Source: an uncultured Candidatus Bathyarchaeia archaeon (lineage in GTDB: Archaea > Thermoproteota > Bathyarchaeia > TCS64). From it: a DNA stretch of 40,225 nucleotides. How positions within the stretch are numbered: the stretch's first letter is position 1; every line of letters begins with the position of its first letter. The notes under the pieces are model-generated. The model did not search any database. It had not been told where the DNA came from and worked only from the letters and a program-made list of their open reading frames with translations. Where the stretch lies: NCBI GenBank assembly GCA_964559155.1, contig CAZLHA010000003.1, forward strand, positions 1-40,225. The letters are read 5' to 3'. A program made the position numbers and the translations under genes. Shown here piece by piece: positions 1 through 40,225 of the stretch.

Positions 1-449
1 TGATTCAATGCCAGCCTGCCCGTCTTTAACCACCATGCCTTCGAGTATATTTCACCGTCTTCGAGGGCTTCCCTGATGATGTCCTGTTCCCGTTCGAGCT
101 TTGTCAGCCTTGAAGGCGTCAGGCCGAGCTCAAGACATAGCTCTTCTTTGGTGCATCCTCTTTTCATGGCGGCGAGGATACCTTCGGCCATGATTTCAAT
201 GCCGGTTTTTTCTTTGTCCTCCGGTTCTTCGCCTTCCTCTTCTGTCTCGGCGGCAAGTTCACGGCTGGCGCTGATCTTGTTCCTGTTCATCTGCGTTTCT
301 GTCGCATCGTCACCGAGCTTCTCATCTTTGACTTCCATCACGATGTTCTGGATGTTGTGTTTGAGACGGGTGTTCTTCTTCTCTTCATCCTCGACCATAA
401 ACGGAAGGTGCGTATCGGCTTTTTTCTTTTTGTTCTCTGCTCTATTCAT
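1..449 (-). CDS. Partial CDS (C-terminus off window): HTH-containing protein, small-terminase-like or regulatory
   Basis: Absent from the ORF track because it runs off the window. I checked every codon of the minus frame from ATG 449-447 down to position 3 and found no stop. The ATG overlaps the stop of the upstream ATPase gene (ATGAATAG). Translation starts MNRAENKKKKADTHLPFMVEDEEKK. The visible end ...CTKEELCLELGLTPSRLTKLEREQDIIREALEDGEIYSKAWWLKTGRLAL resembles the HTH segment of HTH-type small terminases and phage regulators. Confidence 0.5.
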   Translation of the reverse strand, partial: MNRAENKKKKADTHLPFMVEDEEKKNTRLKHNIQNIVMEVKDEKLGDDATETQMNRNKISASRELAAETEEEGEEPEDKEKTGIEIMAEGILAAMKRGCTKEELCLELGLTPSRLTKLEREQDIIREALEDGEIYSKAWWLKTGRLALN

Positions 450-2364
450 TGGCTTTCCCAACTTTTAGTTTTTTGTTCTTTGCAACAAATAAATATATCT
501 GCTGCGACTCTGTATCTATTATATCAAGAACACTCTCTGCATTGTCAATAAAAATTGGACATTTTACCCCGTAATGAGATGAAAGTGTTGATATTATATC
601 AAGCCCGACATTGATTTTTGATCCGTTATTCAACCCTCTGTTGAATGGTACGCCGTTATATGTTGTTTCGCAGATAGGCCGGATGCCTCCATTGACTTGC
701 ACCTTGAACAGATTGAATCTTGCGAGGTTGAATTTTGAATTGATATTTTCCTGTATGTTTTCAGCTTTTCGGGTCTCGGCGATTCCGACCTCATATAATT
801 GCCTTTCGAGCATCTCGATCTTTTTGGCAAGCGCCTTTTCTTCTTTTTCGAGCTCTCCTATTCTTTGTCTGGATTTCTGCCCGGCCTCATATTCCGCCTT
901 TGCTCTTTCAAGCTGAGACATCTGGGCCTTGAGGGTCATTTTCTTGTCTTCGAGGCCGTTAATTTCCTGTTCCAAGGCACCATCTTTTTTCATATTGTTT
1001 TTTTCTTCTTCGAGGCTTTCGATTTTATCTTCGATTTCGCTGAAAGATTTTTCCTCAATCTTTTCATATTGCTCCCGTTGTTGTTGCAGCTTTGCTTTGA
1101 GCTCGGTTTTGCGCTTGAGCGCGTCTTCTCCGGCAGCGGATAAGGCCGATATTTTTTCCCGGGCGGCCTCTCTTTCTTTTTTGAGCCGCTTGCCTTCCTG
1201 GACGATTCTGTCAATCTTCTCAGCCTTTTTTTCGTTCAGGGTGAGCATCTTGTACGCCCTCATTTCTTCAGGCATATACTGGCCGCATTCAGGGCAATAG
1301 AGCAGGCTTTCTTCCGTGTAGAGCTTCCCTTGTTCCTCGTAATATTCTTTTTTCTTTTGTTCGATCCGCTCGGTGAGGTCGGCAAAACGCTTTTCCTGTT
1401 CATCTATTTTTTCAGACGATTCTTCCGCTTTCTCTTGCTGATCTCCAATATCATCTTTTGTCCGGCCTATTGCGGCAGAGAGATCCTCTTTTTCTTCTTC
1501 TCGTTTTCGTTGTATCTTCTTCTGCAGCCGGTCTATTTCTTCGTCAATTTCATACGTTCTCTGGCCGACATCCCCGCCAGAGTTGGTTTTTAACCTTGTG
1601 ATTTCTCTGTCCAAGCTTTCAATTTTTTCATGCAGCGTATCAATATCCTTCTGTTCGACCTGCTCAATTCCTTTGATAGCATTGTAAAGCTCATCTATCC
1701 GGTGCGGGATGGCGATTTTTTCTTCTTCCATCTTGGATTTCTGGCTGTTTATTTTATTGCGAAGGTCATCTATTGTGGCGTCCTTCGACATGATTTCTGC
1801 GAGCGAGTCGAAGCCTTCGTCCTGAATGATCTTATAATCGCTTTTTGGTTCGGCCATCTCGTTCAATATTTCTCTCGCTTTTTTCCAGTGTAACGAATTG
1901 AACGCCATGGGGTCAGAGAGTAACCACAGCATGTCCTCGGATATGATATTCTCTGAAACGAATTCTTTGTATTCGCTTTCTTTTTTGGCGAATCCGTTAA
2001 TTAGGTATTTTGTCGTGTGCCCCGTGATCTCGTCATGTTCGGATGAATTTTTCTTTGTCCATTTTTCTTTAAACACCTTCTGCAGCTCAACACTTTCATC
2101 CCAAGAGGCATCGTTTAATTCAATGGTTACAACCGTTTCTATCCGGTGGATGTGCTCTCCGTCCGGTGTGAGCGGTTTTATGGAAAAGGATGATGTACTG
2201 GCCCCGGTGCTGTCCTTGTCCGTCAGAATCCATGATACGGCGTCCATAATCGTTGTTTTACCGGCTCCGTTCGTTCCGGATATGACCATATCCTGCCCGT
2301 CGAAATTATGCTCAAAAGATTTGAGGCCCTTGAAGTTTTCGATTTTGATTCTATGTATTTCCAT
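442..2364 (-). CDS. Rad50/SbcC-like coiled-coil ATPase with zinc-hook-like motif
   Basis: Track ORF 442..2475. The likely start is ATG 2364 (MEIHRIKIENFKGL), preceded by GGAGAGGG. It has Walker A GTNGAGKTT and about 450 aa of E/K/L-rich coiled coil with a central CPECG motif. The C-terminus carries a Walker B/D-loop, PIFIDNAES. Confidence 0.75.
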   Translation of the reverse strand: MEIHRIKIENFKGLKSFEHNFDGQDMVISGTNGAGKTTIMDAVSWILTDKDSTGASTSSFSIKPLTPDGEHIHRIETVVTIELNDASWDESVELQKVFKEKWTKKNSSEHDEITGHTTKYLINGFAKKESEYKEFVSENIISEDMLWLLSDPMAFNSLHWKKAREILNEMAEPKSDYKIIQDEGFDSLAEIMSKDATIDDLRNKINSQKSKMEEEKIAIPHRIDELYNAIKGIEQVEQKDIDTLHEKIESLDREITRLKTNSGGDVGQRTYEIDEEIDRLQKKIQRKREEEKEDLSAAIGRTKDDIGDQQEKAEESSEKIDEQEKRFADLTERIEQKKKEYYEEQGKLYTEESLLYCPECGQYMPEEMRAYKMLTLNEKKAEKIDRIVQEGKRLKKEREAAREKISALSAAGEDALKRKTELKAKLQQQREQYEKIEEKSFSEIEDKIESLEEEKNNMKKDGALEQEINGLEDKKMTLKAQMSQLERAKAEYEAGQKSRQRIGELEKEEKALAKKIEMLERQLYEVGIAETRKAENIQENINSKFNLARFNLFKVQVNGGIRPICETTYNGVPFNRGLNNGSKINVGLDIISTLSSHYGVKCPIFIDNAESVLDIIDTESQQIYLFVAKNKKLKVGKANE

Positions 2365-2596
2365 TTTCCCTCTCCTTCCTTTTTTTGTTATTAATTGCGG
2401 TCGTGATTGCCCGCGTTTTTTCGTTTTTGGTTGCGTTAAACCAAAATACAGGGGTGGTTTTAGTTTTTTTTGCAAACCGTTTGGCCTTTGGGTACGATAC
2501 GAAGGTTTTTTGCCTTAAAATGACGCTGACATATTGCTGTGAAATGTTCAAGAACTCGGCCATTTCTGCTTGTGAGTATTTAGTCTGCTTTTTCAA
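2351..2596 (-). CDS. Small helix-turn-helix DNA-binding protein
   Basis: 81-aa ORF with a TTG start. SQAEMAEFLNISQQYVSVIL looks like an HTH, and the C-terminus is basic. It is first in the leftward operon and overlaps the ATPase start by 14 nt. The start codon is uncertain. Confidence 0.4.
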   Translation of the reverse strand: MKKQTKYSQAEMAEFLNISQQYVSVILRQKTFVSYPKAKRFAKKTKTTPVFWFNATKNEKTRAITTAINNKKRKERENGNT

Positions 2597-2632
2597 TTTT
2601 TTGTCCTGATTTTGTCAACATTACTAATATCA

Positions 2633-2661
2633 ATAGTAACATATAGCCGATTTTTTGTAAA
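2633..2661 (-). promoter_or_regulatory. Putative sigma70-type promoter for the leftward operon
   Basis: Minus strand reads TTTACA, then 17 nt, then TACTAT, about 37 nt upstream of the TTG start at 2596. Confidence 0.35.
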
Positions 2662-2676
2662 CTTCTATTTTTGTTG

Positions 2677-2705
2677 TTGACACGTTTTTAAAAAGTCGTT
2701 ATGAA
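2677..2705 (+). promoter_or_regulatory. Putative sigma70-type promoter for the late (terminase) operon
   Basis: TTGACA (2677-2682), a 17-nt spacer, then TATGAA (2700-2705), 42 nt upstream of the terminase ATG. Confidence 0.4.
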
Positions 2706-2747
2706 TCGAATAGGTTATATTGATTTTTTCAATAAATCGAGACGCGT

Positions 2748-4346
2748 ATGGACGATATAAAGGCGATCAAAACTCTCAGTGATTCGGATAAAATAAATAT
2801 CTTGGCGGAACGATGTCGTCAGAGTTTCTTCGCCTTCTTTCAGATGTTCTGGGAAGAGAGCGGCACAGAAGGACATGATTGTGTTTATAACTGGCACATT
2901 GCCTATCTTTGTCAGGAATTTGAAGCTGTCTATCAACAGGTCGTATCCCGAACCCCAAAAAAATACGATATAATTATTAACATTTCACCCGGCACGACCA
3001 AAAGCACTATCGCTACAAGAATGTTCCCTGCATGGGTCTGGACAAAGGCGCCATGGCTGTCGTTTATTTGCGGCAGTCACGCATGGCCGCTCTCGCTCGA
3101 ACTGAGCGGAGATTGCCGGGAGCTCGTTCGATCCACCAAGTACAAGTCATTGTTTCCATATCTTAAAATTAAAAAGGACAAAGATACAAAGTCTATATTT
3201 CAGATTCAGTTCACACGAACCGGAGGCAAAGGCCGATGGCGGAATGGCGGGTACAGATACGCAACCTCGGTCGGCAGTAACCCGATAGGCATGCACGGTG
3301 ATTTTCATATCATAGATGATCCGCTTGATCCGGAATCCAGCCTGAGCCAGACAGATGTCGATATGGCTAACAGATGGCTGACGCAAACATTGTCAACACG
3401 AAAGACAGACAAGCTCGTAACACCTCTGGTGCTGGTAATGCAGCGACTTGGCATTGAAGATCCGTCCGAACATATCAAGCAGAAAAAAGGGATAGAAAAT
3501 ATCCGTCATATCTGTTTGCCGGGAGAATATACGGAAGACATCAAGCCCAAGGCTCTGAAGAAGTTTTATCAGAACAAGGAACGGGTTTTCGATCCGATCA
3601 GAATGCCCCGAACCGTCCTCATGGCGATGAGACAGGAGCTGGGAGAGTTTGGTTATGCGGGCCAGATTCTGCAACGGCCCATACCAAAGGGCGGCGCATT
3701 ATTTCATCCGGAGAACATCAAGAGTGTTCAGGACGTAAGCGAACTGGAGCCGATGGCGACCCGGGTTATAACCGTAAGGTACTGGGACAAAGCCGGTACG
3801 GAAACGACAAACAAGAACGCACAGGCCTATTCTGTTGGTATTAAAATGTCTTACTGGTCGGCCAAAACAGGCAAGCGGGCGTTCTTCTGCATAGAGGATG
3901 TCCAGAGAGGGCAATGGCCGGTTGACCGCAGAGAAGAGAACATTGACTCTACTGCACATTTAGATGGTGGTGATGTGCTGATATACACGGAGCAGGAGCC
4001 GGGGAGTGGTGGTAAAGAAAGCGCGGAGTCAACCGTTAAAAGGCTTGTCAGTAAAGGGTTCAGGGCATACAAAGATATCCCGACCGGAGACAAGGTTAAG
4101 CGGGCTGATCCATTTGCTGTTGCTGTGAACCAAGGCCTTGTTTACATGATTGACAGTTCTTGGAACAAAGATTTTGTTTATGAAATGAAATATTTCCCGA
4201 ACATAAAGATAAAAGATCAGATTGACGCATGCTCCGGTGCTTTTGGGGTTGTCTCAAAGAAAGCAAGATCCGCAGGTACATGGGGCAGAAGAGCAAGGGG
4301 TGATAGTAAAAGAAACTATGTCGGCCCGAAAATAAAAGCCGCGTAA
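2748..4346 (+). CDS. terL: Terminase large subunit
   Basis: 532 aa. Walker A-like NISPGTTKST and Walker B-like FHIIDDPLDPE, with a C-terminal nuclease-type region (YTEQEPGSGG...DQIDA). Lies immediately upstream of the portal gene. Confidence 0.88.
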   Translation: MDDIKAIKTLSDSDKINILAERCRQSFFAFFQMFWEESGTEGHDCVYNWHIAYLCQEFEAVYQQVVSRTPKKYDIIINISPGTTKSTIATRMFPAWVWTKAPWLSFICGSHAWPLSLELSGDCRELVRSTKYKSLFPYLKIKKDKDTKSIFQIQFTRTGGKGRWRNGGYRYATSVGSNPIGMHGDFHIIDDPLDPESSLSQTDVDMANRWLTQTLSTRKTDKLVTPLVLVMQRLGIEDPSEHIKQKKGIENIRHICLPGEYTEDIKPKALKKFYQNKERVFDPIRMPRTVLMAMRQELGEFGYAGQILQRPIPKGGALFHPENIKSVQDVSELEPMATRVITVRYWDKAGTETTNKNAQAYSVGIKMSYWSAKTGKRAFFCIEDVQRGQWPVDRREENIDSTAHLDGGDVLIYTEQEPGSGGKESAESTVKRLVSKGFRAYKDIPTGDKVKRADPFAVAVNQGLVYMIDSSWNKDFVYEMKYFPNIKIKDQIDACSGAFGVVSKKARSAGTWGRRARGDSKRNYVGPKIKAA

Positions 4347-4355
4347 GGAGAGATT

Positions 4356-5729
4356 TTGGCACAAAAAAGCAAGAACAAAGATAAAGAAACGACCGGAGCT
4401 TTGGCGAGAAGCTTTGGTGCGCTTTCGAGCATTATACGTGAGAGACTTTCTTCATTGCTCGGGCAGGACACGTTCAGTGGCGACAGAAACATATATACTG
4501 CGCTCGGATATCCGACGACGATTGATTATGAAGATTATTATCTTCGATTTAAGCGGGACGGGATAGCCAAAAGGATCGTTCTTGCCCCTGTTCAGGGATG
4601 CTGGCAAACATCTCCAAGCATCCAGAGTGACGATAAGGGATTTGAAGAGGCTGCCCGGCAGATAATTAAACGACATAATTTGTGGCAGAAAATGAAACGG
4701 ATTGATACGCTTCTTGGTATCGGTACTTACGGAGTTCTTCTTCTCGGTTTTGATGATGTCAACAATATGGGAGATTTTCAAAAGCCTGTTGCACAAGGGG
4801 CTAACCTTATATATATGAGGCCATACAGTTCTGATACCGCATCCATAATATCGTATGTCAGGGACGTAAGCGACCCGAGATACGGGCTGCCCGAGAAATA
4901 CAGCATTGCGTTCGATACCCCGAGAGACCAGCAGACACAATCATATCACGTGTCCGTTCATCATTCGAGGGTGGTGCATATAGTAGAGAACCCTATTGTT
5001 AATAGTGTTTTCGGGGCGCCACGGCTTGAGCCGGTTTATAATAGGTTGATAGACATCGAACGGGTTATGGGCGGGTCGAGCGAAATGTTCTGGCGAGGCG
5101 CCTTCCCCGGACAAGCTTTCGTAATGGACAAAGACGCTGAAATAGGGCCTCAGACAGAGGATGAAATCGAAGAACAGCTTGATGAATATGTTCACAATCT
5201 CAGGCGGTTCCTCCAGCTAAAAGGCATGGAGGTCAAGAATCTTTCAGGTCATATCTCGGACCCGATCAATCATATCCGGATACAATTTCAGGGGATATCA
5301 GCCACGACAGGTATACCAATGAGAATCCTGACAGGCTCCGAAAGAGGTGAGCTCGCTTCTACGCAGGACGAAAGCGCATGGAATATACAGCTTCATGAAA
5401 GACGACAGAACTTTGTCGATGTCGATATTATCCGGAATTTCTTCGATACAATGATTCGATATGGTAATCTGCCGGAGGCCCCGTACAAGGTGGTCTGGGA
5501 CGACCTCTGGATGCCGTCGAAGAAAGAGGTGGCAGACATTGCCAAGAAGCAGGCTGAAGCCCTTGCGAGATATTCAGAAAGCATCAATTCAAGTCTTGTC
5601 GTCCCGCCGCATATTTTCTTGAGAGAGATTTTGCAGCTTGAAGAATCAGTTGTGGAAAAGATAACCACAGAGTCAGGTGGCATGATATCAAGGGAGCAGG
5701 CTGAAATGGAAGAGATCGAGGACGTATAA
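4356..5729 (+). CDS. Portal protein (DUF1073-like)
   Basis: TTG start after AAGGAGAG. 457 aa, located between the terminase and the Mu-F-like gene. The N-terminal YTALGYPTTIDYEDYYLRFKRDGIAKRIV segment resembles DUF1073-type portals. The call rests on position plus remembered family resemblance. Confidence 0.75.
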   Translation: MAQKSKNKDKETTGALARSFGALSSIIRERLSSLLGQDTFSGDRNIYTALGYPTTIDYEDYYLRFKRDGIAKRIVLAPVQGCWQTSPSIQSDDKGFEEAARQIIKRHNLWQKMKRIDTLLGIGTYGVLLLGFDDVNNMGDFQKPVAQGANLIYMRPYSSDTASIISYVRDVSDPRYGLPEKYSIAFDTPRDQQTQSYHVSVHHSRVVHIVENPIVNSVFGAPRLEPVYNRLIDIERVMGGSSEMFWRGAFPGQAFVMDKDAEIGPQTEDEIEEQLDEYVHNLRRFLQLKGMEVKNLSGHISDPINHIRIQFQGISATTGIPMRILTGSERGELASTQDESAWNIQLHERRQNFVDVDIIRNFFDTMIRYGNLPEAPYKVVWDDLWMPSKKEVADIAKKQAEALARYSESINSSLVVPPHIFLREILQLEESVVEKITTESGGMISREQAEMEEIEDV

Positions 5730-6595
5730 TGGGCAACCCGGCTTTAATCCTGAACATCAACGACTATGACCCGACAGGTACGCTTCATATCCGGGATCAG
5801 TTTTCCGGTAAGATGCGAAGATGCTTTCGGTGGTTAAGAGGGCGTGTGAATTATGCGCTTGTCGAGAAGGATGTTTTCGGGATGATAGGCAATGTCGAAG
5901 TCTCTCCCGGACAGTTTCGGTTTAACCTTGACAAGGATAAAATACAGGCGTTCATGGCTTGGTTTGCGAATGAGATGAGGGTCGGCATCCTCGAAGGAGG
6001 GGCCGCATTTATAGAAGGAGGTCGGTTCTATCAGGAAAGCTGGATGGATCAATATCTTGGCGCCGCTTATGAGAAAGGTGTTGTCAGGGCTCGTCAGGAG
6101 CTGGTGAACGCAGGATATCCCGTCCAAACGATAGAACAGGCAGGCGGGTTAAGCGCGGTTATGTCTCAGCAGGTTCATATAAACAGAACAGCCTTGATCT
6201 ATATGAGAGCATACGAAGAATTAAAAGGCATCACCGCTGTCACAGGGCAGCAGGTCTCTCGTGAGCTTGCAGATGGCATGGCCCAAGGGCTTCATCCAAG
6301 ACAGATTGCCTCGAATATTAACAAGAATGTCGAAAGCATTACAAAGAAAAGGTCTGTGCTGCTCGCCAGAACGGAAACGATCAGAAGTCATCACATGGCG
6401 AATATGGCAGAGTATAGGGCCGCGCAGGTTATGGGTATAAAAATCAGGGCAGAGTTTCAGACAGCAGGGCACGGTGTTTGTCAGAAGTGCATTGAGATTG
6501 AACGAGAGAATCCGTACACGCTTGACGAGGCTGAAAGGTTAATTCCAGTTCATCCGGATTGTAGATGCGTTGCATTACCTTTACTACAAAAATAA
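5729..6595 (+). CDS. Head morphogenesis / minor capsid protein, Phage_Mu_F (SPP1 gp7) family
   Basis: TAATG coupling to the portal gene. Carries the LLARTETIRSHHMANMAEY motif and a C-terminal PVHPDCRCV, both typical of Mu-F-like proteins. Confidence 0.82.
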   Translation: MGNPALILNINDYDPTGTLHIRDQFSGKMRRCFRWLRGRVNYALVEKDVFGMIGNVEVSPGQFRFNLDKDKIQAFMAWFANEMRVGILEGGAAFIEGGRFYQESWMDQYLGAAYEKGVVRARQELVNAGYPVQTIEQAGGLSAVMSQQVHINRTALIYMRAYEELKGITAVTGQQVSRELADGMAQGLHPRQIASNINKNVESITKKRSVLLARTETIRSHHMANMAEYRAAQVMGIKIRAEFQTAGHGVCQKCIEIERENPYTLDEAERLIPVHPDCRCVALPLLQK

Positions 6596-6613
6596 AGAAA
6601 TAAAAGGAGTGTC

Positions 6614-6919
6614 ATGATAACTCAAGCCAAAAAATTAGGCCGATCAGCATCAAGCGCAGAAGGCCTTCGGATAATCGAAGCCCCGGACGGAGAGATCCTT
6701 GTCAAAGGCAAGCCGGGCTCTGTGACACTATCCAAGCATCGAATAGTTGAAATCCCGGACGGCTATCTGCCTGAAGATGCGGAGACTGACCCGGTGAAGG
6801 CTAAGAAAGCACTGGAGGACAGAATTAAGCGCGGTGAAATGACAAAGGCAGAGATCAGCATTCTCCGGCCAATAACTGGAGAGGTGAAGGTCACTGAGGA
6901 GCCGGTAATTAAGAAATGA
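6614..6919 (+). CDS. Hypothetical protein
   Basis: 101-aa ORF preceded by AAGGAG, co-oriented in the head module. No motif recognised. Confidence 0.5.
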   Translation: MITQAKKLGRSASSAEGLRIIEAPDGEILVKGKPGSVTLSKHRIVEIPDGYLPEDAETDPVKAKKALEDRIKRGEMTKAEISILRPITGEVKVTEEPVIKK

Positions 6920-7320
6920 TTTCAAACCGCAAAATAACCGGCAAGCTCGTACCATGGTGGGATGTTGTTTCTATTATCCGGCCATACACGTCTGATCCGT
7001 ATCCGGCCAAGCGGCTTCAGTACCTCCTGCCGGACGCTGATACAATCCGGTATCTGCTGCATAAGAGTAAGGCGTGGAAGTACGAGTATGACAAAGAAAC
7101 CCGCACCTGCGACGATGCCTGCAATATTTTCAAGGGTTTCCTGTCCAGGAAAGGCTTAGGGCACATTTTAGCGATGAAATGCCGGATTAAGAAACCTGCG
7201 TGGGATGATGCACATGAAGCAATCGGGTTTCTCCGAGATGGCGTTATCCGGTTCGGGGAGCCGCAAACTGCAAGTTTCCCGGCGTATCATGATGCGCCGA
7301 TTCAATGGGTAAGTTTTTAG
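6916..7320 (+). CDS. Hypothetical protein
   Basis: 134-aa ORF with a 4-nt ATGA overlap to the upstream gene. No motif recognised. Confidence 0.5.
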   Translation: MISNRKITGKLVPWWDVVSIIRPYTSDPYPAKRLQYLLPDADTIRYLLHKSKAWKYEYDKETRTCDDACNIFKGFLSRKGLGHILAMKCRIKKPAWDDAHEAIGFLRDGVIRFGEPQTASFPAYHDAPIQWVSF

Positions 7321-7332
7321 AGGATTAAAAAT

Positions 7333-8904
7333 ATGCCAATACCATCAAAAAGACAGGACGAGAGCAGCGAAGAATTCATCGAAAGATGCATGGCCGACGA
7401 TGTAATGAAAGAAGAATACCCTGACAGGGATCAACGGTACGCCGTCTGTTCTCAGCAGATAGGAAACGCCAGAGGCTTAGTCTCCGCTGATATTGTGAGC
7501 AATTCAAGGTATGTCGCTTCAACGCATTACATGGGTTCGGAAAAATGTCTTGTGGCCCCTGTAACGATCATGGTCGAGGGCGAGCATTGCGGGAGCGCAG
7601 GCCCTTTGTTTTATGAGCAGGACATCCTGCAATCGTATGCAGAACAATGGGACATGGTGCCGCTTGCGCTGAACCATCCGAGGCGAGGCGATGATCTTGT
7701 TTCGATAGGGTATGATTCCGATATTTATGACGGGCACTTTCTCGGTTGGCTGAGGAACACATATTATGAAGAAACAACGGACGGTGTGCCAGCCATTAAA
7801 GGCTATGCATGGTTTTCAATCGACAGGCTTTTGAGGCTGAGTCCGAATTTATACGCAAGGGTTTTAGATGGTAATCAGATAGAGGTCAGCACTGGCCTTT
7901 TCCATAATGTCGAAGGCAACCGGGTTGTCTCTATGGAGCCTGATCATCTTGCAATATTGCCGCATGCTGTCGGCGCATGCAGCGTTGAAGACGGATGTGG
8001 CATAAGAGTTAATGCAAAAGGAGGTGATGCAATGGATAAGGAGAAAAAGAAGGATGTTGCCCTTTTCTATCATATCCCTGACATCTATAAAGAGAATGTT
8101 TTTGCCGGTATGGAAGGCAAGGATTATTCTCAGATAATGGATATTGTCCATCGGTCGATAGATGAGATGGATATAGAGAATGAGAAGGTGAATTACGTCC
8201 GGAAAGTTTATGATGATTATGTCATCTATTTTGAACAGAACAGAAACCGGGAGGACAGACTTTTAAAAAGAGAGTATTCCCTGTCAGAAAACGGGGATCT
8301 TTCTTGGGAGTCTGATCCCGTACCCGTAAGGGAAAAGGTCTCTTACGAGGAGATTGGAACAGCAACTTCTTCTAACGAAGAAACAGAAACGGAGGTAACA
8401 AACGATATGAGCAACGATAAAAAGAAAGACAAAGAGCTTGATGGCAACGAAGAGGTATCTTGCTGCCCTGAAAAAGTTCAGACTCTTATCGACAATGAGG
8501 TTTTCTCAGAAGATGACAGAGAATATCTCAAGAATCAGTCTGAAGAAAAGATTGACAAATGGCTTGATCTCATTGCCGACAATGAAGAGGGCACCTCGGC
8601 TGAAACAGAGGAAAAGATTCAGTCCGTGAATGAACTGCCGGAGAATCTTTCGCCTGAGCTGAGAGAAGGCATCGAGTACGGCCAGAAGCTCTTGAACAAG
8701 AGAAAAGGCGAGTTCAAGAAAACCATCCTTGACAACACGAAGCAGTTTACCAACGACGAGTTGGACAAGATGGATTTTAACATGCTTGAAAAGGTTGCTA
8801 ACGCTATCAAGAAGCCGGTTTATCTTGGCGAAGAAGGCGAAGTTGATTTCTCTGCCAACGAGCAGGCGCCCCTTGAAGAAGTGACCATGGACAGCATCAA
8901 ATAA
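7333..8904 (+). CDS. Putative capsid scaffold / prohead maturation protein (DUF2213-like N-domain, acidic C-terminal half)
   Basis: GAGGA RBS. The N-terminal SEEFIERCMADDVMKEEYPDRDQRYAVC motif and ...VPLALNHP segment resemble phage DUF2213 proteins. The C-terminal 250 aa is E/D/K-rich and helical, like a scaffold. Positioned upstream of the capsid gene. Confidence 0.5.
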   Translation: MPIPSKRQDESSEEFIERCMADDVMKEEYPDRDQRYAVCSQQIGNARGLVSADIVSNSRYVASTHYMGSEKCLVAPVTIMVEGEHCGSAGPLFYEQDILQSYAEQWDMVPLALNHPRRGDDLVSIGYDSDIYDGHFLGWLRNTYYEETTDGVPAIKGYAWFSIDRLLRLSPNLYARVLDGNQIEVSTGLFHNVEGNRVVSMEPDHLAILPHAVGACSVEDGCGIRVNAKGGDAMDKEKKKDVALFYHIPDIYKENVFAGMEGKDYSQIMDIVHRSIDEMDIENEKVNYVRKVYDDYVIYFEQNRNREDRLLKREYSLSENGDLSWESDPVPVREKVSYEEIGTATSSNEETETEVTNDMSNDKKKDKELDGNEEVSCCPEKVQTLIDNEVFSEDDREYLKNQSEEKIDKWLDLIADNEEGTSAETEEKIQSVNELPENLSPELREGIEYGQKLLNKRKGEFKKTILDNTKQFTNDELDKMDFNMLEKVANAIKKPVYLGEEGEVDFSANEQAPLEEVTMDSIK

Positions 8905-8934
8905 TTTAACTTTTAATTTGGAGGGCTTATTAAT

Positions 8935-9471
8935 ATGAGTACATCTACTTATAAAACTGTAATTGTTAAGCAGAATGAAGCTCAGAGAGCGCAGGAGGAG
9001 CTGACCGCTGTCTCCACGATTTATCCCGGCGCTCTTGTTGAGATCACCTCTGCAGGCAAGGTACAGCATCATTCAAACGTTGCACAGAACGCAGCTATCA
9101 AGTTTGCGCTTGAGGACAATCTTCAGGGCGAAGGTCTTGATGACACCTATGCCGCAGACGATGTGGTTCAGGTATGGACTCCTCAGCGCGGTGATATGGT
9201 TTTCGCTGTTCTGAATGACGGAGAGGATATCAGCATCGGTGATTTCCTTGAGTCTGCCGGGAATGGTTTCCTGCAGAAGCATGTCGCTGATATTGCTGAA
9301 GGCGGAAGCTCTGCCGAGTCGGTTTCTGACACCACGATTTATGCACATGCAATCGTGGGTATCGCCAGAGAGGCGCTTAACCTTTCAGGATCAAGCGGTG
9401 CAGAGAGCTCCGGCGGTGTTGGCGAGATGATCGGCGACTGGGGTCGAAGAATACTCATTGAAGTATTGTAA
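8935..9471 (+). CDS. Putative head decoration / capsid-associated protein (DUF2190-like)
   Basis: GGAGGG RBS. 178 aa, located between the scaffold-like and major capsid genes. PGALVEITSAGKVQHHS resembles the DUF2190 family. Contains an S/G-rich segment, LSGSSGAESSGG. Confidence 0.4.
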   Translation: MSTSTYKTVIVKQNEAQRAQEELTAVSTIYPGALVEITSAGKVQHHSNVAQNAAIKFALEDNLQGEGLDDTYAADDVVQVWTPQRGDMVFAVLNDGEDISIGDFLESAGNGFLQKHVADIAEGGSSAESVSDTTIYAHAIVGIAREALNLSGSSGAESSGGVGEMIGDWGRRILIEVL

Positions 9472-9500
9472 TTGAAATTTAAAAATAAGGAGCAAAAAAC

Positions 9501-10571
9501 ATGAGTGCGAATATTGATGCAATTCAGTCCGGCAAACCTTTTGGTCAGGTTGCTCAGAAGTATATGGCCGCAGGGCTTTCCGTTGACAATATGCGTCCTT
9601 TCGTTGGCGAGGATCAGGGGTCTTATGTGACCCGGGTTGTCGGCAATGACAGAAAGGCCGTCAACATTCCTCCTCAGACGATAGTGGGTAATGCCACGCT
9701 GAGGCGCGATGAATGGAAAGACCTCGATACGGCTGTTATGAAAGCCGCAAGAGAAAGACTTGTCGGTGTTGGTGATCTTACAAGCCGAGGGCTTGAATAC
9801 AACATTACAAACGGAATGGGTCGAACAGTTCTTGAGTATCATGACATGAACGATCCCGGAGAGGCCGACATTGGTATGTCGCCGGTTGCAAAGGGCAAGA
9901 ACGATGCGCCTGATTACAGCACGAACTATCTGCCGCTGCCCATCATTTACAGTGATTTCACTGTTGATGAACGGCTTTTGCAGACGAGCCGTAACATGGG
10001 CGATTCCATCGACACTACCATGGCGGAATCTGCTGCAAGACGGGTAACGGAAAAGCTCGAAACCCTCTTCTTCACGGACACAAGCTATGCATTCGGTGGT
10101 GGTACGATTTACAGTTACATCAGCCATCCTGACATCAACAGCGTTTCCCTTTCTACAAACTGGGATGCTTCTGATGGTGCCGGTTCAGCCATAATCGACG
10201 ACGTAAGGCAGATGAAAAAGGCAGCCATTGGTGCGAGAAAATATGGCCCCTTTATGCTTTATATCCCGACCGATTATGAAACCATGATGGATCTGGATTA
10301 TTCTTCACAGTACCCGAAGACGATCAAACAGAGAATCCTCGAAATAAGCGGCATTCTTGATGTCAAGGTTGTTGACACTATGCCTGATGACACAGTGCTT
10401 CTGGTCGAGATGACATCCGAGACCGTGCGGCTTATCAACGGCCTCCCTATCAAGGTTGTTCAGTGGGACACTCAGGGTGGAATGATTCATCATTTCAAGG
10501 TTATGACGATTCAGGTGCCGCAGATCCGGTCAGATCAGAACAGCAGAAGCGGTATCGTAAAACTGGCTTAA
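9501..10571 (+). CDS. Major capsid protein, HK97-fold (encapsulin/Linocin_M18-like)
   Basis: AAGGAG RBS, 356 aa. Segments LRRDEWKDLDTAVMKAARERLVGVGDL, LPLPIIYSDFTVDERLL and DTTMAESAARRVTEKLETLFF match the encapsulin-like capsid pattern. Sits at the canonical position. Confidence 0.78.
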   Translation: MSANIDAIQSGKPFGQVAQKYMAAGLSVDNMRPFVGEDQGSYVTRVVGNDRKAVNIPPQTIVGNATLRRDEWKDLDTAVMKAARERLVGVGDLTSRGLEYNITNGMGRTVLEYHDMNDPGEADIGMSPVAKGKNDAPDYSTNYLPLPIIYSDFTVDERLLQTSRNMGDSIDTTMAESAARRVTEKLETLFFTDTSYAFGGGTIYSYISHPDINSVSLSTNWDASDGAGSAIIDDVRQMKKAAIGARKYGPFMLYIPTDYETMMDLDYSSQYPKTIKQRILEISGILDVKVVDTMPDDTVLLVEMTSETVRLINGLPIKVVQWDTQGGMIHHFKVMTIQVPQIRSDQNSRSGIVKLA

Positions 10572-10616
10572 TTCTTTCACAGAATATGTTAATCAAACAT
10601 TTTTTATATAGGAGAT

Positions 10617-11297
10617 TTGGAATTGAAATGGGATATCGGCAAAACACAAACTTTGGATAGAGTCGCCATAATCGGTGGCGGGTGGTCTTTAAAAAATAAA
10701 AACTTGGGGGAGGTCGCTAAAAACATAACGACAATTTGCGTGAATGTCGTTCATGATAGCATTAATATTGATGATCTTGATTTCGTTTTCACCGGGGATT
10801 GCGATCCTTATATGTATATGCGGGGGCAAGATGTCGAAAAGACCACCACAATCGTTACGATGTGTCCTAAAGCCAAGAATAGCGACCTCTCTTATTTTAT
10901 CCCGAGAAATTATGATAAGCTGACCGGGATAAGCGACAACCCGAAAAAACTGTGCTGGAACGAGAACTCAGGCGCTGCCGCCATCGAATTCTCTATTATT
11001 TCCGGTGCTAAAAAGATATATTTGTTCGGATTCGACATGAAGAACAGCCCGTATGGCGAATCCAGATTCCACAGAATTTATCGTGCCCGCGACCCCAAGA
11101 AATATTCATACAACAATCAGCCGAAATACAGTAAGTTTTTCGAGGGTTTCAAACAGATATCCTTGGAAGCCAAAGAGAGAGGGGTCGAGATCATCAATGC
11201 CAACACGGCATCTGCATTGGATGTGTTTGTTAAAATGCCGTTCGACGAAGCGATAGACGAGATAATCGCAAAAGAGACAGAGGAGATTGTATTATGA
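10617..11297 (+). CDS. DUF115/MptE-like (Maf-type) putative glycosyltransferase, paralog 1
   Basis: Motifs VAIIGGGWSL, NSGAAAIEFSIISGAKKIYLFGFDM and VEIINAN. Clear paralog of 11656..12357. The start may be TTG 10623, 7 nt after AGGAGA. Confidence 0.5.
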   Translation: MELKWDIGKTQTLDRVAIIGGGWSLKNKNLGEVAKNITTICVNVVHDSINIDDLDFVFTGDCDPYMYMRGQDVEKTTTIVTMCPKAKNSDLSYFIPRNYDKLTGISDNPKKLCWNENSGAAAIEFSIISGAKKIYLFGFDMKNSPYGESRFHRIYRARDPKKYSYNNQPKYSKFFEGFKQISLEAKERGVEIINANTASALDVFVKMPFDEAIDEIIAKETEEIVL

Positions 11298-11656
11298 CAC
11301 AGGTAAAGATTAAATGGCGGAAAAAAGGCGGTGGTATCCATTATAAAGACGGTAAAAAATATAACAAGGGCGATCTTCTCTGGGCATATCCGGAAGACTT
11401 GACTCCCGGGGATAAAAGTATCTTTGAAAGAGCTGACGGCGCCGCTCCCCAAGATGACAACCCTGCGGAAAAGACACAGCCCGAAGATGCTGGCCTTGAA
11501 ATCGTACACAAAGGCTTTGGCCGGTACAATGTTATTCGCAAAGATACCGAAGAGCCGATCAACAGCAGATATCTGAAAAAGGATGAAGCCCTTGCCCTGC
11601 TTGAAGATGGCGAAAAGGGAGAGGATATCGCAAAGGTTGCATTCGGAGAAGCCTGA
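11294..11656 (+). CDS. Hypothetical protein (120 aa, basic N-terminus, acidic centre)
   Basis: ATGA overlap upstream and TGATG overlap downstream. No motif recognised. Confidence 0.5.
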   Translation: MTQVKIKWRKKGGGIHYKDGKKYNKGDLLWAYPEDLTPGDKSIFERADGAAPQDDNPAEKTQPEDAGLEIVHKGFGRYNVIRKDTEEPINSRYLKKDEALALLEDGEKGEDIAKVAFGEA

Positions 11657-12357
11657 TGCAATGGAAACCAATCAGGATTTGGGACGATGATGAATGCTGG
11701 ATAATCGGTGGCGGATATAGCATAGCGGAACAATTCAATATTCCGTCAAACGTAAAGCCGAAATACCCGTATGATTATCCCGAGTTTGGCAAATATCTTG
11801 AGCCAATACATTCAAAGAAGGTTATAGCGGTCAACAATTCTATGTTTCTCGGGGATTGGATTGATGTTCTCTTTTTTGGAGACAAGTCATGGTGGACACA
11901 GCATCATTTTCAGGTCATTAAGTTCAGCGGGTTGATTGCCACCTGCGCCCCTGAGTTTCGGACAGGTTTCAAGCATATTAAATGTATTCCGAAGAACAAA
12001 AAGAAAGGAACCGGGATGACTTTGAACAAACCGCTTATAAGTTGGAACCACAATTCCGGATTCGCTGCGATCAATCTTGCATATCATCTCGGAGCCAAAA
12101 GAATTATCCTGCTTGGCTTTGATATGAACCGATGTGCAAATACAAACAATATCCATTGGCATGCAGGGCATATCGAGAAAGGCCCTAACAGGGGAAAAGA
12201 TAACTCCAAGCAGCCAAACCCGGTTTTTAATCGTCATATAAAGGGCGAGAAGGATATCGCCAGAGATGCGAAGAAAGCCGGTCTTGAAATTATCAACGCA
12301 AGCCCTGATAGCAGGTTGACAGCTTTTAAAAAAATGAATGTTAAGGAGCTTTTATGA
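11656..12357 (+). CDS. DUF115/MptE-like (Maf-type) putative glycosyltransferase, paralog 2
   Basis: Motifs CWIIGGGYSI, HNSGFAAINLAYHLGAKRIILLGFDM and LEIINAS, in the same order as in 10617..11297. Confidence 0.5.
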   Translation: MQWKPIRIWDDDECWIIGGGYSIAEQFNIPSNVKPKYPYDYPEFGKYLEPIHSKKVIAVNNSMFLGDWIDVLFFGDKSWWTQHHFQVIKFSGLIATCAPEFRTGFKHIKCIPKNKKKGTGMTLNKPLISWNHNSGFAAINLAYHLGAKRIILLGFDMNRCANTNNIHWHAGHIEKGPNRGKDNSKQPNPVFNRHIKGEKDIARDAKKAGLEIINASPDSRLTAFKKMNVKELL

Positions 12358-13136
12358 TACACTTTTGTTCCAGCTTATGCCTCAACAGTCCTTATAAATG
12401 GGCCTATGCCAAAGATTGTCAGAATTACAATGATACAGATACGTATCTCGAATTTGCGACCATGATGCTGAGAAGTGTTTATAAACATCATCCTGACAGC
12501 AGGTTTTATTTGCTCGGGATGAATCTGGATGACGCTCAGGTACAGACCTTAAAGAACGCTCATCCTCTGGTAAACATCCTTCCTTTTCATTTCGGGAAAG
12601 TAACCAATCAGCAGCATTACAAGGGGATAATAGAATGGAACCGGATCGTTTTTATTTGGCAAAAACTTGCGATGGAAAAGGTAGCTATCCCGAAAGGGGA
12701 TATTCTTGTATATCTCGACATTGATTGTCTTCTTCGTGCACCTTTGAAAATTTTCAAATACATGACAGACCTCAAGTTGGATATTGGGGTATTGAAAAGA
12801 AACGCCAAGCAATACGATAAAGAGATCAATATGGGCGTGTTGTTCATTCGGAACACTCAGCCGTCCCGGGACTTTATCTCTGCTTGGATGGACGGGCTTC
12901 CGGCCCCTGAAGGGTTACTGCCTAAACGGGCCGATAGTGAACGCACATATTCTCATTCTCAGGCGATTTTCAATCATTTGATGCAGAGTAAACAGTACAA
13001 AGGAGTCCAATTTTGGCCTTTGCCTACTCAATTCAATGATAAACGTTTGAGCAATGATTCGACGATATGGCATGGAAACCGAGGCAATAAATTTGACAGA
13101 TTAAAAGATTTCAGAAAGGAGATAAGCCAATGGTAA
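12354..13136 (+). CDS. GT-A glycosyltransferase, family 8-like (DxD)
   Basis: LVYLDIDCLL (DxD) and NMGVLFIRN fit the GT8 YLDxD / NxGV pattern. ATGA overlap with the upstream gene. Confidence 0.55.
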   Translation: MIHFCSSLCLNSPYKWAYAKDCQNYNDTDTYLEFATMMLRSVYKHHPDSRFYLLGMNLDDAQVQTLKNAHPLVNILPFHFGKVTNQQHYKGIIEWNRIVFIWQKLAMEKVAIPKGDILVYLDIDCLLRAPLKIFKYMTDLKLDIGVLKRNAKQYDKEINMGVLFIRNTQPSRDFISAWMDGLPAPEGLLPKRADSERTYSHSQAIFNHLMQSKQYKGVQFWPLPTQFNDKRLSNDSTIWHGNRGNKFDRLKDFRKEISQW

Positions 13137-13855
13137 AGAAAGATGAAGAGCTGTTTGCTGAAGATGGAAAAAGCAGATTATTTGAACCGATTTTACTCCA
13201 TACCGTCGGGCATGAAGGGTCATCCAGTGTGATGAGCATTTTAAAGACGTTCGGGCTTTTTCTGGGCACGGATCTCTCTGTCGGCAAGCGCCCGTTCTAT
13301 GAATACAAGCCGATACAGAAAATAAACAAACATATCATACAAGCTAAAGGATTTCCTTATCCATGGGATCTCTCAAAAAGAGGAGAGATATTAAAGCCTT
13401 TTCTGAGGGATTATAAATATATTCAGAAGGTAAGAGGAGACATTGCAAAGAGCATTCTCGATCAGGGTTTTCATATTAAACTTGATGTGCCGTGGGGATG
13501 GAAAGACCCAAGAACAACCATCACCCTTCCTTTCTGGATAAAAGTATTTCCCCGGTGCAAGATAATTTTCCTGAAAAGAGACAAAAAAGATGCGAAGCCG
13601 GGCTGGCATGCTTATGGTGACTGGGGCTATGACTTCTATGACGCTTATCGAAAAGAAGATATGGCGTATGTTTCGGTCGAATCGAACAACGAATATTTTG
13701 TTCTTTCGTATGACGAGCTTTCCAATAATTTCGCTGAAACGTGTAAGAAAATATGTGATTTCATGGAGGTTCCGATTTCAGATGTCAGGATAGATAAGGC
13801 AAGGAGGCTGTGGAAGCCCAAGTATGATGGTAAAATCAAAAATGTTTTTGGTTAG
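13130..13855 (+). CDS. Sulfotransferase-like P-loop protein (weaker paralog of 18230..18982)
   Basis: EPILLHTVGHEGSSSVMSIL sits at the 5'-PSB position and CKIIFLKRDKKD at the 3'-PB position. Both are collinear with the clearer motifs of 18230..18982. Confidence 0.4.
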   Translation: MVKKDEELFAEDGKSRLFEPILLHTVGHEGSSSVMSILKTFGLFLGTDLSVGKRPFYEYKPIQKINKHIIQAKGFPYPWDLSKRGEILKPFLRDYKYIQKVRGDIAKSILDQGFHIKLDVPWGWKDPRTTITLPFWIKVFPRCKIIFLKRDKKDAKPGWHAYGDWGYDFYDAYRKEDMAYVSVESNNEYFVLSYDELSNNFAETCKKICDFMEVPISDVRIDKARRLWKPKYDGKIKNVFG

Positions 13856-13858
13856 AAG

Positions 13859-14092
13859 ATGGGATTAAAAAAAACACACATAGATTTGATTGACAAATAT
13901 CTGTCAAAGAAAGCGAAGACGGCTGTTTCGTTCGGGTATCCTGAGCTGAAATGGGAAAAGGCGCCTGAATCGTATAAGTTTTTCAAGGAGCATCTTGGGC
14001 TGGAGTTGACCGTCTATGATATTAAAAATTACGGGCATGGCGAGCATTATGTTGACCTGAACAGAGCGGTGGTATATGATTCCATCAAGTGA
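13859..14092 (+). CDS. Hypothetical small protein (77 aa)
   Basis: ORF 3 nt after the upstream stop, overlapping the next gene by 17 nt. No confident motif. Confidence 0.35.
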   Translation: MGLKKTHIDLIDKYLSKKAKTAVSFGYPELKWEKAPESYKFFKEHLGLELTVYDIKNYGHGEHYVDLNRAVVYDSIK

Positions 14093-14768
14093 AAACAGCA
14101 GGATATTAATTATAACAGCGCATCCGGATGATGAATTGTTGTCTTGCGGAGGGCTGATATATCAGGAGAGCAAATTTCACAAGATTGATGTCTGTGTTGT
14201 CACTCACAAAGGAGAAAGATGGCAGGATAATTTTTTCAAGGTCTGTGATGAGCTCGGTGCAAACCGGGCGATAAGCCTTGATATCCCTCTCTGGATAAGC
14301 AAGAAAGGCCGTGTTCTATATTTTTTTGACAGGGACGAGTTTGAACTTGCCATCTCGAAGGAGATACCCGGGGATTTCCTCTATGACTATGACCTGTACT
14401 TAACCCATGGGCTTGACGGAGATATTGACAATCATCCTCATCACAAGCATTTGGCAGACATTATTACAAAGAGCTTTTTCGGCAGACAGATATGGCATTT
14501 CATGGCGTTCCCGAGGCTTGGAGTAAAGAGCCACCATCCGTTATACGCATATCATCAGAGTCTTGAATGGCAGGAGTCTTTCTTCAAGAAGGGGTTTCTC
14601 TCACCGAGACTGGCCGAGAGGGTAGACAAGGTTTATCAGCTCGATGAAACGACCGTCATCAAGAAAAAGGCCTTGAAAAAGATATACATGAAAAACAAGG
14701 ATCACGATTACAGGATGGTGAATTATCCTATCGAAATGTTCGTTAAAAATAAGGAGTGTTGCGCTTGA
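14076..14768 (+). CDS. PIG-L / LmbE family N-acetylglucosaminyl deacetylase
   Basis: Canonical RILIITAHPDDELLSCGG motif near the N-terminus, with a downstream His cluster DNHPHHKH. Confidence 0.8.
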   Translation: MIPSSENSRILIITAHPDDELLSCGGLIYQESKFHKIDVCVVTHKGERWQDNFFKVCDELGANRAISLDIPLWISKKGRVLYFFDRDEFELAISKEIPGDFLYDYDLYLTHGLDGDIDNHPHHKHLADIITKSFFGRQIWHFMAFPRLGVKSHHPLYAYHQSLEWQESFFKKGFLSPRLAERVDKVYQLDETTVIKKKALKKIYMKNKDHDYRMVNYPIEMFVKNKECCA

Positions 14769-15784
14769 TTATTGCCGCTGTCATGTATAGTCCGTTTCCT
14801 GTCAATGAAGTCCGTGGGCTATCCGGCTATGGAGGGGCCCCAAGATTTTGGGAAGGCTTTGCACATGGTCTCGATGAAGTGTGCAGGGAGAATGGCCCTC
14901 AGCACGAGCTTTGGATTTTTGCACCGGGGAAATCAACATCTGGAATCTATGCCAACAATTTTGTACGAGCAGGGGGACAACCCCTCGATCTTGATGCGTT
15001 GCTCATAAAACTCAAAGAATTAAACCCTGATATCGTTATAGGCAATCATCCTTATTGCCTGTCAGGTGAAATCGTAGGAGCTTTTCCTCATCTTTGTCGG
15101 ATCGTTGGATATAAAAAACAGCTTGGGAAATATAGATTCTTAAAAAACTTTGTTACGAACAGTTATTTTGGCAGAGCGCATTATAAAAAGAAGAATTGGC
15201 CGGTAATATATCAATGCTGTCATCCGGACGAGGTTGAATTTGTCGGGCATAAACAGGATTATTTTTTATTTATGTCGAATATCACAAGAGGGTTTAAAGA
15301 AAAGGGCCTTCTGACAGCCATTAACCTTGCGAATAAGACAGGCATAGATTTACACATAGTTGGGCCTTCGGGTGGCGACAGATCCTCTTTAAAACGCCTG
15401 AAAAAGATCATCAGCGGGAGGAAAAACATAAAGTATGTCGGGCCGCTGTCAGGTGAAGCAAAAAAGATGGAAATAGCCAATGCGAAAGCTCTGCTGTATC
15501 CGATTGATGACCAATGCAAAGAAATGGGAAGCACTACTGTAATAGAATGTGCATACTGCGGAACACCTGTCATAACCAATGATGTCGGATGCATGCCTGA
15601 ATATGTCTGTCATGGGAGAACCGGGTATCTCTGCAATAATGAAGACGAATATATCAAGGCTATAAACGATATTGAAGATATCAATCCATTCGATTGCTGC
15701 CAATGGGCCGAAACATTGTTTGACTGGCGGGACATTGCAGAAAAATACATTAATCTTTGTCAGGAGATCATAGAAAAAAATTGA
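14756..15784 (+). CDS. GT-B glycosyltransferase, family 4-like
   Basis: TTG start. C-terminal EMGSTTVIECAYCGTPVITNDVGCMPEYVCHGRTGYL matches the GT4 E-x7-E region. Confidence 0.78.
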   Translation: MLRLIIAAVMYSPFPVNEVRGLSGYGGAPRFWEGFAHGLDEVCRENGPQHELWIFAPGKSTSGIYANNFVRAGGQPLDLDALLIKLKELNPDIVIGNHPYCLSGEIVGAFPHLCRIVGYKKQLGKYRFLKNFVTNSYFGRAHYKKKNWPVIYQCCHPDEVEFVGHKQDYFLFMSNITRGFKEKGLLTAINLANKTGIDLHIVGPSGGDRSSLKRLKKIISGRKNIKYVGPLSGEAKKMEIANAKALLYPIDDQCKEMGSTTVIECAYCGTPVITNDVGCMPEYVCHGRTGYLCNNEDEYIKAINDIEDINPFDCCQWAETLFDWRDIAEKYINLCQEIIEKN

Positions 15785-16524
15785 TAACATTCGTCTGCTT
15801 CAAATGGCAATTTAATAATAAGGAATATCAACACCTTCGGAGGCTGAAACAGTTCTCCGGCAAGCATGTGAATATTCTGCACAGGATGGTGTCGAAATAT
15901 TATCGGGACAGGTTCCGGTTCGTGTGCATCACAGACGATGAAAAAGAGATAAGCAGCAAGGTCGATACATTCCCTCTATGGGATGATTACAAGAAACTCG
16001 GCGGCTGTTACTTGAGGCTGAAAATTTTCGACAGAGATTTAAACAGAGAGATAGCGGATGGATCTGATTATATCGTATGCATCGACCTTGATGCTGTTAT
16101 CGTGGATGACATCACATCATTTCTGAATGCACATAAAGGCAGGGGGGATCTTGTCACTTGGCATCGTCCCGGAGAAAATAACCCGTATTGTGGGGCGATA
16201 TGGATGATGCGACCCGGAACATGCAGTTTTTTATGGGAAGATTTTTCAGAACAGAAGATGAAAGCGATAAAGCAGGATACCGTGAAGCCGACAAAAAATC
16301 TCTTGTTGAGCAAAGGGACTGACCAAGCATGGATTAATTATAGACTTGGCGAAGATCATGATGCCTCGGTCAAGTCGTTCGGTTCGGGACTGTATGATTA
16401 TAAACGATTGAATTCAGAAGATGTTTTGCCCAATGATGCCAAGATAGTCTTTTTTAACGGCAGGCGGTATATGCCTGAGAATTTTAAACATTTAAAATGG
16501 GTCAAAGATAATTACAATGGATGA
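15757..16524 (+). CDS. GT-A-like glycosyltransferase (FVCFKW / CITDD / DLDAVIVDD family), paralog 1
   Basis: Motifs ITFVCFKW, FVCITDD and CIDLDAVIVDDI (DxD). The start may instead be TTG 15781, overlapping the upstream TGA. Confidence 0.5.
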   Translation: MSGDHRKKLITFVCFKWQFNNKEYQHLRRLKQFSGKHVNILHRMVSKYYRDRFRFVCITDDEKEISSKVDTFPLWDDYKKLGGCYLRLKIFDRDLNREIADGSDYIVCIDLDAVIVDDITSFLNAHKGRGDLVTWHRPGENNPYCGAIWMMRPGTCSFLWEDFSEQKMKAIKQDTVKPTKNLLLSKGTDQAWINYRLGEDHDASVKSFGSGLYDYKRLNSEDVLPNDAKIVFFNGRRYMPENFKHLKWVKDNYNG

Positions 16525-17122
16525 ACAATTAAATCCATGGACAGTAGAGTCTGGTCTTAAATACTGGTATAAGCACAAGGAATCACATTATATAAACCAG
16601 ATTGCCAAGAAGTATAATAAGTTCGATGTCATGAGAATTATCAAAAAACATTATGGAAAAGACAAAATCCACACTGTCGTGGACATTGCTGGCGGGAAAT
16701 ACGGCGGGTTTCTTTATTTTTTCAAAGAAGGCAAGGAGCGTTATCTTGTAGATATTCTTGCTGGTTATTTCTCCGGAGTGGATGATAAGTTAAACAAGCT
16801 ACCTGATGACGTCACGCCGATTGTTTGTGATTTTACCGGCATGCCTTTCAAAGAAAGCGTAGATATTATGTTCAGTCAGGAATCAATAGATCATTGTGTT
16901 TCGGAGGATCACTACTATGAAAGCATCGACAAAATTGTTGACGCCCTCTCACCCGGTGGCTTGCTTTTCCACGAATGGATGGTTCGCAAAGGTCAAATCG
17001 AAGGGCATTTGATTGTGCGGGATTGCACGGAGGTCATAAAAGATTTCGGGAAACTATCTGTTATTCAGAATCAACGGGTGAAAAAACGATGCTATTTGGT
17101 CTTTAAAAAAGAGGAAAAATGA
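16517..17122 (+). CDS. Class I SAM-dependent methyltransferase
   Basis: Motif I VVDIAGGKYGG, a post-I acidic residue (YLVDIL), and LSPGGLLF. Confidence 0.68.
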   Translation: MDEQLNPWTVESGLKYWYKHKESHYINQIAKKYNKFDVMRIIKKHYGKDKIHTVVDIAGGKYGGFLYFFKEGKERYLVDILAGYFSGVDDKLNKLPDDVTPIVCDFTGMPFKESVDIMFSQESIDHCVSEDHYYESIDKIVDALSPGGLLFHEWMVRKGQIEGHLIVRDCTEVIKDFGKLSVIQNQRVKKRCYLVFKKEEK

Positions 17123-17821
17123 ATGGGAAAAAAGGATAAAAAAAATGCAGTGAACGTGGTCTGTTTTTATTGGCCGGGGAAAGACCGACCAGGCTGGTCG
17201 GACGAAAGCAAAGCCCGGCAATATATTTCCACCTTCTATAGTATGTTCAAGCGAAATACAACGATACCGATAAACGTCCATTGTATTACGACTCTTGAGC
17301 CATTCACCCCGTTCATGACGTTTCATCGGCTTGAATCTCCGAGCTGGAAAGGCTGTCTGCCGAAATATTCCGTGTTCAATAAGGATCTGGGAATCAAAGG
17401 CCGGGTGTTTGCGTGTGACCTTGACGTGGTTGTTGTCGGAAACATGGACGAGATTCTTTCATACGATGGCCCTCTTGCGACTCGCTCTACTTTCGTTGGC
17501 GAGAAACTGTCCGGCGGGGATATGGTGGCTTTTAACGCCGGGTCCGGAGATTATAACTGGATATGGGATGAGTTTCGAGATGACCCGGAAGGTGTCGAGC
17601 AGTTCACCGAGGGCCGGGAGCGATGGTTATATCGGTATCATCCGGAATTAAAAGGCAAATTGGTTTATTTGCAGGATGTTTTCAAAGATCAGATTTACAG
17701 TTACAAAAGGCACATAAAACCAAGGAACACGTTACCAAAGAATGCAAGGATAGTCAGTTGTCATGGCAAGCCTAGGCCGCATGAAATACAAGAGCAATGG
17801 CGGATACAACACTGGAGATGA
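17123..17821 (+). CDS. GT-A-like glycosyltransferase, paralog 2 of 15757..16524
   Basis: Motifs VNVVCFYW, VHCITT, ACDLDVVVVGNM and ARIVSCHG, collinear with paralog 1. Confidence 0.5.
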   Translation: MGKKDKKNAVNVVCFYWPGKDRPGWSDESKARQYISTFYSMFKRNTTIPINVHCITTLEPFTPFMTFHRLESPSWKGCLPKYSVFNKDLGIKGRVFACDLDVVVVGNMDEILSYDGPLATRSTFVGEKLSGGDMVAFNAGSGDYNWIWDEFRDDPEGVEQFTEGRERWLYRYHPELKGKLVYLQDVFKDQIYSYKRHIKPRNTLPKNARIVSCHGKPRPHEIQEQWRIQHWR

Positions 17822-17822
17822 T

Positions 17823-18242
17823 ATGATATTAATAACCGGGTCAGAAGGGTATATCGGCACAAATTTGAAGAATCTCCTGCGATACCAAGGTATTGTCTTT
17901 GAAGGGATTGATAAAAAGATAGGCTATGACGTCCTGCAATATGAGGATTTTAAAGATGTAAATCTGATTGTCCATCTTGCTGCTGTTTCGGGGATACAGG
18001 CTTGTAATAAAGATTTAGACATGGCAATCCGGGATAACATTTCGACTGCGAATCATGTTTTCCGTGGGGCTTTTGCAAATAACATCCCGGTCGTTTTTAC
18101 GTCCTCTCAGGCTGCGAAAAATCCGCTCCTGAATTCATACGCTATGATGAAAAAAATTATCGAGAAGGAGGCTGAGAGGCTGAATGATATGGGGGCGAAG
18201 ATAGAGGATCTCTTCCAACCCAAAATTCAATGGAGCTTTTGA
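17823..18242 (+). CDS. Truncated NAD-dependent epimerase/dehydratase (SDR) - N-terminal Rossmann half only
   Basis: MILITGSEGYIGTNL (GxxGxxG), LAAVSG, and SSQAA...YAMMK (S...YxxxK). The ORF stops about 20 aa after the catalytic YxxxK at 139 aa, whereas extended SDR epimerases are about 300 aa. Confidence 0.6.
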   Translation: MILITGSEGYIGTNLKNLLRYQGIVFEGIDKKIGYDVLQYEDFKDVNLIVHLAAVSGIQACNKDLDMAIRDNISTANHVFRGAFANNIPVVFTSSQAAKNPLLNSYAMMKKIIEKEAERLNDMGAKIEDLFQPKIQWSF

Positions 18243-18982
18243 TTAATATGGACGATCTGACAGACAAACCAATCTTGATTACAGGCGCCGCCCGGTCAGG
18301 CACATCTATGATCGCTGGTATCATTTATATCTGTGGAGCGTTCAAGGGCGATACATCCGGGCCAAATAAAAACAATCAGAAAGGTATGTTTGAAAACTTT
18401 CATGTCCGGAATAAAATCGTCAAGCCTTATCTCGAATCAATAGGTGCTGATCGTCTCGGTCAATACCCGTTACCGGATATTAACAACCTTCCGGTCAACC
18501 CCGCCTTTGGGAGGGACATCATAGAGGTTATGAAATCGCAGGGGCACAAGTCTGGTCAATGGATGTACAAGGGCGCCAAGATTTGTCTCTGCTGGCCGAC
18601 ATGGCAGTTCGCTTTTCCGGAAGCCAAGATTATCATTGTCAGAAGAAAAACCCCTGATATTGTCAGTAGCTGTTTAAAAACAAGTTTTATGAAAGCTTTT
18701 CATCGTCAGGCGACATTAAAAGAAATCGGTGCGAGAAACTCAAGAGAAGGCTGGCTATGGTGGGTGCATCAGCATGAAAGGCGCATGGTTGAGATGTGCA
18801 AGGCTTGGAACGATGTTAAATTCGTGTGGCCTGAGAGATTAATCGAGGGCGATTACGATCAAATGCGAGATACAATTCAATGGCTTGGCTTGACTTGGAA
18901 TCAAAAAGAGGTTATGAATTTCATAGAGCCTAAGTTGTGGAAAACAAGGCAAAAATTAAAAATAGGAGCAGCAAATGGCTGA
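18230..18982 (+). CDS. Sulfotransferase (PAPS-dependent family-like)
   Basis: ILITGAARSGTSMIAG matches the 5'-PSB loop and KIIIVRRKTPDIVSS the 3'-PB motif. The start may be ATG 18248. The stop overlaps the next (neck) gene by 8 nt. Confidence 0.62.
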   Translation: MELLINMDDLTDKPILITGAARSGTSMIAGIIYICGAFKGDTSGPNKNNQKGMFENFHVRNKIVKPYLESIGADRLGQYPLPDINNLPVNPAFGRDIIEVMKSQGHKSGQWMYKGAKICLCWPTWQFAFPEAKIIIVRRKTPDIVSSCLKTSFMKAFHRQATLKEIGARNSREGWLWWVHQHERRMVEMCKAWNDVKFVWPERLIEGDYDQMRDTIQWLGLTWNQKEVMNFIEPKLWKTRQKLKIGAANG

Positions 18983-19367
18983 AGAATCTGATTGGAGAAC
19001 AGGCGACAGTGAGGTTCGAGAGTTGTTGACGTCAGAAGAAAGCTCTGCGATTTCCGACCTTGATCCATATATTTACGCAGCTCATCTTATCGTAGACCAT
19101 ATTCCCTCGAGCAGCTACGGAGCCAACCATCTTGAGCAGATAGAGCGATGGTTGTCGGCCCATATCGCTTCTTCATCGTATAGCGCAGAAGGAGAGATGG
19201 AGCAAATGAAAATGGGGGACACCTCCATTAAGTTTCGATCTCAAACATCCTCAGAAAGAGCTGAATATCTGGCAACAACAAGGTACGGAAGAACCGTGAT
19301 GCAACTGGATGTATACAATACATTGTGTGGCGGCAAAAGACAGGGCGCTAAATTAAAGGCATGGTGA
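18975..19367 (+). CDS. Putative head-tail adaptor/connector protein
   Basis: 130 aa, first gene of the neck block. ...YIYAAHLIVDHI...ERWLSAHIASS resembles DUF4054/gp6-like adaptors. The call is mainly positional. Confidence 0.4.
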   Translation: MAEESDWRTGDSEVRELLTSEESSAISDLDPYIYAAHLIVDHIPSSSYGANHLEQIERWLSAHIASSSYSAEGEMEQMKMGDTSIKFRSQTSSERAEYLATTRYGRTVMQLDVYNTLCGGKRQGAKLKAW

Positions 19368-19368
19368 T

Positions 19369-19746
19369 ATGGCTGACTGGAACGCTTTTAAAAACATAAT
19401 GCTGAAAAATCTGAAACATACCGTCTGTTACTGGGCGATCTCAGGGACATCCGGAGACGGCAGCAATTCATATTCGTCTCTTGTGGAAGTGAATGCAAAG
19501 ATACAGAAGAAAAGAGAGCTTGTCAAAGAGGCCGGTGGGATGGAGATAGTTTCTGACACACAGGTCTTTCTTGAGAACACAGCGGTTACATTCGATGAAT
19601 ACATCTATCTCGGGCCACAAGCTGATCTGACCGCCGCAGAAGAAGCCGATCCAACCACAATAGAAAATAATTGTTTTAAAGTTTTATCGAAATATGAATA
19701 TCTGGATGACGATGCAAACATAATGTTTATCAAGGTGTGGTTGTAA
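19369..19746 (+). CDS. Putative head-closure / neck protein
   Basis: 125 aa. Positional call only. Confidence 0.35.
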   Translation: MADWNAFKNIMLKNLKHTVCYWAISGTSGDGSNSYSSLVEVNAKIQKKRELVKEAGGMEIVSDTQVFLENTAVTFDEYIYLGPQADLTAAEEADPTTIENNCFKVLSKYEYLDDDANIMFIKVWL

Positions 19747-19789
19747 ACTACCGCCACCTAAAGGAGACGGCTTTCATGCCGAAAGACTG

Positions 19790-20290
19790 ATGAGCGTAGA
19801 AATAAAAGGACTAAAACGAGCCCAAGACGACCTGAACGACGCCATAAAAGACATCCATGAGCGGGGCATAAAAGGTGTTTACAAAGGTGCCTTGACCATT
19901 AAAAGAACTGCCATGGGCCGAAGATATTGTCCGGTTGACTGGGGTAATTTAAGGGCCAGTGCCTACGCCCTGCCGCAAAAGAACAAGGGCGTGTCCATCA
20001 GAGGCTCCGGGGTTTCTCCGAAGTTTCCGCATGATGCAGCATACGCGACAGGTAAAAAGGCGGGTTATTTATCAAGACACCATGAAAGAGCCATCGCTGA
20101 AAAACAAAACATTCTTGCCAGTACAATGCAAGATCCGGCTGCCATCGTAGGTTTCACAGCATACTACGCACCGATAGTACATGAGAGTCCTTTCGCCGGT
20201 AAAAATAATGGTGGCCCCAAGTTTTTGGAAAAGGCCGTGAAAAACAAACGAACGGCTGTACTGCAACACATTGTTAATGAGGCGGGATAA
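19790..20290 (+). CDS. HK97 gp10-like neck/tail-completion protein
   Basis: MSVEIKGLKRAQDDLNDAIKD...CPVDWGNLRASAY matches the HK97-gp10 family pattern. Preceded by a 4-codon leader ORF. Confidence 0.6.
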   Translation: MSVEIKGLKRAQDDLNDAIKDIHERGIKGVYKGALTIKRTAMGRRYCPVDWGNLRASAYALPQKNKGVSIRGSGVSPKFPHDAAYATGKKAGYLSRHHERAIAEKQNILASTMQDPAAIVGFTAYYAPIVHESPFAGKNNGGPKFLEKAVKNKRTAVLQHIVNEAG

Positions 20291-20676
20291 TGCCAAATTC
20301 AAAAGACATTGCTGAAATGCTTGAAGATTCTTCTGTCGGTAGAACACTTGGCACAGATTTATTCTATTCTTTTTTGCCCGACACTCCGAACGATGCCGTC
20401 TGTGTCTACGATGACGGGGACACGGAAGCCCCGCATCCGATGGTTGATTTGAGCAAGCCGGAGATACAGATAGTTGTAAGGGATGTTGATTATGATGATG
20501 CTTGGAGTACGGCAGTAACAATAAAAGATTTTTTGCACAAGAAGGTTAATCACACTCAGAATTCAACGAGATATATTTTTATCTTGGCGAATTCGGGCAT
20601 TATGCCAGCAGGCAGAGACAGTAAGAATCGCATAATGCTTTCTTTGAACTTTAGGACACTGGCAACGTCGGCATAA
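20290..20676 (+). CDS. Putative tail terminator / head-tail joining protein
   Basis: TAATG coupling, 128 aa, located directly upstream of the tube gene. Confidence 0.4.
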   Translation: MPNSKDIAEMLEDSSVGRTLGTDLFYSFLPDTPNDAVCVYDDGDTEAPHPMVDLSKPEIQIVVRDVDYDDAWSTAVTIKDFLHKKVNHTQNSTRYIFILANSGIMPAGRDSKNRIMLSLNFRTLATSA

Positions 20677-20719
20677 TGTGTTGCTGGGGAAGAATTAACA
20701 CAAAACATAGGAGGTACGC

Positions 20720-21142
20720 ATGAGTGATGCAGTATCGGGTGTTGGAGCATTATTCCGAAAATGGACAGGATCTGCTTGGGTTAGTATAGGCGAGGTTCTC
20801 ACCATATCCGGGCCCAACATGAGCAGAGAAACTATTGATGTAACGAACCTTGCCTCTACGGGCGGTTATCGTGAATTCATTGCATCTTTTAGAGACCCCG
20901 GAACCGTTTCTTTCAATATGAACTTCAATCGGTCAGATTACGACACAATGAAGACAGACTTTGAAAGTGATGTAGTACAGGATTATGAGATTATGCTCCC
21001 GGACACGGATAACACAAGTCTCGAATTTTCAGGTCTCGTAACGGAGCTTCCTCTGGATATTTCCGGGGATTCTCAGATTACGTGCAATGTTTCGATCAAG
21101 GTTACTGGTCAGGTAACGCCTGAGTCAGGTTCCGGTTCTTAA
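20720..21142 (+). CDS. Major tail (tube) protein
   Basis: AGGAGG RBS. ISGPNMSRETIDVTNLASTGGYREFIASFRDPGTVSFNMNFN fits the TP901-1/phi13-type tail tube pattern. Precedes the G/T chaperones. Confidence 0.7.
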   Translation: MSDAVSGVGALFRKWTGSAWVSIGEVLTISGPNMSRETIDVTNLASTGGYREFIASFRDPGTVSFNMNFNRSDYDTMKTDFESDVVQDYEIMLPDTDNTSLEFSGLVTELPLDISGDSQITCNVSIKVTGQVTPESGSGS

Positions 21143-21170
21143 CAATTTTTAATTCAAACGGAGGCTAATC

Positions 21171-21533
21171 ATGTCACTTTTAACAAAAGACCAGATTTTT
21201 AAAGCGAAAGACATCAAAAGAGAGAAAATGCACATCGAAGAATGGGGTGGCGACATCTATGTGCAGGAAATGACAGGAACAGCGAAGGATAACTTTGAGC
21301 TGGAAACAATGTCACGAAAAGGCCAGCCAGCAAAGGATAATTTCAGATCAAGGCTGCTTGTCAAATGCATTGTTGACAAAGAAGGAAACCCACTCTTCAC
21401 TGAAAAAGATATTGTCGAGCTTGGAAAAAAGTCAGGTGTCGTCATAGATAGGATTTTCCAAAAGGTCGGCGAGCTTAACGGGCTTTTCCCGAACAGGGCT
21501 GAAAAAGCAAAAAACTCCGAGACCGCCAAGTAA
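21171..21533 (+). CDS. Tail assembly chaperone (gpG-like)
   Basis: Located between the tube and tape measure genes. 120 aa. Ends just after a slippery heptamer. Confidence 0.65.
   Translation: MSLLTKDQIFKAKDIKREKMHIEEWGGDIYVQEMTGTAKDNFELETMSRKGQPAKDNFRSRLLVKCIVDKEGNPLFTEKDIVELGKKSGVVIDRIFQKVGELNGLFPNRAEKAKNSETAK
21509..21515 (+). promoter_or_regulatory. -1 programmed ribosomal frameshift heptamer A_AAA_AAC (G to G-T)
   Basis: In the G frame the codons read GCA AAA AAC. After a -1 slip the frame reads KLRDRQVRRFAFRLCLALGVLHPD with no stop and runs straight into ORF 21557..21883. Confidence 0.6.
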
Positions 21534-21556
21534 GAAGGTTCGCCTTTCGCCTATGC

Positions 21557-21883
21557 TTGGCGCTCGGAGTTTTGCACCCTGATTATTTATTAGAAAGGCT
21601 CACGTCATCTCAAATAGAAGAATGGATGGCTTATGAAATGGTCGAACCATTCGGAGAAATGAGAGATGATTTAAGAATGGCGAACCAGATGGCATTGCTT
21701 GCGAACGTAAACAGGAACAGCAAGAAGACGCCCAAAGCATTTACCGCAAAGGATTTTATGTTCGATTTCGAAAGCAGGTTTGACACAGAAGAAGACAAGC
21801 AAGCGAAGCTCAGTAACGAGTTGATTGCATCGCTTGGCAGCATGCCCGGTGTCAAGATTAAGAAAGGTGGCGAGGAGATTTAG
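21557..21883 (+). CDS. Tail assembly chaperone T-segment (expressed as a G-T fusion by -1 frameshift)
   Basis: The ORF lies in the -1 frame relative to G. LTSSQIEEWMAYEMVEPFGEMRDDLRMA resembles gpT/DUF4035-type sequences. It has no RBS of its own. Confidence 0.6.
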   Translation: MALGVLHPDYLLERLTSSQIEEWMAYEMVEPFGEMRDDLRMANQMALLANVNRNSKKTPKAFTAKDFMFDFESRFDTEEDKQAKLSNELIASLGSMPGVKIKKGGEEI

Positions 21884-21885
21884 CG

Positions 21886-24800
21886 ATGGCTTATGAACTG
21901 AGTGATATATATGTTAAAGTCGGCATGGACATGACCGAGTTCCAGAAAGGGGTCAAGCAGGTTCATAGCAGCTTTAGCAAGATGCAAAAAAATACTGCCG
22001 CTGTCACTTCAGGTTTCAAAAAATTAACCGTTGCAACGGCAGGCGCTGGATATGCTGCCTCTAAAAGCATCGGATATTTCGCTAAGTATGAGAGAAGCCT
22101 TTCGAGAATCCAGTTGTTGGGGGATGCAACAGCGGATACAATGAATACTGTTCGTGATGTCGTAAAAAAAATGGGTGCTACGACTGAGTTCAGTGCTTCT
22201 CAGGCCGCAAAGGGTATAGAGCTTTTGACAATGGGTGGTCTTGAGCTTCAGAAATCCATGGCAGCCTTACCGGAAGTGATCAACCTCGCCACAACCTCAC
22301 AGACAGACATGGCTCGTGCAGCAGACATCGCTACGAATGTTATGGGTCAGTATAGCCTTGCTGCAAATGAGCTCGTTCGTGTTAATGACGCGCTCGCAAA
22401 AGTTCAGTTGACATCGAATACCAATGTTCTTCAAGCCGCAACGGCCTTTGAATACGCAGGTACGACAGCAGCGACTATGGGCCTTGAGATAGAGGAACTT
22501 GCCGGTTGGATAGGCATCATGGCCGAAAAAGGTATAAAAGGCCAGAGAGCCGGTCGTATGTTCAGGAACGTTATGTTGAGCATGAATGACCCAACCGTAG
22601 AGGCTAAAAAAGTTTTTGAAGAATACAATGTTGAGCTTGAAAAATCGCCGGGAGTGCTGCGTCCTGTCGGCGATATAATGCAGGACATCGCCACGAAGAT
22701 TACAAACCAAGGCGACAGGATGAGAATCCTGAACAAAGAAACTGCTGACGTCAATAAAGTTTTTCAGGCCTATGCTGATGGTACGCTTCCGGATTATATC
22801 AGACAAATTGAAACGGCAGACGGGGTGAGTGCCAATTTCGCTGAGACCTTGCGGAAAGATGTAAAAGGTGAGATCGACACCTTGATTGCAACAATTGAAT
22901 CTGTCGGTATTGCCATCTGGGAAAGGTATAGTGACGAAATCGAGGAAGCGATTGAAGCTGTCGCTGATACAATTAGGAAGCATCGTCTTGACATTGTCGA
23001 TATGACAGATGGTATTGCGAATGCGATAGAAGGCATAGCTAATATTGATGTTGATAATTCTGCACTTGCAGCGATGTTCGACACAATGAAAAAGATGATG
23101 GGGCTTTTCAGCTCTTTACCTCCGGAAATCGCGGGCGCAACAGGCATGGGGCTTGTTGGCACTTTTCTTTTTGGCGCGAAGGGTGGTTTGCTGCTTGGTG
23201 GCGGTTCTTACTTGCTCAATGAGCTTGATGATTTTTTCACCGGATTAGATGCTGTCAGGCTTGGCGAGATGTCTTGGGCAGATTTTTTTGGTGATGAGGA
23301 TAAGTTTGAAGCAAAAGTAAACAAGTATAATGAGAAGCTTAAAGATGCCGCCGTAAATTTCGAGGGAGTTGTCGCCGAGCAGTTTACTGAGATAGGGGAT
23401 CTCACTCACTATATTGATGTTGCTGAAAATAAATTTGATGTTCTTTTCAATAATCTGCAAGATGCCGCTCGTATGTTCGGCATAAATTCAAAAGCTTATA
23501 ACGAGGCTGGACAGGCGCTTGAAGATTTTGGCGTCAAGCTTTACAGCTTTAAGCAGCAGAGGTTGGCGCTACGAGACGAAGAATTCATGGACCCGCAGAC
23601 GTTGGCTGATTTGGCTTACTTCAACGACCTGAATGAAAAGAGTGCTGAAAGGATAAAAGAAGTCGGGGCTGCATATAACAATACATCGGGAGAAGCGGGT
23701 GCGTGGAGCAAAGATCTCGATGAGTTAATCCTTAAATATGTCGAAGAAACAAAAACGCTGGGGATGTCAGAGCGTGAGCTGGCCCTTCATAACGCTGAAA
23801 TGAAATTGGGCACCAAAGTTTACGAAGCCAACATAAAAGAAATCAAAAAATTTATTAACGCACATTTTGATAAAGAAGCACAGCTTGAGAAAGACAATAG
23901 CGTTAAAAAGGTAATTGACGAATTAAAAAGAGAACGGGAGGCTCTTTATCAGACAGATCAGGAGCTTTACGTTTATAATAAATTAAAAGAAGCTGGAGTT
24001 GAAGCCGGATCAGAAGCCGCAGAAACAATAAAAGAAGAAGCGAACAGGGTTTTTGAATTAAAAGAAAATCTTGAAGAGTTAAGAGAGGCGGCTGAAAATT
24101 TTGATTACGGTGATTTGCCGGAAGCAATCGGCCTTGGAGGGGCTGGCGAAGATGACGATGAATATTTCAAGAAAAGAGAGGATGCTTACAAAAATTTCTT
24201 GGATGATACGCTTGACTGGGAGCTTGAAGCATTAGAAGAACGATACGATCTCGCTATAGATCATGCAAAAGAGCAGGGGGAAGATACCGCTGCAATAACT
24301 GAGCAGTATGAAAAAGAGAAAGCGGACATAGTCGCCAAGCACACCGAAAAAACAACGTCCGAGATGGAGAAAAAATGGAATCACGTTACTGAGAATATTC
24401 ATGACGCAATGGCCGATACGTTCGAGGACATGTTTGATGAAGGGCTGGATTCCTGGGAGGACTTTGCGGACTCCATCCTTGATATGATGAAATCCGCTTT
24501 TGCAGAGATGGCCGCTTATGATCTGATGATCAGCATGGGGTTCGATGTTGGAGAAGGGACGGGGCTGAGTGATTTCCTGGAGTCCAGCGGAATAAGCTCA
24601 ATGGCGTCAGAAAATAGTCTGTTGGGATCTGTCCTTGGAGGTGTCGGAGATTTGATGGGCGGACTAAAAAGTTCTTTGTCTACCCTGACTTCACAAATCT
24701 CTTCTTTTGGGGCTGTCGAGGCTGGAACGGGGGCCACAGCAGGATTGTCATTATCTGCTGTTGCAACGGCTGGTCTTACTGCCGCCTTGGTATTGTTTTC

Positions 24801-27243
24801 CGATGAGATAGGGGAAATTTTTAATGATCTTTTCGGCAGTGAAGATCCTGAACCGTGGATAGGCTTGTCAGATGAAATTGAAGGGTACCATGAATCAGTG
24901 AGTGACAAAATGTTGGAAGATTGGGGTCTCATGATAGATTGGGGGGACCTGCAGGAATCCGATCAAGAAATCGTCTCGGCACTTAATGAATTTTTTGATG
25001 AGGCGTTCACTGCAATAGATGATGCTCTTGCAACGGATCTACAGAAAGTTTTTTCTGATCTTGATCTTGATTCTGGTGATATATACGTTGATCTCCTCGA
25101 ATATGAGGATGATCTTGAAGGGGCCGCTCTTGAGGTTCTGGATCAGCTTTTTGGCGAGACATTGCCTGATCTTATTTCATCTTATGAGCTTGATGAGGGC
25201 TTTTTCGATTTGTCTTTCTTCGAGGATATCCAGGATGAAGAAGAAGACTTGTATTCTACTTTTGCCGGCTTGCTCGATATTATGGATGCCTTTGGTTCCC
25301 AGTCAGAGTTTCTTGATGCCTTGAATCGACAAATTGACGAGTTCAACTTAGGCACAGAAGAGGCCTATGAAAACCTTGAAATAATGGCTTCTGCTTTTTC
25401 TGAGATAGACAGCGTTTTGGAGGCTCTTGCTGCTACAGAAACGATGTCCAGTATGCGGGACACTCAGGACGCTTGGGACTCATTGGTTGAAACTCTTGAG
25501 GAAGCCAATGCCACCACTGAGCAAGTAGATGAAGCATTACAGGCAATGAATGAAACTCTCGGCGCCACTATATCAGGCATAACCGCATCCAGCCTTGAAT
25601 CTGCTCTGACTGGTGACACAGACATAACGGAATTGCTTTCTGAAGGGTTAAGAAGCACATTCGCATCGGCTATCGCTGAATCGTTATATAGTGATGTATT
25701 TGAGGCTTTCAACGAAGGTATTGGAGAGGTTTATGAAGAAGGAGGCTTGGACGCTGTTGCAGAAGCTCTCCCGGATCTTATTGAATCATTGGATCTTGAA
25801 ACGATCACAGAATCACAGGAAGAATTGGAAGTGTTGGAAGAGATCCTTGCAGAATTGGGCTTGACCGCAAGTGATGCGGCAAAAGCTGTTGAGGGATTGT
25901 CCGCCGCCTCTATACAAGCGGCCCAAGCTGAAATTGCGGGAACATCCGGGGAATATGAATTATCACAGATTGCACAAAGGCTGGATTGGCAGGAGATATA
26001 TGGAGGAATTCCGTCTGAAGAGGAGATCCGTTCCGGCATCGAATGGATTGTGGGAGCATCTACGGACGAAATAGCTGACCTTGCTACATCATTAGGGCTT
26101 TCTACATCTCAGTTGTTAGACGATGTGGGCTCACTGAGCGAAGCATTCGATTCCATTGACGAGGCGGCAGCAGATGCAGCAGATGCAACAGAGGACATGG
26201 CGGAAGCGTTGCGAAATGAGATAGAGGCGCTGAAAGATACTATTGGTGCAATGGAAGCTTTGGAGGATCTATTTGAGAACATATCTGGTGCTGGTGATCT
26301 TGCGGCTGTTCAAAGCATGGAATATTTTGAACGCCGATATCAGGAGTTATTTGAAGAGGCCCAGACTGGTGGAGAGCGAGAAGTTGAGAACTTCACTGCT
26401 TTCGCTGAAAAATATCTCAAGTACGCACAAGGCTTTGGGAATTACGAAGAGCGTGCCTCAGATGTTCTGGGTGATATAGAAGAGCTGGAAGATAATATTT
26501 CTGATGGCCGCACCCTCAGTGATTTGTATGATCAGTTAGATGTAACAAATGCCGAACTGGACGAGATTGAAAAAAGCACAGCAGCAACGGCGCAAGGCAT
26601 GGCAGATGCATTAGGGGAAGCCCTTGAAGATCTGATGGAAACCACCACAACCCCTGGGTGGGAGCAGGAAGGCTGGAGTGAAAGTGGCATGACCGGCTTG
26701 CGGGATCTATACAGGGAAGCTATGGAGATTGGAATTGAAGGCGGTCTTGGATCTGGGTTTGAGATGGGAGAAGGCTGGCTCGGTGAAGGTTCAGGGGTAG
26801 ATATTCAACAGCTTTCTACTGGTGGGTACAAAGCCACCTTATACGGAGAAGGCGGAGACGAATTGGCGTCTGGTTATTTTTCCAGTATTGAAGGGATTAC
26901 CAAATCAGATGTTTGGGAGATTGCCACTCAATCTCAGGCCATTATGGATCTTTGGGAATCTATGTTTGGCCCCGGTGGTACGAAAGGATATGCTTCCGGC
27001 GGATATGCTACAGGCTTGAGTGTGGTTGGAGAACAAGGGCCTGAGATAGTTGATTTTGGTTCTCAGGGGGCAGAGGTGTACAGCAACGAGGAATCAGCAG
27101 GCATGATCGAAGGGGCATCAGGCGGCCCGACTCAAATCGTTCTTCAGGTTGATCGTAAGGTATTAGGAAAGGTGATAATCGAAGAAGCCAAATATAATAA
27201 GGCGTTTGGCAAACAAATAATCAAACAAATACAGGCGGCTTGA
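21886..27243 (+). CDS. Tail tape measure protein (1785 aa)
   Basis: GAGGAG RBS. The N-terminal TMP core reads ...MGATTEFSASQAAKGIELLTMGG.... Size and position fit. The C-terminal GYASGGYATGLSVVGEQGPEIVDFG motif is common in TMPs. Confidence 0.9.
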   Translation: MAYELSDIYVKVGMDMTEFQKGVKQVHSSFSKMQKNTAAVTSGFKKLTVATAGAGYAASKSIGYFAKYERSLSRIQLLGDATADTMNTVRDVVKKMGATTEFSASQAAKGIELLTMGGLELQKSMAALPEVINLATTSQTDMARAADIATNVMGQYSLAANELVRVNDALAKVQLTSNTNVLQAATAFEYAGTTAATMGLEIEELAGWIGIMAEKGIKGQRAGRMFRNVMLSMNDPTVEAKKVFEEYNVELEKSPGVLRPVGDIMQDIATKITNQGDRMRILNKETADVNKVFQAYADGTLPDYIRQIETADGVSANFAETLRKDVKGEIDTLIATIESVGIAIWERYSDEIEEAIEAVADTIRKHRLDIVDMTDGIANAIEGIANIDVDNSALAAMFDTMKKMMGLFSSLPPEIAGATGMGLVGTFLFGAKGGLLLGGGSYLLNELDDFFTGLDAVRLGEMSWADFFGDEDKFEAKVNKYNEKLKDAAVNFEGVVAEQFTEIGDLTHYIDVAENKFDVLFNNLQDAARMFGINSKAYNEAGQALEDFGVKLYSFKQQRLALRDEEFMDPQTLADLAYFNDLNEKSAERIKEVGAAYNNTSGEAGAWSKDLDELILKYVEETKTLGMSERELALHNAEMKLGTKVYEANIKEIKKFINAHFDKEAQLEKDNSVKKVIDELKREREALYQTDQELYVYNKLKEAGVEAGSEAAETIKEEANRVFELKENLEELREAAENFDYGDLPEAIGLGGAGEDDDEYFKKREDAYKNFLDDTLDWELEALEERYDLAIDHAKEQGEDTAAITEQYEKEKADIVAKHTEKTTSEMEKKWNHVTENIHDAMADTFEDMFDEGLDSWEDFADSILDMMKSAFAEMAAYDLMISMGFDVGEGTGLSDFLESSGISSMASENSLLGSVLGGVGDLMGGLKSSLSTLTSQISSFGAVEAGTGATAGLSLSAVATAGLTAALVLFSDEIGEIFNDLFGSEDPEPWIGLSDEIEGYHESVSDKMLEDWGLMIDWGDLQESDQEIVSALNEFFDEAFTAIDDALATDLQKVFSDLDLDSGDIYVDLLEYEDDLEGAALEVLDQLFGETLPDLISSYELDEGFFDLSFFEDIQDEEEDLYSTFAGLLDIMDAFGSQSEFLDALNRQIDEFNLGTEEAYENLEIMASAFSEIDSVLEALAATETMSSMRDTQDAWDSLVETLEEANATTEQVDEALQAMNETLGATISGITASSLESALTGDTDITELLSEGLRSTFASAIAESLYSDVFEAFNEGIGEVYEEGGLDAVAEALPDLIESLDLETITESQEELEVLEEILAELGLTASDAAKAVEGLSAASIQAAQAEIAGTSGEYELSQIAQRLDWQEIYGGIPSEEEIRSGIEWIVGASTDEIADLATSLGLSTSQLLDDVGSLSEAFDSIDEAAADAADATEDMAEALRNEIEALKDTIGAMEALEDLFENISGAGDLAAVQSMEYFERRYQELFEEAQTGGEREVENFTAFAEKYLKYAQGFGNYEERASDVLGDIEELEDNISDGRTLSDLYDQLDVTNAELDEIEKSTAATAQGMADALGEALEDLMETTTTPGWEQEGWSESGMTGLRDLYREAMEIGIEGGLGSGFEMGEGWLGEGSGVDIQQLSTGGYKATLYGEGGDELASGYFSSIEGITKSDVWEIATQSQAIMDLWESMFGPGGTKGYASGGYATGLSVVGEQGPEIVDFGSQGAEVYSNEESAGMIEGASGGPTQIVLQVDRKVLGKVIIEEAKYNKAFGKQIIKQIQAA

Positions 27244-27244
27244 T

Positions 27245-27652
27245 ATGGCAGGAAAACTTGCAGATTATCTTTCAACGACGACAGCGGATTATACAGCAAC
27301 ACAGCTCGATATAGCCCCTCAGAAGGTTATGGTTGAATCCGGATCGTTTCGACAAAAAACGGTGGAATTTGACGATACTAACGTGGCTGTTCTGACCCGA
27401 TCCACAACTCCGATATTTCTCTTTGCGATACAGTGGAACGGGTTGACGGACGCTGATGCCAACACAATTCTTGATTTTTATTTTGATACAGCGAAAGCCA
27501 AAGGTAGGGCTCGGACATTTGAATTTCCGCACCCGCATAGCAATGATACCAACACATACATTGTTCGATTCTGGACAAAGCTGGAACGAGAAACCCGATA
27601 TAGAATGAAAATTAAACAGATAAAACTCAAGGTTGAAGGATACAAAGCATGA
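27245..27652 (+). CDS. Minor/distal tail protein
   Basis: 135 aa, immediately after the TMP. Positional call. Confidence 0.5.
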   Translation: MAGKLADYLSTTTADYTATQLDIAPQKVMVESGSFRQKTVEFDDTNVAVLTRSTTPIFLFAIQWNGLTDADANTILDFYFDTAKAKGRARTFEFPHPHSNDTNTYIVRFWTKLERETRYRMKIKQIKLKVEGYKA

Positions 27653-29169
27653 GTGATGTTGTAACACGATGGGAAGACACTACTGCCATTGGATGGGAAG
27701 ACACCGCTACTATCGGATGGGAAGATCATGCTGTGGATCTCACGACGTCATCAGTTGATTTCGCATGGGTTTTTGAAATACCGGGTACAGGAGATTATTG
27801 GAGCACTCAAGACATTACGATTGCTGGACAAGCCTATGAAGCCAAGGTAAACCCGGATTTCGATGGAATTAAGATCGCCAAAAGTTATAACGGGGCAGAG
27901 CGAATTCATGTGCTGGAGGATATTGAGATACAGGTTCCGGATGAGAGTGATTCGTTCAGTTCGAGTACATACATTGGAGAAGATATTAATGTCCTGATCT
28001 GGGTAGATGATGGAACCAATTCCGATTTTATCCGGAAGTTCAAATTCACCTGCATCTCAGCCAAGGTCATTTATGATGTAATGCATCTGGTTCTGCGGGA
28101 TGCCTTCGCATATCATGATCTGGAGGTTATGTACCCTGATACGGTACTTATATCAGATGTCTGGATGTCTGATGGAGATGCCGATCTTGGCTATTGTATG
28201 CCGATTCCTTTTGGCACAGCCTATATTCCGTTGCCTTCCGCTTATATCACAGATCAACGGTATTACGTTCTTGGAGAAACAGACGGCACTTATACAATCA
28301 ACGAGGTGCGTCCACCCTATGATTGGCCTCAATCCGTCTGGACATCAGCCGGATATTCATTCACTCAATCCACAAAGGATAGTTATCGTGTTTTTCAGGC
28401 AATTATAGCCGATTCCGATGAGGATGGTGCTGCTGATGCCAATGGGCTTTTTAAACAAGGTGGAGAATTTCAGCCAATTTCGACAAGATACACTCGGAGT
28501 GATACTGATGACAAAACAAACCCGGCTGAAATCATAGCGGATCTTATTTTCAATGGCTCAACTATTAATGTTGACCCGAGTTTTTGGGATTTGCCTGTAG
28601 AATTTAACGGGGCCTTTACTGAGCGGAAAAATAGATATAAATGGGCCAGCATGATTTTGAAAGCATGCCATGCCTGTTTGCGAATTGATGCAAATGGAAA
28701 CCGAGAAGTACGAAGCTTGGTTTCGACTCAGCAAGCTACGCTTACATCATCAAATATTATAGCGGATTCCTTCAGTTACGATAATATCCCGGATTCTGAT
28801 GATCAGTATGACGGGGGTTATATTCAGTTTCCGGAAGACGGCAAACCACAGCATATTTTGTATAAATACAAGGTGGGGCTTGGAGGAGCGGCATCTTCTA
28901 ATCCGACCAGTGACACGCTTGATTTGCAATTTGTTGAGGACACAGAGGATGCTCAAAAGTTGGGTGTTTTGTATTTTGAACGGACCATAAATCAAAAAGC
29001 AGATATCGGTTTTGACGCATATATTGATATGCTCAGGAGAAATCCGGATCAGGTGATCGAAATATCCGGAGAATTATATGAAGGAGAAACAGCGTATAAT
29101 GTTGTGATAGACAAAATGGAAATAGACGCTGATTTAACAGTTAAATTAAGCTGTACGGAGTTTTTCTAA
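27649..29169 (+). CDS. Minor tail / baseplate-hub-like protein
   Basis: 506 aa, ATGA coupling. Positional call. The N-terminus has WEDTxxIG repeats. Confidence 0.5.
   Translation: MSDVVTRWEDTTAIGWEDTATIGWEDHAVDLTTSSVDFAWVFEIPGTGDYWSTQDITIAGQAYEAKVNPDFDGIKIAKSYNGAERIHVLEDIEIQVPDESDSFSSSTYIGEDINVLIWVDDGTNSDFIRKFKFTCISAKVIYDVMHLVLRDAFAYHDLEVMYPDTVLISDVWMSDGDADLGYCMPIPFGTAYIPLPSAYITDQRYYVLGETDGTYTINEVRPPYDWPQSVWTSAGYSFTQSTKDSYRVFQAIIADSDEDGAADANGLFKQGGEFQPISTRYTRSDTDDKTNPAEIIADLIFNGSTINVDPSFWDLPVEFNGAFTERKNRYKWASMILKACHACLRIDANGNREVRSLVSTQQATLTSSNIIADSFSYDNIPDSDDQYDGGYIQFPEDGKPQHILYKYKVGLGGAASSNPTSDTLDLQFVEDTEDAQKLGVLYFERTINQKADIGFDAYIDMLRRNPDQVIEISGELYEGETAYNVVIDKMEIDADLTVKLSCTEFF
27670..27729 (+). 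repeat. In-frame 24-nt tandem repeat, 2.5 copies (WEDTTAIG WEDTATIG WEDH)
   Basis: TGGGAAGACACTACTGCCATTGGA, TGGGAAGACACCGCTACTATCGGA and TGGGAAGATCAT, read directly from the sequence. Confidence 0.8.
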
Positions 29170-30008
29170 TGGCTTTTTCAAACTTTGACGATCTTTCCGT
29201 TTCTGCATTGACTATCAGCGAGGATGACTCGACCGAATCTTGGGACATGATTATCCAGGGGCCGGATGGCGCGACTTCCTCTGGCGATGAACAAACGGAG
29301 GTGACAAAGAACGTCAAACTTGGAACAAATGGCAAGCTAAAAACGTCTGTCAACCCGTCCAGTAATGGAGGGCTGATCATTGAGAACACAAAAATACATG
29401 GATACAATTCGAGTGGTACAAAGCTGCTGGAGTTGGTGTACGGGGGGACCAATGAGGGGGACGCCTATTTTGGGGACTATGATGGCGGAAATTCTGGTAT
29501 AAAATACGACCATTCGGCGGGCACACTTGATTACAGAGGTGAGAAAGGGGACTGGGCAGACAGGGTTAACATGACCGCCCAAGAGGGCTGTAACGTGTGG
29601 CTTTCCAGTGATCAGTCCATCTCGTCCAGCACCGATACAAAAATTAATTTTGATAGAGAACTTTGGGACACAGGCAATGATTTCAATACTTCAAACAATC
29701 GGTATACGTGTGATGATGACAGTAAATTGCTTGTTTCTTTACACATAATCACTACTCGCGGCGACATCGGCTCATTAGACGAGGTGGCTATTATGATATT
29801 TGTTAATGGGACGGAAGTAAAGGTGGGTGGGGATTTATTGCCCGGCGCAATCACTGATTATAATTATCCACCATCACCATTGATTGCTGCTCTCGATCTT
29901 GATGAAGGGGATTATGTGGAACTATACACCTATCAAACAGCAACAGATAACCCAGGCGTGGATAGTTCAAACAATAGATCATTTTGTTGTATACAGAAAC
30001 TTGCTTAA
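29169..30008 (+). CDS. Tail fibre / receptor-binding protein with C1q/TNF-like C-terminal domain
   Basis: TAATG coupling. The C-terminal 140 aa (VWLSSDQSISSSTDTKINFDRELWDTGNDFNTSNNRYTCDDDSKLLVSLHI...IFVNGTEV...LDEGDYVELY...RSFCCIQKL) follows the C1q-domain strand pattern. Confidence 0.5.
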   Translation: MAFSNFDDLSVSALTISEDDSTESWDMIIQGPDGATSSGDEQTEVTKNVKLGTNGKLKTSVNPSSNGGLIIENTKIHGYNSSGTKLLELVYGGTNEGDAYFGDYDGGNSGIKYDHSAGTLDYRGEKGDWADRVNMTAQEGCNVWLSSDQSISSSTDTKINFDRELWDTGNDFNTSNNRYTCDDDSKLLVSLHIITTRGDIGSLDEVAIMIFVNGTEVKVGGDLLPGAITDYNYPPSPLIAALDLDEGDYVELYTYQTATDNPGVDSSNNRSFCCIQKLA

Positions 30009-30022
30009 TCAAAGGAGGCAAT

Positions 30023-30316
30023 ATGATAATAGAATTTCGGGAGGATGACGGCGGTATTATCCGTCAAATACAAATACCGAAGGAAAATGAAGCCGCTTTG
30101 TTTACTAACATGGCAGATCCCGTTGAATGGTTGGTTAATCTGTTGACAAATAAAGCCCGCAAAGTAACAGACAAAATTGTGGAGAGATCTGGGGAAGGTT
30201 CCCGGTTTACTTCACCAGAAAAAAAAGTCCAGATTGTGGCTGATTTGTACAAAAAGGATGATGAATTGATGAAGCCGGTAAAAGAAGCTGCAAACTATGG
30301 ACAAGGTAAAAGGTAA
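30023..30316 (+). CDS. Hypothetical protein (97 aa)
   Basis: ATG 30023 lies 5 nt after AAGGAGG. The track ORF start at 29984 overlaps the previous gene and lacks an RBS. Confidence 0.45.
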   Translation: MIIEFREDDGGIIRQIQIPKENEAALFTNMADPVEWLVNLLTNKARKVTDKIVERSGEGSRFTSPEKKVQIVADLYKKDDELMKPVKEAANYGQGKR

Positions 30317-30330
30317 AAGGAAGGTGAGCA

Positions 30331-31029
30331 ATGAGTAAAGATGCTATACTAAGAACGGGATTAACCGGGGGTGGCGCTGGAGATCTTGATAATTATCCAG
30401 TGGCCGATTGTGAGACTGGTAAGATTGCATTGGCTGTTATCAGCACGGGCCATCATATTTTTTATTATGACGAAACAGAATCCGGCGCTGAATCATCACC
30501 CAATATAATCATCCCGGATGATAATTCGAGCGGCACCGGTGCTTGGGTGTTGAGTGATATTGTTACAGGTGACATCACCGCAGACGGCATCTATCTTGGT
30601 GGCTCTGGCTCGGACAACTATTTAGATGATTATGAGGAAGGCACGCACACTGCAACGATTACTTGTGACACAAGTGGTACGGTGACATTGAAGTCAGATA
30701 TAGACACTTTGGCTTATACAAAAGTAGGCCGACAGGTAACGATTACAGGACGACTGGAGGTTGATTCTGTCTCATCGCCTGAAGGGAGGTTTAGCATCAG
30801 TCTCCCATTTTCAATAGAAAATTTAAGTGAAAAATCTGAAAATTTCGCTTCTGCTGTAACAATGGATAGGGTGAGTGCAGCCAATGTGGCTGACTTTGTT
30901 ACCCACTCATTTTCTAGTTCATATCTGAGGGTATTTTTAGGAGACGGTACCAATTATGCTACTGATTCAGCAGAGGAATTACAAGCAGATACAAGAATAA
31001 TAGTTGGTGCCACATACTTTACTTCATAA
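30331..31029 (+). CDS. Putative tail fibre / structural protein
   Basis: 232 aa with an RBS. The N-terminus TGLTGGGAGDLDNYPVADCETGKIALAV resembles the N-termini of phage fibre proteins. The rest is a beta-rich S/T/G composition. Confidence 0.4.
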   Translation: MSKDAILRTGLTGGGAGDLDNYPVADCETGKIALAVISTGHHIFYYDETESGAESSPNIIIPDDNSSGTGAWVLSDIVTGDITADGIYLGGSGSDNYLDDYEEGTHTATITCDTSGTVTLKSDIDTLAYTKVGRQVTITGRLEVDSVSSPEGRFSISLPFSIENLSEKSENFASAVTMDRVSAANVADFVTHSFSSSYLRVFLGDGTNYATDSAEELQADTRIIVGATYFTS

Positions 31030-31043
31030 AGGAGAGCAACAAA

Positions 31044-31292
31044 ATGACATTAGAAAAACAAGAAATAGTTGATAAAATTGAAATAGTAGGTCCACATCGC
31101 CATGTACAGGTACGAAAAGCCACAGTGATTTTAGAAGACGGCAAGGAATTAAGCAGGTCTTTTAAACGACATGTGGTTAATCCGGGACAGAGCAACAGCA
31201 AAGAAGATAATCTTGTGCAGGCGGTTTGCAATGCTGTACATACAAAAGATGTAGTTGATGATTTTAATGTTAAAAAAAATGAAGAGGTGTGA
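31044..31292 (+). CDS. Hypothetical protein (82 aa)
   Basis: AAGGAGAG RBS. Confidence 0.4.
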   Translation: MTLEKQEIVDKIEIVGPHRHVQVRKATVILEDGKELSRSFKRHVVNPGQSNSKEDNLVQAVCNAVHTKDVVDDFNVKKNEEV

Positions 31293-31293
31293 A

Positions 31294-31752
31294 ATGAAAT
31301 GTCCGAAGTGCGGTTATGAATGGCAAGGTGAAGCAATGGAGTCTTTTCTGCAAGTATTCGGCGGGGGATCTGCCGGGCATAAGCGAAGAACTCTGAATGA
31401 TGAAATGAAAGAGATCCTTGGCATGGGAATCGGAGATCAGGAAGAATGGGGAGAGGGTACGATTGAAAGGCGTAACGCAGAAGTTTGGGTTTATCACCAC
31501 CCTGATATCGAAGGCGGCCAGCAGTGGTTTTCTGCTCATGTCGATCTTCGCGGCATGGCTATGCGATATCCAATGATTGAAGAGGATTTTGTTGATCGGA
31601 TGGGGAAAAAATTCTGGACTTCTGCTTATGACTGGCAAAAACCGGATCATGCCCCGTATAATGGGTTTACGGGCTTCACCAGCGACCAAGTAGAGCGTGG
31701 TGTCGTTTCATGTGCAGAGGTGGGTCTGAAGGGGCTCAAGGTGGCGGTCTAA
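31294..31752 (+). CDS. Hypothetical protein with N-terminal CxxC (zinc-ribbon-like)
   Basis: ATG 31294 (MKCPKCGYEW) follows GAGG. The earlier track start overlaps the upstream gene. Confidence 0.45.
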   Translation: MKCPKCGYEWQGEAMESFLQVFGGGSAGHKRRTLNDEMKEILGMGIGDQEEWGEGTIERRNAEVWVYHHPDIEGGQQWFSAHVDLRGMAMRYPMIEEDFVDRMGKKFWTSAYDWQKPDHAPYNGFTGFTSDQVERGVVSCAEVGLKGLKVAV

Positions 31753-31753
31753 A

Positions 31754-32188
31754 TTGAAACAAGTAATTATAACATCCGGTCCATCAACAGAACAGGGCAC
31801 CCTTTCGAGGGTGTCCGTTCCTCACGCCGAATGGGCCTGTTTCGCTCTTGAGCTGCCGTGGAAAGACAACAGAACCAACGTGTCTTGCATCCCAGCGGGG
31901 GAATATGAAGTGGCCTATACTTTTTCACCTCATTTTGGGAAAAAGACATATCAGATAATTAATGTTCCCGAACGCTCTGGTATTCGTATTCATTCAGGAG
32001 TATGGGCCGGCGATAAATCCAAGGGATATCACACGCATTCGCTTGGATGTCCTCTATTTGGCAAAAAATATGGAACTCACAAGGGACAAAAGGCCATCTT
32101 TCTTTCATCTCTGGCTATTGGAAAATTTGAGCGGTTGATGCACCGAGAGCCTTTTGTCATCAAAATAAGGAGACAAGCAAATGACTGA
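31754..32188 (+). CDS. DUF5675-like protein, candidate cell-wall hydrolase
   Basis: TTG start. LELPWKDNRTNVSCIPAGEYEV...INVPERSGIRIHSG...HSLGCPLFG matches my memory of the DUF5675 pattern. Lies directly upstream of the holin. Confidence 0.45.
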   Translation: MKQVIITSGPSTEQGTLSRVSVPHAEWACFALELPWKDNRTNVSCIPAGEYEVAYTFSPHFGKKTYQIINVPERSGIRIHSGVWAGDKSKGYHTHSLGCPLFGKKYGTHKGQKAIFLSSLAIGKFERLMHREPFVIKIRRQAND

Positions 32189-32750
32189 TATAATAGCATC
32201 TATACTTTCTGGCGGAGCAACAGGTCTTATTGGATCTGCTTTATCGTCAGTTATGGATTTTTTTAAATTAAAACAGCAACATGCTCACGACCTTGAAATG
32301 GGGAAGTTAGAGCAAGAAACACTCAAGCTGGAGACGGCCAGGGATGTGACGATTGCAAAGGAAGAAGCTGAAACTAAAAAACAAGTATCGGAAGATGAGG
32401 CGGATGCTAAAGCACAGGTTGCTTCGTATGGCCAGGATTCGAGGCAGTATTTATCGTCTGAGGCAGTTAAATCTAGTAAGTTTGCAACTGTTCTGATGGC
32501 CATTGTGGACTTTTGTCGGGGCATGGTCAGGCCCACGATGGTTGTTTATTTGTGTGTTGCAACAACAGTGCAGGGTGTCTTTATTTATCTTGAGCTTCAG
32601 AATTCAGGGGTTATGCTGTCTCAGGAGCAACTGTACAATCTTATTATGATGTATGTAACTGGTGTGTTTTATATGACATTTACTGCTGTTGGCTGGTATT
32701 TTGGTTCTCGATCGAAATTTGATAAAATGATGAATAAGATGAAATTATAA
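32181..32750 (+). CDS. Holin, 3-TM (GTA-holin-like)
   Basis: AAGGAGA RBS. An N-terminal hydrophobic helix IIASILSGGATGLIGSALSSV, a charged linker, then two C-terminal TM segments (FATVLMAIVDF..RPTMVVYLCVATTV and MMYVTGVFYMTFTAVGWYF). Confidence 0.5.
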   Translation: MTDIIASILSGGATGLIGSALSSVMDFFKLKQQHAHDLEMGKLEQETLKLETARDVTIAKEEAETKKQVSEDEADAKAQVASYGQDSRQYLSSEAVKSSKFATVLMAIVDFCRGMVRPTMVVYLCVATTVQGVFIYLELQNSGVMLSQEQLYNLIMMYVTGVFYMTFTAVGWYFGSRSKFDKMMNKMKL

Positions 32751-32758
32751 GGGGTTGT

Positions 32759-33217
32759 ATGGCTGAAGCAACAGAAAATGGATACCGCAGAAAAACCGAT
32801 ACTGAGATAGGACATATTCACGAGGACATCAACGAGATTAAGGATAAGTTGTGCAGAATTACGGATAGTTTGCAGGAGTTGGTTGAGCAAAGAGTTAGAA
32901 TGGGGGATCTCCGTGAATCGACGAATGCATTGTGGGCTGAATATCGTAAACTGACCAGCGCGGATGGGATGCTCCACCGCATACAATCTTTTCAAGAGTC
33001 CTGCCCGCGTGAAGAAATAAGAGAGTACATTAAACAAAACACAGAAATGATGCGGGAGTTTCGGAAGGAACATACAAAAGACATTGAACGCCTGCAAGAA
33101 GAGAAGGCGGCAAAGGAAGAATTGCAGACGTTCAAAAAGAGGCAATGGGCGGTCATCGGTGTCTGGGGCCTTGGGATTCTCGGTATTTTTATTGCGATGG
33201 TTGTGCAGATTTTTTGA
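32759..33217 (+). CDS. C-terminally membrane-anchored coiled-coil protein (lysis accessory / spanin-like?)
   Basis: 152 aa. Charged helical body, then a single C-terminal TM segment WAVIGVWGLGILGIFIAMVVQIF. Last gene of the late operon. Confidence 0.4.
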   Translation: MAEATENGYRRKTDTEIGHIHEDINEIKDKLCRITDSLQELVEQRVRMGDLRESTNALWAEYRKLTSADGMLHRIQSFQESCPREEIREYIKQNTEMMREFRKEHTKDIERLQEEKAAKEELQTFKKRQWAVIGVWGLGILGIFIAMVVQIF

Positions 33218-33223
33218 TCAAAA

Positions 33224-33478
33224 TTAATTAAGGTCCACAAGATGATCCAAGCTTACATACGCTCTTCCGGGCGTAAAGCTTTTAATATCATCCCCTGAAG
33301 AAGTTACTTCAAGCAAGTCTATCCAGATACCACTGGGAGTTACTCCAAACTTTCCATGTATTTCCGATACGACTTTGGAGATTTCACTTTGAAGTCTCAT
33401 CTCTATGAATTCCTTTAAATCCTTGATTTCCTTTATACTTTGCCTTGCTTTCGTCCTGTCAAACTTAATTTCTGTCAT
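33224..33478 (-). CDS. Hypothetical protein (84 aa)
   Basis: AAAGGAAAGGAAA lies upstream of the ATG. Last gene of the leftward early operon. Confidence 0.45.
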   Translation of the reverse strand: MTEIKFDRTKARQSIKEIKDLKEFIEMRLQSEISKVVSEIHGKFGVTPSGIWIDLLEVTSSGDDIKSFTPGRAYVSLDHLVDLN

Positions 33479-33574
33479 CTTTGTTTCCTTTCCTTTTTAA
33501 TTGCCCCCGGGCAACGAAGAACAATAGAACAAACCAGTTTTGTTTTTAATTGTTGTCGCCCAAGGGCAAACCGT

Positions 33575-33787
33575 TTAATTAATCGTCCTGTCTTTGTCTT
33601 TATTCTTATCTGTCGACACAACTCCCTCTACCAGCACTTTAACTTGTGACAATGTATTTTTAATCAATTTTCCCATCGCCGCAATTATGTACCGATTCGT
33701 CTTCACCTGTTTCTCCAGAGCCTCCAACCTTTCTTCTAATAGAGTCACTCTGTCTTTCTCAGTCTCTGTATGCGACATATTGATCAC
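33575..33787 (-). CDS. Hypothetical coiled-coil protein (about 67-70 aa)
   Basis: Start is GTG 33787 or ATG 33778. LEERLEALEKQVK is heptad-like. Confidence 0.4.
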   Translation of the reverse strand: MINMSHTETEKDRVTLLEERLEALEKQVKTNRYIIAAMGKLIKNTLSQVKVLVEGVVSTDKNKDKDRTIN

Positions 33788-34337
33788 AACCTTTCTTGTG
33801 TTTGTAAAAATGTTTGGTCAAAAGACACTCCGTTCTGAATCTACAATTCCATTTGTTGCACCCGGGCTGTATCTTTTCGCCGTAGTTGTTATTTTGCAGA
33901 TTATTACCAAGCGTGTTCTCTCTGATAAGCCTGATCTTTTGATTTCTTGAAAAGAAGATTCTATCCTCTTCATGGATTTTTGGCAACAGGATATAATCGT
34001 CTATCTTTTGATAAATGTCTTCTGCTGTGAGACAAAGCACTTCAGCCAGCTCTTCAACAGTTACGAGGTCTTTGCATTTTTTACATTTCTTTGGTGGGGC
34101 GCCGCTGTTTTTCTGAACTTCGAAATGCTCACCGCAGACCGTACATGCAACCGTCCTCTTATAAAATTTGCCCCCATGTTTCGGACAGATTACGGCTGAT
34201 CCTGTTTTCCTTCGGATTCTGTCCGAATCAAATATGCACCCGCAAGGGAAATAATATAATATCTTTCTCATTCGTTTCTCGCCCTTTTCAGAAGATTTTG
34301 GTGTCCTGCCCATGTCGTATAACGTATCAAAAAGCAT
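33759..34337 (-). CDS. Zinc-finger plus HTH-like DNA-binding protein
   Basis: Cysteine pairs CGC...CPKHGG...CTVCGEHF...CKKCKD, then VTVEELAEVLCLTAEDIYQKI (excisionase/MerR-like HTH). The start is uncertain (ATG 34337, 34313 or 34271). The track start 34382 overlaps the upstream gene. Confidence 0.45.
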   Translation of the reverse strand: MLFDTLYDMGRTPKSSEKGEKRMRKILYYFPCGCIFDSDRIRRKTGSAVICPKHGGKFYKRTVACTVCGEHFEVQKNSGAPPKKCKKCKDLVTVEELAEVLCLTAEDIYQKIDDYILLPKIHEEDRIFFSRNQKIRLIRENTLGNNLQNNNYGEKIQPGCNKWNCRFRTECLLTKHFYKHKKGCDQYVAYRD

Positions 34338-34342
34338 GTGTC

Positions 34343-35068
34343 TTAAACAGCCTGTTTTGTCGCTTCCACGTACTCCTGACACATATCGTTCAACCCGTTG
34401 GTATGTTTGCTTAAAGAAAAAAGACCGAGCGGCTTGAAAAGCCTTGTGGCAGATGCATGGAAGTGAAACAGGGATATTTTCTGGTCAATCGTGCTCCCTC
34501 TTTCTTCTTCAAAACAATCCAAAAAGTTTTTAAACGAGGATGGCCTCAGTATTTCTCTTTGCATTGCTTCAAACGTGATCTCCTTAAATCCTGAATATCC
34601 TATCTTAATCTTTTTCAGGCTCTCCTGCCATTTGATCAGGTCTTTGGATTCGTTCACAGCCTGTTCAGTCGAGGACAACGCTATCTTGTCAAGCTCGTCA
34701 TCGTTCAGGTTTTTCGTGTGCTTTCTGAAATCAATGAATTTTCCTGAAAAGCACAGGTTGGAGCAGGCTATTACCTTTGTGCCCGCACAGATACCGATTG
34801 AAAATCGTTTCTCGATAGAGTTTCTGAAGCCGATCTGAATACCATAATCTTTCCGGCCTCTATACTGCCCCTCAAGCGAGTATGTGGCGAACATGTTCTT
34901 ACCTTCCTTGGTCAGGGTGTATCTTTCTGCAACACGTTTCATATTCAGTTCTGCGACAGCATTATCTATGCTCTCAATTACCGTTGCATGGCTCACCGGC
35001 TTCCAAGTTTCGGTGAATTCCGGCTCCGGGATCGACATTGCATCTTCTCTGGTGTATTGTCGTGACAT
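34343..35068 (-). CDS. DUF932/DUF945-like phage/plasmid protein
   Basis: GGAGGT RBS. WKPVSHATVIESIDNAVAEL...YTLTKEGKNMFATYSLEG fits the remembered DUF932 N-terminal pattern. Confidence 0.55.
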   Translation of the reverse strand: MSRQYTREDAMSIPEPEFTETWKPVSHATVIESIDNAVAELNMKRVAERYTLTKEGKNMFATYSLEGQYRGRKDYGIQIGFRNSIEKRFSIGICAGTKVIACSNLCFSGKFIDFRKHTKNLNDDELDKIALSSTEQAVNESKDLIKWQESLKKIKIGYSGFKEITFEAMQREILRPSSFKNFLDCFEEERGSTIDQKISLFHFHASATRLFKPLGLFSLSKHTNGLNDMCQEYVEATKQAV

Positions 35069-35070
35069 GA

Positions 35071-35268
35071 TTACCTCCTTCCTTTAATTTGCAGGAATGC
35101 AATATACGGCAGATATACGACAGAAAGCAAGCCTGCCGGTACTAAGGCTATCGGCCATGAGATCGGCAGGTCTGTCCATACTATAAGGGCTATCGTTAAT
35201 AGAGCGATTATCCCAATTTGTGACAGGTAGCTTCTGAAGGTCTCTTCCGCTTTTTTTGTATTAAACAT
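35071..35268 (-). CDS. Small membrane protein (65 aa, 2 predicted TM)
   Basis: IGIIALLTIALIVW and WPIALVPAGLLSVVYLPYIAFL. The start overlaps the stop of the upstream gene. Confidence 0.45.
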   Translation of the reverse strand: MFNTKKAEETFRSYLSQIGIIALLTIALIVWTDLPISWPIALVPAGLLSVVYLPYIAFLQIKGRR

Positions 35269-35960
35269 AAGCTGGCACCCCCGTTAATTGTTCTATTTGT
35301 TTTTTAAATTGTTTCGGGTTTCCGTTTGTTTTGCTTATATGCAGCAAATGAATCGCTCGGCACCGTGATAGATCGTTGGCCCGGAAAAACTCTTTCACGT
35401 TCTCGATCTCAAAATGGCTTCTCATTACTCGATTCTTGATAAAAGCTGGTACTTTCCCAGACTTGATGTTTTCTTCAAGAAGTAACATGGAATAGTTGCA
35501 TTCCAACATAAAATAATTGACCCCACGAAAAAAATATTTGCAGTAAAATGAGTCAGTTATGAACAATAGTTTTTCTCCTGAAGCCTTGCTTTTTAATAGG
35601 AAGCCGACGGGCTCCGCCGCATCATGAGATATGGAAAATGGCAACACATCGAATGTTCCGATTTGTATTTTTTCCAATGCTTTTATCAATCTTACACGAT
35701 GCCCTGATACGCCGAGTGCATTGCGGGTTCCTTCTGTCATATAGCAATTTACACTCGCATCCATGACGTTTCTTACCTCCTTAGAGTGGTCAAAGATGTT
35801 CGTGTGAGATTAAGCAACCGGCAACCTGCGATAGTCTGAAATCGAAGGCTTCCCTTATTCTTTTAAAGTTAATCCCACACTCGATAAGAAGTTCACTCTT
35901 TTTGTCTGAAATTTTGTAACAATTTCCAGACGACCCGGATGCTATGGTTTTTATTTCCAT
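35261..35960 (-). pseudogene. MBL-fold metallo-hydrolase interrupted by a one-nucleotide frame change at CTT_TGA_C (35795-35789); pseudogene, sequencing error, or +1 recoding
   Basis: The upstream ORF (MEIKTIASGSSGNCYKI...LLIECG...CLISHEHL*) stops inside the HxHxDH motif. The +1 frame continues DHSKEVRNVMDASV... into ORF 35261..35764, which carries later MBL motifs (SISHD, LLFITDS, MRSHF). The joined product reads ISHEHLDHS. Confidence 0.65.
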
Positions 35961-35967
35961 TTTACAC

Positions 35968-36288
35968 TCATCTATTTTTTTGTATTCTCCACCTATGATC
36001 ACCATAGCCGAAAAACCCCAACCACCCTGTTTCACTTGAGTCGAGGCCTCCATATCGCACGTCAAAACCACAAGAAAAATCTTTCCCCACGACCATAAAT
36101 TTTGCGCTGTCTTTCCCGTTTGGTTCCAACAAAATATCTGTAATTTCTGTTTTCATGCTTCCATTAATCAAACCCAAGGCTTGATCCATATTGTCCCCAA
36201 AATCTTCTAATATCCCTCCTATCCAATCTTTCTTCCTTTCTACAAATTGGCTCCATAAAGGATAATGCTTTCCGTTTACTTTTATCAT
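35968..36288 (-). CDS. Hypothetical protein (106 aa)
   Basis: AAGGAGG RBS. No motif recognised. Confidence 0.5.
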   Translation of the reverse strand: MIKVNGKHYPLWSQFVERKKDWIGGILEDFGDNMDQALGLINGSMKTEITDILLEPNGKDSAKFMVVGKDFSCGFDVRYGGLDSSETGWLGFFGYGDHRWRIQKNR

Positions 36289-36321
36289 GCGACCTCCTTT
36301 CTTCTTTGTGCGAACGGCTGA

Positions 36322-36492
36322 TCATAATTCTTCAATCACATGATTTTCATGACCGCATTTCTCGCAGTCAATCCGATCCTCCTTGACCGTTCGGTCAGCA
36401 TACCGTCCATAGCAAAGGGTATCTTCGGAAAACTGTACCCTTCCGCATTCTTCACATTCAAACTGAATTGCTTTCTCTGCCTCTACTGTCAT
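36322..36492 (-). CDS. Small zinc-ribbon protein (56 aa; below the ORF-track cutoff)
   Basis: ATG 36492 lies 4 nt after AAGGAGGG. Translation MTVEAEKAIQFECEECGRVQFSEDTLCYGRYADRTVKEDRIDCEKCGHENHVIEEL has CxxC...CxxC. It fills the gap between RecT and the 106-aa gene. Confidence 0.45.
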   Translation of the reverse strand: MTVEAEKAIQFECEECGRVQFSEDTLCYGRYADRTVKEDRIDCEKCGHENHVIEEL

Positions 36493-36520
36493 TTTGCCCT
36501 CCTTGCGTTATTCCATCCAC

Positions 36521-37468
36521 CTAAAACGGATCGTCGTCATCTTCTGCAGAAGCATCATCCTTCTCTTCCTGCTTTTCTTCTTTTTTCATGGCGTTCTTCG
36601 GACGGCCACGTGCCTGTTCTTTTTTCTCCGGCTTTTCATCCTCCTTCGGATCGTCATCGAAAGAGATTTCTTCCTGATTCGCCTTCTCTTTTATCTCTTC
36701 CTGTATCTCTTCTTCTCCCATGATTTCAGCTTCCGGCACAGCCTCTTCCTCCATGGCAAATTTCTGCATGATCGGGTTAGAGTTATCATCCGTTTCGCTG
36801 ATAAGCTTAACGGCAAGCCGGTTCGTGACAGTTCTCTTGCACATCTGCTGTTTGAAGTCCTTGTGAACAGCGCCTTCTTTATCCGGGTTAATCTTGGATT
36901 TTTTCCATGCTGTCCGTATCTCATCCATGGTCATGATTTCCGTTTCAGTGCTGGAGGTGCCGTCTATGTTTTCTCTTGATGCAACAACATAAGCGCCTAT
37001 AATCTTGTCGTTACTGACGTTTTTGAGGGATGATTTGTGCTCCAAGATGCGTTTGCCGCCGGAAGCATCATATTCAAACTCAAATGTGTCGTCCTCATAA
37101 ACGACCTGTGCTATCATTCTGTATCCGGTTAGCCTTCTGACCACGTTTCTCTTACCATGATAAGATTCCATGCAGGTTAATTGGTTTCCGTACACGATAA
37201 AATAGCATTGTCCCTTGAGCGGGTTCATCCCGAGGACGATCATCCGCAGCAGAGCCCTTGATATGCTTTGAGGCGTGCAAACCTCAAGGGCAGGTTTGTT
37301 GTTCTTGTCCTTGGTTTCGCTGAGAATCAGGTTGGCCGCCCGCATGGCATTACCAACGGCATAATTGTCAGGCAGAACCAGATTTCCCTCGTTCACATAG
37401 TTCTGTACGGTTGCTTCGACGTCCTTAATAATTGTTTTTGGTGTCAGTGCTTTTGTTTTTTCACTCAT
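36521..37468 (-). CDS. recT: RecT-family single-strand annealing recombinase with an acidic SSB-like C-terminal tail
   Basis: ATG 37468 (MSEKTKALT) follows AAGGGAGAG and overlaps the upstream stop (ATGA). SISRALLRMIVLGMNPLKGQCYFIVYGNQLTCMESYHGK fits the RecT core. The C-terminal ~80 aa is E/K-rich and ends ...AEDDDDPF. Confidence 0.82.
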   Translation of the reverse strand: MSEKTKALTPKTIIKDVEATVQNYVNEGNLVLPDNYAVGNAMRAANLILSETKDKNNKPALEVCTPQSISRALLRMIVLGMNPLKGQCYFIVYGNQLTCMESYHGKRNVVRRLTGYRMIAQVVYEDDTFEFEYDASGGKRILEHKSSLKNVSNDKIIGAYVVASRENIDGTSSTETEIMTMDEIRTAWKKSKINPDKEGAVHKDFKQQMCKRTVTNRLAVKLISETDDNSNPIMQKFAMEEEAVPEAEIMGEEEIQEEIKEKANQEEISFDDDPKEDEKPEKKEQARGRPKNAMKKEEKQEEKDDASAEDDDDPF

Positions 37469-37920
37469 AGTGATTCTCTCCCTTCCCATAAAATCATGTT
37501 TTTGGTCTTATCGACCACGTTCTCGATTACCTCTATCCTTAATCCCTGATCTCTCAGGAACCCTGTAAAATTCCGATAAAAATCCTCCTTCATGGTTGCC
37601 TTGTTCTCCTCCCAGTATTTTCTGAACCGATCCTTTTTATACTCGGATTGTTTTTGCGGATTCTTTGGTCCATACTTCTTTATCTCCTCATCGAAGGCAG
37701 CGTCCTGTTGTTTTCGTACCGCCTTACATTCGTTTTTCCACGCCTTGTAGCCCCTTCCGGCTATGATGTAGGCTAACCCCTCTATGTCGTTCCCATCCTG
37801 ATCGAAAAAGGCTGTGAGCAGCTCAAAGATCAATTCATCTGGCTGCTTCTGGTAGTAGATGGCGGTCAATGTCAGAAAGTCGTACATCCTGTCGGCCATG
37901 TTCAGATTCATTGTTGGCAT
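37465..37920 (-). CDS. Hypothetical protein (151 aa)
   Basis: TAATG coupling upstream and ATGA coupling downstream. No motif recognised. Confidence 0.5.
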   Translation of the reverse strand: MPTMNLNMADRMYDFLTLTAIYYQKQPDELIFELLTAFFDQDGNDIEGLAYIIAGRGYKAWKNECKAVRKQQDAAFDEEIKKYGPKNPQKQSEYKKDRFRKYWEENKATMKEDFYRNFTGFLRDQGLRIEVIENVVDKTKNMILWEGRESL

Positions 37921-38456
37921 TAGTCACCTGCTCCTTCGTAGGGTAATTTAAATTTTGTTTTTATTTTTTTTGTCATGGGTTCCTTCTCCAAAAAACCTGC
38001 CATTAAAAGGAATTCGATAATCATGCTGGGGTTTCTGCTTGTCATCCTTTTCGGAGAGTTCTCTTTAATCTGTTCGATGATCTTCTTCTTTGTCTTCGGC
38101 AGATTTTTTGTATTGGACAGGATCTCCATCGTCACCTGCAGTTGTGTCTTGCTTTTGATCTGTGTGCCTGTCTCTGTATTTGATTCAAAGAACACGGTTT
38201 CCTTTTTCTCATCAATGTCATTGACTCTCTTTCTGACAATCTCCAGATTCCGCAGTGACTTGCTCGTCAGATCCCCGGTGTTCAAAAAATAATACGCCTG
38301 AGCCAAGTCCCGAAGCCTGTGCTCTCCTCGTGAGGTGATGGGCTTTTCCAATACAGCATTGACGTTACTTGTTAGAGCCTTTATCTGCTTTCTGCTCAGG
38401 AACCCCTCTACCTTTTCTTCTTCATCCTCATCTTCATTTTCTTCTTCTTCTATCAT
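37920..38456 (-). CDS. Hypothetical protein (178 aa, poly-acidic N-terminus)
   Basis: GAGAGG RBS. The N-terminus reads MIEEEENEDEDEEEK. No motif recognised. Confidence 0.5.
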   Translation of the reverse strand: MIEEEENEDEDEEEKVEGFLSRKQIKALTSNVNAVLEKPITSRGEHRLRDLAQAYYFLNTGDLTSKSLRNLEIVRKRVNDIDEKKETVFFESNTETGTQIKSKTQLQVTMEILSNTKNLPKTKKKIIEQIKENSPKRMTSRNPSMIIEFLLMAGFLEKEPMTKKIKTKFKLPYEGAGD

Positions 38457-38583
38457 GCTGCCTCTCTCGATATGTGTGAATGCACATCCTGATCAGTTCG
38501 GACATGCTGATGCCTGTTCGTTTCGATTCATTTTTTAACCAGCCGATCTGATCTTCGGGCAGGTACAAATTAATTCGTTTCAT
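38434..38583 (-). CDS. Ribbon-helix-helix (CopG/Arc-like) DNA-binding protein, 49 aa (below the ORF-track cutoff)
   Basis: Translation MKRINLYLPEDQIGWLKNESKRTGISMSELIRMCIHTYRERQHDRRRRK shows the classic RHH beta-strand plus two helices. It is first in the early operon. The ATG lies 6 nt after a -10 box. Confidence 0.6.
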   Translation of the reverse strand: MKRINLYLPEDQIGWLKNESKRTGISMSELIRMCIHTYRERQHDRRRRK

Positions 38584-38589
38584 GGTGAC

Positions 38590-38618
38590 ACTATACATAC
38601 AAAATATAGTTTTGTCAA
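38590..38618 (-). promoter_or_regulatory. Near-consensus sigma70 promoter of the early leftward operon (leaderless RHH transcript predicted)
   Basis: Minus strand reads TTGACA, 17 nt (aaactatattttgtatg), TATAGT, gtcacc, then ATG. Confidence 0.5.
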
Positions 38619-38637
38619 CAAAAAAATAATTTGCAAT

Positions 38638-38768
38638 AAACTCCCTCTATCAGAGATTGTAATGTCAAAACTCCCTCGTTCCGGGTCCCCGCCTTAAAAA
38701 ATGCCTCGATCAGAAAGCCGGGCGGCGGCCAAAACTCCCTCGTTCAGGCCCAAAACTCCCTCGTTCAG
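38638..38768 (+). repeat. Four direct iteron-like repeats, core AAACTCCCTC
   Basis: Copies are 38638-38653 aaactccctctatcag (variant), 38666-38681 caaaactccctcgttc, 38730-38747 and 38751-38768. The last two are both caaaactccctcgttcag, with starts 21 nt apart. GGGCGGCGG occurs twice (38719 and 38800). A GTTCAG-ttt-CTGAAC palindrome lies at about 38806-38820. Confidence 0.7.
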
Positions 38769-39041
38769 CCTCACTACTAGGGGCGGTTTTTACCGATTGG
38801 GCGGCGGTTCAGTTTCTGAACGGAAAAATCCTGAATTTGATTTATAAAATGAATTGGATTTATTGCATGAATATATAAAGCCATTCATTCAATATCAGAT
38901 TATGAAACAATAGGCGTTCAATTTTTGAATATTTTGTGCTGGTTTTTTGGCTACAGTAAAGCGCCAATACCTTATTATATAGTATGTTTTGAGCGCATCA
39001 AAAAAAACTTAAACTTTTTTGATTTTTTTTTATTTTAAAAC

Positions 39042-39070
39042 TTGACAAGTGCAATAAACCTTGATACAAG
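39042..39070 (+). promoter_or_regulatory. Putative promoter of the peptide / ORF / CRISPR unit
   Basis: TTGACA (39042-47), a 17-nt spacer, then TGaTACAAG (extended -10-like) in a very AT-rich context. Confidence 0.35.
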
Positions 39071-39120
39071 TATAACCATGAGCGATAAAAAAACCATAAA
39101 CCAATAACGGAGGTGTAAAA

Positions 39121-39222
39121 ATGTGGATTTTAAAGGTAACATTTTACGCAGCGTTAATCATTGGGATTTACGCCGCGCTTTTTGCAGGAGCGGCAGTAAA
39201 TTTTATATCAATTATAAACTAA
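39121..39222 (+). CDS. 33-aa hydrophobic peptide (single TM; toxin-, holin- or exclusion-like?)
   Basis: GGAGGTG lies 5 nt upstream of the ATG. Translation MWILKVTFYAALIIGIYAALFAGAAVNFISIIN. Below the ORF-track cutoff. Confidence 0.35.
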   Translation: MWILKVTFYAALIIGIYAALFAGAAVNFISIIN

Positions 39223-39327
39223 TTATTGGAACACCGGTCAAGGGGAACGCTGAACCGGGATTGAAACCGCCCAAGCCGGGCATCCAAATCAATGCCGGGA
39301 GACCGGCACAGAAAAGGAGGTAATAAA

Positions 39328-39729
39328 ATGAAATCATTAATGGAACAGATGGAATGGGATCTGTGGGACTGTATGCAGGATGAATACGGGCCCCACAGGC
39401 CCGAATTTTTTCAGTCGACTAATTTGTCGGCTGGAGAAAATTATTCGGTCACAACAAAATGGAGTCGGGATCCCTCCAGAGCAAACAATGGAGGAGAATA
39501 CTATGAGGACCGGCGCTATTTCGTCGGCCCGAATGGGTCTGTCCATAGCTACAGCAGGTCGCTCCCCTCGCGGGAGCGTGGATTGAAACAGTGGGTGGTT
39601 GATTATCAGGTCAAAGAGGCGATGTCGCTCCCCTCGCGGGAGCGTGGATTGAAACGCTTGAACTTTTTCAATCGGAACAGACTGAACATGTCGCTCCCCT
39701 CGCGGGAGCGTGGATTGAAACCAGTCTGA
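39328..39729 (+). CDS. Small ORF with a strong RBS whose reading frame runs into the CRISPR array (only 39328-39557 is non-repeat sequence)
   Basis: AAGGAGG lies 7 nt upstream of the ATG. Translation MKSLMEQMEWDLWDCMQDEYGPHRPEFFQSTNLSAGENYSVTTKWSRDPSRANNGGEYYEDRRYFVGPNGSVHSYSR. There is no stop before repeat 1. The rest (SLPSRERGLK x3) is translated repeat. Confidence 0.3.
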   Translation: MKSLMEQMEWDLWDCMQDEYGPHRPEFFQSTNLSAGENYSVTTKWSRDPSRANNGGEYYEDRRYFVGPNGSVHSYSRSLPSRERGLKQWVVDYQVKEAMSLPSRERGLKRLNFFNRNRLNMSLPSRERGLKPV

Positions 39730-39787
39730 AGCGATGGCTTATGAGACACTCTTAAAATCACTGCCCATGTGGGAGTGCGATTGAAAT
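39558..39787 (+). CRISPR. Type I-C-like CRISPR mini-array: 3 identical 32-nt repeats, 1 degenerate terminal repeat, 3 spacers (34, 34, 35 nt)
   Basis: GTCGCTCCCCTCGCGGGAGCGTGGATTGAAAC occurs at 39558-39589, 39624-39655 and 39690-39721. The degenerate ATCACTGCCCATGTGGGAGTGCGATTGAAAT lies at 39757-39787. The repeat has an internal GCTCCC/GGGAGC stem and ends in the I-C-type ATTGAAAC. The spacers are unique. Confidence 0.88.
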
Positions 39788-39867
39788 TGTGGTGTGCGCT
39801 ACAAAGACGCCCCGGTAAATTTATCCCACGAGTCAACTATGGACTGGCAGGTGCGGGGAGCTTTCTA

Positions 39868-39893
39868 TGCCGGGTTTGGCCGGCATCTTTTTT
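39868..39893 (+). terminator. Rho-independent terminator downstream of the array
   Basis: TGCCGG-gtttgg-CCGGCA (6-bp GC-rich stem) followed by TCTTTTTT. Confidence 0.5.
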
Positions 39894-40100
39894 AAAATCA
39901 TGGATGATTTTAAGATGTCGGTCACCTCGGAGCAGCCCAGGACGGGCTGCGAGAATGAGGCAGAGGAAGTTCCCCGCCACCTGCCCATGGCATAGAACAA
40001 ATTAGCCGTGGGCTACCCCGGCTATTGACTATGCCGGATGTATGTATTACTTGTATGGTACCAAATTAAAAAGTAACAAACCGATTCACGGAGATATGAC

Positions 40101-40225
40101 ATGTTAAAAACCAAAGAAGTAGCGGGAAGTTTTCAAGGTGCCACAAAGTACGTGCTCGACAGTGAGCTCGCTTCAATCGTCAACATTTCAATGCGACTCG
40201 AGATGCCGCTGCTTTTGAAAGGAGA
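40101..40225 (+). CDS. AAA+ ATPase N-terminus (MoxR/AAA_5-like), partial; probably host chromosome
   Basis: Translation MLKTKEVAGSFQGATKYVLDSELASIVNISMRLEMPLLLKGE. The ...PLLLKGE segment is the lead-in to the Walker A (GEPGxGKT) of MoxR/CbbQ-type ATPases. The ORF runs off the window. Confidence 0.45.
   Translation, partial: MLKTKEVAGSFQGATKYVLDSELASIVNISMRLEMPLLLKG

Follow-up and report, generated by a model that had tools for sequence, protein, structure and literature searches.

Between the major capsid gene and the DUF4054 adaptor gene of a tailed phage lies an island encoding 12 soluble enzymes that add sugars, methylate, deacetylate or sulfate (positions 10617–18982 of the window, the whole 40,225-nucleotide stretch analysed). 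We assign a probability of roughly 0.6 to the reading that it is the phage's virion glycan locus, a late-expressed cytoplasmic pathway that equips virion proteins with an O-glycan, variable and probably sulfated. The central claim, that virion proteins carry a sulfated glycan, we infer from the enzyme families, their operon structure, solubility and conservation, an arrangement in which conserved flanks enclose a variable core, and the co-occurrence of the enzymes with a serine-rich loop of a capsid surface protein.

Thirteen co-oriented plus-strand open reading frames (ORFs), mostly overlapping, fill the island, just as a sequence-only reading had placed them between the capsid and neck genes. 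The junction sequences bear out its overlaps and short gaps: ATGA at 11294 and 12354, TGATG at 11656, ATGGTAA at 13130, a 0-nt gap at 17122/17123, an ATG at 17823 lying 1 nt past the preceding stop, and ATGGCTGA at 18975–18982, the 8-nt overlap joining the last island gene with the adaptor gene. The sole real gap, 45–51 nt long, follows the capsid stop and holds a Shine–Dalgarno sequence (AGGAGA, 10611–10616), whose position indicates that the first ORF probably starts at TTG 10623 rather than at 10617; the GT4-type gene probably starts at TTG 14765, within a TTGA overlap, and the extra GT8-like paralogue probably at TTG 15781. Promoter-like matches (34 observed versus 30.0 ± 5.6 expected) and terminator-like matches (17 versus 14.8 ± 4.3) stay at chance level, in line with the earlier view that the island edges have neither. 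The arrangement supports predicted co-transcription and translational coupling of the island with the structural genes. Also as read earlier, the window's island proteins have no membrane segments (highest 19-residue Kyte–Doolittle mean, 1.50) and the island encodes no flippase or polymerase. Genes for nucleotide-sugar, SAM or PAPS synthesis are absent from the window.

Table 1 Island genes, bordering genes and candidate acceptors in the window.
Feature	Coordinates	Strand	Supporting match
Capsid decoration protein, candidate glycan acceptor	8935..9471	+	phrog_766 head decoration, E 6e-10
Major capsid protein, HK97 fold, left border	9501..10571	+	DUF6260 (7e-15), Linocin_M18
Extra sialyltransferase-like paralogue (MptE/DUF115 superfamily)	10617..11297	+	phrog_4603 3e-22
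Conserved small protein, no function assigned	11294..11656	+	no Pfam/PHROG match
Core sialyltransferase-like enzyme (MptE/DUF115 superfamily)	11656..12357	+	phrog_4603 1e-35
GT-A fold nucleotide-diphospho-sugar transferase, DID motif	12354..13136	+	PF03407 Nucleotid_trans 4e-5, 24.1 bits vs 22
Divergent second sulfotransferase	13130..13855	+	Sulfotransfer_3 7.6e-7, Sulfotransfer_1 2.5e-6, both above cut-off
77-aa ORF, no function assigned	13859..14092	+	no Pfam/PHROG match
PIG-L family de-N-acetylase, AHPDDE motif	14076..14768	+	PF02585 1.3e-7, 32.6 bits vs 28.2
GT4-type (GT-B fold) glycosyltransferase	14756..15784	+	Glycos_transf_1 2e-17, Glyco_trans_1_4 1e-13, phrog_3408
GT8-like DxD glycosyltransferase, extra paralogue	15757..16524	+	phrog_1962 9e-13
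Class I SAM-dependent methyltransferase	16517..17122	+	Methyltransf_11 1.3e-5, 26.1 bits vs 21.2
Core GT8-like DxD glycosyltransferase	17123..17821	+	phrog_1962 7e-16
Truncated extended-SDR epimerase/dehydratase	17823..18242	+	PF01370 3.9e-9, profile positions 1-117/240
Core PAPS-type sulfotransferase	18230..18982	+	Sulfotransfer_3 2.8e-6, 28.2 bits vs cut-off 27
Head-tail adaptor-like protein DUF4054, right border	18975..19367	+	PF13262 7.7e-5; phrog_302
Tail tube protein, C-terminus ...PESGSGS	20720..21142	+	phrog_158 major tail protein, 3e-16

The major capsid protein also has tblastn matches to annotated phage major capsid proteins. Like the other tabulated Pfam matches of island enzymes, those to Glycos_transf_1 and to the N-terminal half of Epimerase exceed the curated cut-off. 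Nearly all enzyme calls are backed by profile and structure searches, and the profile searches upheld the earlier inventory of glycosyltransferases, a PIG-L enzyme, a methyltransferase, two PAPS-type sulfotransferases and a truncated SDR protein. The two proteins first called DUF115/Maf-like are indeed small members of the MptE/DUF115 superfamily; the Maf label is too specific, because their MptE-like (PF01973) scores of 15.2 bits (extra copy) and 17.8 bits (core copy) fall below the Pfam cut-off of 34.6, they consist of a single domain of ~230 residues, and the best fold match, the sialyltransferase Cst-I, reaches a TM score of only 0.48. They share 29% identity (E 1e-23). In the AlphaFold model of the core copy (pLDDT 90.8), Cst-I (E 3e-3, probability 0.98) is followed among PDB folds by ST6GALNAC2 and archaeal MptE, and at this TM score and E value the model-based sialyltransferase-like assignment is weak. 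Its GGG(P/Y)S, NSG and GFD motifs are invariant. The core enzyme would be the first glycosyltransferase to act, or the one nearest the protein; genes for CMP-sugar synthesis were not seen. For the small protein encoded between the two copies, phmmer places 43 homologues immediately 3′ of the capsid gene in relatives, and their alignment defines N- and C-terminal domains joined by a hypervariable linker. Rather than an enzyme it is a conserved small protein, which in most relatives comes after the capsid gene.

The GT8-like label, formerly given to 12354–13136, did not hold there and belongs to two paralogues, 15757–16524 and 17123–17821, both members of phrog_1962 lacking a Pfam match. The profile of their family matches the GT8 structures 6mw5 (8e-5) and 5gvv (1e-4). 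Aligned to the core family, the extra paralogue keeps the DLD motif, and the core gene is 56–58% identical to its orthologues in L005 and L006. The GT-A gene is part of the variable cassette and a singleton among the relatives' island genes. The SDR protein, a Rossmann half with GxxGxxG and YxxxK motifs, is probably a remnant, because its C-terminal half is missing; the ORF with the Epimerase match spans 17763–18242.

Metagenomes yielded more than 519 capsid relatives, and the downstream survey covered 47 metagenome/IMG-VR loci with at least 3 kb 3′ of the capsid gene. Most sampled uncultured relatives carry a variable version of the island, with the usual order capsid gene, small protein, sialyltransferase-like gene, 0–10 highly variable glycan genes, GT8-like gene, and sulfotransferase directly 5′ of the adaptor gene. 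The sialyltransferase-like gene lies ~400 nt past the capsid gene in 47 of 47 loci; relatives have one copy, the window two. The variable cassette comprises 191 genes in 98 clusters (185 genes from relatives and 6 from the window), and those that could be named have almost all glycan functions: transferases (GT11, GT2 and GT47-like), tailoring enzymes (many methyltransferases, hexapeptide acyltransferases and a sugar C-methyltransferase) and sugar-nucleotide synthesis (GDP-mannose dehydratase/epimerase and DegT aminotransferases). The absence of nucleotide-sugar synthesis noted earlier therefore holds for the window and not for the relatives, which also have an APS kinase (PAPS supply) adjoining the sulfotransferase in at least 8 loci. 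Because the flanks are kept while the middle cassette is swapped across the clade, the glycan is expected to differ between related phages in a serotype-like manner. Among the few relatives without an island, L101, L112 and L113 have the capsid gene next to the adaptor gene, the adjacency that the sequence-only reading had taken as usual. L102 and L103 contain the sulfotransferase and lack the sialyltransferase-like gene, so the enzymes need not work in a single fixed pathway.

The glycan would most likely be attached to a serine cluster in the decoration protein's C-terminal loop (NLSGSSGAESSGG..., encoded at 9379–9444; motif D-L/M-S-G-S-S-G). This protein had already been proposed as an acceptor and has gained support: it is a true decoration protein, whose family profile matches the solved decoration proteins 9ocb_H (2e-10) and 5wk1_X (1e-9), and its loop co-occurs with the enzymes. 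Of the 32 loci that combine both core enzymes, 29 have the Ser–Ser pair (L058 is one of the three exceptions), as against 0 of the 8 loci without them (Fisher 2e-6, uncorrected for phylogeny), and the serine count of the loop correlates with island length (Spearman 0.68). The island-less L101 and L113 have no decoration loop, although island-less relatives are mostly more distant ones, L101 being the only close one with loop data. A second site could be the GSGS tail of the tube protein, a secondary candidate acceptor; many relatives with an island have tails rich in GS and L112 and L113 do not, an inconsistent pattern.

In the proposed pathway, whose acceptor, step order, sugar identities and delivery of sulfate to the virion are predictions, the island would be transcribed and translated along with the late head and neck genes, and its soluble cytoplasmic enzymes would modify fresh structural proteins before or during assembly. 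The core sialyltransferase-like enzyme, with its paralogue, would attach the protein-proximal sugar; the GT8-like, GT4 and GT-A transferases would lengthen the chain; the PIG-L deacetylase and the SAM-dependent methyltransferase would tailor it; and the core PAPS-dependent sulfotransferase would add sulfate. Donors would be drawn from host pools, some relatives adding donor synthesis genes. The virion-glycan interpretation offered earlier is partly supported: its enzymes, solubility and coupling stand and its proposed acceptor gains support, the Maf assignment does not stand, and the lack of nucleotide-sugar synthesis is confined to the window.

The best-known role of glycosyltransferases in phages is to glycosylate DNA (reviewed in PMC12619734; bioRxiv 10.1101/2023.12.21.572611). 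Cluster O mycobacteriophages carry a methyltransferase and three glycosyltransferases within the structural operon (PMC4351075), and these enzymes glycosylate capsid and tube proteins, according to passages of PMC11600133 and PMC12619734 that cite Freeman et al. 2023. This precedent makes virion glycosylation less unprecedented as a concept; the likeness lies in phage-encoded glycosylation of the virion, known there and predicted here. New features are the predicted sulfation, the sialyltransferase-like enzyme and the placing of a variable core between conserved flanks.

Alternatively, the island could remodel host envelope glycans (LPS, capsule or surface-layer glycoprotein) during infection through a host lipid carrier, flippase and ligase, and could serve to block superinfection or keep progeny off debris. 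Its families (GT2, GT4, GT8, GT9, GT11, GDP-fucose-type synthesis, acyl- and methyltransferases) and its hypervariable middle between conserved flanks resemble O-antigen and capsule loci, and some close relatives assemble without the island, which is therefore dispensable for morphogenesis. We nevertheless consider this unlikely: an initiating phosphoglycosyl transferase, flippase, polymerase or polytopic membrane protein is found neither in the window nor in the examined set of 191 variable island proteins, only two of which have any hydrophobic stretch; the genes are translationally coupled within a late structural operon; the window shows neither integrase nor repressor; and the enzymes co-occur with the serine-rich loop.

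The core sulfotransferase, normally the final island gene, has an invariant RSGTS loop and RR...S motif, and its identity in relatives (46–58%) tracks that of the capsid protein (40–51%). The second sulfotransferase has an atypical or degenerate 5′-phosphosulfate cofactor loop, HEGSSS, and aligns with the core family (hhalign probability 88.7) although the loop differs. A less likely reading again is that the core enzyme (model pLDDT 91) sulfates tyrosine or serine of a virion protein directly, apart from the glycosyltransferases, the island then holding two separate modification systems. Its best fold matches (E 4e-5 to 1e-4) are 3rnl, a bacterial sulfotransferase, and tyrosylprotein sulfotransferases, the latter being its best characterised structural neighbours; it is much more conserved than the glycan cassette and is present in L102 and L103, which lack the sialyltransferase-like gene; and at the end of many longer decoration loops an acidic stretch precedes G-Y. 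The structural similarity is no more than moderate, however (TM 0.5–0.57, 13–16% identity), with similar scores for an uncharacterised bacterial sulfotransferase and for carbohydrate- and lipid-sulfating Stf enzymes, neither the window's loop nor the short DMSGSSGADPSG loops contain tyrosine, and in most loci the gene is paired with the GT8-like gene. Hypermodification of phage DNA, or synthesis of a small molecule or other non-virion product, is very improbable, despite the best-known phage glycosyltransferase role and an acceptor that is here a prediction, given that genes for base hydroxymethylation, TET/JBP-like proteins or nucleotide metabolism are absent both from every island and from the positions beside it, that the window's island sits in the head–neck and not the replication module, that DNA glycans are not known to be sulfated or deacetylated, and that the enzymes co-occur with the decoration-protein loop.

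The island had been described as more AT-rich than its surroundings. The difference is only mild (GC 42.6% versus 45.9% in structural genes) and does not extend to GC3 (47.1% versus 45.6%); the island and the structural genes agree in codon usage (RSCU r 0.81 versus a 0.82 baseline), and a recent import or compositionally foreign insertion was rejected on this match. In a large clade of uncultured phages the island is a module that has been conserved and inherited vertically, a trait of the lineage.

The window carries part of a siphovirus-type genome. The space between its HK97-fold capsid gene and the DUF4054 adaptor gene is filled by 13 ORFs, all in the same orientation. The junctions described in the sequence-only reading (ATGA, TGATG, ATGGTAA, a 0-nt gap and, where the last island gene meets the adaptor gene, ATGGCTGA) were recovered exactly, and, as that reading had it, the island edges show no promoter or terminator above chance: promoter-like and terminator-like sites there match at the level of chance in comparison with shuffled sequence. 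Three island genes probably start a few codons inside the longest ORF, at TTG 10623, TTG 14765 and TTG 15781, the latter two with TTGA overlaps. The island had been described as more AT-rich than its flanks; its GC content is slightly lower (42.6% versus 45.9% in the structural genes), but its GC3 is not, and its relative codon usage correlates with that of the structural genes as closely as these do among themselves. Recent foreign insertion, as a moron, is rejected because GC3 and codon usage match those of the structural genes and the core genes (sialyltransferase-like, GT8-like and sulfotransferase) diverge in step with the capsid gene; the island is thus a trait of the lineage and not an import. 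An SbcC-like ATPase/nuclease gene and a RecT recombinase gene, both on the opposite strand, flank the structural block. Neither an integrase nor a repressor gene was found in the window, which is only part of a genome, and the window holds no tRNA genes.

Features of the window and of related loci (L-numbered loci are those of related phages carrying a relative of the capsid gene)
Location	Strand	Feature	Remarks
442-2475	-	SbcC-like ATPase/nuclease	
	+	terminase-like, portal (PF06381), Mu F-like and 523-aa head proteins	upstream block, in this order
8935-9471	+	decoration protein	candidate acceptor
9501-10571	+	HK97-fold capsid protein	
10617-11297	+	sialyltransferase-like protein	226 aa
11294-11656	+	small protein	
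11656-12357	+	sialyltransferase-like protein	233 aa
12354-13136	+	GT-A Nucleotid_trans	
13130-13855	+	second sulfotransferase	
13859-14092	+	77-aa ORF	17-nt overlap with the PIG-L gene
14076-14768	+	PIG-L de-N-acetylase	PF02585, 32.6 bits (cut-off 28.2); ITAHPDDELL, with metal-binding AHPDDE motif
14756-15784	+	GT4 Glycos_transf_1	
15757-16524	+	GT8-like protein	phrog_1962
16517-17122	+	class I methyltransferase	
17123-17821	+	GT8-like protein	phrog_1962
17763-18242	+	extended SDR epimerase/dehydratase	N-terminal half only; likely start ATG 17823
18230-18982	+	core sulfotransferase	
18975-19367	+	DUF4054 adaptor	
	+	neck proteins, tail terminator (PF12691)	
20720-21142	+	tube protein	
	+	1785-aa tape measure	
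36521-37489	-	RecT recombinase	
L107:1479-1829; L102:11082-11531		small protein	
L002:15587-15982; L013:9634-9996; L098:9994-10383; L094:16038-16403; L084:20154-20549; L053:8088-8453; L007:878-1282		APS-kinase-like (cysC-like) genes	
L102:13946-14635		tube protein	~90-aa C-terminal extension
L112:2682-3422		tube protein	~100-aa N-terminal insertion
L004:5769-12038		island of Tetraselmis viridis virus S20	NC_020840
L003:8158-9916		GT9 heptosyltransferase and SAM methyltransferase	Pseudomonas phage vB_PaeS-D14C

Relatives of the capsid protein are abundant at 40–57% identity, with at least 519 confirmed in one metagenome scan and more in IMG/VR and genome bins. Gene order around them was mapped with HMMs for five families: capsid, small protein, sialyltransferase-like, GT8-like and sulfotransferase. 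The usual arrangement is capsid, small protein, sialyltransferase-like gene, 0–10 variable genes, GT8-like gene, sulfotransferase and adaptor, and the length of the island ranges from 1.1 kb (L059, which has the sialyltransferase-like gene only) through 1.9–2.5 kb (L019, L066 and L058) up to values above 9.4 kb. The 8.4-kb island of the window lies at the large end of this range, all three core families being duplicated. The sialyltransferase-like gene is present in 47 of 47 loci from metagenomes and IMG/VR whose sequence continues for 3 kb or more past the capsid gene. Capsid and adaptor genes adjoin in three genome-bin loci (L101, L112 and L113) and in Brevundimonas phage MaInes, the nearest isolated phage. 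Reduced islands occur on two further genome-bin contigs, L102 having only the small protein and the sulfotransferase, and L103 lacking the sialyltransferase-like gene. The genome bins with related capsid genes (loci L098–L134) are assigned to many phyla, most commonly Bacteroidota (about 11 of 37), which is at best a weak hint of the host because phage contigs are often mis-binned.

The core between these conserved flanks is highly variable. The 191 variable genes compared, 185 from relatives and six from the window, fall into 98 sequence clusters, and all those of the window are singletons. By Pfam, the commonest clusters are GT11 (13 loci), Methyltransf_24 (10), FkbM methyltransferase (9), hexapeptide acyltransferase (8) and GT47/RXYLT1-like proteins (8); sugar C-methyltransferase, split transketolase, radical SAM, DegT aminotransferase, GT2 and enzymes of the GDP-mannose dehydratase and epimerase kinds occur as well. 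On one contig of 107 kb the island exceeds 10 kb and encodes a kinase, dehydrogenases and a methyltransferase–GT9 fusion.

The two proteins first called ‘Maf-like’ do not bear that name out and are, from profiles and a predicted structure, better described as sialyltransferase-like members of the MptE/DUF115 superfamily. Maf proteins are multi-domain enzymes of about 600 aa in which acceptor-recognition domains flank the catalytic part, whereas the proteins of the window are about 230 aa long, without such large multi-domain architecture, and the model of 11656-12357 is a single domain (pLDDT 90.8). They are 29% identical to each other and firm members of phrog_4603; their PF01973 (MptE-like) scores of 15.2 bits (10617-11297) and 17.8 bits (11656-12357) lie below the curated cut-off of 34.6, and PF01973 is the precomputed annotation of some homologues. 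The best PDB fold for the 11656-12357 model was the Campylobacter sialyltransferase Cst-I (2p2v; E 3e-3, probability 0.98, TM 0.48), followed by human ST6GALNAC2 (probability 0.84) and archaeal MptE (8sd5; probability 0.80), no PDB match reaching E ≤ 1e-3. The name sialyltransferase-like was chosen because of the sub-cut-off Pfam scores, the phrog_4603 membership and these folds. Likeness to the Maf, GT42 (Cst-I/Cst-II) and MptE-like enzymes consists of a weak resemblance to PF01973, of GGG(P)S near the N terminus and G-F-D near the C terminus, both alignable with archaeal MptE, and of Cst-I as the best fold; with Maf and GT42 enzymes the proteins would share the cytoplasmic placement of a sugar on protein or glycan. 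A further difference from Maf systems is that genes for CMP-sugar or CMP-nonulosonic acid synthesis were absent from the best 25 of the 80 island families listed. A search of viral contigs with the sialyltransferase-like protein alone gave no match, and single-sequence searches of solved structures were uninformative for both core enzymes, profile searches of these structures being informative only for the GT8-like family and the decoration protein.

Both sulfotransferases exceed the PF13469 (Sulfotransfer_3) cut-off of 27 bits, at 30.0 (13130-13855) and 28.2 (18230-18982). In the core enzyme, 18230-18982, the residues of the 5'-phosphosulfate loop (T18, G19, A21, R22, S23, G24, T25 and S26) and of the 3'-phosphate motif (R138, R139 and S147, the Ser eight positions after an Arg) do not vary among 36 sequences. 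Its model (pLDDT 91) had 17 PDB matches with E ≤ 1e-3, all of them sulfotransferases and led by the uncharacterised bacterial protein 3rnl and then the tyrosylprotein sulfotransferases TPST1/2 (13–16% identity, TM 0.5–0.57), and annotated phage sulfotransferases were among its matches in a viral library. In the second copy this loop is degenerate, HEGSSS replacing the invariant ARSGTS, so that the protein may have lost activity or may rely on another donor. The core enzyme is 46–58% identical between loci, close to the figure for the capsid protein, and at E ≤ 1e-30 its family takes in 361 clusters (50% identity). It shares with other Sulfotransfer_3 enzymes (TPST1/2, mycobacterial Stf and 3rnl) the fold, the RSGTS loop, the 3'-phosphate Arg/Ser motif and, in relatives of the window, a neighbouring APS kinase gene, and differs from them in forming a large family of its own tied to a phage neck gene and only distantly similar to solved structures. 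Short APS-kinase-like genes adjoin the sulfotransferase gene in at least eight related loci; the family is therefore tied to PAPS, and these genes look like a PAPS supply for sulfation.

Profile searches, the check proposed with the sequence-only reading, placed the Nucleotid_trans protein, both sulfotransferases, PIG-L, Glycos_transf_1, the methyltransferase and the half SDR above their Pfam cut-offs; NCBIfam added nothing useful beyond generic GT4 matches. The two GT8-like proteins are distant paralogues with no Pfam match, including to GT8. The profile of their family, with its conserved DLD motif, matches the GT8 structures 6mw5 (7.8e-5) and 5gvv (1.3e-4), both of enzymes extending protein-linked glycans, over about 100 residues around the DxD, in which the second Asp is invariant and the first nearly so. 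The SDR protein ends just past the YxxxK catalytic motif, lacks the C-terminal substrate-binding half and is overlapped at its end by the next gene; a sugar-nucleotide enzyme in decay is its probable origin. ORF 11294-11656 encodes not an enzyme but a conserved small protein (about 100–165 aa), whose gene comes immediately after that of the capsid in most relatives, some of them lacking the enzymes. Its N-terminal part (W-R-K-x-G-G-G...I-K-P-G) is conserved and is joined by a P/E/K-rich linker of hypervariable length to a C-terminal motif, G-W-Y-D-V...G-K...N...A-L-R-K; a structural role, or one alongside the enzymes as their partner, is conceivable. The 77-aa ORF has no detectable family.

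The protein encoded upstream of the capsid gene, termed decoration-like from sequence, proved to be a true capsid decoration protein, its family profile matching two solved decoration proteins (E 2e-10 and 1e-9). The match ends near residue 132, and the flagged Ser-rich segment, residues 149–170, lies in a C-terminal extension that contains the candidate acceptor peptide, NLSGSSGAESSGG. Across relatives the segment follows D-[LM]-S-[GD]-S-S-[GA]-x-[DE]. Its Ser-Ser pair is present in 29 of 32 loci with both the sialyltransferase-like gene and the sulfotransferase and in none of eight loci lacking one or both (Fisher 2e-6), and the serine count of the loop rises with island length (Spearman 0.68), both statistics treating loci without correction for shared ancestry. 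The segment is essentially deleted in the island-less L101 and L113; exceptions to the association exist, for example L058. Nothing else connects the enzymes to a virion protein as strongly as this co-occurrence. The tube protein of the window ends in GSGS, and GS-rich C-terminal tails form a weaker, inconsistent pattern across relatives; as a candidate acceptor this tail is inconsistent, being absent in ten island-bearing relatives. Two loci carry larger tube proteins, L102 (reduced island) with a C-terminal extension and L112 (no island) with an N-terminal insertion, and these extra domains may be an alternative, protein-based tail decoration.

The island is confirmed as an observation, and its interpretation as a virion glycosylation and sulfation locus is partly supported and sharpened. 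We favour, with a probability of roughly 0.6, a late-expressed cytoplasmic multi-enzyme pathway that builds an O-glycan, variable and probably sulfated, on the decoration protein and perhaps the tube protein too. Nucleotide-sugar, SAM and PAPS donors would be drawn from host pools. The enzyme families, and a layout like that of bacterial O-antigen and capsule loci, with conserved flanks around highly variable glycosyltransferases, sugar-nucleotide enzymes and methyl- or acyltransferases, would also fit remodelling of the host envelope. That reading is unlikely given the position in the head–neck operon, the link to the decoration loop and the complete absence of membrane machinery: the island has no lipid-carrier initiating enzyme, flippase, polymerase or exporter, all of its proteins are soluble, and the GtrA/GtrC-type proteins of Gtr- and Wzx/Wzy-dependent phage seroconversion are likewise missing. 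The absence of transmembrane segments and of Wzx/Wzy/GtrA-like proteins, seen by eye, was upheld in the window, where the 13 proteins have no hydrophobic segment (maximum 1.50), and among the 191 variable island proteins no more than two have any hydrophobic stretch and none is polytopic. Sulfation of protein directly is quite unlikely; tyrosylprotein sulfotransferases are the nearest characterised folds and the sulfotransferase can occur without the sialyltransferase-like gene, but tyrosine is absent from the window's loop and from short loops, and tyrosine sulfation of the decoration loop was downgraded. Hypermodification of DNA by these enzymes is highly improbable, gene content giving it no support.

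Precedent for the favoured pathway, phage-made glycosylation of the particle, exists in mycobacteriophages, to our knowledge the only phages in which it has been shown. In cluster O mycobacteriophages such as Corndog, the structural operon includes genes for three glycosyltransferases and an O-methyltransferase, enzymes detected in infected cells and not in virions (PMC4351075), and the window likewise embeds soluble glycosyltransferases and a methyltransferase in its structural operon; passages citing Freeman et al. 2023 describe O-glycans on capsid and tail tube subunits, in Che8 and others, that lower antibody recognition (PMC11600133, PMC12619734). The window differs in belonging to another phage lineage, whose host is probably not an actinobacterium, and in its much larger (12 enzymes) and hypervariable island, to whose repertoire PAPS sulfotransferases (plus, in relatives, APS kinase), a PIG-L deacetylase and a sialyltransferase-like enzyme belong; instead of the C termini of subunits, a Ser-rich loop internal to the decoration protein is predicted to be the acceptor. 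No mycobacteriophage was among the matches listed when the two core transferases were compared with a phage collection by tblastn. Chlorovirus PBCV-1 similarly uses its own cytoplasmic glycosyltransferases and methyltransferases, independently of the host secretory machinery, to place an unusual, partly methylated glycan on its major capsid protein; in this eukaryotic giant virus the glycans are N-linked and the genes scattered rather than gathered in one cassette, and we know of no report of sulfation there. Phage sulfotransferases are present in databases, and the literature gave no report of their function, of sulfated phage particles or of Maf-like enzymes acting on virions. The new elements would be a conserved putative PAPS sulfotransferase, a sialyltransferase-like core enzyme and a serotype-like variable cassette across a very large uncultured clade.

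The conserved flanks and variable core suggest that virion glycans are under diversifying pressure like bacterial O-antigens. More tentatively, this widespread clade of uncultured siphoviruses may place sulfated O-glycans, made by a cytoplasmic pathway of their own, on the decoration-protein Ser cluster, and diversifying selection may act on the variable cassette as a virion ‘serotype’ locus. It would follow that at least some of the APS kinase (cysC) genes of phages, counted as auxiliary metabolic genes of sulfur assimilation, supply PAPS for virion coating. Annotations routinely assign phage cysC to sulfur assimilation (for example PMC10914622), and the locus offers at least some such genes an explanation other than sulfur cycling. 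If true, particle self-glycosylation would extend to a very large environmental clade and gain sulfation, unreported for any phage particle and possibly on a sialic-acid-like or de-N-acetylated sugar. The proposal names a concrete acceptor site, the D-L/M-S-G-S-S-G loop, and prompts one to ask what might recognise the surfaces of phages in habitats such as sediments and sludge, with host defences, grazers, particle adsorption and mucus or exopolymer binding as candidates. A possible experimental model is Tetraselmis viridis virus S20, an isolated 39-kb phage with an analogous island lacking a sulfotransferase, in which a gene in the capsid position is followed by a pair of sialyltransferase-like genes, then by genes for glycosyltransferases, a methyltransferase and a GT8-like protein, and finally by head closure.

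By tblastn, the GT8-like core family also takes in PmgQ of phage P1, annotated only as ‘putative morphogenetic function’, and hdmD of P7/SJ46, a hint that P1-like phages may glycosylate something during morphogenesis too. Another structural-operon slot gathering accessory genes is seen in Pseudomonas phage vB_PaeS-D14C, in which a glycosyltransferase–methyltransferase pair beside an annotated anti-CRISPR gene sits between the head–tail adaptor and a gp10-like tail gene.

Follow-up and report, generated by a model that had tools for sequence, protein, structure and literature searches.

Why would a tailed phage carry a sulfotransferase-like gene inside the operon that encodes its particle? The question is raised by an open reading frame, here called ST-A, in a window of 40,225 nucleotides, which is the whole stretch of DNA that was analysed. 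Judged from its gene content, the virus is a siphovirus-type tailed phage of microbial mat origin, and DNA runs containing the contig sequence came from microbial mats only. Its structural module is arranged in the order TerL, portal, head morphogenesis, decoration, major capsid protein (MCP), an 8.4-kb glyco island, connectors, tail tube and tape measure. The GC content of the contig (44%) agrees with that of its bin. Its tetranucleotide profile was the worst fit among the 91 contigs of the bin, so the host assignment by binning is weak. A complete circular genome was rejected since no terminal overlap was present, and a 39-nt match to contig C245 was rejected as a spacer because it corresponds to a terminator-like hairpin.

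The glyco island, in which all features described here lie on the plus strand, is bordered upstream by the MCP gene (9501..10571; phrog_771/phrog_264 and conserved synteny) and downstream by the first connector or neck gene (18975..19367). Directly after the MCP gene follows a phrog_4603-type gene (10617..11297; E 3e-22), the second and more divergent of two paralogs. It shares 30% identity with the gene at 11656..12357 (phrog_4603, E 1e-35), which codes for an MptE-like/DUF115, Cst-II (GT42)-like transferase and is referred to below as the partner. According to Pfam and PHROG matches, the variable middle of the island (12354..18242) contains a nucleotide-sugar GT (12354-13136), a second sulfotransferase-fold gene (ST-B, 13130..13855), a small ORF (13859-14092), a PIG-L deacetylase (14076-14768), a GT1 enzyme (14756-15784), two phrog_1962 GTs (15757-16524 and 17123-17821), a methyltransferase (16517-17122) and a short epimerase-like ORF (17763-18242). 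ST-A completes the series. Glycan-modifying genes from 10617 to 18982 are embedded in the virion structural operon between MCP and connectors, an arrangement kept in relatives, while the island content differs among related loci, the shortest island measuring 1.7 kb and the longest 9.7 kb. Within the window, genes for CMP-sugar synthesis were not seen. NCBIfam gave no match for any island protein, and PHROGs contained no family for ST-A or ST-B.

ST-A (18230..18982) encodes 250 amino acids. Both this ORF and ST-B were found on the plus strand at the coordinates given in the preliminary description, with motifs scoring far above chance in Pfam. The true start of ST-A is probably 18248 (Met7) instead of 18230: the gene-called start of a near-identical protein of 244 aa (P0001) corresponds to this methionine, and most relatives begin a few residues upstream of the PILITG sequence. 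With curated gathering thresholds as cut-offs (PF13469, 27; PF00685, 22), ST-A matched Sulfotransfer_3 (PF13469) with 28.2 bits over profile positions 1-205 of 216. The margin of ST-A itself is just 1.2 bits. All 39 aligned relatives matched the same family, with a best E-value of 1.2e-8, and none of them matched a kinase or ATPase family at E <= 0.01. A tblastn search of ST-A against 50,697 GenBank phages (INPHARED) returned no match at E <= 1e-3.

The cofactor-binding elements of a PAPS enzyme were both recognized. The 5'-phosphosulfate-binding (PSB) motif, taken as a basic residue followed by Ser/Gly-Gly-Thr/Ser-Thr/Ser within a strand-loop-helix, is present as ILITGAARSGTSMIAG (residues 15-30, 18272..18319). 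In the AF2 model of ST-A (pLDDT 91.3), strand 15-19 precedes helix 23-34, and R22-S23-G24-T25-S26 is located between them. The 3'-phosphate-binding (3'PB) motif, an Arg with a Ser eight residues further on in a strand plus helix, appears as KIIIVRRKTPDIVSS (residues 133-147, 18626..18670), with R139 and S147 as the two residues, strand 133-137 and helix 141-150. In the family profile the PSB aligned to PRSGTT of TPST1 and R22 to its catalytic R79; R139, S147 and K114 corresponded to TPST1 R184, S192 and K159. Across 53 diverse relatives with a mean column identity of 38%, the only invariant columns were R22, S23 and R139. Sixteen columns were at least 90% conserved, including G24, E55, N56, K114 and S147. 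That R22, S23, R139, G24, E55, K114 and S147 lead the conservation list suggests that the chemistry was retained in ST-A.

Structure comparison pointed in the same direction. The best 25 Foldseek matches of the ST-A model in the PDB were all sulfotransferases (E 2.5e-5 to 2.7e-3), with moderate TM values of 0.38-0.57, and the model fits the single alpha/beta domain with parallel sheet that is typical of this fold. A broadened family profile (A4) aligned end to end with TPSTs over about 200 positions (E 5e-8 to 4e-7); its PDB matches were all sulfotransferases down to E ~0.4, with TPST1/2 first. The narrow family profile (A1) did not reach the TPSTs in the PDB, and single-sequence phmmer searches with ST-A and ST-B against the PDB yielded noise or marginal sulfotransferase matches alone.

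It is conceivable that ST-A is no active sulfotransferase at all but a kinase- or ATPase-like P-loop protein, or a dead fold kept for a structural role or a role in assembly. NMP kinases have a fold related to that of sulfotransferases and appear among the weaker Foldseek matches (from rank 26 on, E 2.7e-3 and worse). Furthermore, the Pfam score of ST-A barely exceeds the cut-off, no catalytic base could be pinned down in the alignment, and a degenerate copy of the same fold, ST-B, occurs in the same island. Against this explanation, the PSB loop reads R-S-G-T-S and not Walker A GxxxxGK[ST], the most conserved positions are those of cofactor and catalytic residues in a family with a mean column identity of 38%, and the 39 relatives are free of kinase and ATPase matches. 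The Foldseek ranking together with this last result led us to reject the kinase/ATPase assignment, which the preliminary description had named as a refutation of its own reading, and the good matches were to sulfotransferase families and structures alone. Moreover, genes for APS kinases adjoin ST-A in 29 loci (see below). We regard an inactive or unrelated protein as very improbable. Sequence and model together confirm ST-A as a genuine PAPS-type sulfotransferase by class with intact cofactor motifs, which upholds the assignment made in the preliminary description, and it is presumably catalytically active.

ST-B differs in this respect. Its 241 residues contain the motifs ILLHTVGHEGSSSV and KIIFLKRDKKD, and it scored above the cut-offs of both PF13469 (30.0 bits against 27) and PF00685, Sulfotransfer_1 (27.5 against 22). 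Hhalign related it to the ST-A family with a probability of 88% (E 3e-6). The PSB of ST-B reads H-E-G-S-S opposite R-S-G-T-S of the ST-A family. In a MAFFT alignment with canonical relatives, GHE-GSS stood opposite MHRSGTS and the 3'PB Ser was replaced by Gly. Both losses are common to its 80% relative P0122. Loss of the PSB Arg and of the 3'PB Ser makes activity doubtful, and to judge from its sequence ST-B is unlikely to be a canonical PAPS enzyme. The database contained only seven matches to ST-B, which marks it as a rare accessory gene. ST-B had been introduced as a weaker paralog of ST-A; fold and Pfam matches bear out the relationship, but with the invariant PSB Arg-Ser and the 3'PB Ser lost it is not simply a weaker copy.

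ST-A was found on 277 IMG/VR contigs. In 79 of 83 loci, all chosen by similarity to ST-A, it lies between the capsid genes and the connector genes, as the final gene ahead of the latter, and connector or tail genes follow within 2.6 kb. The median identity of ST-A across these related loci (57.5%) equals that of the tail tube and exceeds that of MCP (50.6), TerL (43) and portal (40), figures that likewise refer to loci selected by ST-A similarity. By synteny and conservation, ST-A belongs to the core genes of this uncultured siphovirus lineage. Genes of the ST-A type also occur inside head or tail modules of unrelated phage types. Two cultured bacteria carry prophage versions and relatives occur in alphaproteobacterial prophages; in the cultured Euryhalocaulis caribicus, ST-A and partner are adjacent at a different position of the prophage head module.

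The gene following ST-A was called a connector by its position. It has no PHROG or NCBIfam match, in 58 related loci a homolog of it follows closely behind ST-A, and the genes adjoining it are of connector, Neck1 and terminator types. Direct reading of the junction (18964..18982) revealed AGGAG at 18964-18968 inside ST-A, the connector ATG at 18975 and the ST-A stop codon at 18980-18982. The 8-nt overlap (ATGGCTGA) is real, and translational coupling to the neck gene, as proposed in the preliminary description, may follow from it. In relatives the overlap is not conserved: the spacing between ST-A and connector varies, or an APS kinase gene lies between them.

Which acceptor might such an enzyme serve? 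The most informative neighbour is the partner. An ortholog of 11656-12357 was found in all 32 complete islands, the loci in which MCP and ST-A are both present, and the smallest island consists of partner and ST-A alone. The Pfam MptE-like profile gave 17.8 bits for the partner in the window (cut-off 34.6) and matched 27 of 35 relatives. Moreover, five ST-MptE fusion proteins were detected whose MptE-like domains score above threshold (58-85 bits), and at least one of the five is encoded within a phage adaptor/tail module. The AF2 model of the partner (pLDDT 87.6) retrieved the Cst-II sialyltransferase, the MptE HPPK and a Pasteurella sialyltransferase as top Foldseek matches, the match to Cst-II being modest (E 1.4e-4, TM ~0.45). 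As the MptE superfamily includes a pyrophosphokinase, the partner is not a proven glycosyltransferase. Nevertheless, an obligate partner and fusions to a sialyltransferase-like domain make a sugar acceptor the easier explanation for ST-A.

The genomic surroundings also indicate the sulfate donor. Mini APS kinase ORFs, which scored 54-69 bits with PF01583 (cut-off 21), were present in 30 of the 83 loci (~35%) and directly adjoined ST-A in 29 of these 30, a placement that is sensible only if ST-A uses PAPS. The MAG that contains the contig encodes ATP sulfurylase and APS kinase. The idea that ST-A works jointly with the neighbouring glycan enzymes gained strength from the obligate partner, the fusions and the adjoining APS kinases.

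The major tail (tube) protein (20720..21142, phrog_158) offers a candidate acceptor. It ends in a Ser/Gly-rich extension, TPESGSGS (21116-21139). A tail rich in Ser/Gly/Ala/Pro is present in all 64 tail tube homologs of the lineage, and in 60 of them SG[SAP] occurs within the final 12 residues. Three of the four control homologs on which the comparison is based, from cultured phages without the island, have no such extension, and the fourth, from Paracoccus phage Shpa, carries a short Ala/Gly tail (HAAAGGGS). The Ser/Gly tail may be the site to which the modification is attached.

The sulfate could instead be transferred directly to protein, with ST-A sulfating tyrosine like a TPST, or Ser/Thr residues of virion proteins, and the partner acting separately. 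The top profile matches of ST-A are indeed TPST1, TPST2 and a tick TPST (E 5e-8 to 4e-7), which are also among the best folds, and some ST-A relatives are fused to TPR protein-binding repeats. Conserved tyrosines in acidic context are available in the tail tube (Y74 in SDYD, 54 of 64 homologs; Y89 in QDYE, 64 of 64) and in the decoration protein (Y72, 26 of 27), a conservation to be expected in structural proteins from folding alone. The catalytic residues of TPST2 are R78, E99, K158 and S285 (PMC5562738). When ST-A was inspected for these four, Arg and Lys had counterparts (R22, K114), the Glu was unmatched and the Ser lay past the end of the alignment. TPST1 E99/E100 aligned to the non-conserved D41/T42 of ST-A; the at least 90% conserved E55 is located in an insertion relative to TPST, and H182 is invariant among close relatives only. 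ST-A is shorter and does not contain the C-terminal TPST part with S285. Since the Glu is unmatched and the C-terminal Ser region absent, we did not file ST-A as a TPST. In addition, acceptors of many types are sulfated by the members of Sulfotransfer_3, which is a broad family, and an obligate sialyltransferase-like partner or fusion accords more easily with a sugar. Direct protein sulfation is in our opinion improbable.

A second alternative concerns the target rather than the chemistry. ST-A and its partner might modify the host, namely LPS or O-antigen, capsule, EPS, a flagellin glycan or a metabolite, in the service of superinfection exclusion or metabolic takeover, and the site in the structural operon would then reflect nothing but late expression. 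It is general knowledge that prophage enzymes alter host surface antigens by glycan modification and that bacterial MptE-like/DUF115 enzymes include flagellin-glycan transferases. The ST-A relatives in prophages of cultured alphaproteobacteria would suit such a role, and surveys class phage sulfotransferases as auxiliary metabolic genes (AMGs) of unknown role (PMC10580990, PMC8290583). Host-directed genes such as morons and exclusion genes, however, are usually situated at module borders under their own promoters, whereas ST-A lies strictly inside the late structural module in 79 of 83 loci and in head or tail modules elsewhere too. Its conservation at the level of the tail tube would be unusual for an accessory gene acting on the host. 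Neither ST-A nor the partner proteins contain a signal peptide or membrane segment according to their sequences, and the Ser/Gly tail on the tail tube is specific to the lineage. Modification of the host appears unlikely to us, if somewhat less so than direct sulfation of virion proteins.

All these results slightly favour the reading in which the partner puts a glycan on virion proteins and ST-A sulfates it. ST-A would be a soluble, cytoplasmic, PAPS-dependent enzyme, co-expressed with the late virion operon, that carries out the final step of a virion-decoration pathway. The partner (11656-12357) and the GTs of the variable island would equip virion proteins with a sugar or a short glycan during their assembly in the cytoplasm, with the Ser/Gly-rich C-terminal tail of the tail tube as best candidate acceptor and the capsid or decoration protein as possible ones. 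ST-A would then move sulfate from PAPS, provided by the host or, in about one third of related phages, by the mini APS kinase encoded beside it, to this sugar, giving a particle with negatively charged sulfated glycans. The acceptor of ST-A would accordingly be a glycan located on the virion, and the modification may influence adsorption or masking.

The conservation of ST-A beside a sialyltransferase-like partner, and often an APS kinase, in hundreds of uncultured relatives of this phage suggests that these phages sulfate sugars on their own particles. With more reserve, in fact with somewhat less than even confidence, we propose that the two-enzyme core represents a widespread, unrecognised virion modification system, in some cases as one fused polypeptide and in others with an APS kinase of its own. 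In several phage lineages unrelated to one another it would decorate the tail tube or the capsid with sulfated sugars, possibly nonulosonic or Kdo-type acids, and sulfated virions of this kind would constitute a new class of phage surface chemistry. If this were true, hundreds of virome genes now labelled 'hypothetical' or 'AMG' would be relabelled as virion-modification genes, and a charged glycan coat would join the known ways in which phages tune the surface chemistry of their particles. Polyanionic particles would have consequences for adsorption, for interaction with EPS or mucus, and for antibody or receptor masking. The ST-A family makes the role of a phage sulfotransferase concrete in that a defined enzyme, an obligate partner, a gene for PAPS supply and a candidate acceptor tail can be named.

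To our knowledge, glycosylation of phage virions has so far been shown in actinobacteriophages only, and the glycosylation islands of mycobacteriophages are not known to include a sulfotransferase or an APS kinase. No description of the sulfation of phage particles was found in the literature searched; a literature link between encapsulin and sulfotransferases was discarded as irrelevant because it concerns natural-product clusters. Sulfotransferase genes had been held to be very rarely annotated in phages, a view that goes too far: PF13469 genes of unclear function were reported in marine phages (Synechococcus phages S-SRM01 and S-SCSM1; OM43 phage MVGs; PMC10580990), and several are annotated in BFVD. 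The marine-phage proteins resemble ST-A structurally (BFVD) and are too distant for tblastn. They are isolated AMG-type genes, for which a conserved position in the virion module, a partner and an APS kinase have not been described.

Among cellular enzymes, TPST1 and TPST2 (PDB 5wrj, 3ap1) have the fold, the 5'-PSB, the 3'-PB and the aligned catalytic Arg and Lys in common with ST-A at 13-17% identity. In contrast to them, ST-A is shorter and has neither the C-terminal S285/286 region nor a membrane anchor; TPSTs sulfate protein tyrosine, whereas the genomic partner of ST-A suggests a sugar rather than a peptide as acceptor. Bacterial Sulfotransfer_3 enzymes (3rnl from Alicyclobacillus; mycobacterial Stf1, 2zq5, and Stf9, 2z6v; the CurM ST, 4gbm) belong to the Pfam family and fold of ST-A, are soluble cytoplasmic PAPS users and rank among its best fold matches. 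Their identity to ST-A is 10-14%, and they function in a cellular context (glycolipid or natural product) and not in virion operons. For the partner, Cst-II (GT42) and MptE-like/DUF115 proteins are the best folds, at an identity of 13-15% and a TM of ~0.45, GGGPS and LLGFD-type motifs being shared with MptE. Its PHROG carries the label 'alpha-2,3-sialyltransferase'.

The closest parallel to the whole arrangement is found in mycobacteriophages. According to PMC11600133, which refers to Freeman et al. 2023 (Cell Host Microbe), the proteins of capsid and tail tube are modified in these phages by GTs whose genes lie within the structural operon, and the islands of Che8 and Corndog/cluster O likewise combine GT and methyltransferase genes within the virion operon (PMC11600133 and PMC12582341). 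In the phages described here, the position of the island between MCP and connectors and the candidate Ser/Gly tail on the tail tube correspond to this pattern, whereas host and lineage differ (uncultured, microbial mat, 44% GC). Furthermore, their conserved core consists of an MptE-like/Cst-II-like transferase and a sulfotransferase.

The preliminary description had proposed phage sulfotransferases with PAPS motifs, one of them coupled to a neck gene. Both ORFs, ST-A (18230-18982, + strand) and ST-B (13130-13855, + strand), are present in the window with the quoted peptides, confirming the observation. Against Pfam Sulfotransfer_3, ST-A scored 28.2 bits over nearly the full profile, a thin single-sequence margin over the cut-off of 27. 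All 39 aligned relatives matched this family (best E 1.2e-8), and none of them matched a kinase or ATPase family. The AF2 model of ST-A, calculated from the family alignment, was confident (pLDDT 91.3, pTM 0.88). Its best 25 PDB matches were all sulfotransferases, including a bacterial enzyme, TPST1/2, tick TPST, Stf1, Stf9 and the CurM ST, and NMP kinases first appeared at rank 26 with weaker E-values. The best viral structure matches were likewise annotated as sulfotransferases. A broad profile of 53 diverse relatives (33-57% identical) aligned with tyrosylprotein sulfotransferases (TPSTs) over about 200 positions (E 5e-8 to 4e-7), and its remaining matches down to E ~0.4 were sulfotransferases only. 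Because families, folds and profile matches all point to the same class, the question whether ST-A belongs to another P-loop family was answered in favour of a sulfotransferase.

Comparison with the catalytic residues of TPST (PMC5562738) was anchored at the Arg of the 5′-phosphosulfate-binding motif (PSB), which corresponds to TPST1 R79. In this alignment, a conserved Lys of the ST-A family falls exactly on the catalytic K159 of TPST1, while R139 and S147 (numbering of the 250-aa ORF) align with R184 and S192 in the 3′-phosphate-binding motif (3′PB). Only R22, S23 and R139 are invariant throughout the diverse alignment; sixteen columns, G24, E55, N56, K114 and S147 among them, are at least 90% conserved. 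In the model the PSB forms a strand-loop-helix and the 3′PB a strand plus helix, both in agreement with the published motif description (PMC5562738). The catalytic-base Glu of TPST aligns to a variable ST-A column, next to an insertion that contains the conserved E55. It is very improbable that ST-A has no sulfotransferase activity.

ST-B exceeded the thresholds of two sulfotransferase Pfam models and is related to the ST-A family over its N-terminal half (hhalign probability 88%, E 3e-6). However, its PSB loop carries His-Glu in place of the invariant Arg-Ser and its 3′PB Gly in place of Ser, changes common to its sole close relative (80% identical). Only seven database matches were obtained, and ST-B is absent from the related loci. 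Judged from its sequence, it is probably a rare accessory with a non-canonical or inactive sulfotransferase fold. The earlier interpretation is thus supported in part.

Met7 (18248) is the ST-A start favoured by gene callers and most relatives. The 3′ end of ST-A and the first connector gene share 8 nt (ATGGCTGA), with an AGGAG located 6 nt upstream of the ATG of the connector gene. At its 5′ end, the ST-A ORF overlaps a short epimerase-like ORF. This epimerase/dehydratase-like ORF (17763-18242), which covers the annotated ST-A start, encodes only 159 aa. These correspond to Pfam positions 1-117 of 240, the Rossmann half as far as the YxxxK motif; either the ORF is truncated or its product is a minimal NAD-binding protein.

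The window is the entire contig C3 (40,225 bases) of a 245-contig MAG from microbial mat metagenomes; no terminal overlap of the contig was found. It encodes a siphovirus-type late module with TerL (2748-4346), portal (4356-5729), head morphogenesis (5729-6595), decoration protein (8935-9471) and MCP (9501-10571), followed by a block of sugar-chemistry genes (the island, 10617-18982), connector or neck genes (from 18975), tail tube (20720-21142) and tape measure (21886-27243). The GC content of C3 fits the bin, unlike its tetranucleotide profile, which fits worst of all 91 contigs of at least 10 kb (r = 0.63), so that the host of the phage is uncertain. A terminator-like hairpin (39853-39891) is the only sequence common to C3 and the rest of the bin (contig C245; 95% over 39 nt). 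Adjoining phage recombination genes (RecT, 36521-37489), a mini-CRISPR array (39558-39721) contains three copies of the 32-nt repeat GTCGCTCCCCTCGCGGGAGCGTGGATTGAAAC and two 34-nt spacers. The MAG contains no further copy of the repeat, the spacers matched neither the MAG nor the related loci compared, and no cas genes were seen nearby. The array is either a phage-borne orphan or the start of a host flank.

Relatives of ST-A are widespread, with 867 cluster representatives in the 90% database (E <= 1e-3), almost all unnamed metagenome proteins, and 361 clusters at E <= 1e-30 or 3,668 at E <= 1e-3 in the exhaustive 50% library. They occur on 277 IMG/VR viral contigs and in none of 50,697 GenBank phage records. 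One-genome-per-species prokaryote data yielded only five loci, two of which belong to prophage regions in cultured alphaproteobacteria (Euryhalocaulis caribicus and Microbaculum marinum). Over 83 related loci, which were picked by similarity to ST-A, its median identity (57.5%) equals that of the tail tube protein and exceeds those of MCP (50.6), TerL (43) and portal (40).

The island contains a constant partner of ST-A. In all 32 loci with both MCP and ST-A, the interval between them (1.7-9.7 kb) holds an ortholog of the putative transferase gene at 11656-12357 (phrog_4603); a phrog_1962 glycosyltransferase is present in 28. Other content varies, and minimal islands consist of the phrog_4603 gene and ST-A alone. 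The partner matched Pfam MptE-like/DUF115 in 27 of 35 relatives. Its model is confident (pLDDT 87.6), and the closest folds are Campylobacter Cst-II sialyltransferase, MptE and a Pasteurella sialyltransferase, at a TM of only ~0.45. In the Euryhalocaulis prophage the two genes are adjacent, yet placed between head morphogenesis and protease/MCP, which argues that the pair moves as a unit. Moreover, five natural fusions (472-508 aa) join an N-terminal ST-A-type domain to a C-terminal MptE-like domain (58-85 bits; cut-off 34.6). In one case, the second gene downstream of the fusion encodes a phage adaptor/tail protein; two other fusion genes come after a UDP-glucose-dehydrogenase-like gene.

The window itself carries two phrog_4603 paralogs (10617-11297 and 11656-12357; 30% identical), separated by a 120-aa ORF (11294-11656) with homologs in only five related loci; most relatives possess just one paralog. 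In a prophage of another type, that of M. marinum (L098, 5998-6618), a relative with 37% identity to ST-A is located between tail and scaffold/MCP genes. None of the scanned neighbouring ORFs matched phrog_4603; outside the main lineage, ST-A relatives therefore do not always have the partner. Other ST-A relatives are fused to TPR repeats. The database proteins P0253, P0266, P0270 and P0277 (385-910 aa) combine long TPR arrays with ST-A-type domains, one with an additional second Sulfotransfer_1 domain, a hint that cellular relatives may have proteins as substrates or partners.

An APS_kinase-matching ORF of ~120-130 aa was found in 30 of 83 ST-A loci (54-69 bits, cut-off 21.1; next-best family at most 32). 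These ORFs cover the N-terminal two thirds of the profile, and 29 directly adjoin ST-A on either side. Such a gene is missing from the window; ATP sulfurylase and a full APS kinase are encoded in the MAG with which C3 was binned. At one related locus (L037, 9270-9989), the gene immediately before the ST-A homolog encodes an APS_kinase domain in fusion with a cytidylyltransferase-like (nucleotidyltransferase) domain. The domain order resembles bifunctional PAPS synthases, and the protein may be a compact phage PAPS-supply enzyme. On a 107-kb viral contig (L001, 1-9650), the island, which here precedes APS kinase and ST-A, encodes transketolase halves as well as a PfkB sugar kinase, dehydrogenases of the alcohol and short-chain types and an 807-aa multi-methyltransferase/GT9 protein, suggesting that an unusual sugar is made within the island.

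As a candidate acceptor we considered the tail tube protein. All 64 homologs of the lineage have a Ser/Gly/Ala/Pro-rich C-terminal extension past the last conserved strand (TVNSGSGS, for example, or TPESGSGS in the window protein), and 60 contain SG[SAP] within the last 12 residues. Four homologs (25-36% identity) from cultured phages without an island between capsid and connector served as controls: three stop right after the last conserved strand, and that of Paracoccus phage Shpa ends in a short Ala/Gly tail. With four controls, this sequence feature is a lead only. Conserved Tyr residues in acidic contexts were also found, as is expected in structural proteins anyway. Direct, TPST-like sulfation of the virion proteins themselves, in line with the profile matches to TPSTs, appears improbable. 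Connector or tail tube homologs lie at most 2.6 kb downstream of ST-A in 79 of 83 loci; given this setting, a modification aimed at the host is unlikely, if somewhat less so. On balance we favour sulfation of a virion sugar as the best-supported model: ST-A would be expressed late together with the structural genes, the MptE/Cst-II-like partner, with or without other glycosyltransferases, would add a sugar to virion proteins in the cytoplasm, and ST-A would then sulfate that sugar in a PAPS-dependent manner.

The literature searched contained no report of phage virion sulfation, and the role of phage sulfotransferases has explicitly been called unclear (PMC10580990). The closest known system is the virion glycosylation of mycobacteriophages, in which, according to PMC11600133, the structural operon encodes glycosyltransferases that act on capsid and tail tube proteins. 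Compared with that system, the proposed sulfation step, the dedicated partner of the sulfation enzyme and the APS kinase are new here.

Follow-up and report, generated by a model that had tools for sequence, protein, structure and literature searches.

Short CRISPR arrays carried by viruses were reportedly treated by Faure et al. in 2019, and recombination between phage protospacers and CRISPR spacers is said to have been described by Varble et al. (2019, Nat Microbiol) and Watson et al. (2018), the earlier work of this kind reportedly having been done in the laboratory on staphylococcal type III/II systems. Virus-borne mini-arrays have a leader like those of host arrays, lie between genes, carry spacers against sibling viruses and are conserved among related viruses (PMC6858448). 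As cited in a later preprint, recombination between a targeting spacer and the phage genome is ascribed to promiscuous phage recombinases (Varble 2019, via bioRxiv 10.1101/2020.10.09.333658). A different route is taken by the prophage PhiAP1.1 of Streptococcus pyogenes, for which a CRISPR repeat serves as attB (Varble et al., bioRxiv 10.1101/2020.10.09.333658).

The DNA analysed here, referred to as the window, is a whole NCBI contig of 40,225 bp that ends inside a MoxR-like open reading frame. Most of it belongs to a phage, and a short CRISPR array stands near its right end. An earlier note had offered two readings of this array: (a) a phage-borne mini-array in its own promoter–terminator unit, used against rival phages, and (b) a host array cut from its cas operon. 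We favour, at a probability of roughly 55%, the reading that the array is the trailer of a Desulfobacterales chromosomal type I-C array, joined to the phage at a 35-nt stretch that we call spX, with a join made in silico as the likeliest origin of the junction.

We analysed the anatomy of the array and its immediate 3' flank. The perfect 32-nt repeat (GTCGCTCCCCTCGCGGGAGCGTGGATTGAAAC) is present in three copies spaced 66 nt start to start (no matches in 100 shuffles), followed by a degenerate copy, and the features are as follows.

39558..39589, + strand: CRISPR repeat 1, perfect, type I-C (exact match, folding)
39590..39623, + strand: spacer 1, 34 nt (target search: none)
39624..39655, + strand: CRISPR repeat 2, perfect (exact match)
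39656..39689, + strand: spacer 2, 34 nt; nt 1–23 match the cut last spacer of the L023 array exactly (L023 2301–2323)
39690..39721, + strand: CRISPR repeat 3, perfect (exact match)
39722..39756, + strand: spacer 3, 35 nt (target search: none)
39757..39787, + strand: degenerate terminal (trailer-end) repeat; 23/33 aligned positions identical, hairpin kept
39867..39893, + strand: terminator-like hairpin and T-run 3' of the array (hairpin 39867–39886; terminator scan)

The layout of three perfect 32-nt repeats, spacers of 34, 34 and 35 nt and a degenerate fourth repeat is thus as the earlier note had described it, and the terminator that it placed downstream of the array was found at 39867–39893. 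In the perfect repeat a GC stem of 7 bp forms (-13 kcal/mol), with an unpaired ...GGAUUGAAAC tail after it; the length of about 32 nt, the GC-rich hairpin, the ...ATTGAAAC 3' tail and the regular spacing are those of type I-C repeats. The proposed assignment to subtype I-C is borne out by an identical repeat that adjoins Cas1c and Cas2 in the Desulfobacterales locus L023 described below, whose protospacers have TTC PAMs. As an I-C array, that of the window is ordinary, and trailer ends typically show a degenerate last repeat of the kind seen here. Scanning of about 50 window ORFs revealed no cas domain, in agreement with the statement that the window lacks cas genes, and the window gave no Rfam family at the gathering threshold. 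No AT-rich leader or promoter precedes repeat 1 in the window; a truncated coding sequence stands there instead, and positions 39200–39557 have no BLAST similarity to the leader of L023. The lack of a leader fits the array being the trailer part only. The promoter-like element that had been proposed at 39042–39070 failed a consensus scan.

We searched for targets of the three spacers. None was found in the window, in the phage variants L001 and L033, in INPHARED or in IMG/VR, databases that are incomplete (the search of INPHARED gave one 19-nt chance match, E = 5), and spacer 3 had no match in JGI metagenomes. The suggested use of these spacers against rival phages thus finds no target in these collections. 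Spacer 3 shares an exact 15-mer (AGCGATGGCTTATGA; P about 0.002–0.005) with the start of the tape-measure gene of the phage, including its ATG (21882–21896). We rejected self-targeting, because overall identity is 17/35 and a TTC PAM is absent; the 15-mer may be due to chance, or spacer 3 may have been acquired long ago from a distant relative, at the corresponding gene junction.

The phage part of the contig (1–39320) is siphovirus-like, with genes for TerL, portal, MuF, decoration and capsid proteins, a glycosyltransferase island and tail genes, including a tape measure of 1785 aa. The closest relatives of the terminase are only 48% identical, and the phage is an uncultured siphovirus. Its leftward early operon encodes a RecT protein (PF03837, 1.6e-32), and a Rad50/SbcC-like ATPase is also present. 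No integrase was found in the approximately 45 kb of available phage sequence, and no tRNA was found in the window. We considered whether the contig is circular or terminally redundant and rejected this, as its ends share no repeat and the window start does not take up the MoxR ORF again. Independent Logan contigs represent the same phage with 99.8–99.99% identity, one of which (L033) adds at least 4.8 kb of phage sequence beyond the left end of the window, where a primase-helicase, MazG and other proteins are encoded. On the right, the Logan contigs match the window up to 39320 and no further, a point immediately past the RBS AAAAGGAGG. Past this point one Logan contig ends, and another, L001, has a different ORF and no array; this ORF is pentapeptide-repeat-like by eye and is represented by a 49-aa fragment without a Pfam match. 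Since the variants part at 39320, the DNA from 39321 onward is a variable accessory slot.

Several other features of the early region were observed. Five direct copies of a sequence of about 16 nt (AAACTCCCTCGTTCAG), 21–34 nt apart in AT-rich DNA (38638–38770), separate the leftward early operon from the rightward early region and are probably operator or iteron sites; the leftward operon has an 11/12 sigma-70-like promoter at 38618–38590. The first gene of the rightward early transcript is a 33-aa hydrophobic ORF with a good RBS (39122–39223; MWILKVTFYAALIIGIYAALFAGAAVNFISIIN), in place of which database gene callers recorded an overlapping GTG-start ORF of 66–72 aa in another frame. A neighbouring protein of 178 aa has no relatives in IMG/VR.

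We then compared the DNA directly upstream of the array with its homologues. The 230 nt before repeat 1 had been described as an ORF; an ATG is indeed present at 39328, but there is no stop before the array, and the sequence is a truncated gene running into it. The relevant features are these.

39328..39557, + strand: about the first 75 codons of an early gene of the phage, from a family of about 150–160 aa, cut by repeat 1
39520..39522, + strand: TTC, the I-C PAM, directly 5' of the 35-nt stretch (same motif at four L023 protospacers)
39523..39557, + strand: spX, the 35-nt, spacer-sized stretch of phage coding DNA that abuts repeat 1 (comparison with L042)

The part of the listed ORF beyond 39557, up to 39729, is read-through of the array. 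We searched the ORF starting at 39328 against 1.8 billion representative proteins, and then by a profile search. The protein search returned mostly spurious translations of I-C arrays, plus genuine homologues of the first 75 residues, with 64–76% identity to residues 1–75 of full-length proteins of 119–155 aa and divergence at repeat 1. The profile search gave an 18-member family, typically 150–167 aa long (range 119–221), the closest members of which are 76% (P0293) and 67% (P0294) identical to the window copy. The family resides in phage early/replication operons and on two IMG/VR contigs; in one relative (L040) the order is small genes, the family gene, a PD-(D/E)XK nuclease, a single-stranded DNA-binding protein, DNA polymerase A and primase. 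The window copy matches its homologues through ...GPNGSVHSY and then enters repeat 1, where the homologues go on LVSSYEDA..., and the relatives L040–L043 have the full-length gene and no array. A full-length version of the gene from the phage variant of the window was not found in the protein collection. The ORF upstream of the array is, thus, a real phage gene broken at repeat 1, which leaves the array without a leader and halving a phage gene.

The end of the truncated gene is where the phage appears to meet the array. In its first 30 nt, spX differs from the homologous gene of L042 at wobble positions only, and its last 5 nt (AGCAG), of uncertain phage origin, agree with the 'SS' codons that come next on the assumption that two codons have been lost. 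The length of 35 nt falls within the spacer range of this array family (33–36 nt in L023). A phage segment of spacer length, flanked by a PAM, therefore lies directly against a CRISPR repeat. We infer that the host array has a fourth spacer, spX, which is identical to a phage protospacer and has another repeat 5' of it, and that phage DNA and host array are joined there. As a repeat-flanked spacer, spX was absent from the arrays fetched, and the repeat tail followed by spX gave no match in JGI metagenomes.

A repeat-like element was seen elsewhere in the early region of the phage, at 39237–39267 (GTCAAGGGGAACGCTGAACCGGGATTGAAAC), and is common to all phage variants. It starts with GTC and has an exact 10-nt match to the 3' handle of the repeat (GGATTGAAAC), a 10-mer expected 0.09 times by chance. 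Identity to the host repeat is 20/32, with only the 10-nt tail exact, and no repeat-like hairpin is formed (z = 0.43). We compared the element with RacrIC1 (PMC10651486) and judged it weak as an RNA anti-CRISPR (Racr) or solitary repeat unit (SRU), as it has neither near-full-length similarity nor the hairpin. Because the host I-C system targets the phage, a Racr/SRU-like decoy is conceivable here, though weakly supported by the sequence.

We scanned GTDB species-representative genomes for the exact repeat, which gave 29 loci in many phyla. One of them, L023, comes from an uncultured Desulfobacterales MAG (SRP141376_co1_319), in which it forms the end of contig CAYZHB010000017.1, and holds Cas1c (TIGR03640, 500 bits at a cut-off of 385; PF01867, 6e-101), Cas2, a 230-nt AT-rich leader (1376–1604) and 11 repeat copies, 10 of which are identical to the window repeat and one of which has a single mismatch. 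L023 covers the contig end only, and the cas genes there are cas1c and cas2. Of the eleventh spacer only 23 nt are present before the contig ends, and they equal the beginning of window spacer 2; the spacer before it differs between L023 and the window (spacer 1). This indicates two strain variants that have old trailer spacers in common, which is the usual pattern. The earlier note had held that an identical repeat beside a cas operon immediately beyond the window would speak against its proposal; nothing can lie beyond a complete contig, and a cas operon of this kind (cas1c–cas2) is found in the related MAG. Furthermore, of the ten complete L023 spacers four match the phage over 33/34 to 35/35 nt, each at a protospacer with a 5'-TTC PAM.

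L033, primase-helicase gene: protospacer of L023 spacer 1, 35/35, 5' TTC
6669..6702, + strand: protospacer of L023 spacer 2, 33/34, 5' TTC
14179..14212, + strand: protospacer of L023 spacer 3, 34/34, 5' TTC
11971..12005, + strand: protospacer of L023 spacer 7, 35/35, 5' TTC

Two of these host spacers target a glycosylation island of about 8 kb (10617–18242) between the capsid and tail modules, which contains two sialyltransferase-like proteins (phrog_4603), three glycosyltransferases and one nucleotide-sugar epimerase-like protein; the sites are in a sialyltransferase-like gene (11971–12005) and in an ORF without a family match (14179–14212). We also noted that contigs of the same phage diverge fully at two points, 39320/39321 and 6609/6610 (L001 1–153, L033 11379–12218), as in cassette swaps, the genes of the variants beyond 6609 being unrelated. 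Both segments swapped into the window are CRISPR-targeted, one through spX and the other through the protospacer of L023 spacer 2 (6669–6702), which hints at CRISPR-driven mosaicism of the phage variants in these two cases only.

The identical 32-nt repeat was also seen in Acidobacteriota, Planctomycetota, Spirochaetota, Alphaproteobacteria, Bacillota and Bacteroidota (L020/L024, L025/L030, L014/L017, L021), at some loci as a single copy or as only 2–4 copies. Its presence in very distant phyla implies that the I-C module is widely spread horizontally, and that the repeat alone cannot identify the host. No exact copy of the repeat occurs in 2.9 million IMG/VR contigs. An INPHARED entry, MT836695.1 ('Bacteriophage sp.', from human faeces), was rejected as a relative, as it is the end of an I-C array beside a cas3-like gene: in positions 1–600 (L032) I-C-type repeats come first, followed by a gene that by eye is cas3-like with an HD domain. 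This entry is probably bacterial DNA, or else a phage or plasmid with an I-C system, mislabelled as an ordinary phage fragment.

The right flank of the array was analysed in the same way. To the right of the array the contig never returns to phage DNA, and the MoxR-like ATPase gene announced in the earlier note is present, with an AAA/MoxR-like ORF starting at 40101.

40101..40225, + strand, runs off the end: N-terminus (41 aa) of a MoxR-like AAA ATPase, 68–88% identical to chromosomal MoxR

Its homologues are chromosomal genes of Desulfobacterota and other MAGs, near housekeeping genes, and in one locus examined (L035) a VWA-domain gene follows. Conserved synteny of the array with moxR was not seen in other genomes, and exact-protein look-ups with the chimeric ORF and the trailer ORFs for rightward extensions in Logan gave nothing beyond the window.

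According to the favoured reading, the host bacterium would be a member of the Desulfobacterales, a strain related to the L023 MAG, from a lineage immunised against the phage. The order in the cell would be cas...cas1c-cas2, an AT-rich leader, newer spacers, R-spX-R-s1-R-s2-R-s3, the degenerate repeat, the terminator and moxR. The array would be transcribed from the leader and processed by Cas5c, and the crRNAs would guide Cascade/Cas3 to TTC-flanked protospacers, several of which are in the phage. The contig would pass from phage to host at 39523–39557, a protospacer in the phage early gene and, presumably, a host spacer, where an assembler or chimeric reads may have walked across the spacer/protospacer identity and so produced a join in silico. 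If the array is a host trailer joined at spX, it is neither phage cargo nor cas-less in vivo. Reading (b) of the earlier note, a host array cut from its cas operon, thus comes closer; however, the break lies at a spacer-sized, PAM-flanked piece of phage DNA and not at a classical att site.

It is possible, and in our view the most serious alternative, that the junction is a real in vivo recombinant of the phage with the chromosomal array across the 35-bp homology, in which case the array would still be host-derived. Such a recombinant could have arisen by a single crossover that integrated the phage into the array, or it could be one of the phage–CRISPR hybrid molecules by which the transduction of CRISPR loci is promoted. 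The spacer-length, PAM-flanked anatomy of the junction is the same as for an in-silico join, and the phage encodes a RecT-type annealing protein as well as the Rad50/SbcC-like ATPase. In addition, L023 ends exactly 55 nt into the shared segment of repeat plus spacer 2, resembling a de Bruijn vertex of k = 55, which suggests that the assembly used a k above the 35 nt of the identity; 35 nt alone should not fuse paths at k = 55, so junction-spanning reads may exist, which would favour a real recombinant. We nevertheless favour an artefactual over a biological join, by inference, because phage–array hybrids should be rare relative to free phage and intact host arrays, and because other spacers of the lineage would still find their TTC-flanked protospacers in an integrated phage, leading to autoimmunity. 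The reciprocal junction, in which repeat–spX would lead into the remainder of the phage gene, was also not found. Thus, that a RecT phage of this sulfate-reducer lineage integrated into the host I-C array at a targeting spacer, or formed abundant hybrids with it, is a tentative proposal. If true, integration would deprive spX of a flanking repeat at both ends of the insertion, of the downstream repeat at one and of the upstream repeat at the other, disabling the crRNA; the spacer would be inactivated, older spacers would be uncoupled from the leader and cas genes, and phages would have a natural route to pick up and mobilise array fragments.

Two further explanations leave the array as a part or a target of the phage itself, and we consider both improbable, the second more so. 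A stable phage-borne mini-array would be a host trailer captured by the phage (perhaps via spacer homology), kept downstream of its early promoter and used with host Cas5c, Cascade and Cas3 against competitors. The array is contiguous with 39 kb of phage in the contig, it lies 3' of the early region in a slot that varies between phage variants, repeats 1–3 are intact, so that spacers 1 and 2 are predicted to be processable, and virus-borne mini-arrays are known (PMC6858448). Yet the array is leaderless, it halves a phage gene at codon 75 and so is not intergenic, its right flank is host-like, none of its spacers matches related viruses, its repeat is missing from IMG/VR, and no other phage variant or relative (L001, L040–L043) carries it; the degenerate terminal repeat and the downstream host gene argue for a chromosomal fragment and not an evolved cassette. 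Reading (a), with an array in its own promoter–terminator unit, is thus not supported, in view of the missing leader, the truncated gene and the host-like right flank, and also of spacer 2, which is common to a cas-adjacent Desulfobacterales array targeting the same phage, of the lack of spacer matches and of the variant without an array. The other explanation is integrase-mediated insertion of a prophage into a CRISPR repeat, which would split old spacers from the leader and cas genes. Prophages that use a repeat as attB have precedent (bioRxiv 10.1101/2020.10.09.333658), and phage DNA does cut the window array off from its leader side. The junction, however, is outside the repeat: repeat 1 is complete and perfect, and coding phage DNA comes before it. 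Only one element of the phage resembles the repeat (39237–39267), and it is weak and 290 nt away. Because repeat 1 is intact and no integrase was seen in the available phage sequence, a PhiAP1.1-like insertion is very unlikely.

The results allow a firm phage–host assignment, of the siphovirus to a Desulfobacterales I-C system, via four perfect or near-perfect spacers with PAM-flanked targets and a probable fifth. The host trailer joined at spX is a worked example of how, through spacer/protospacer identity, a host array can end up on a 'viral' contig and pass for a phage-borne one, and such chimeric 'viral arrays' are a trap for surveys of CRISPR in mobile elements. A phage mini-array for inter-phage warfare would have been a new example, but the evidence points elsewhere. 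The junction is also a testable candidate for natural spacer-mediated phage–CRISPR recombination.

Compared with PhiAP1.1, the window likewise has phage DNA that parts old spacers from the leader and cas genes, but its junction is at a spacer and not within a repeat, and neither an integrase nor a repeat-like attP was seen. Virus-borne mini-arrays (Medvedeva et al. 2019, PMC6858448) resemble the window in being a short, cas-less run of host-type repeats on a mostly viral contig; in contrast to them, the window array is leaderless, not intergenic, without related-virus targets, host-like in its right flank and unconserved in phage variants. With spacer–protospacer recombination the window has in common a junction at a spacer-sized, PAM-flanked stretch beside a repeat, and a RecT of the phage's own; unlike the laboratory recombinants, it presents one junction only, on a metagenome contig, which is indistinguishable from an assembly artefact. 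The closest likeness is to the canonical chromosomal I-C (Dvulg) array, as in L023: the same 32-nt repeat, a shared spacer 2, spacers of 33–36 nt, the 5'-TTC PAM and a degenerate terminal repeat, the difference being that in the window phage DNA replaces the leader-proximal part of the array and the cas genes.
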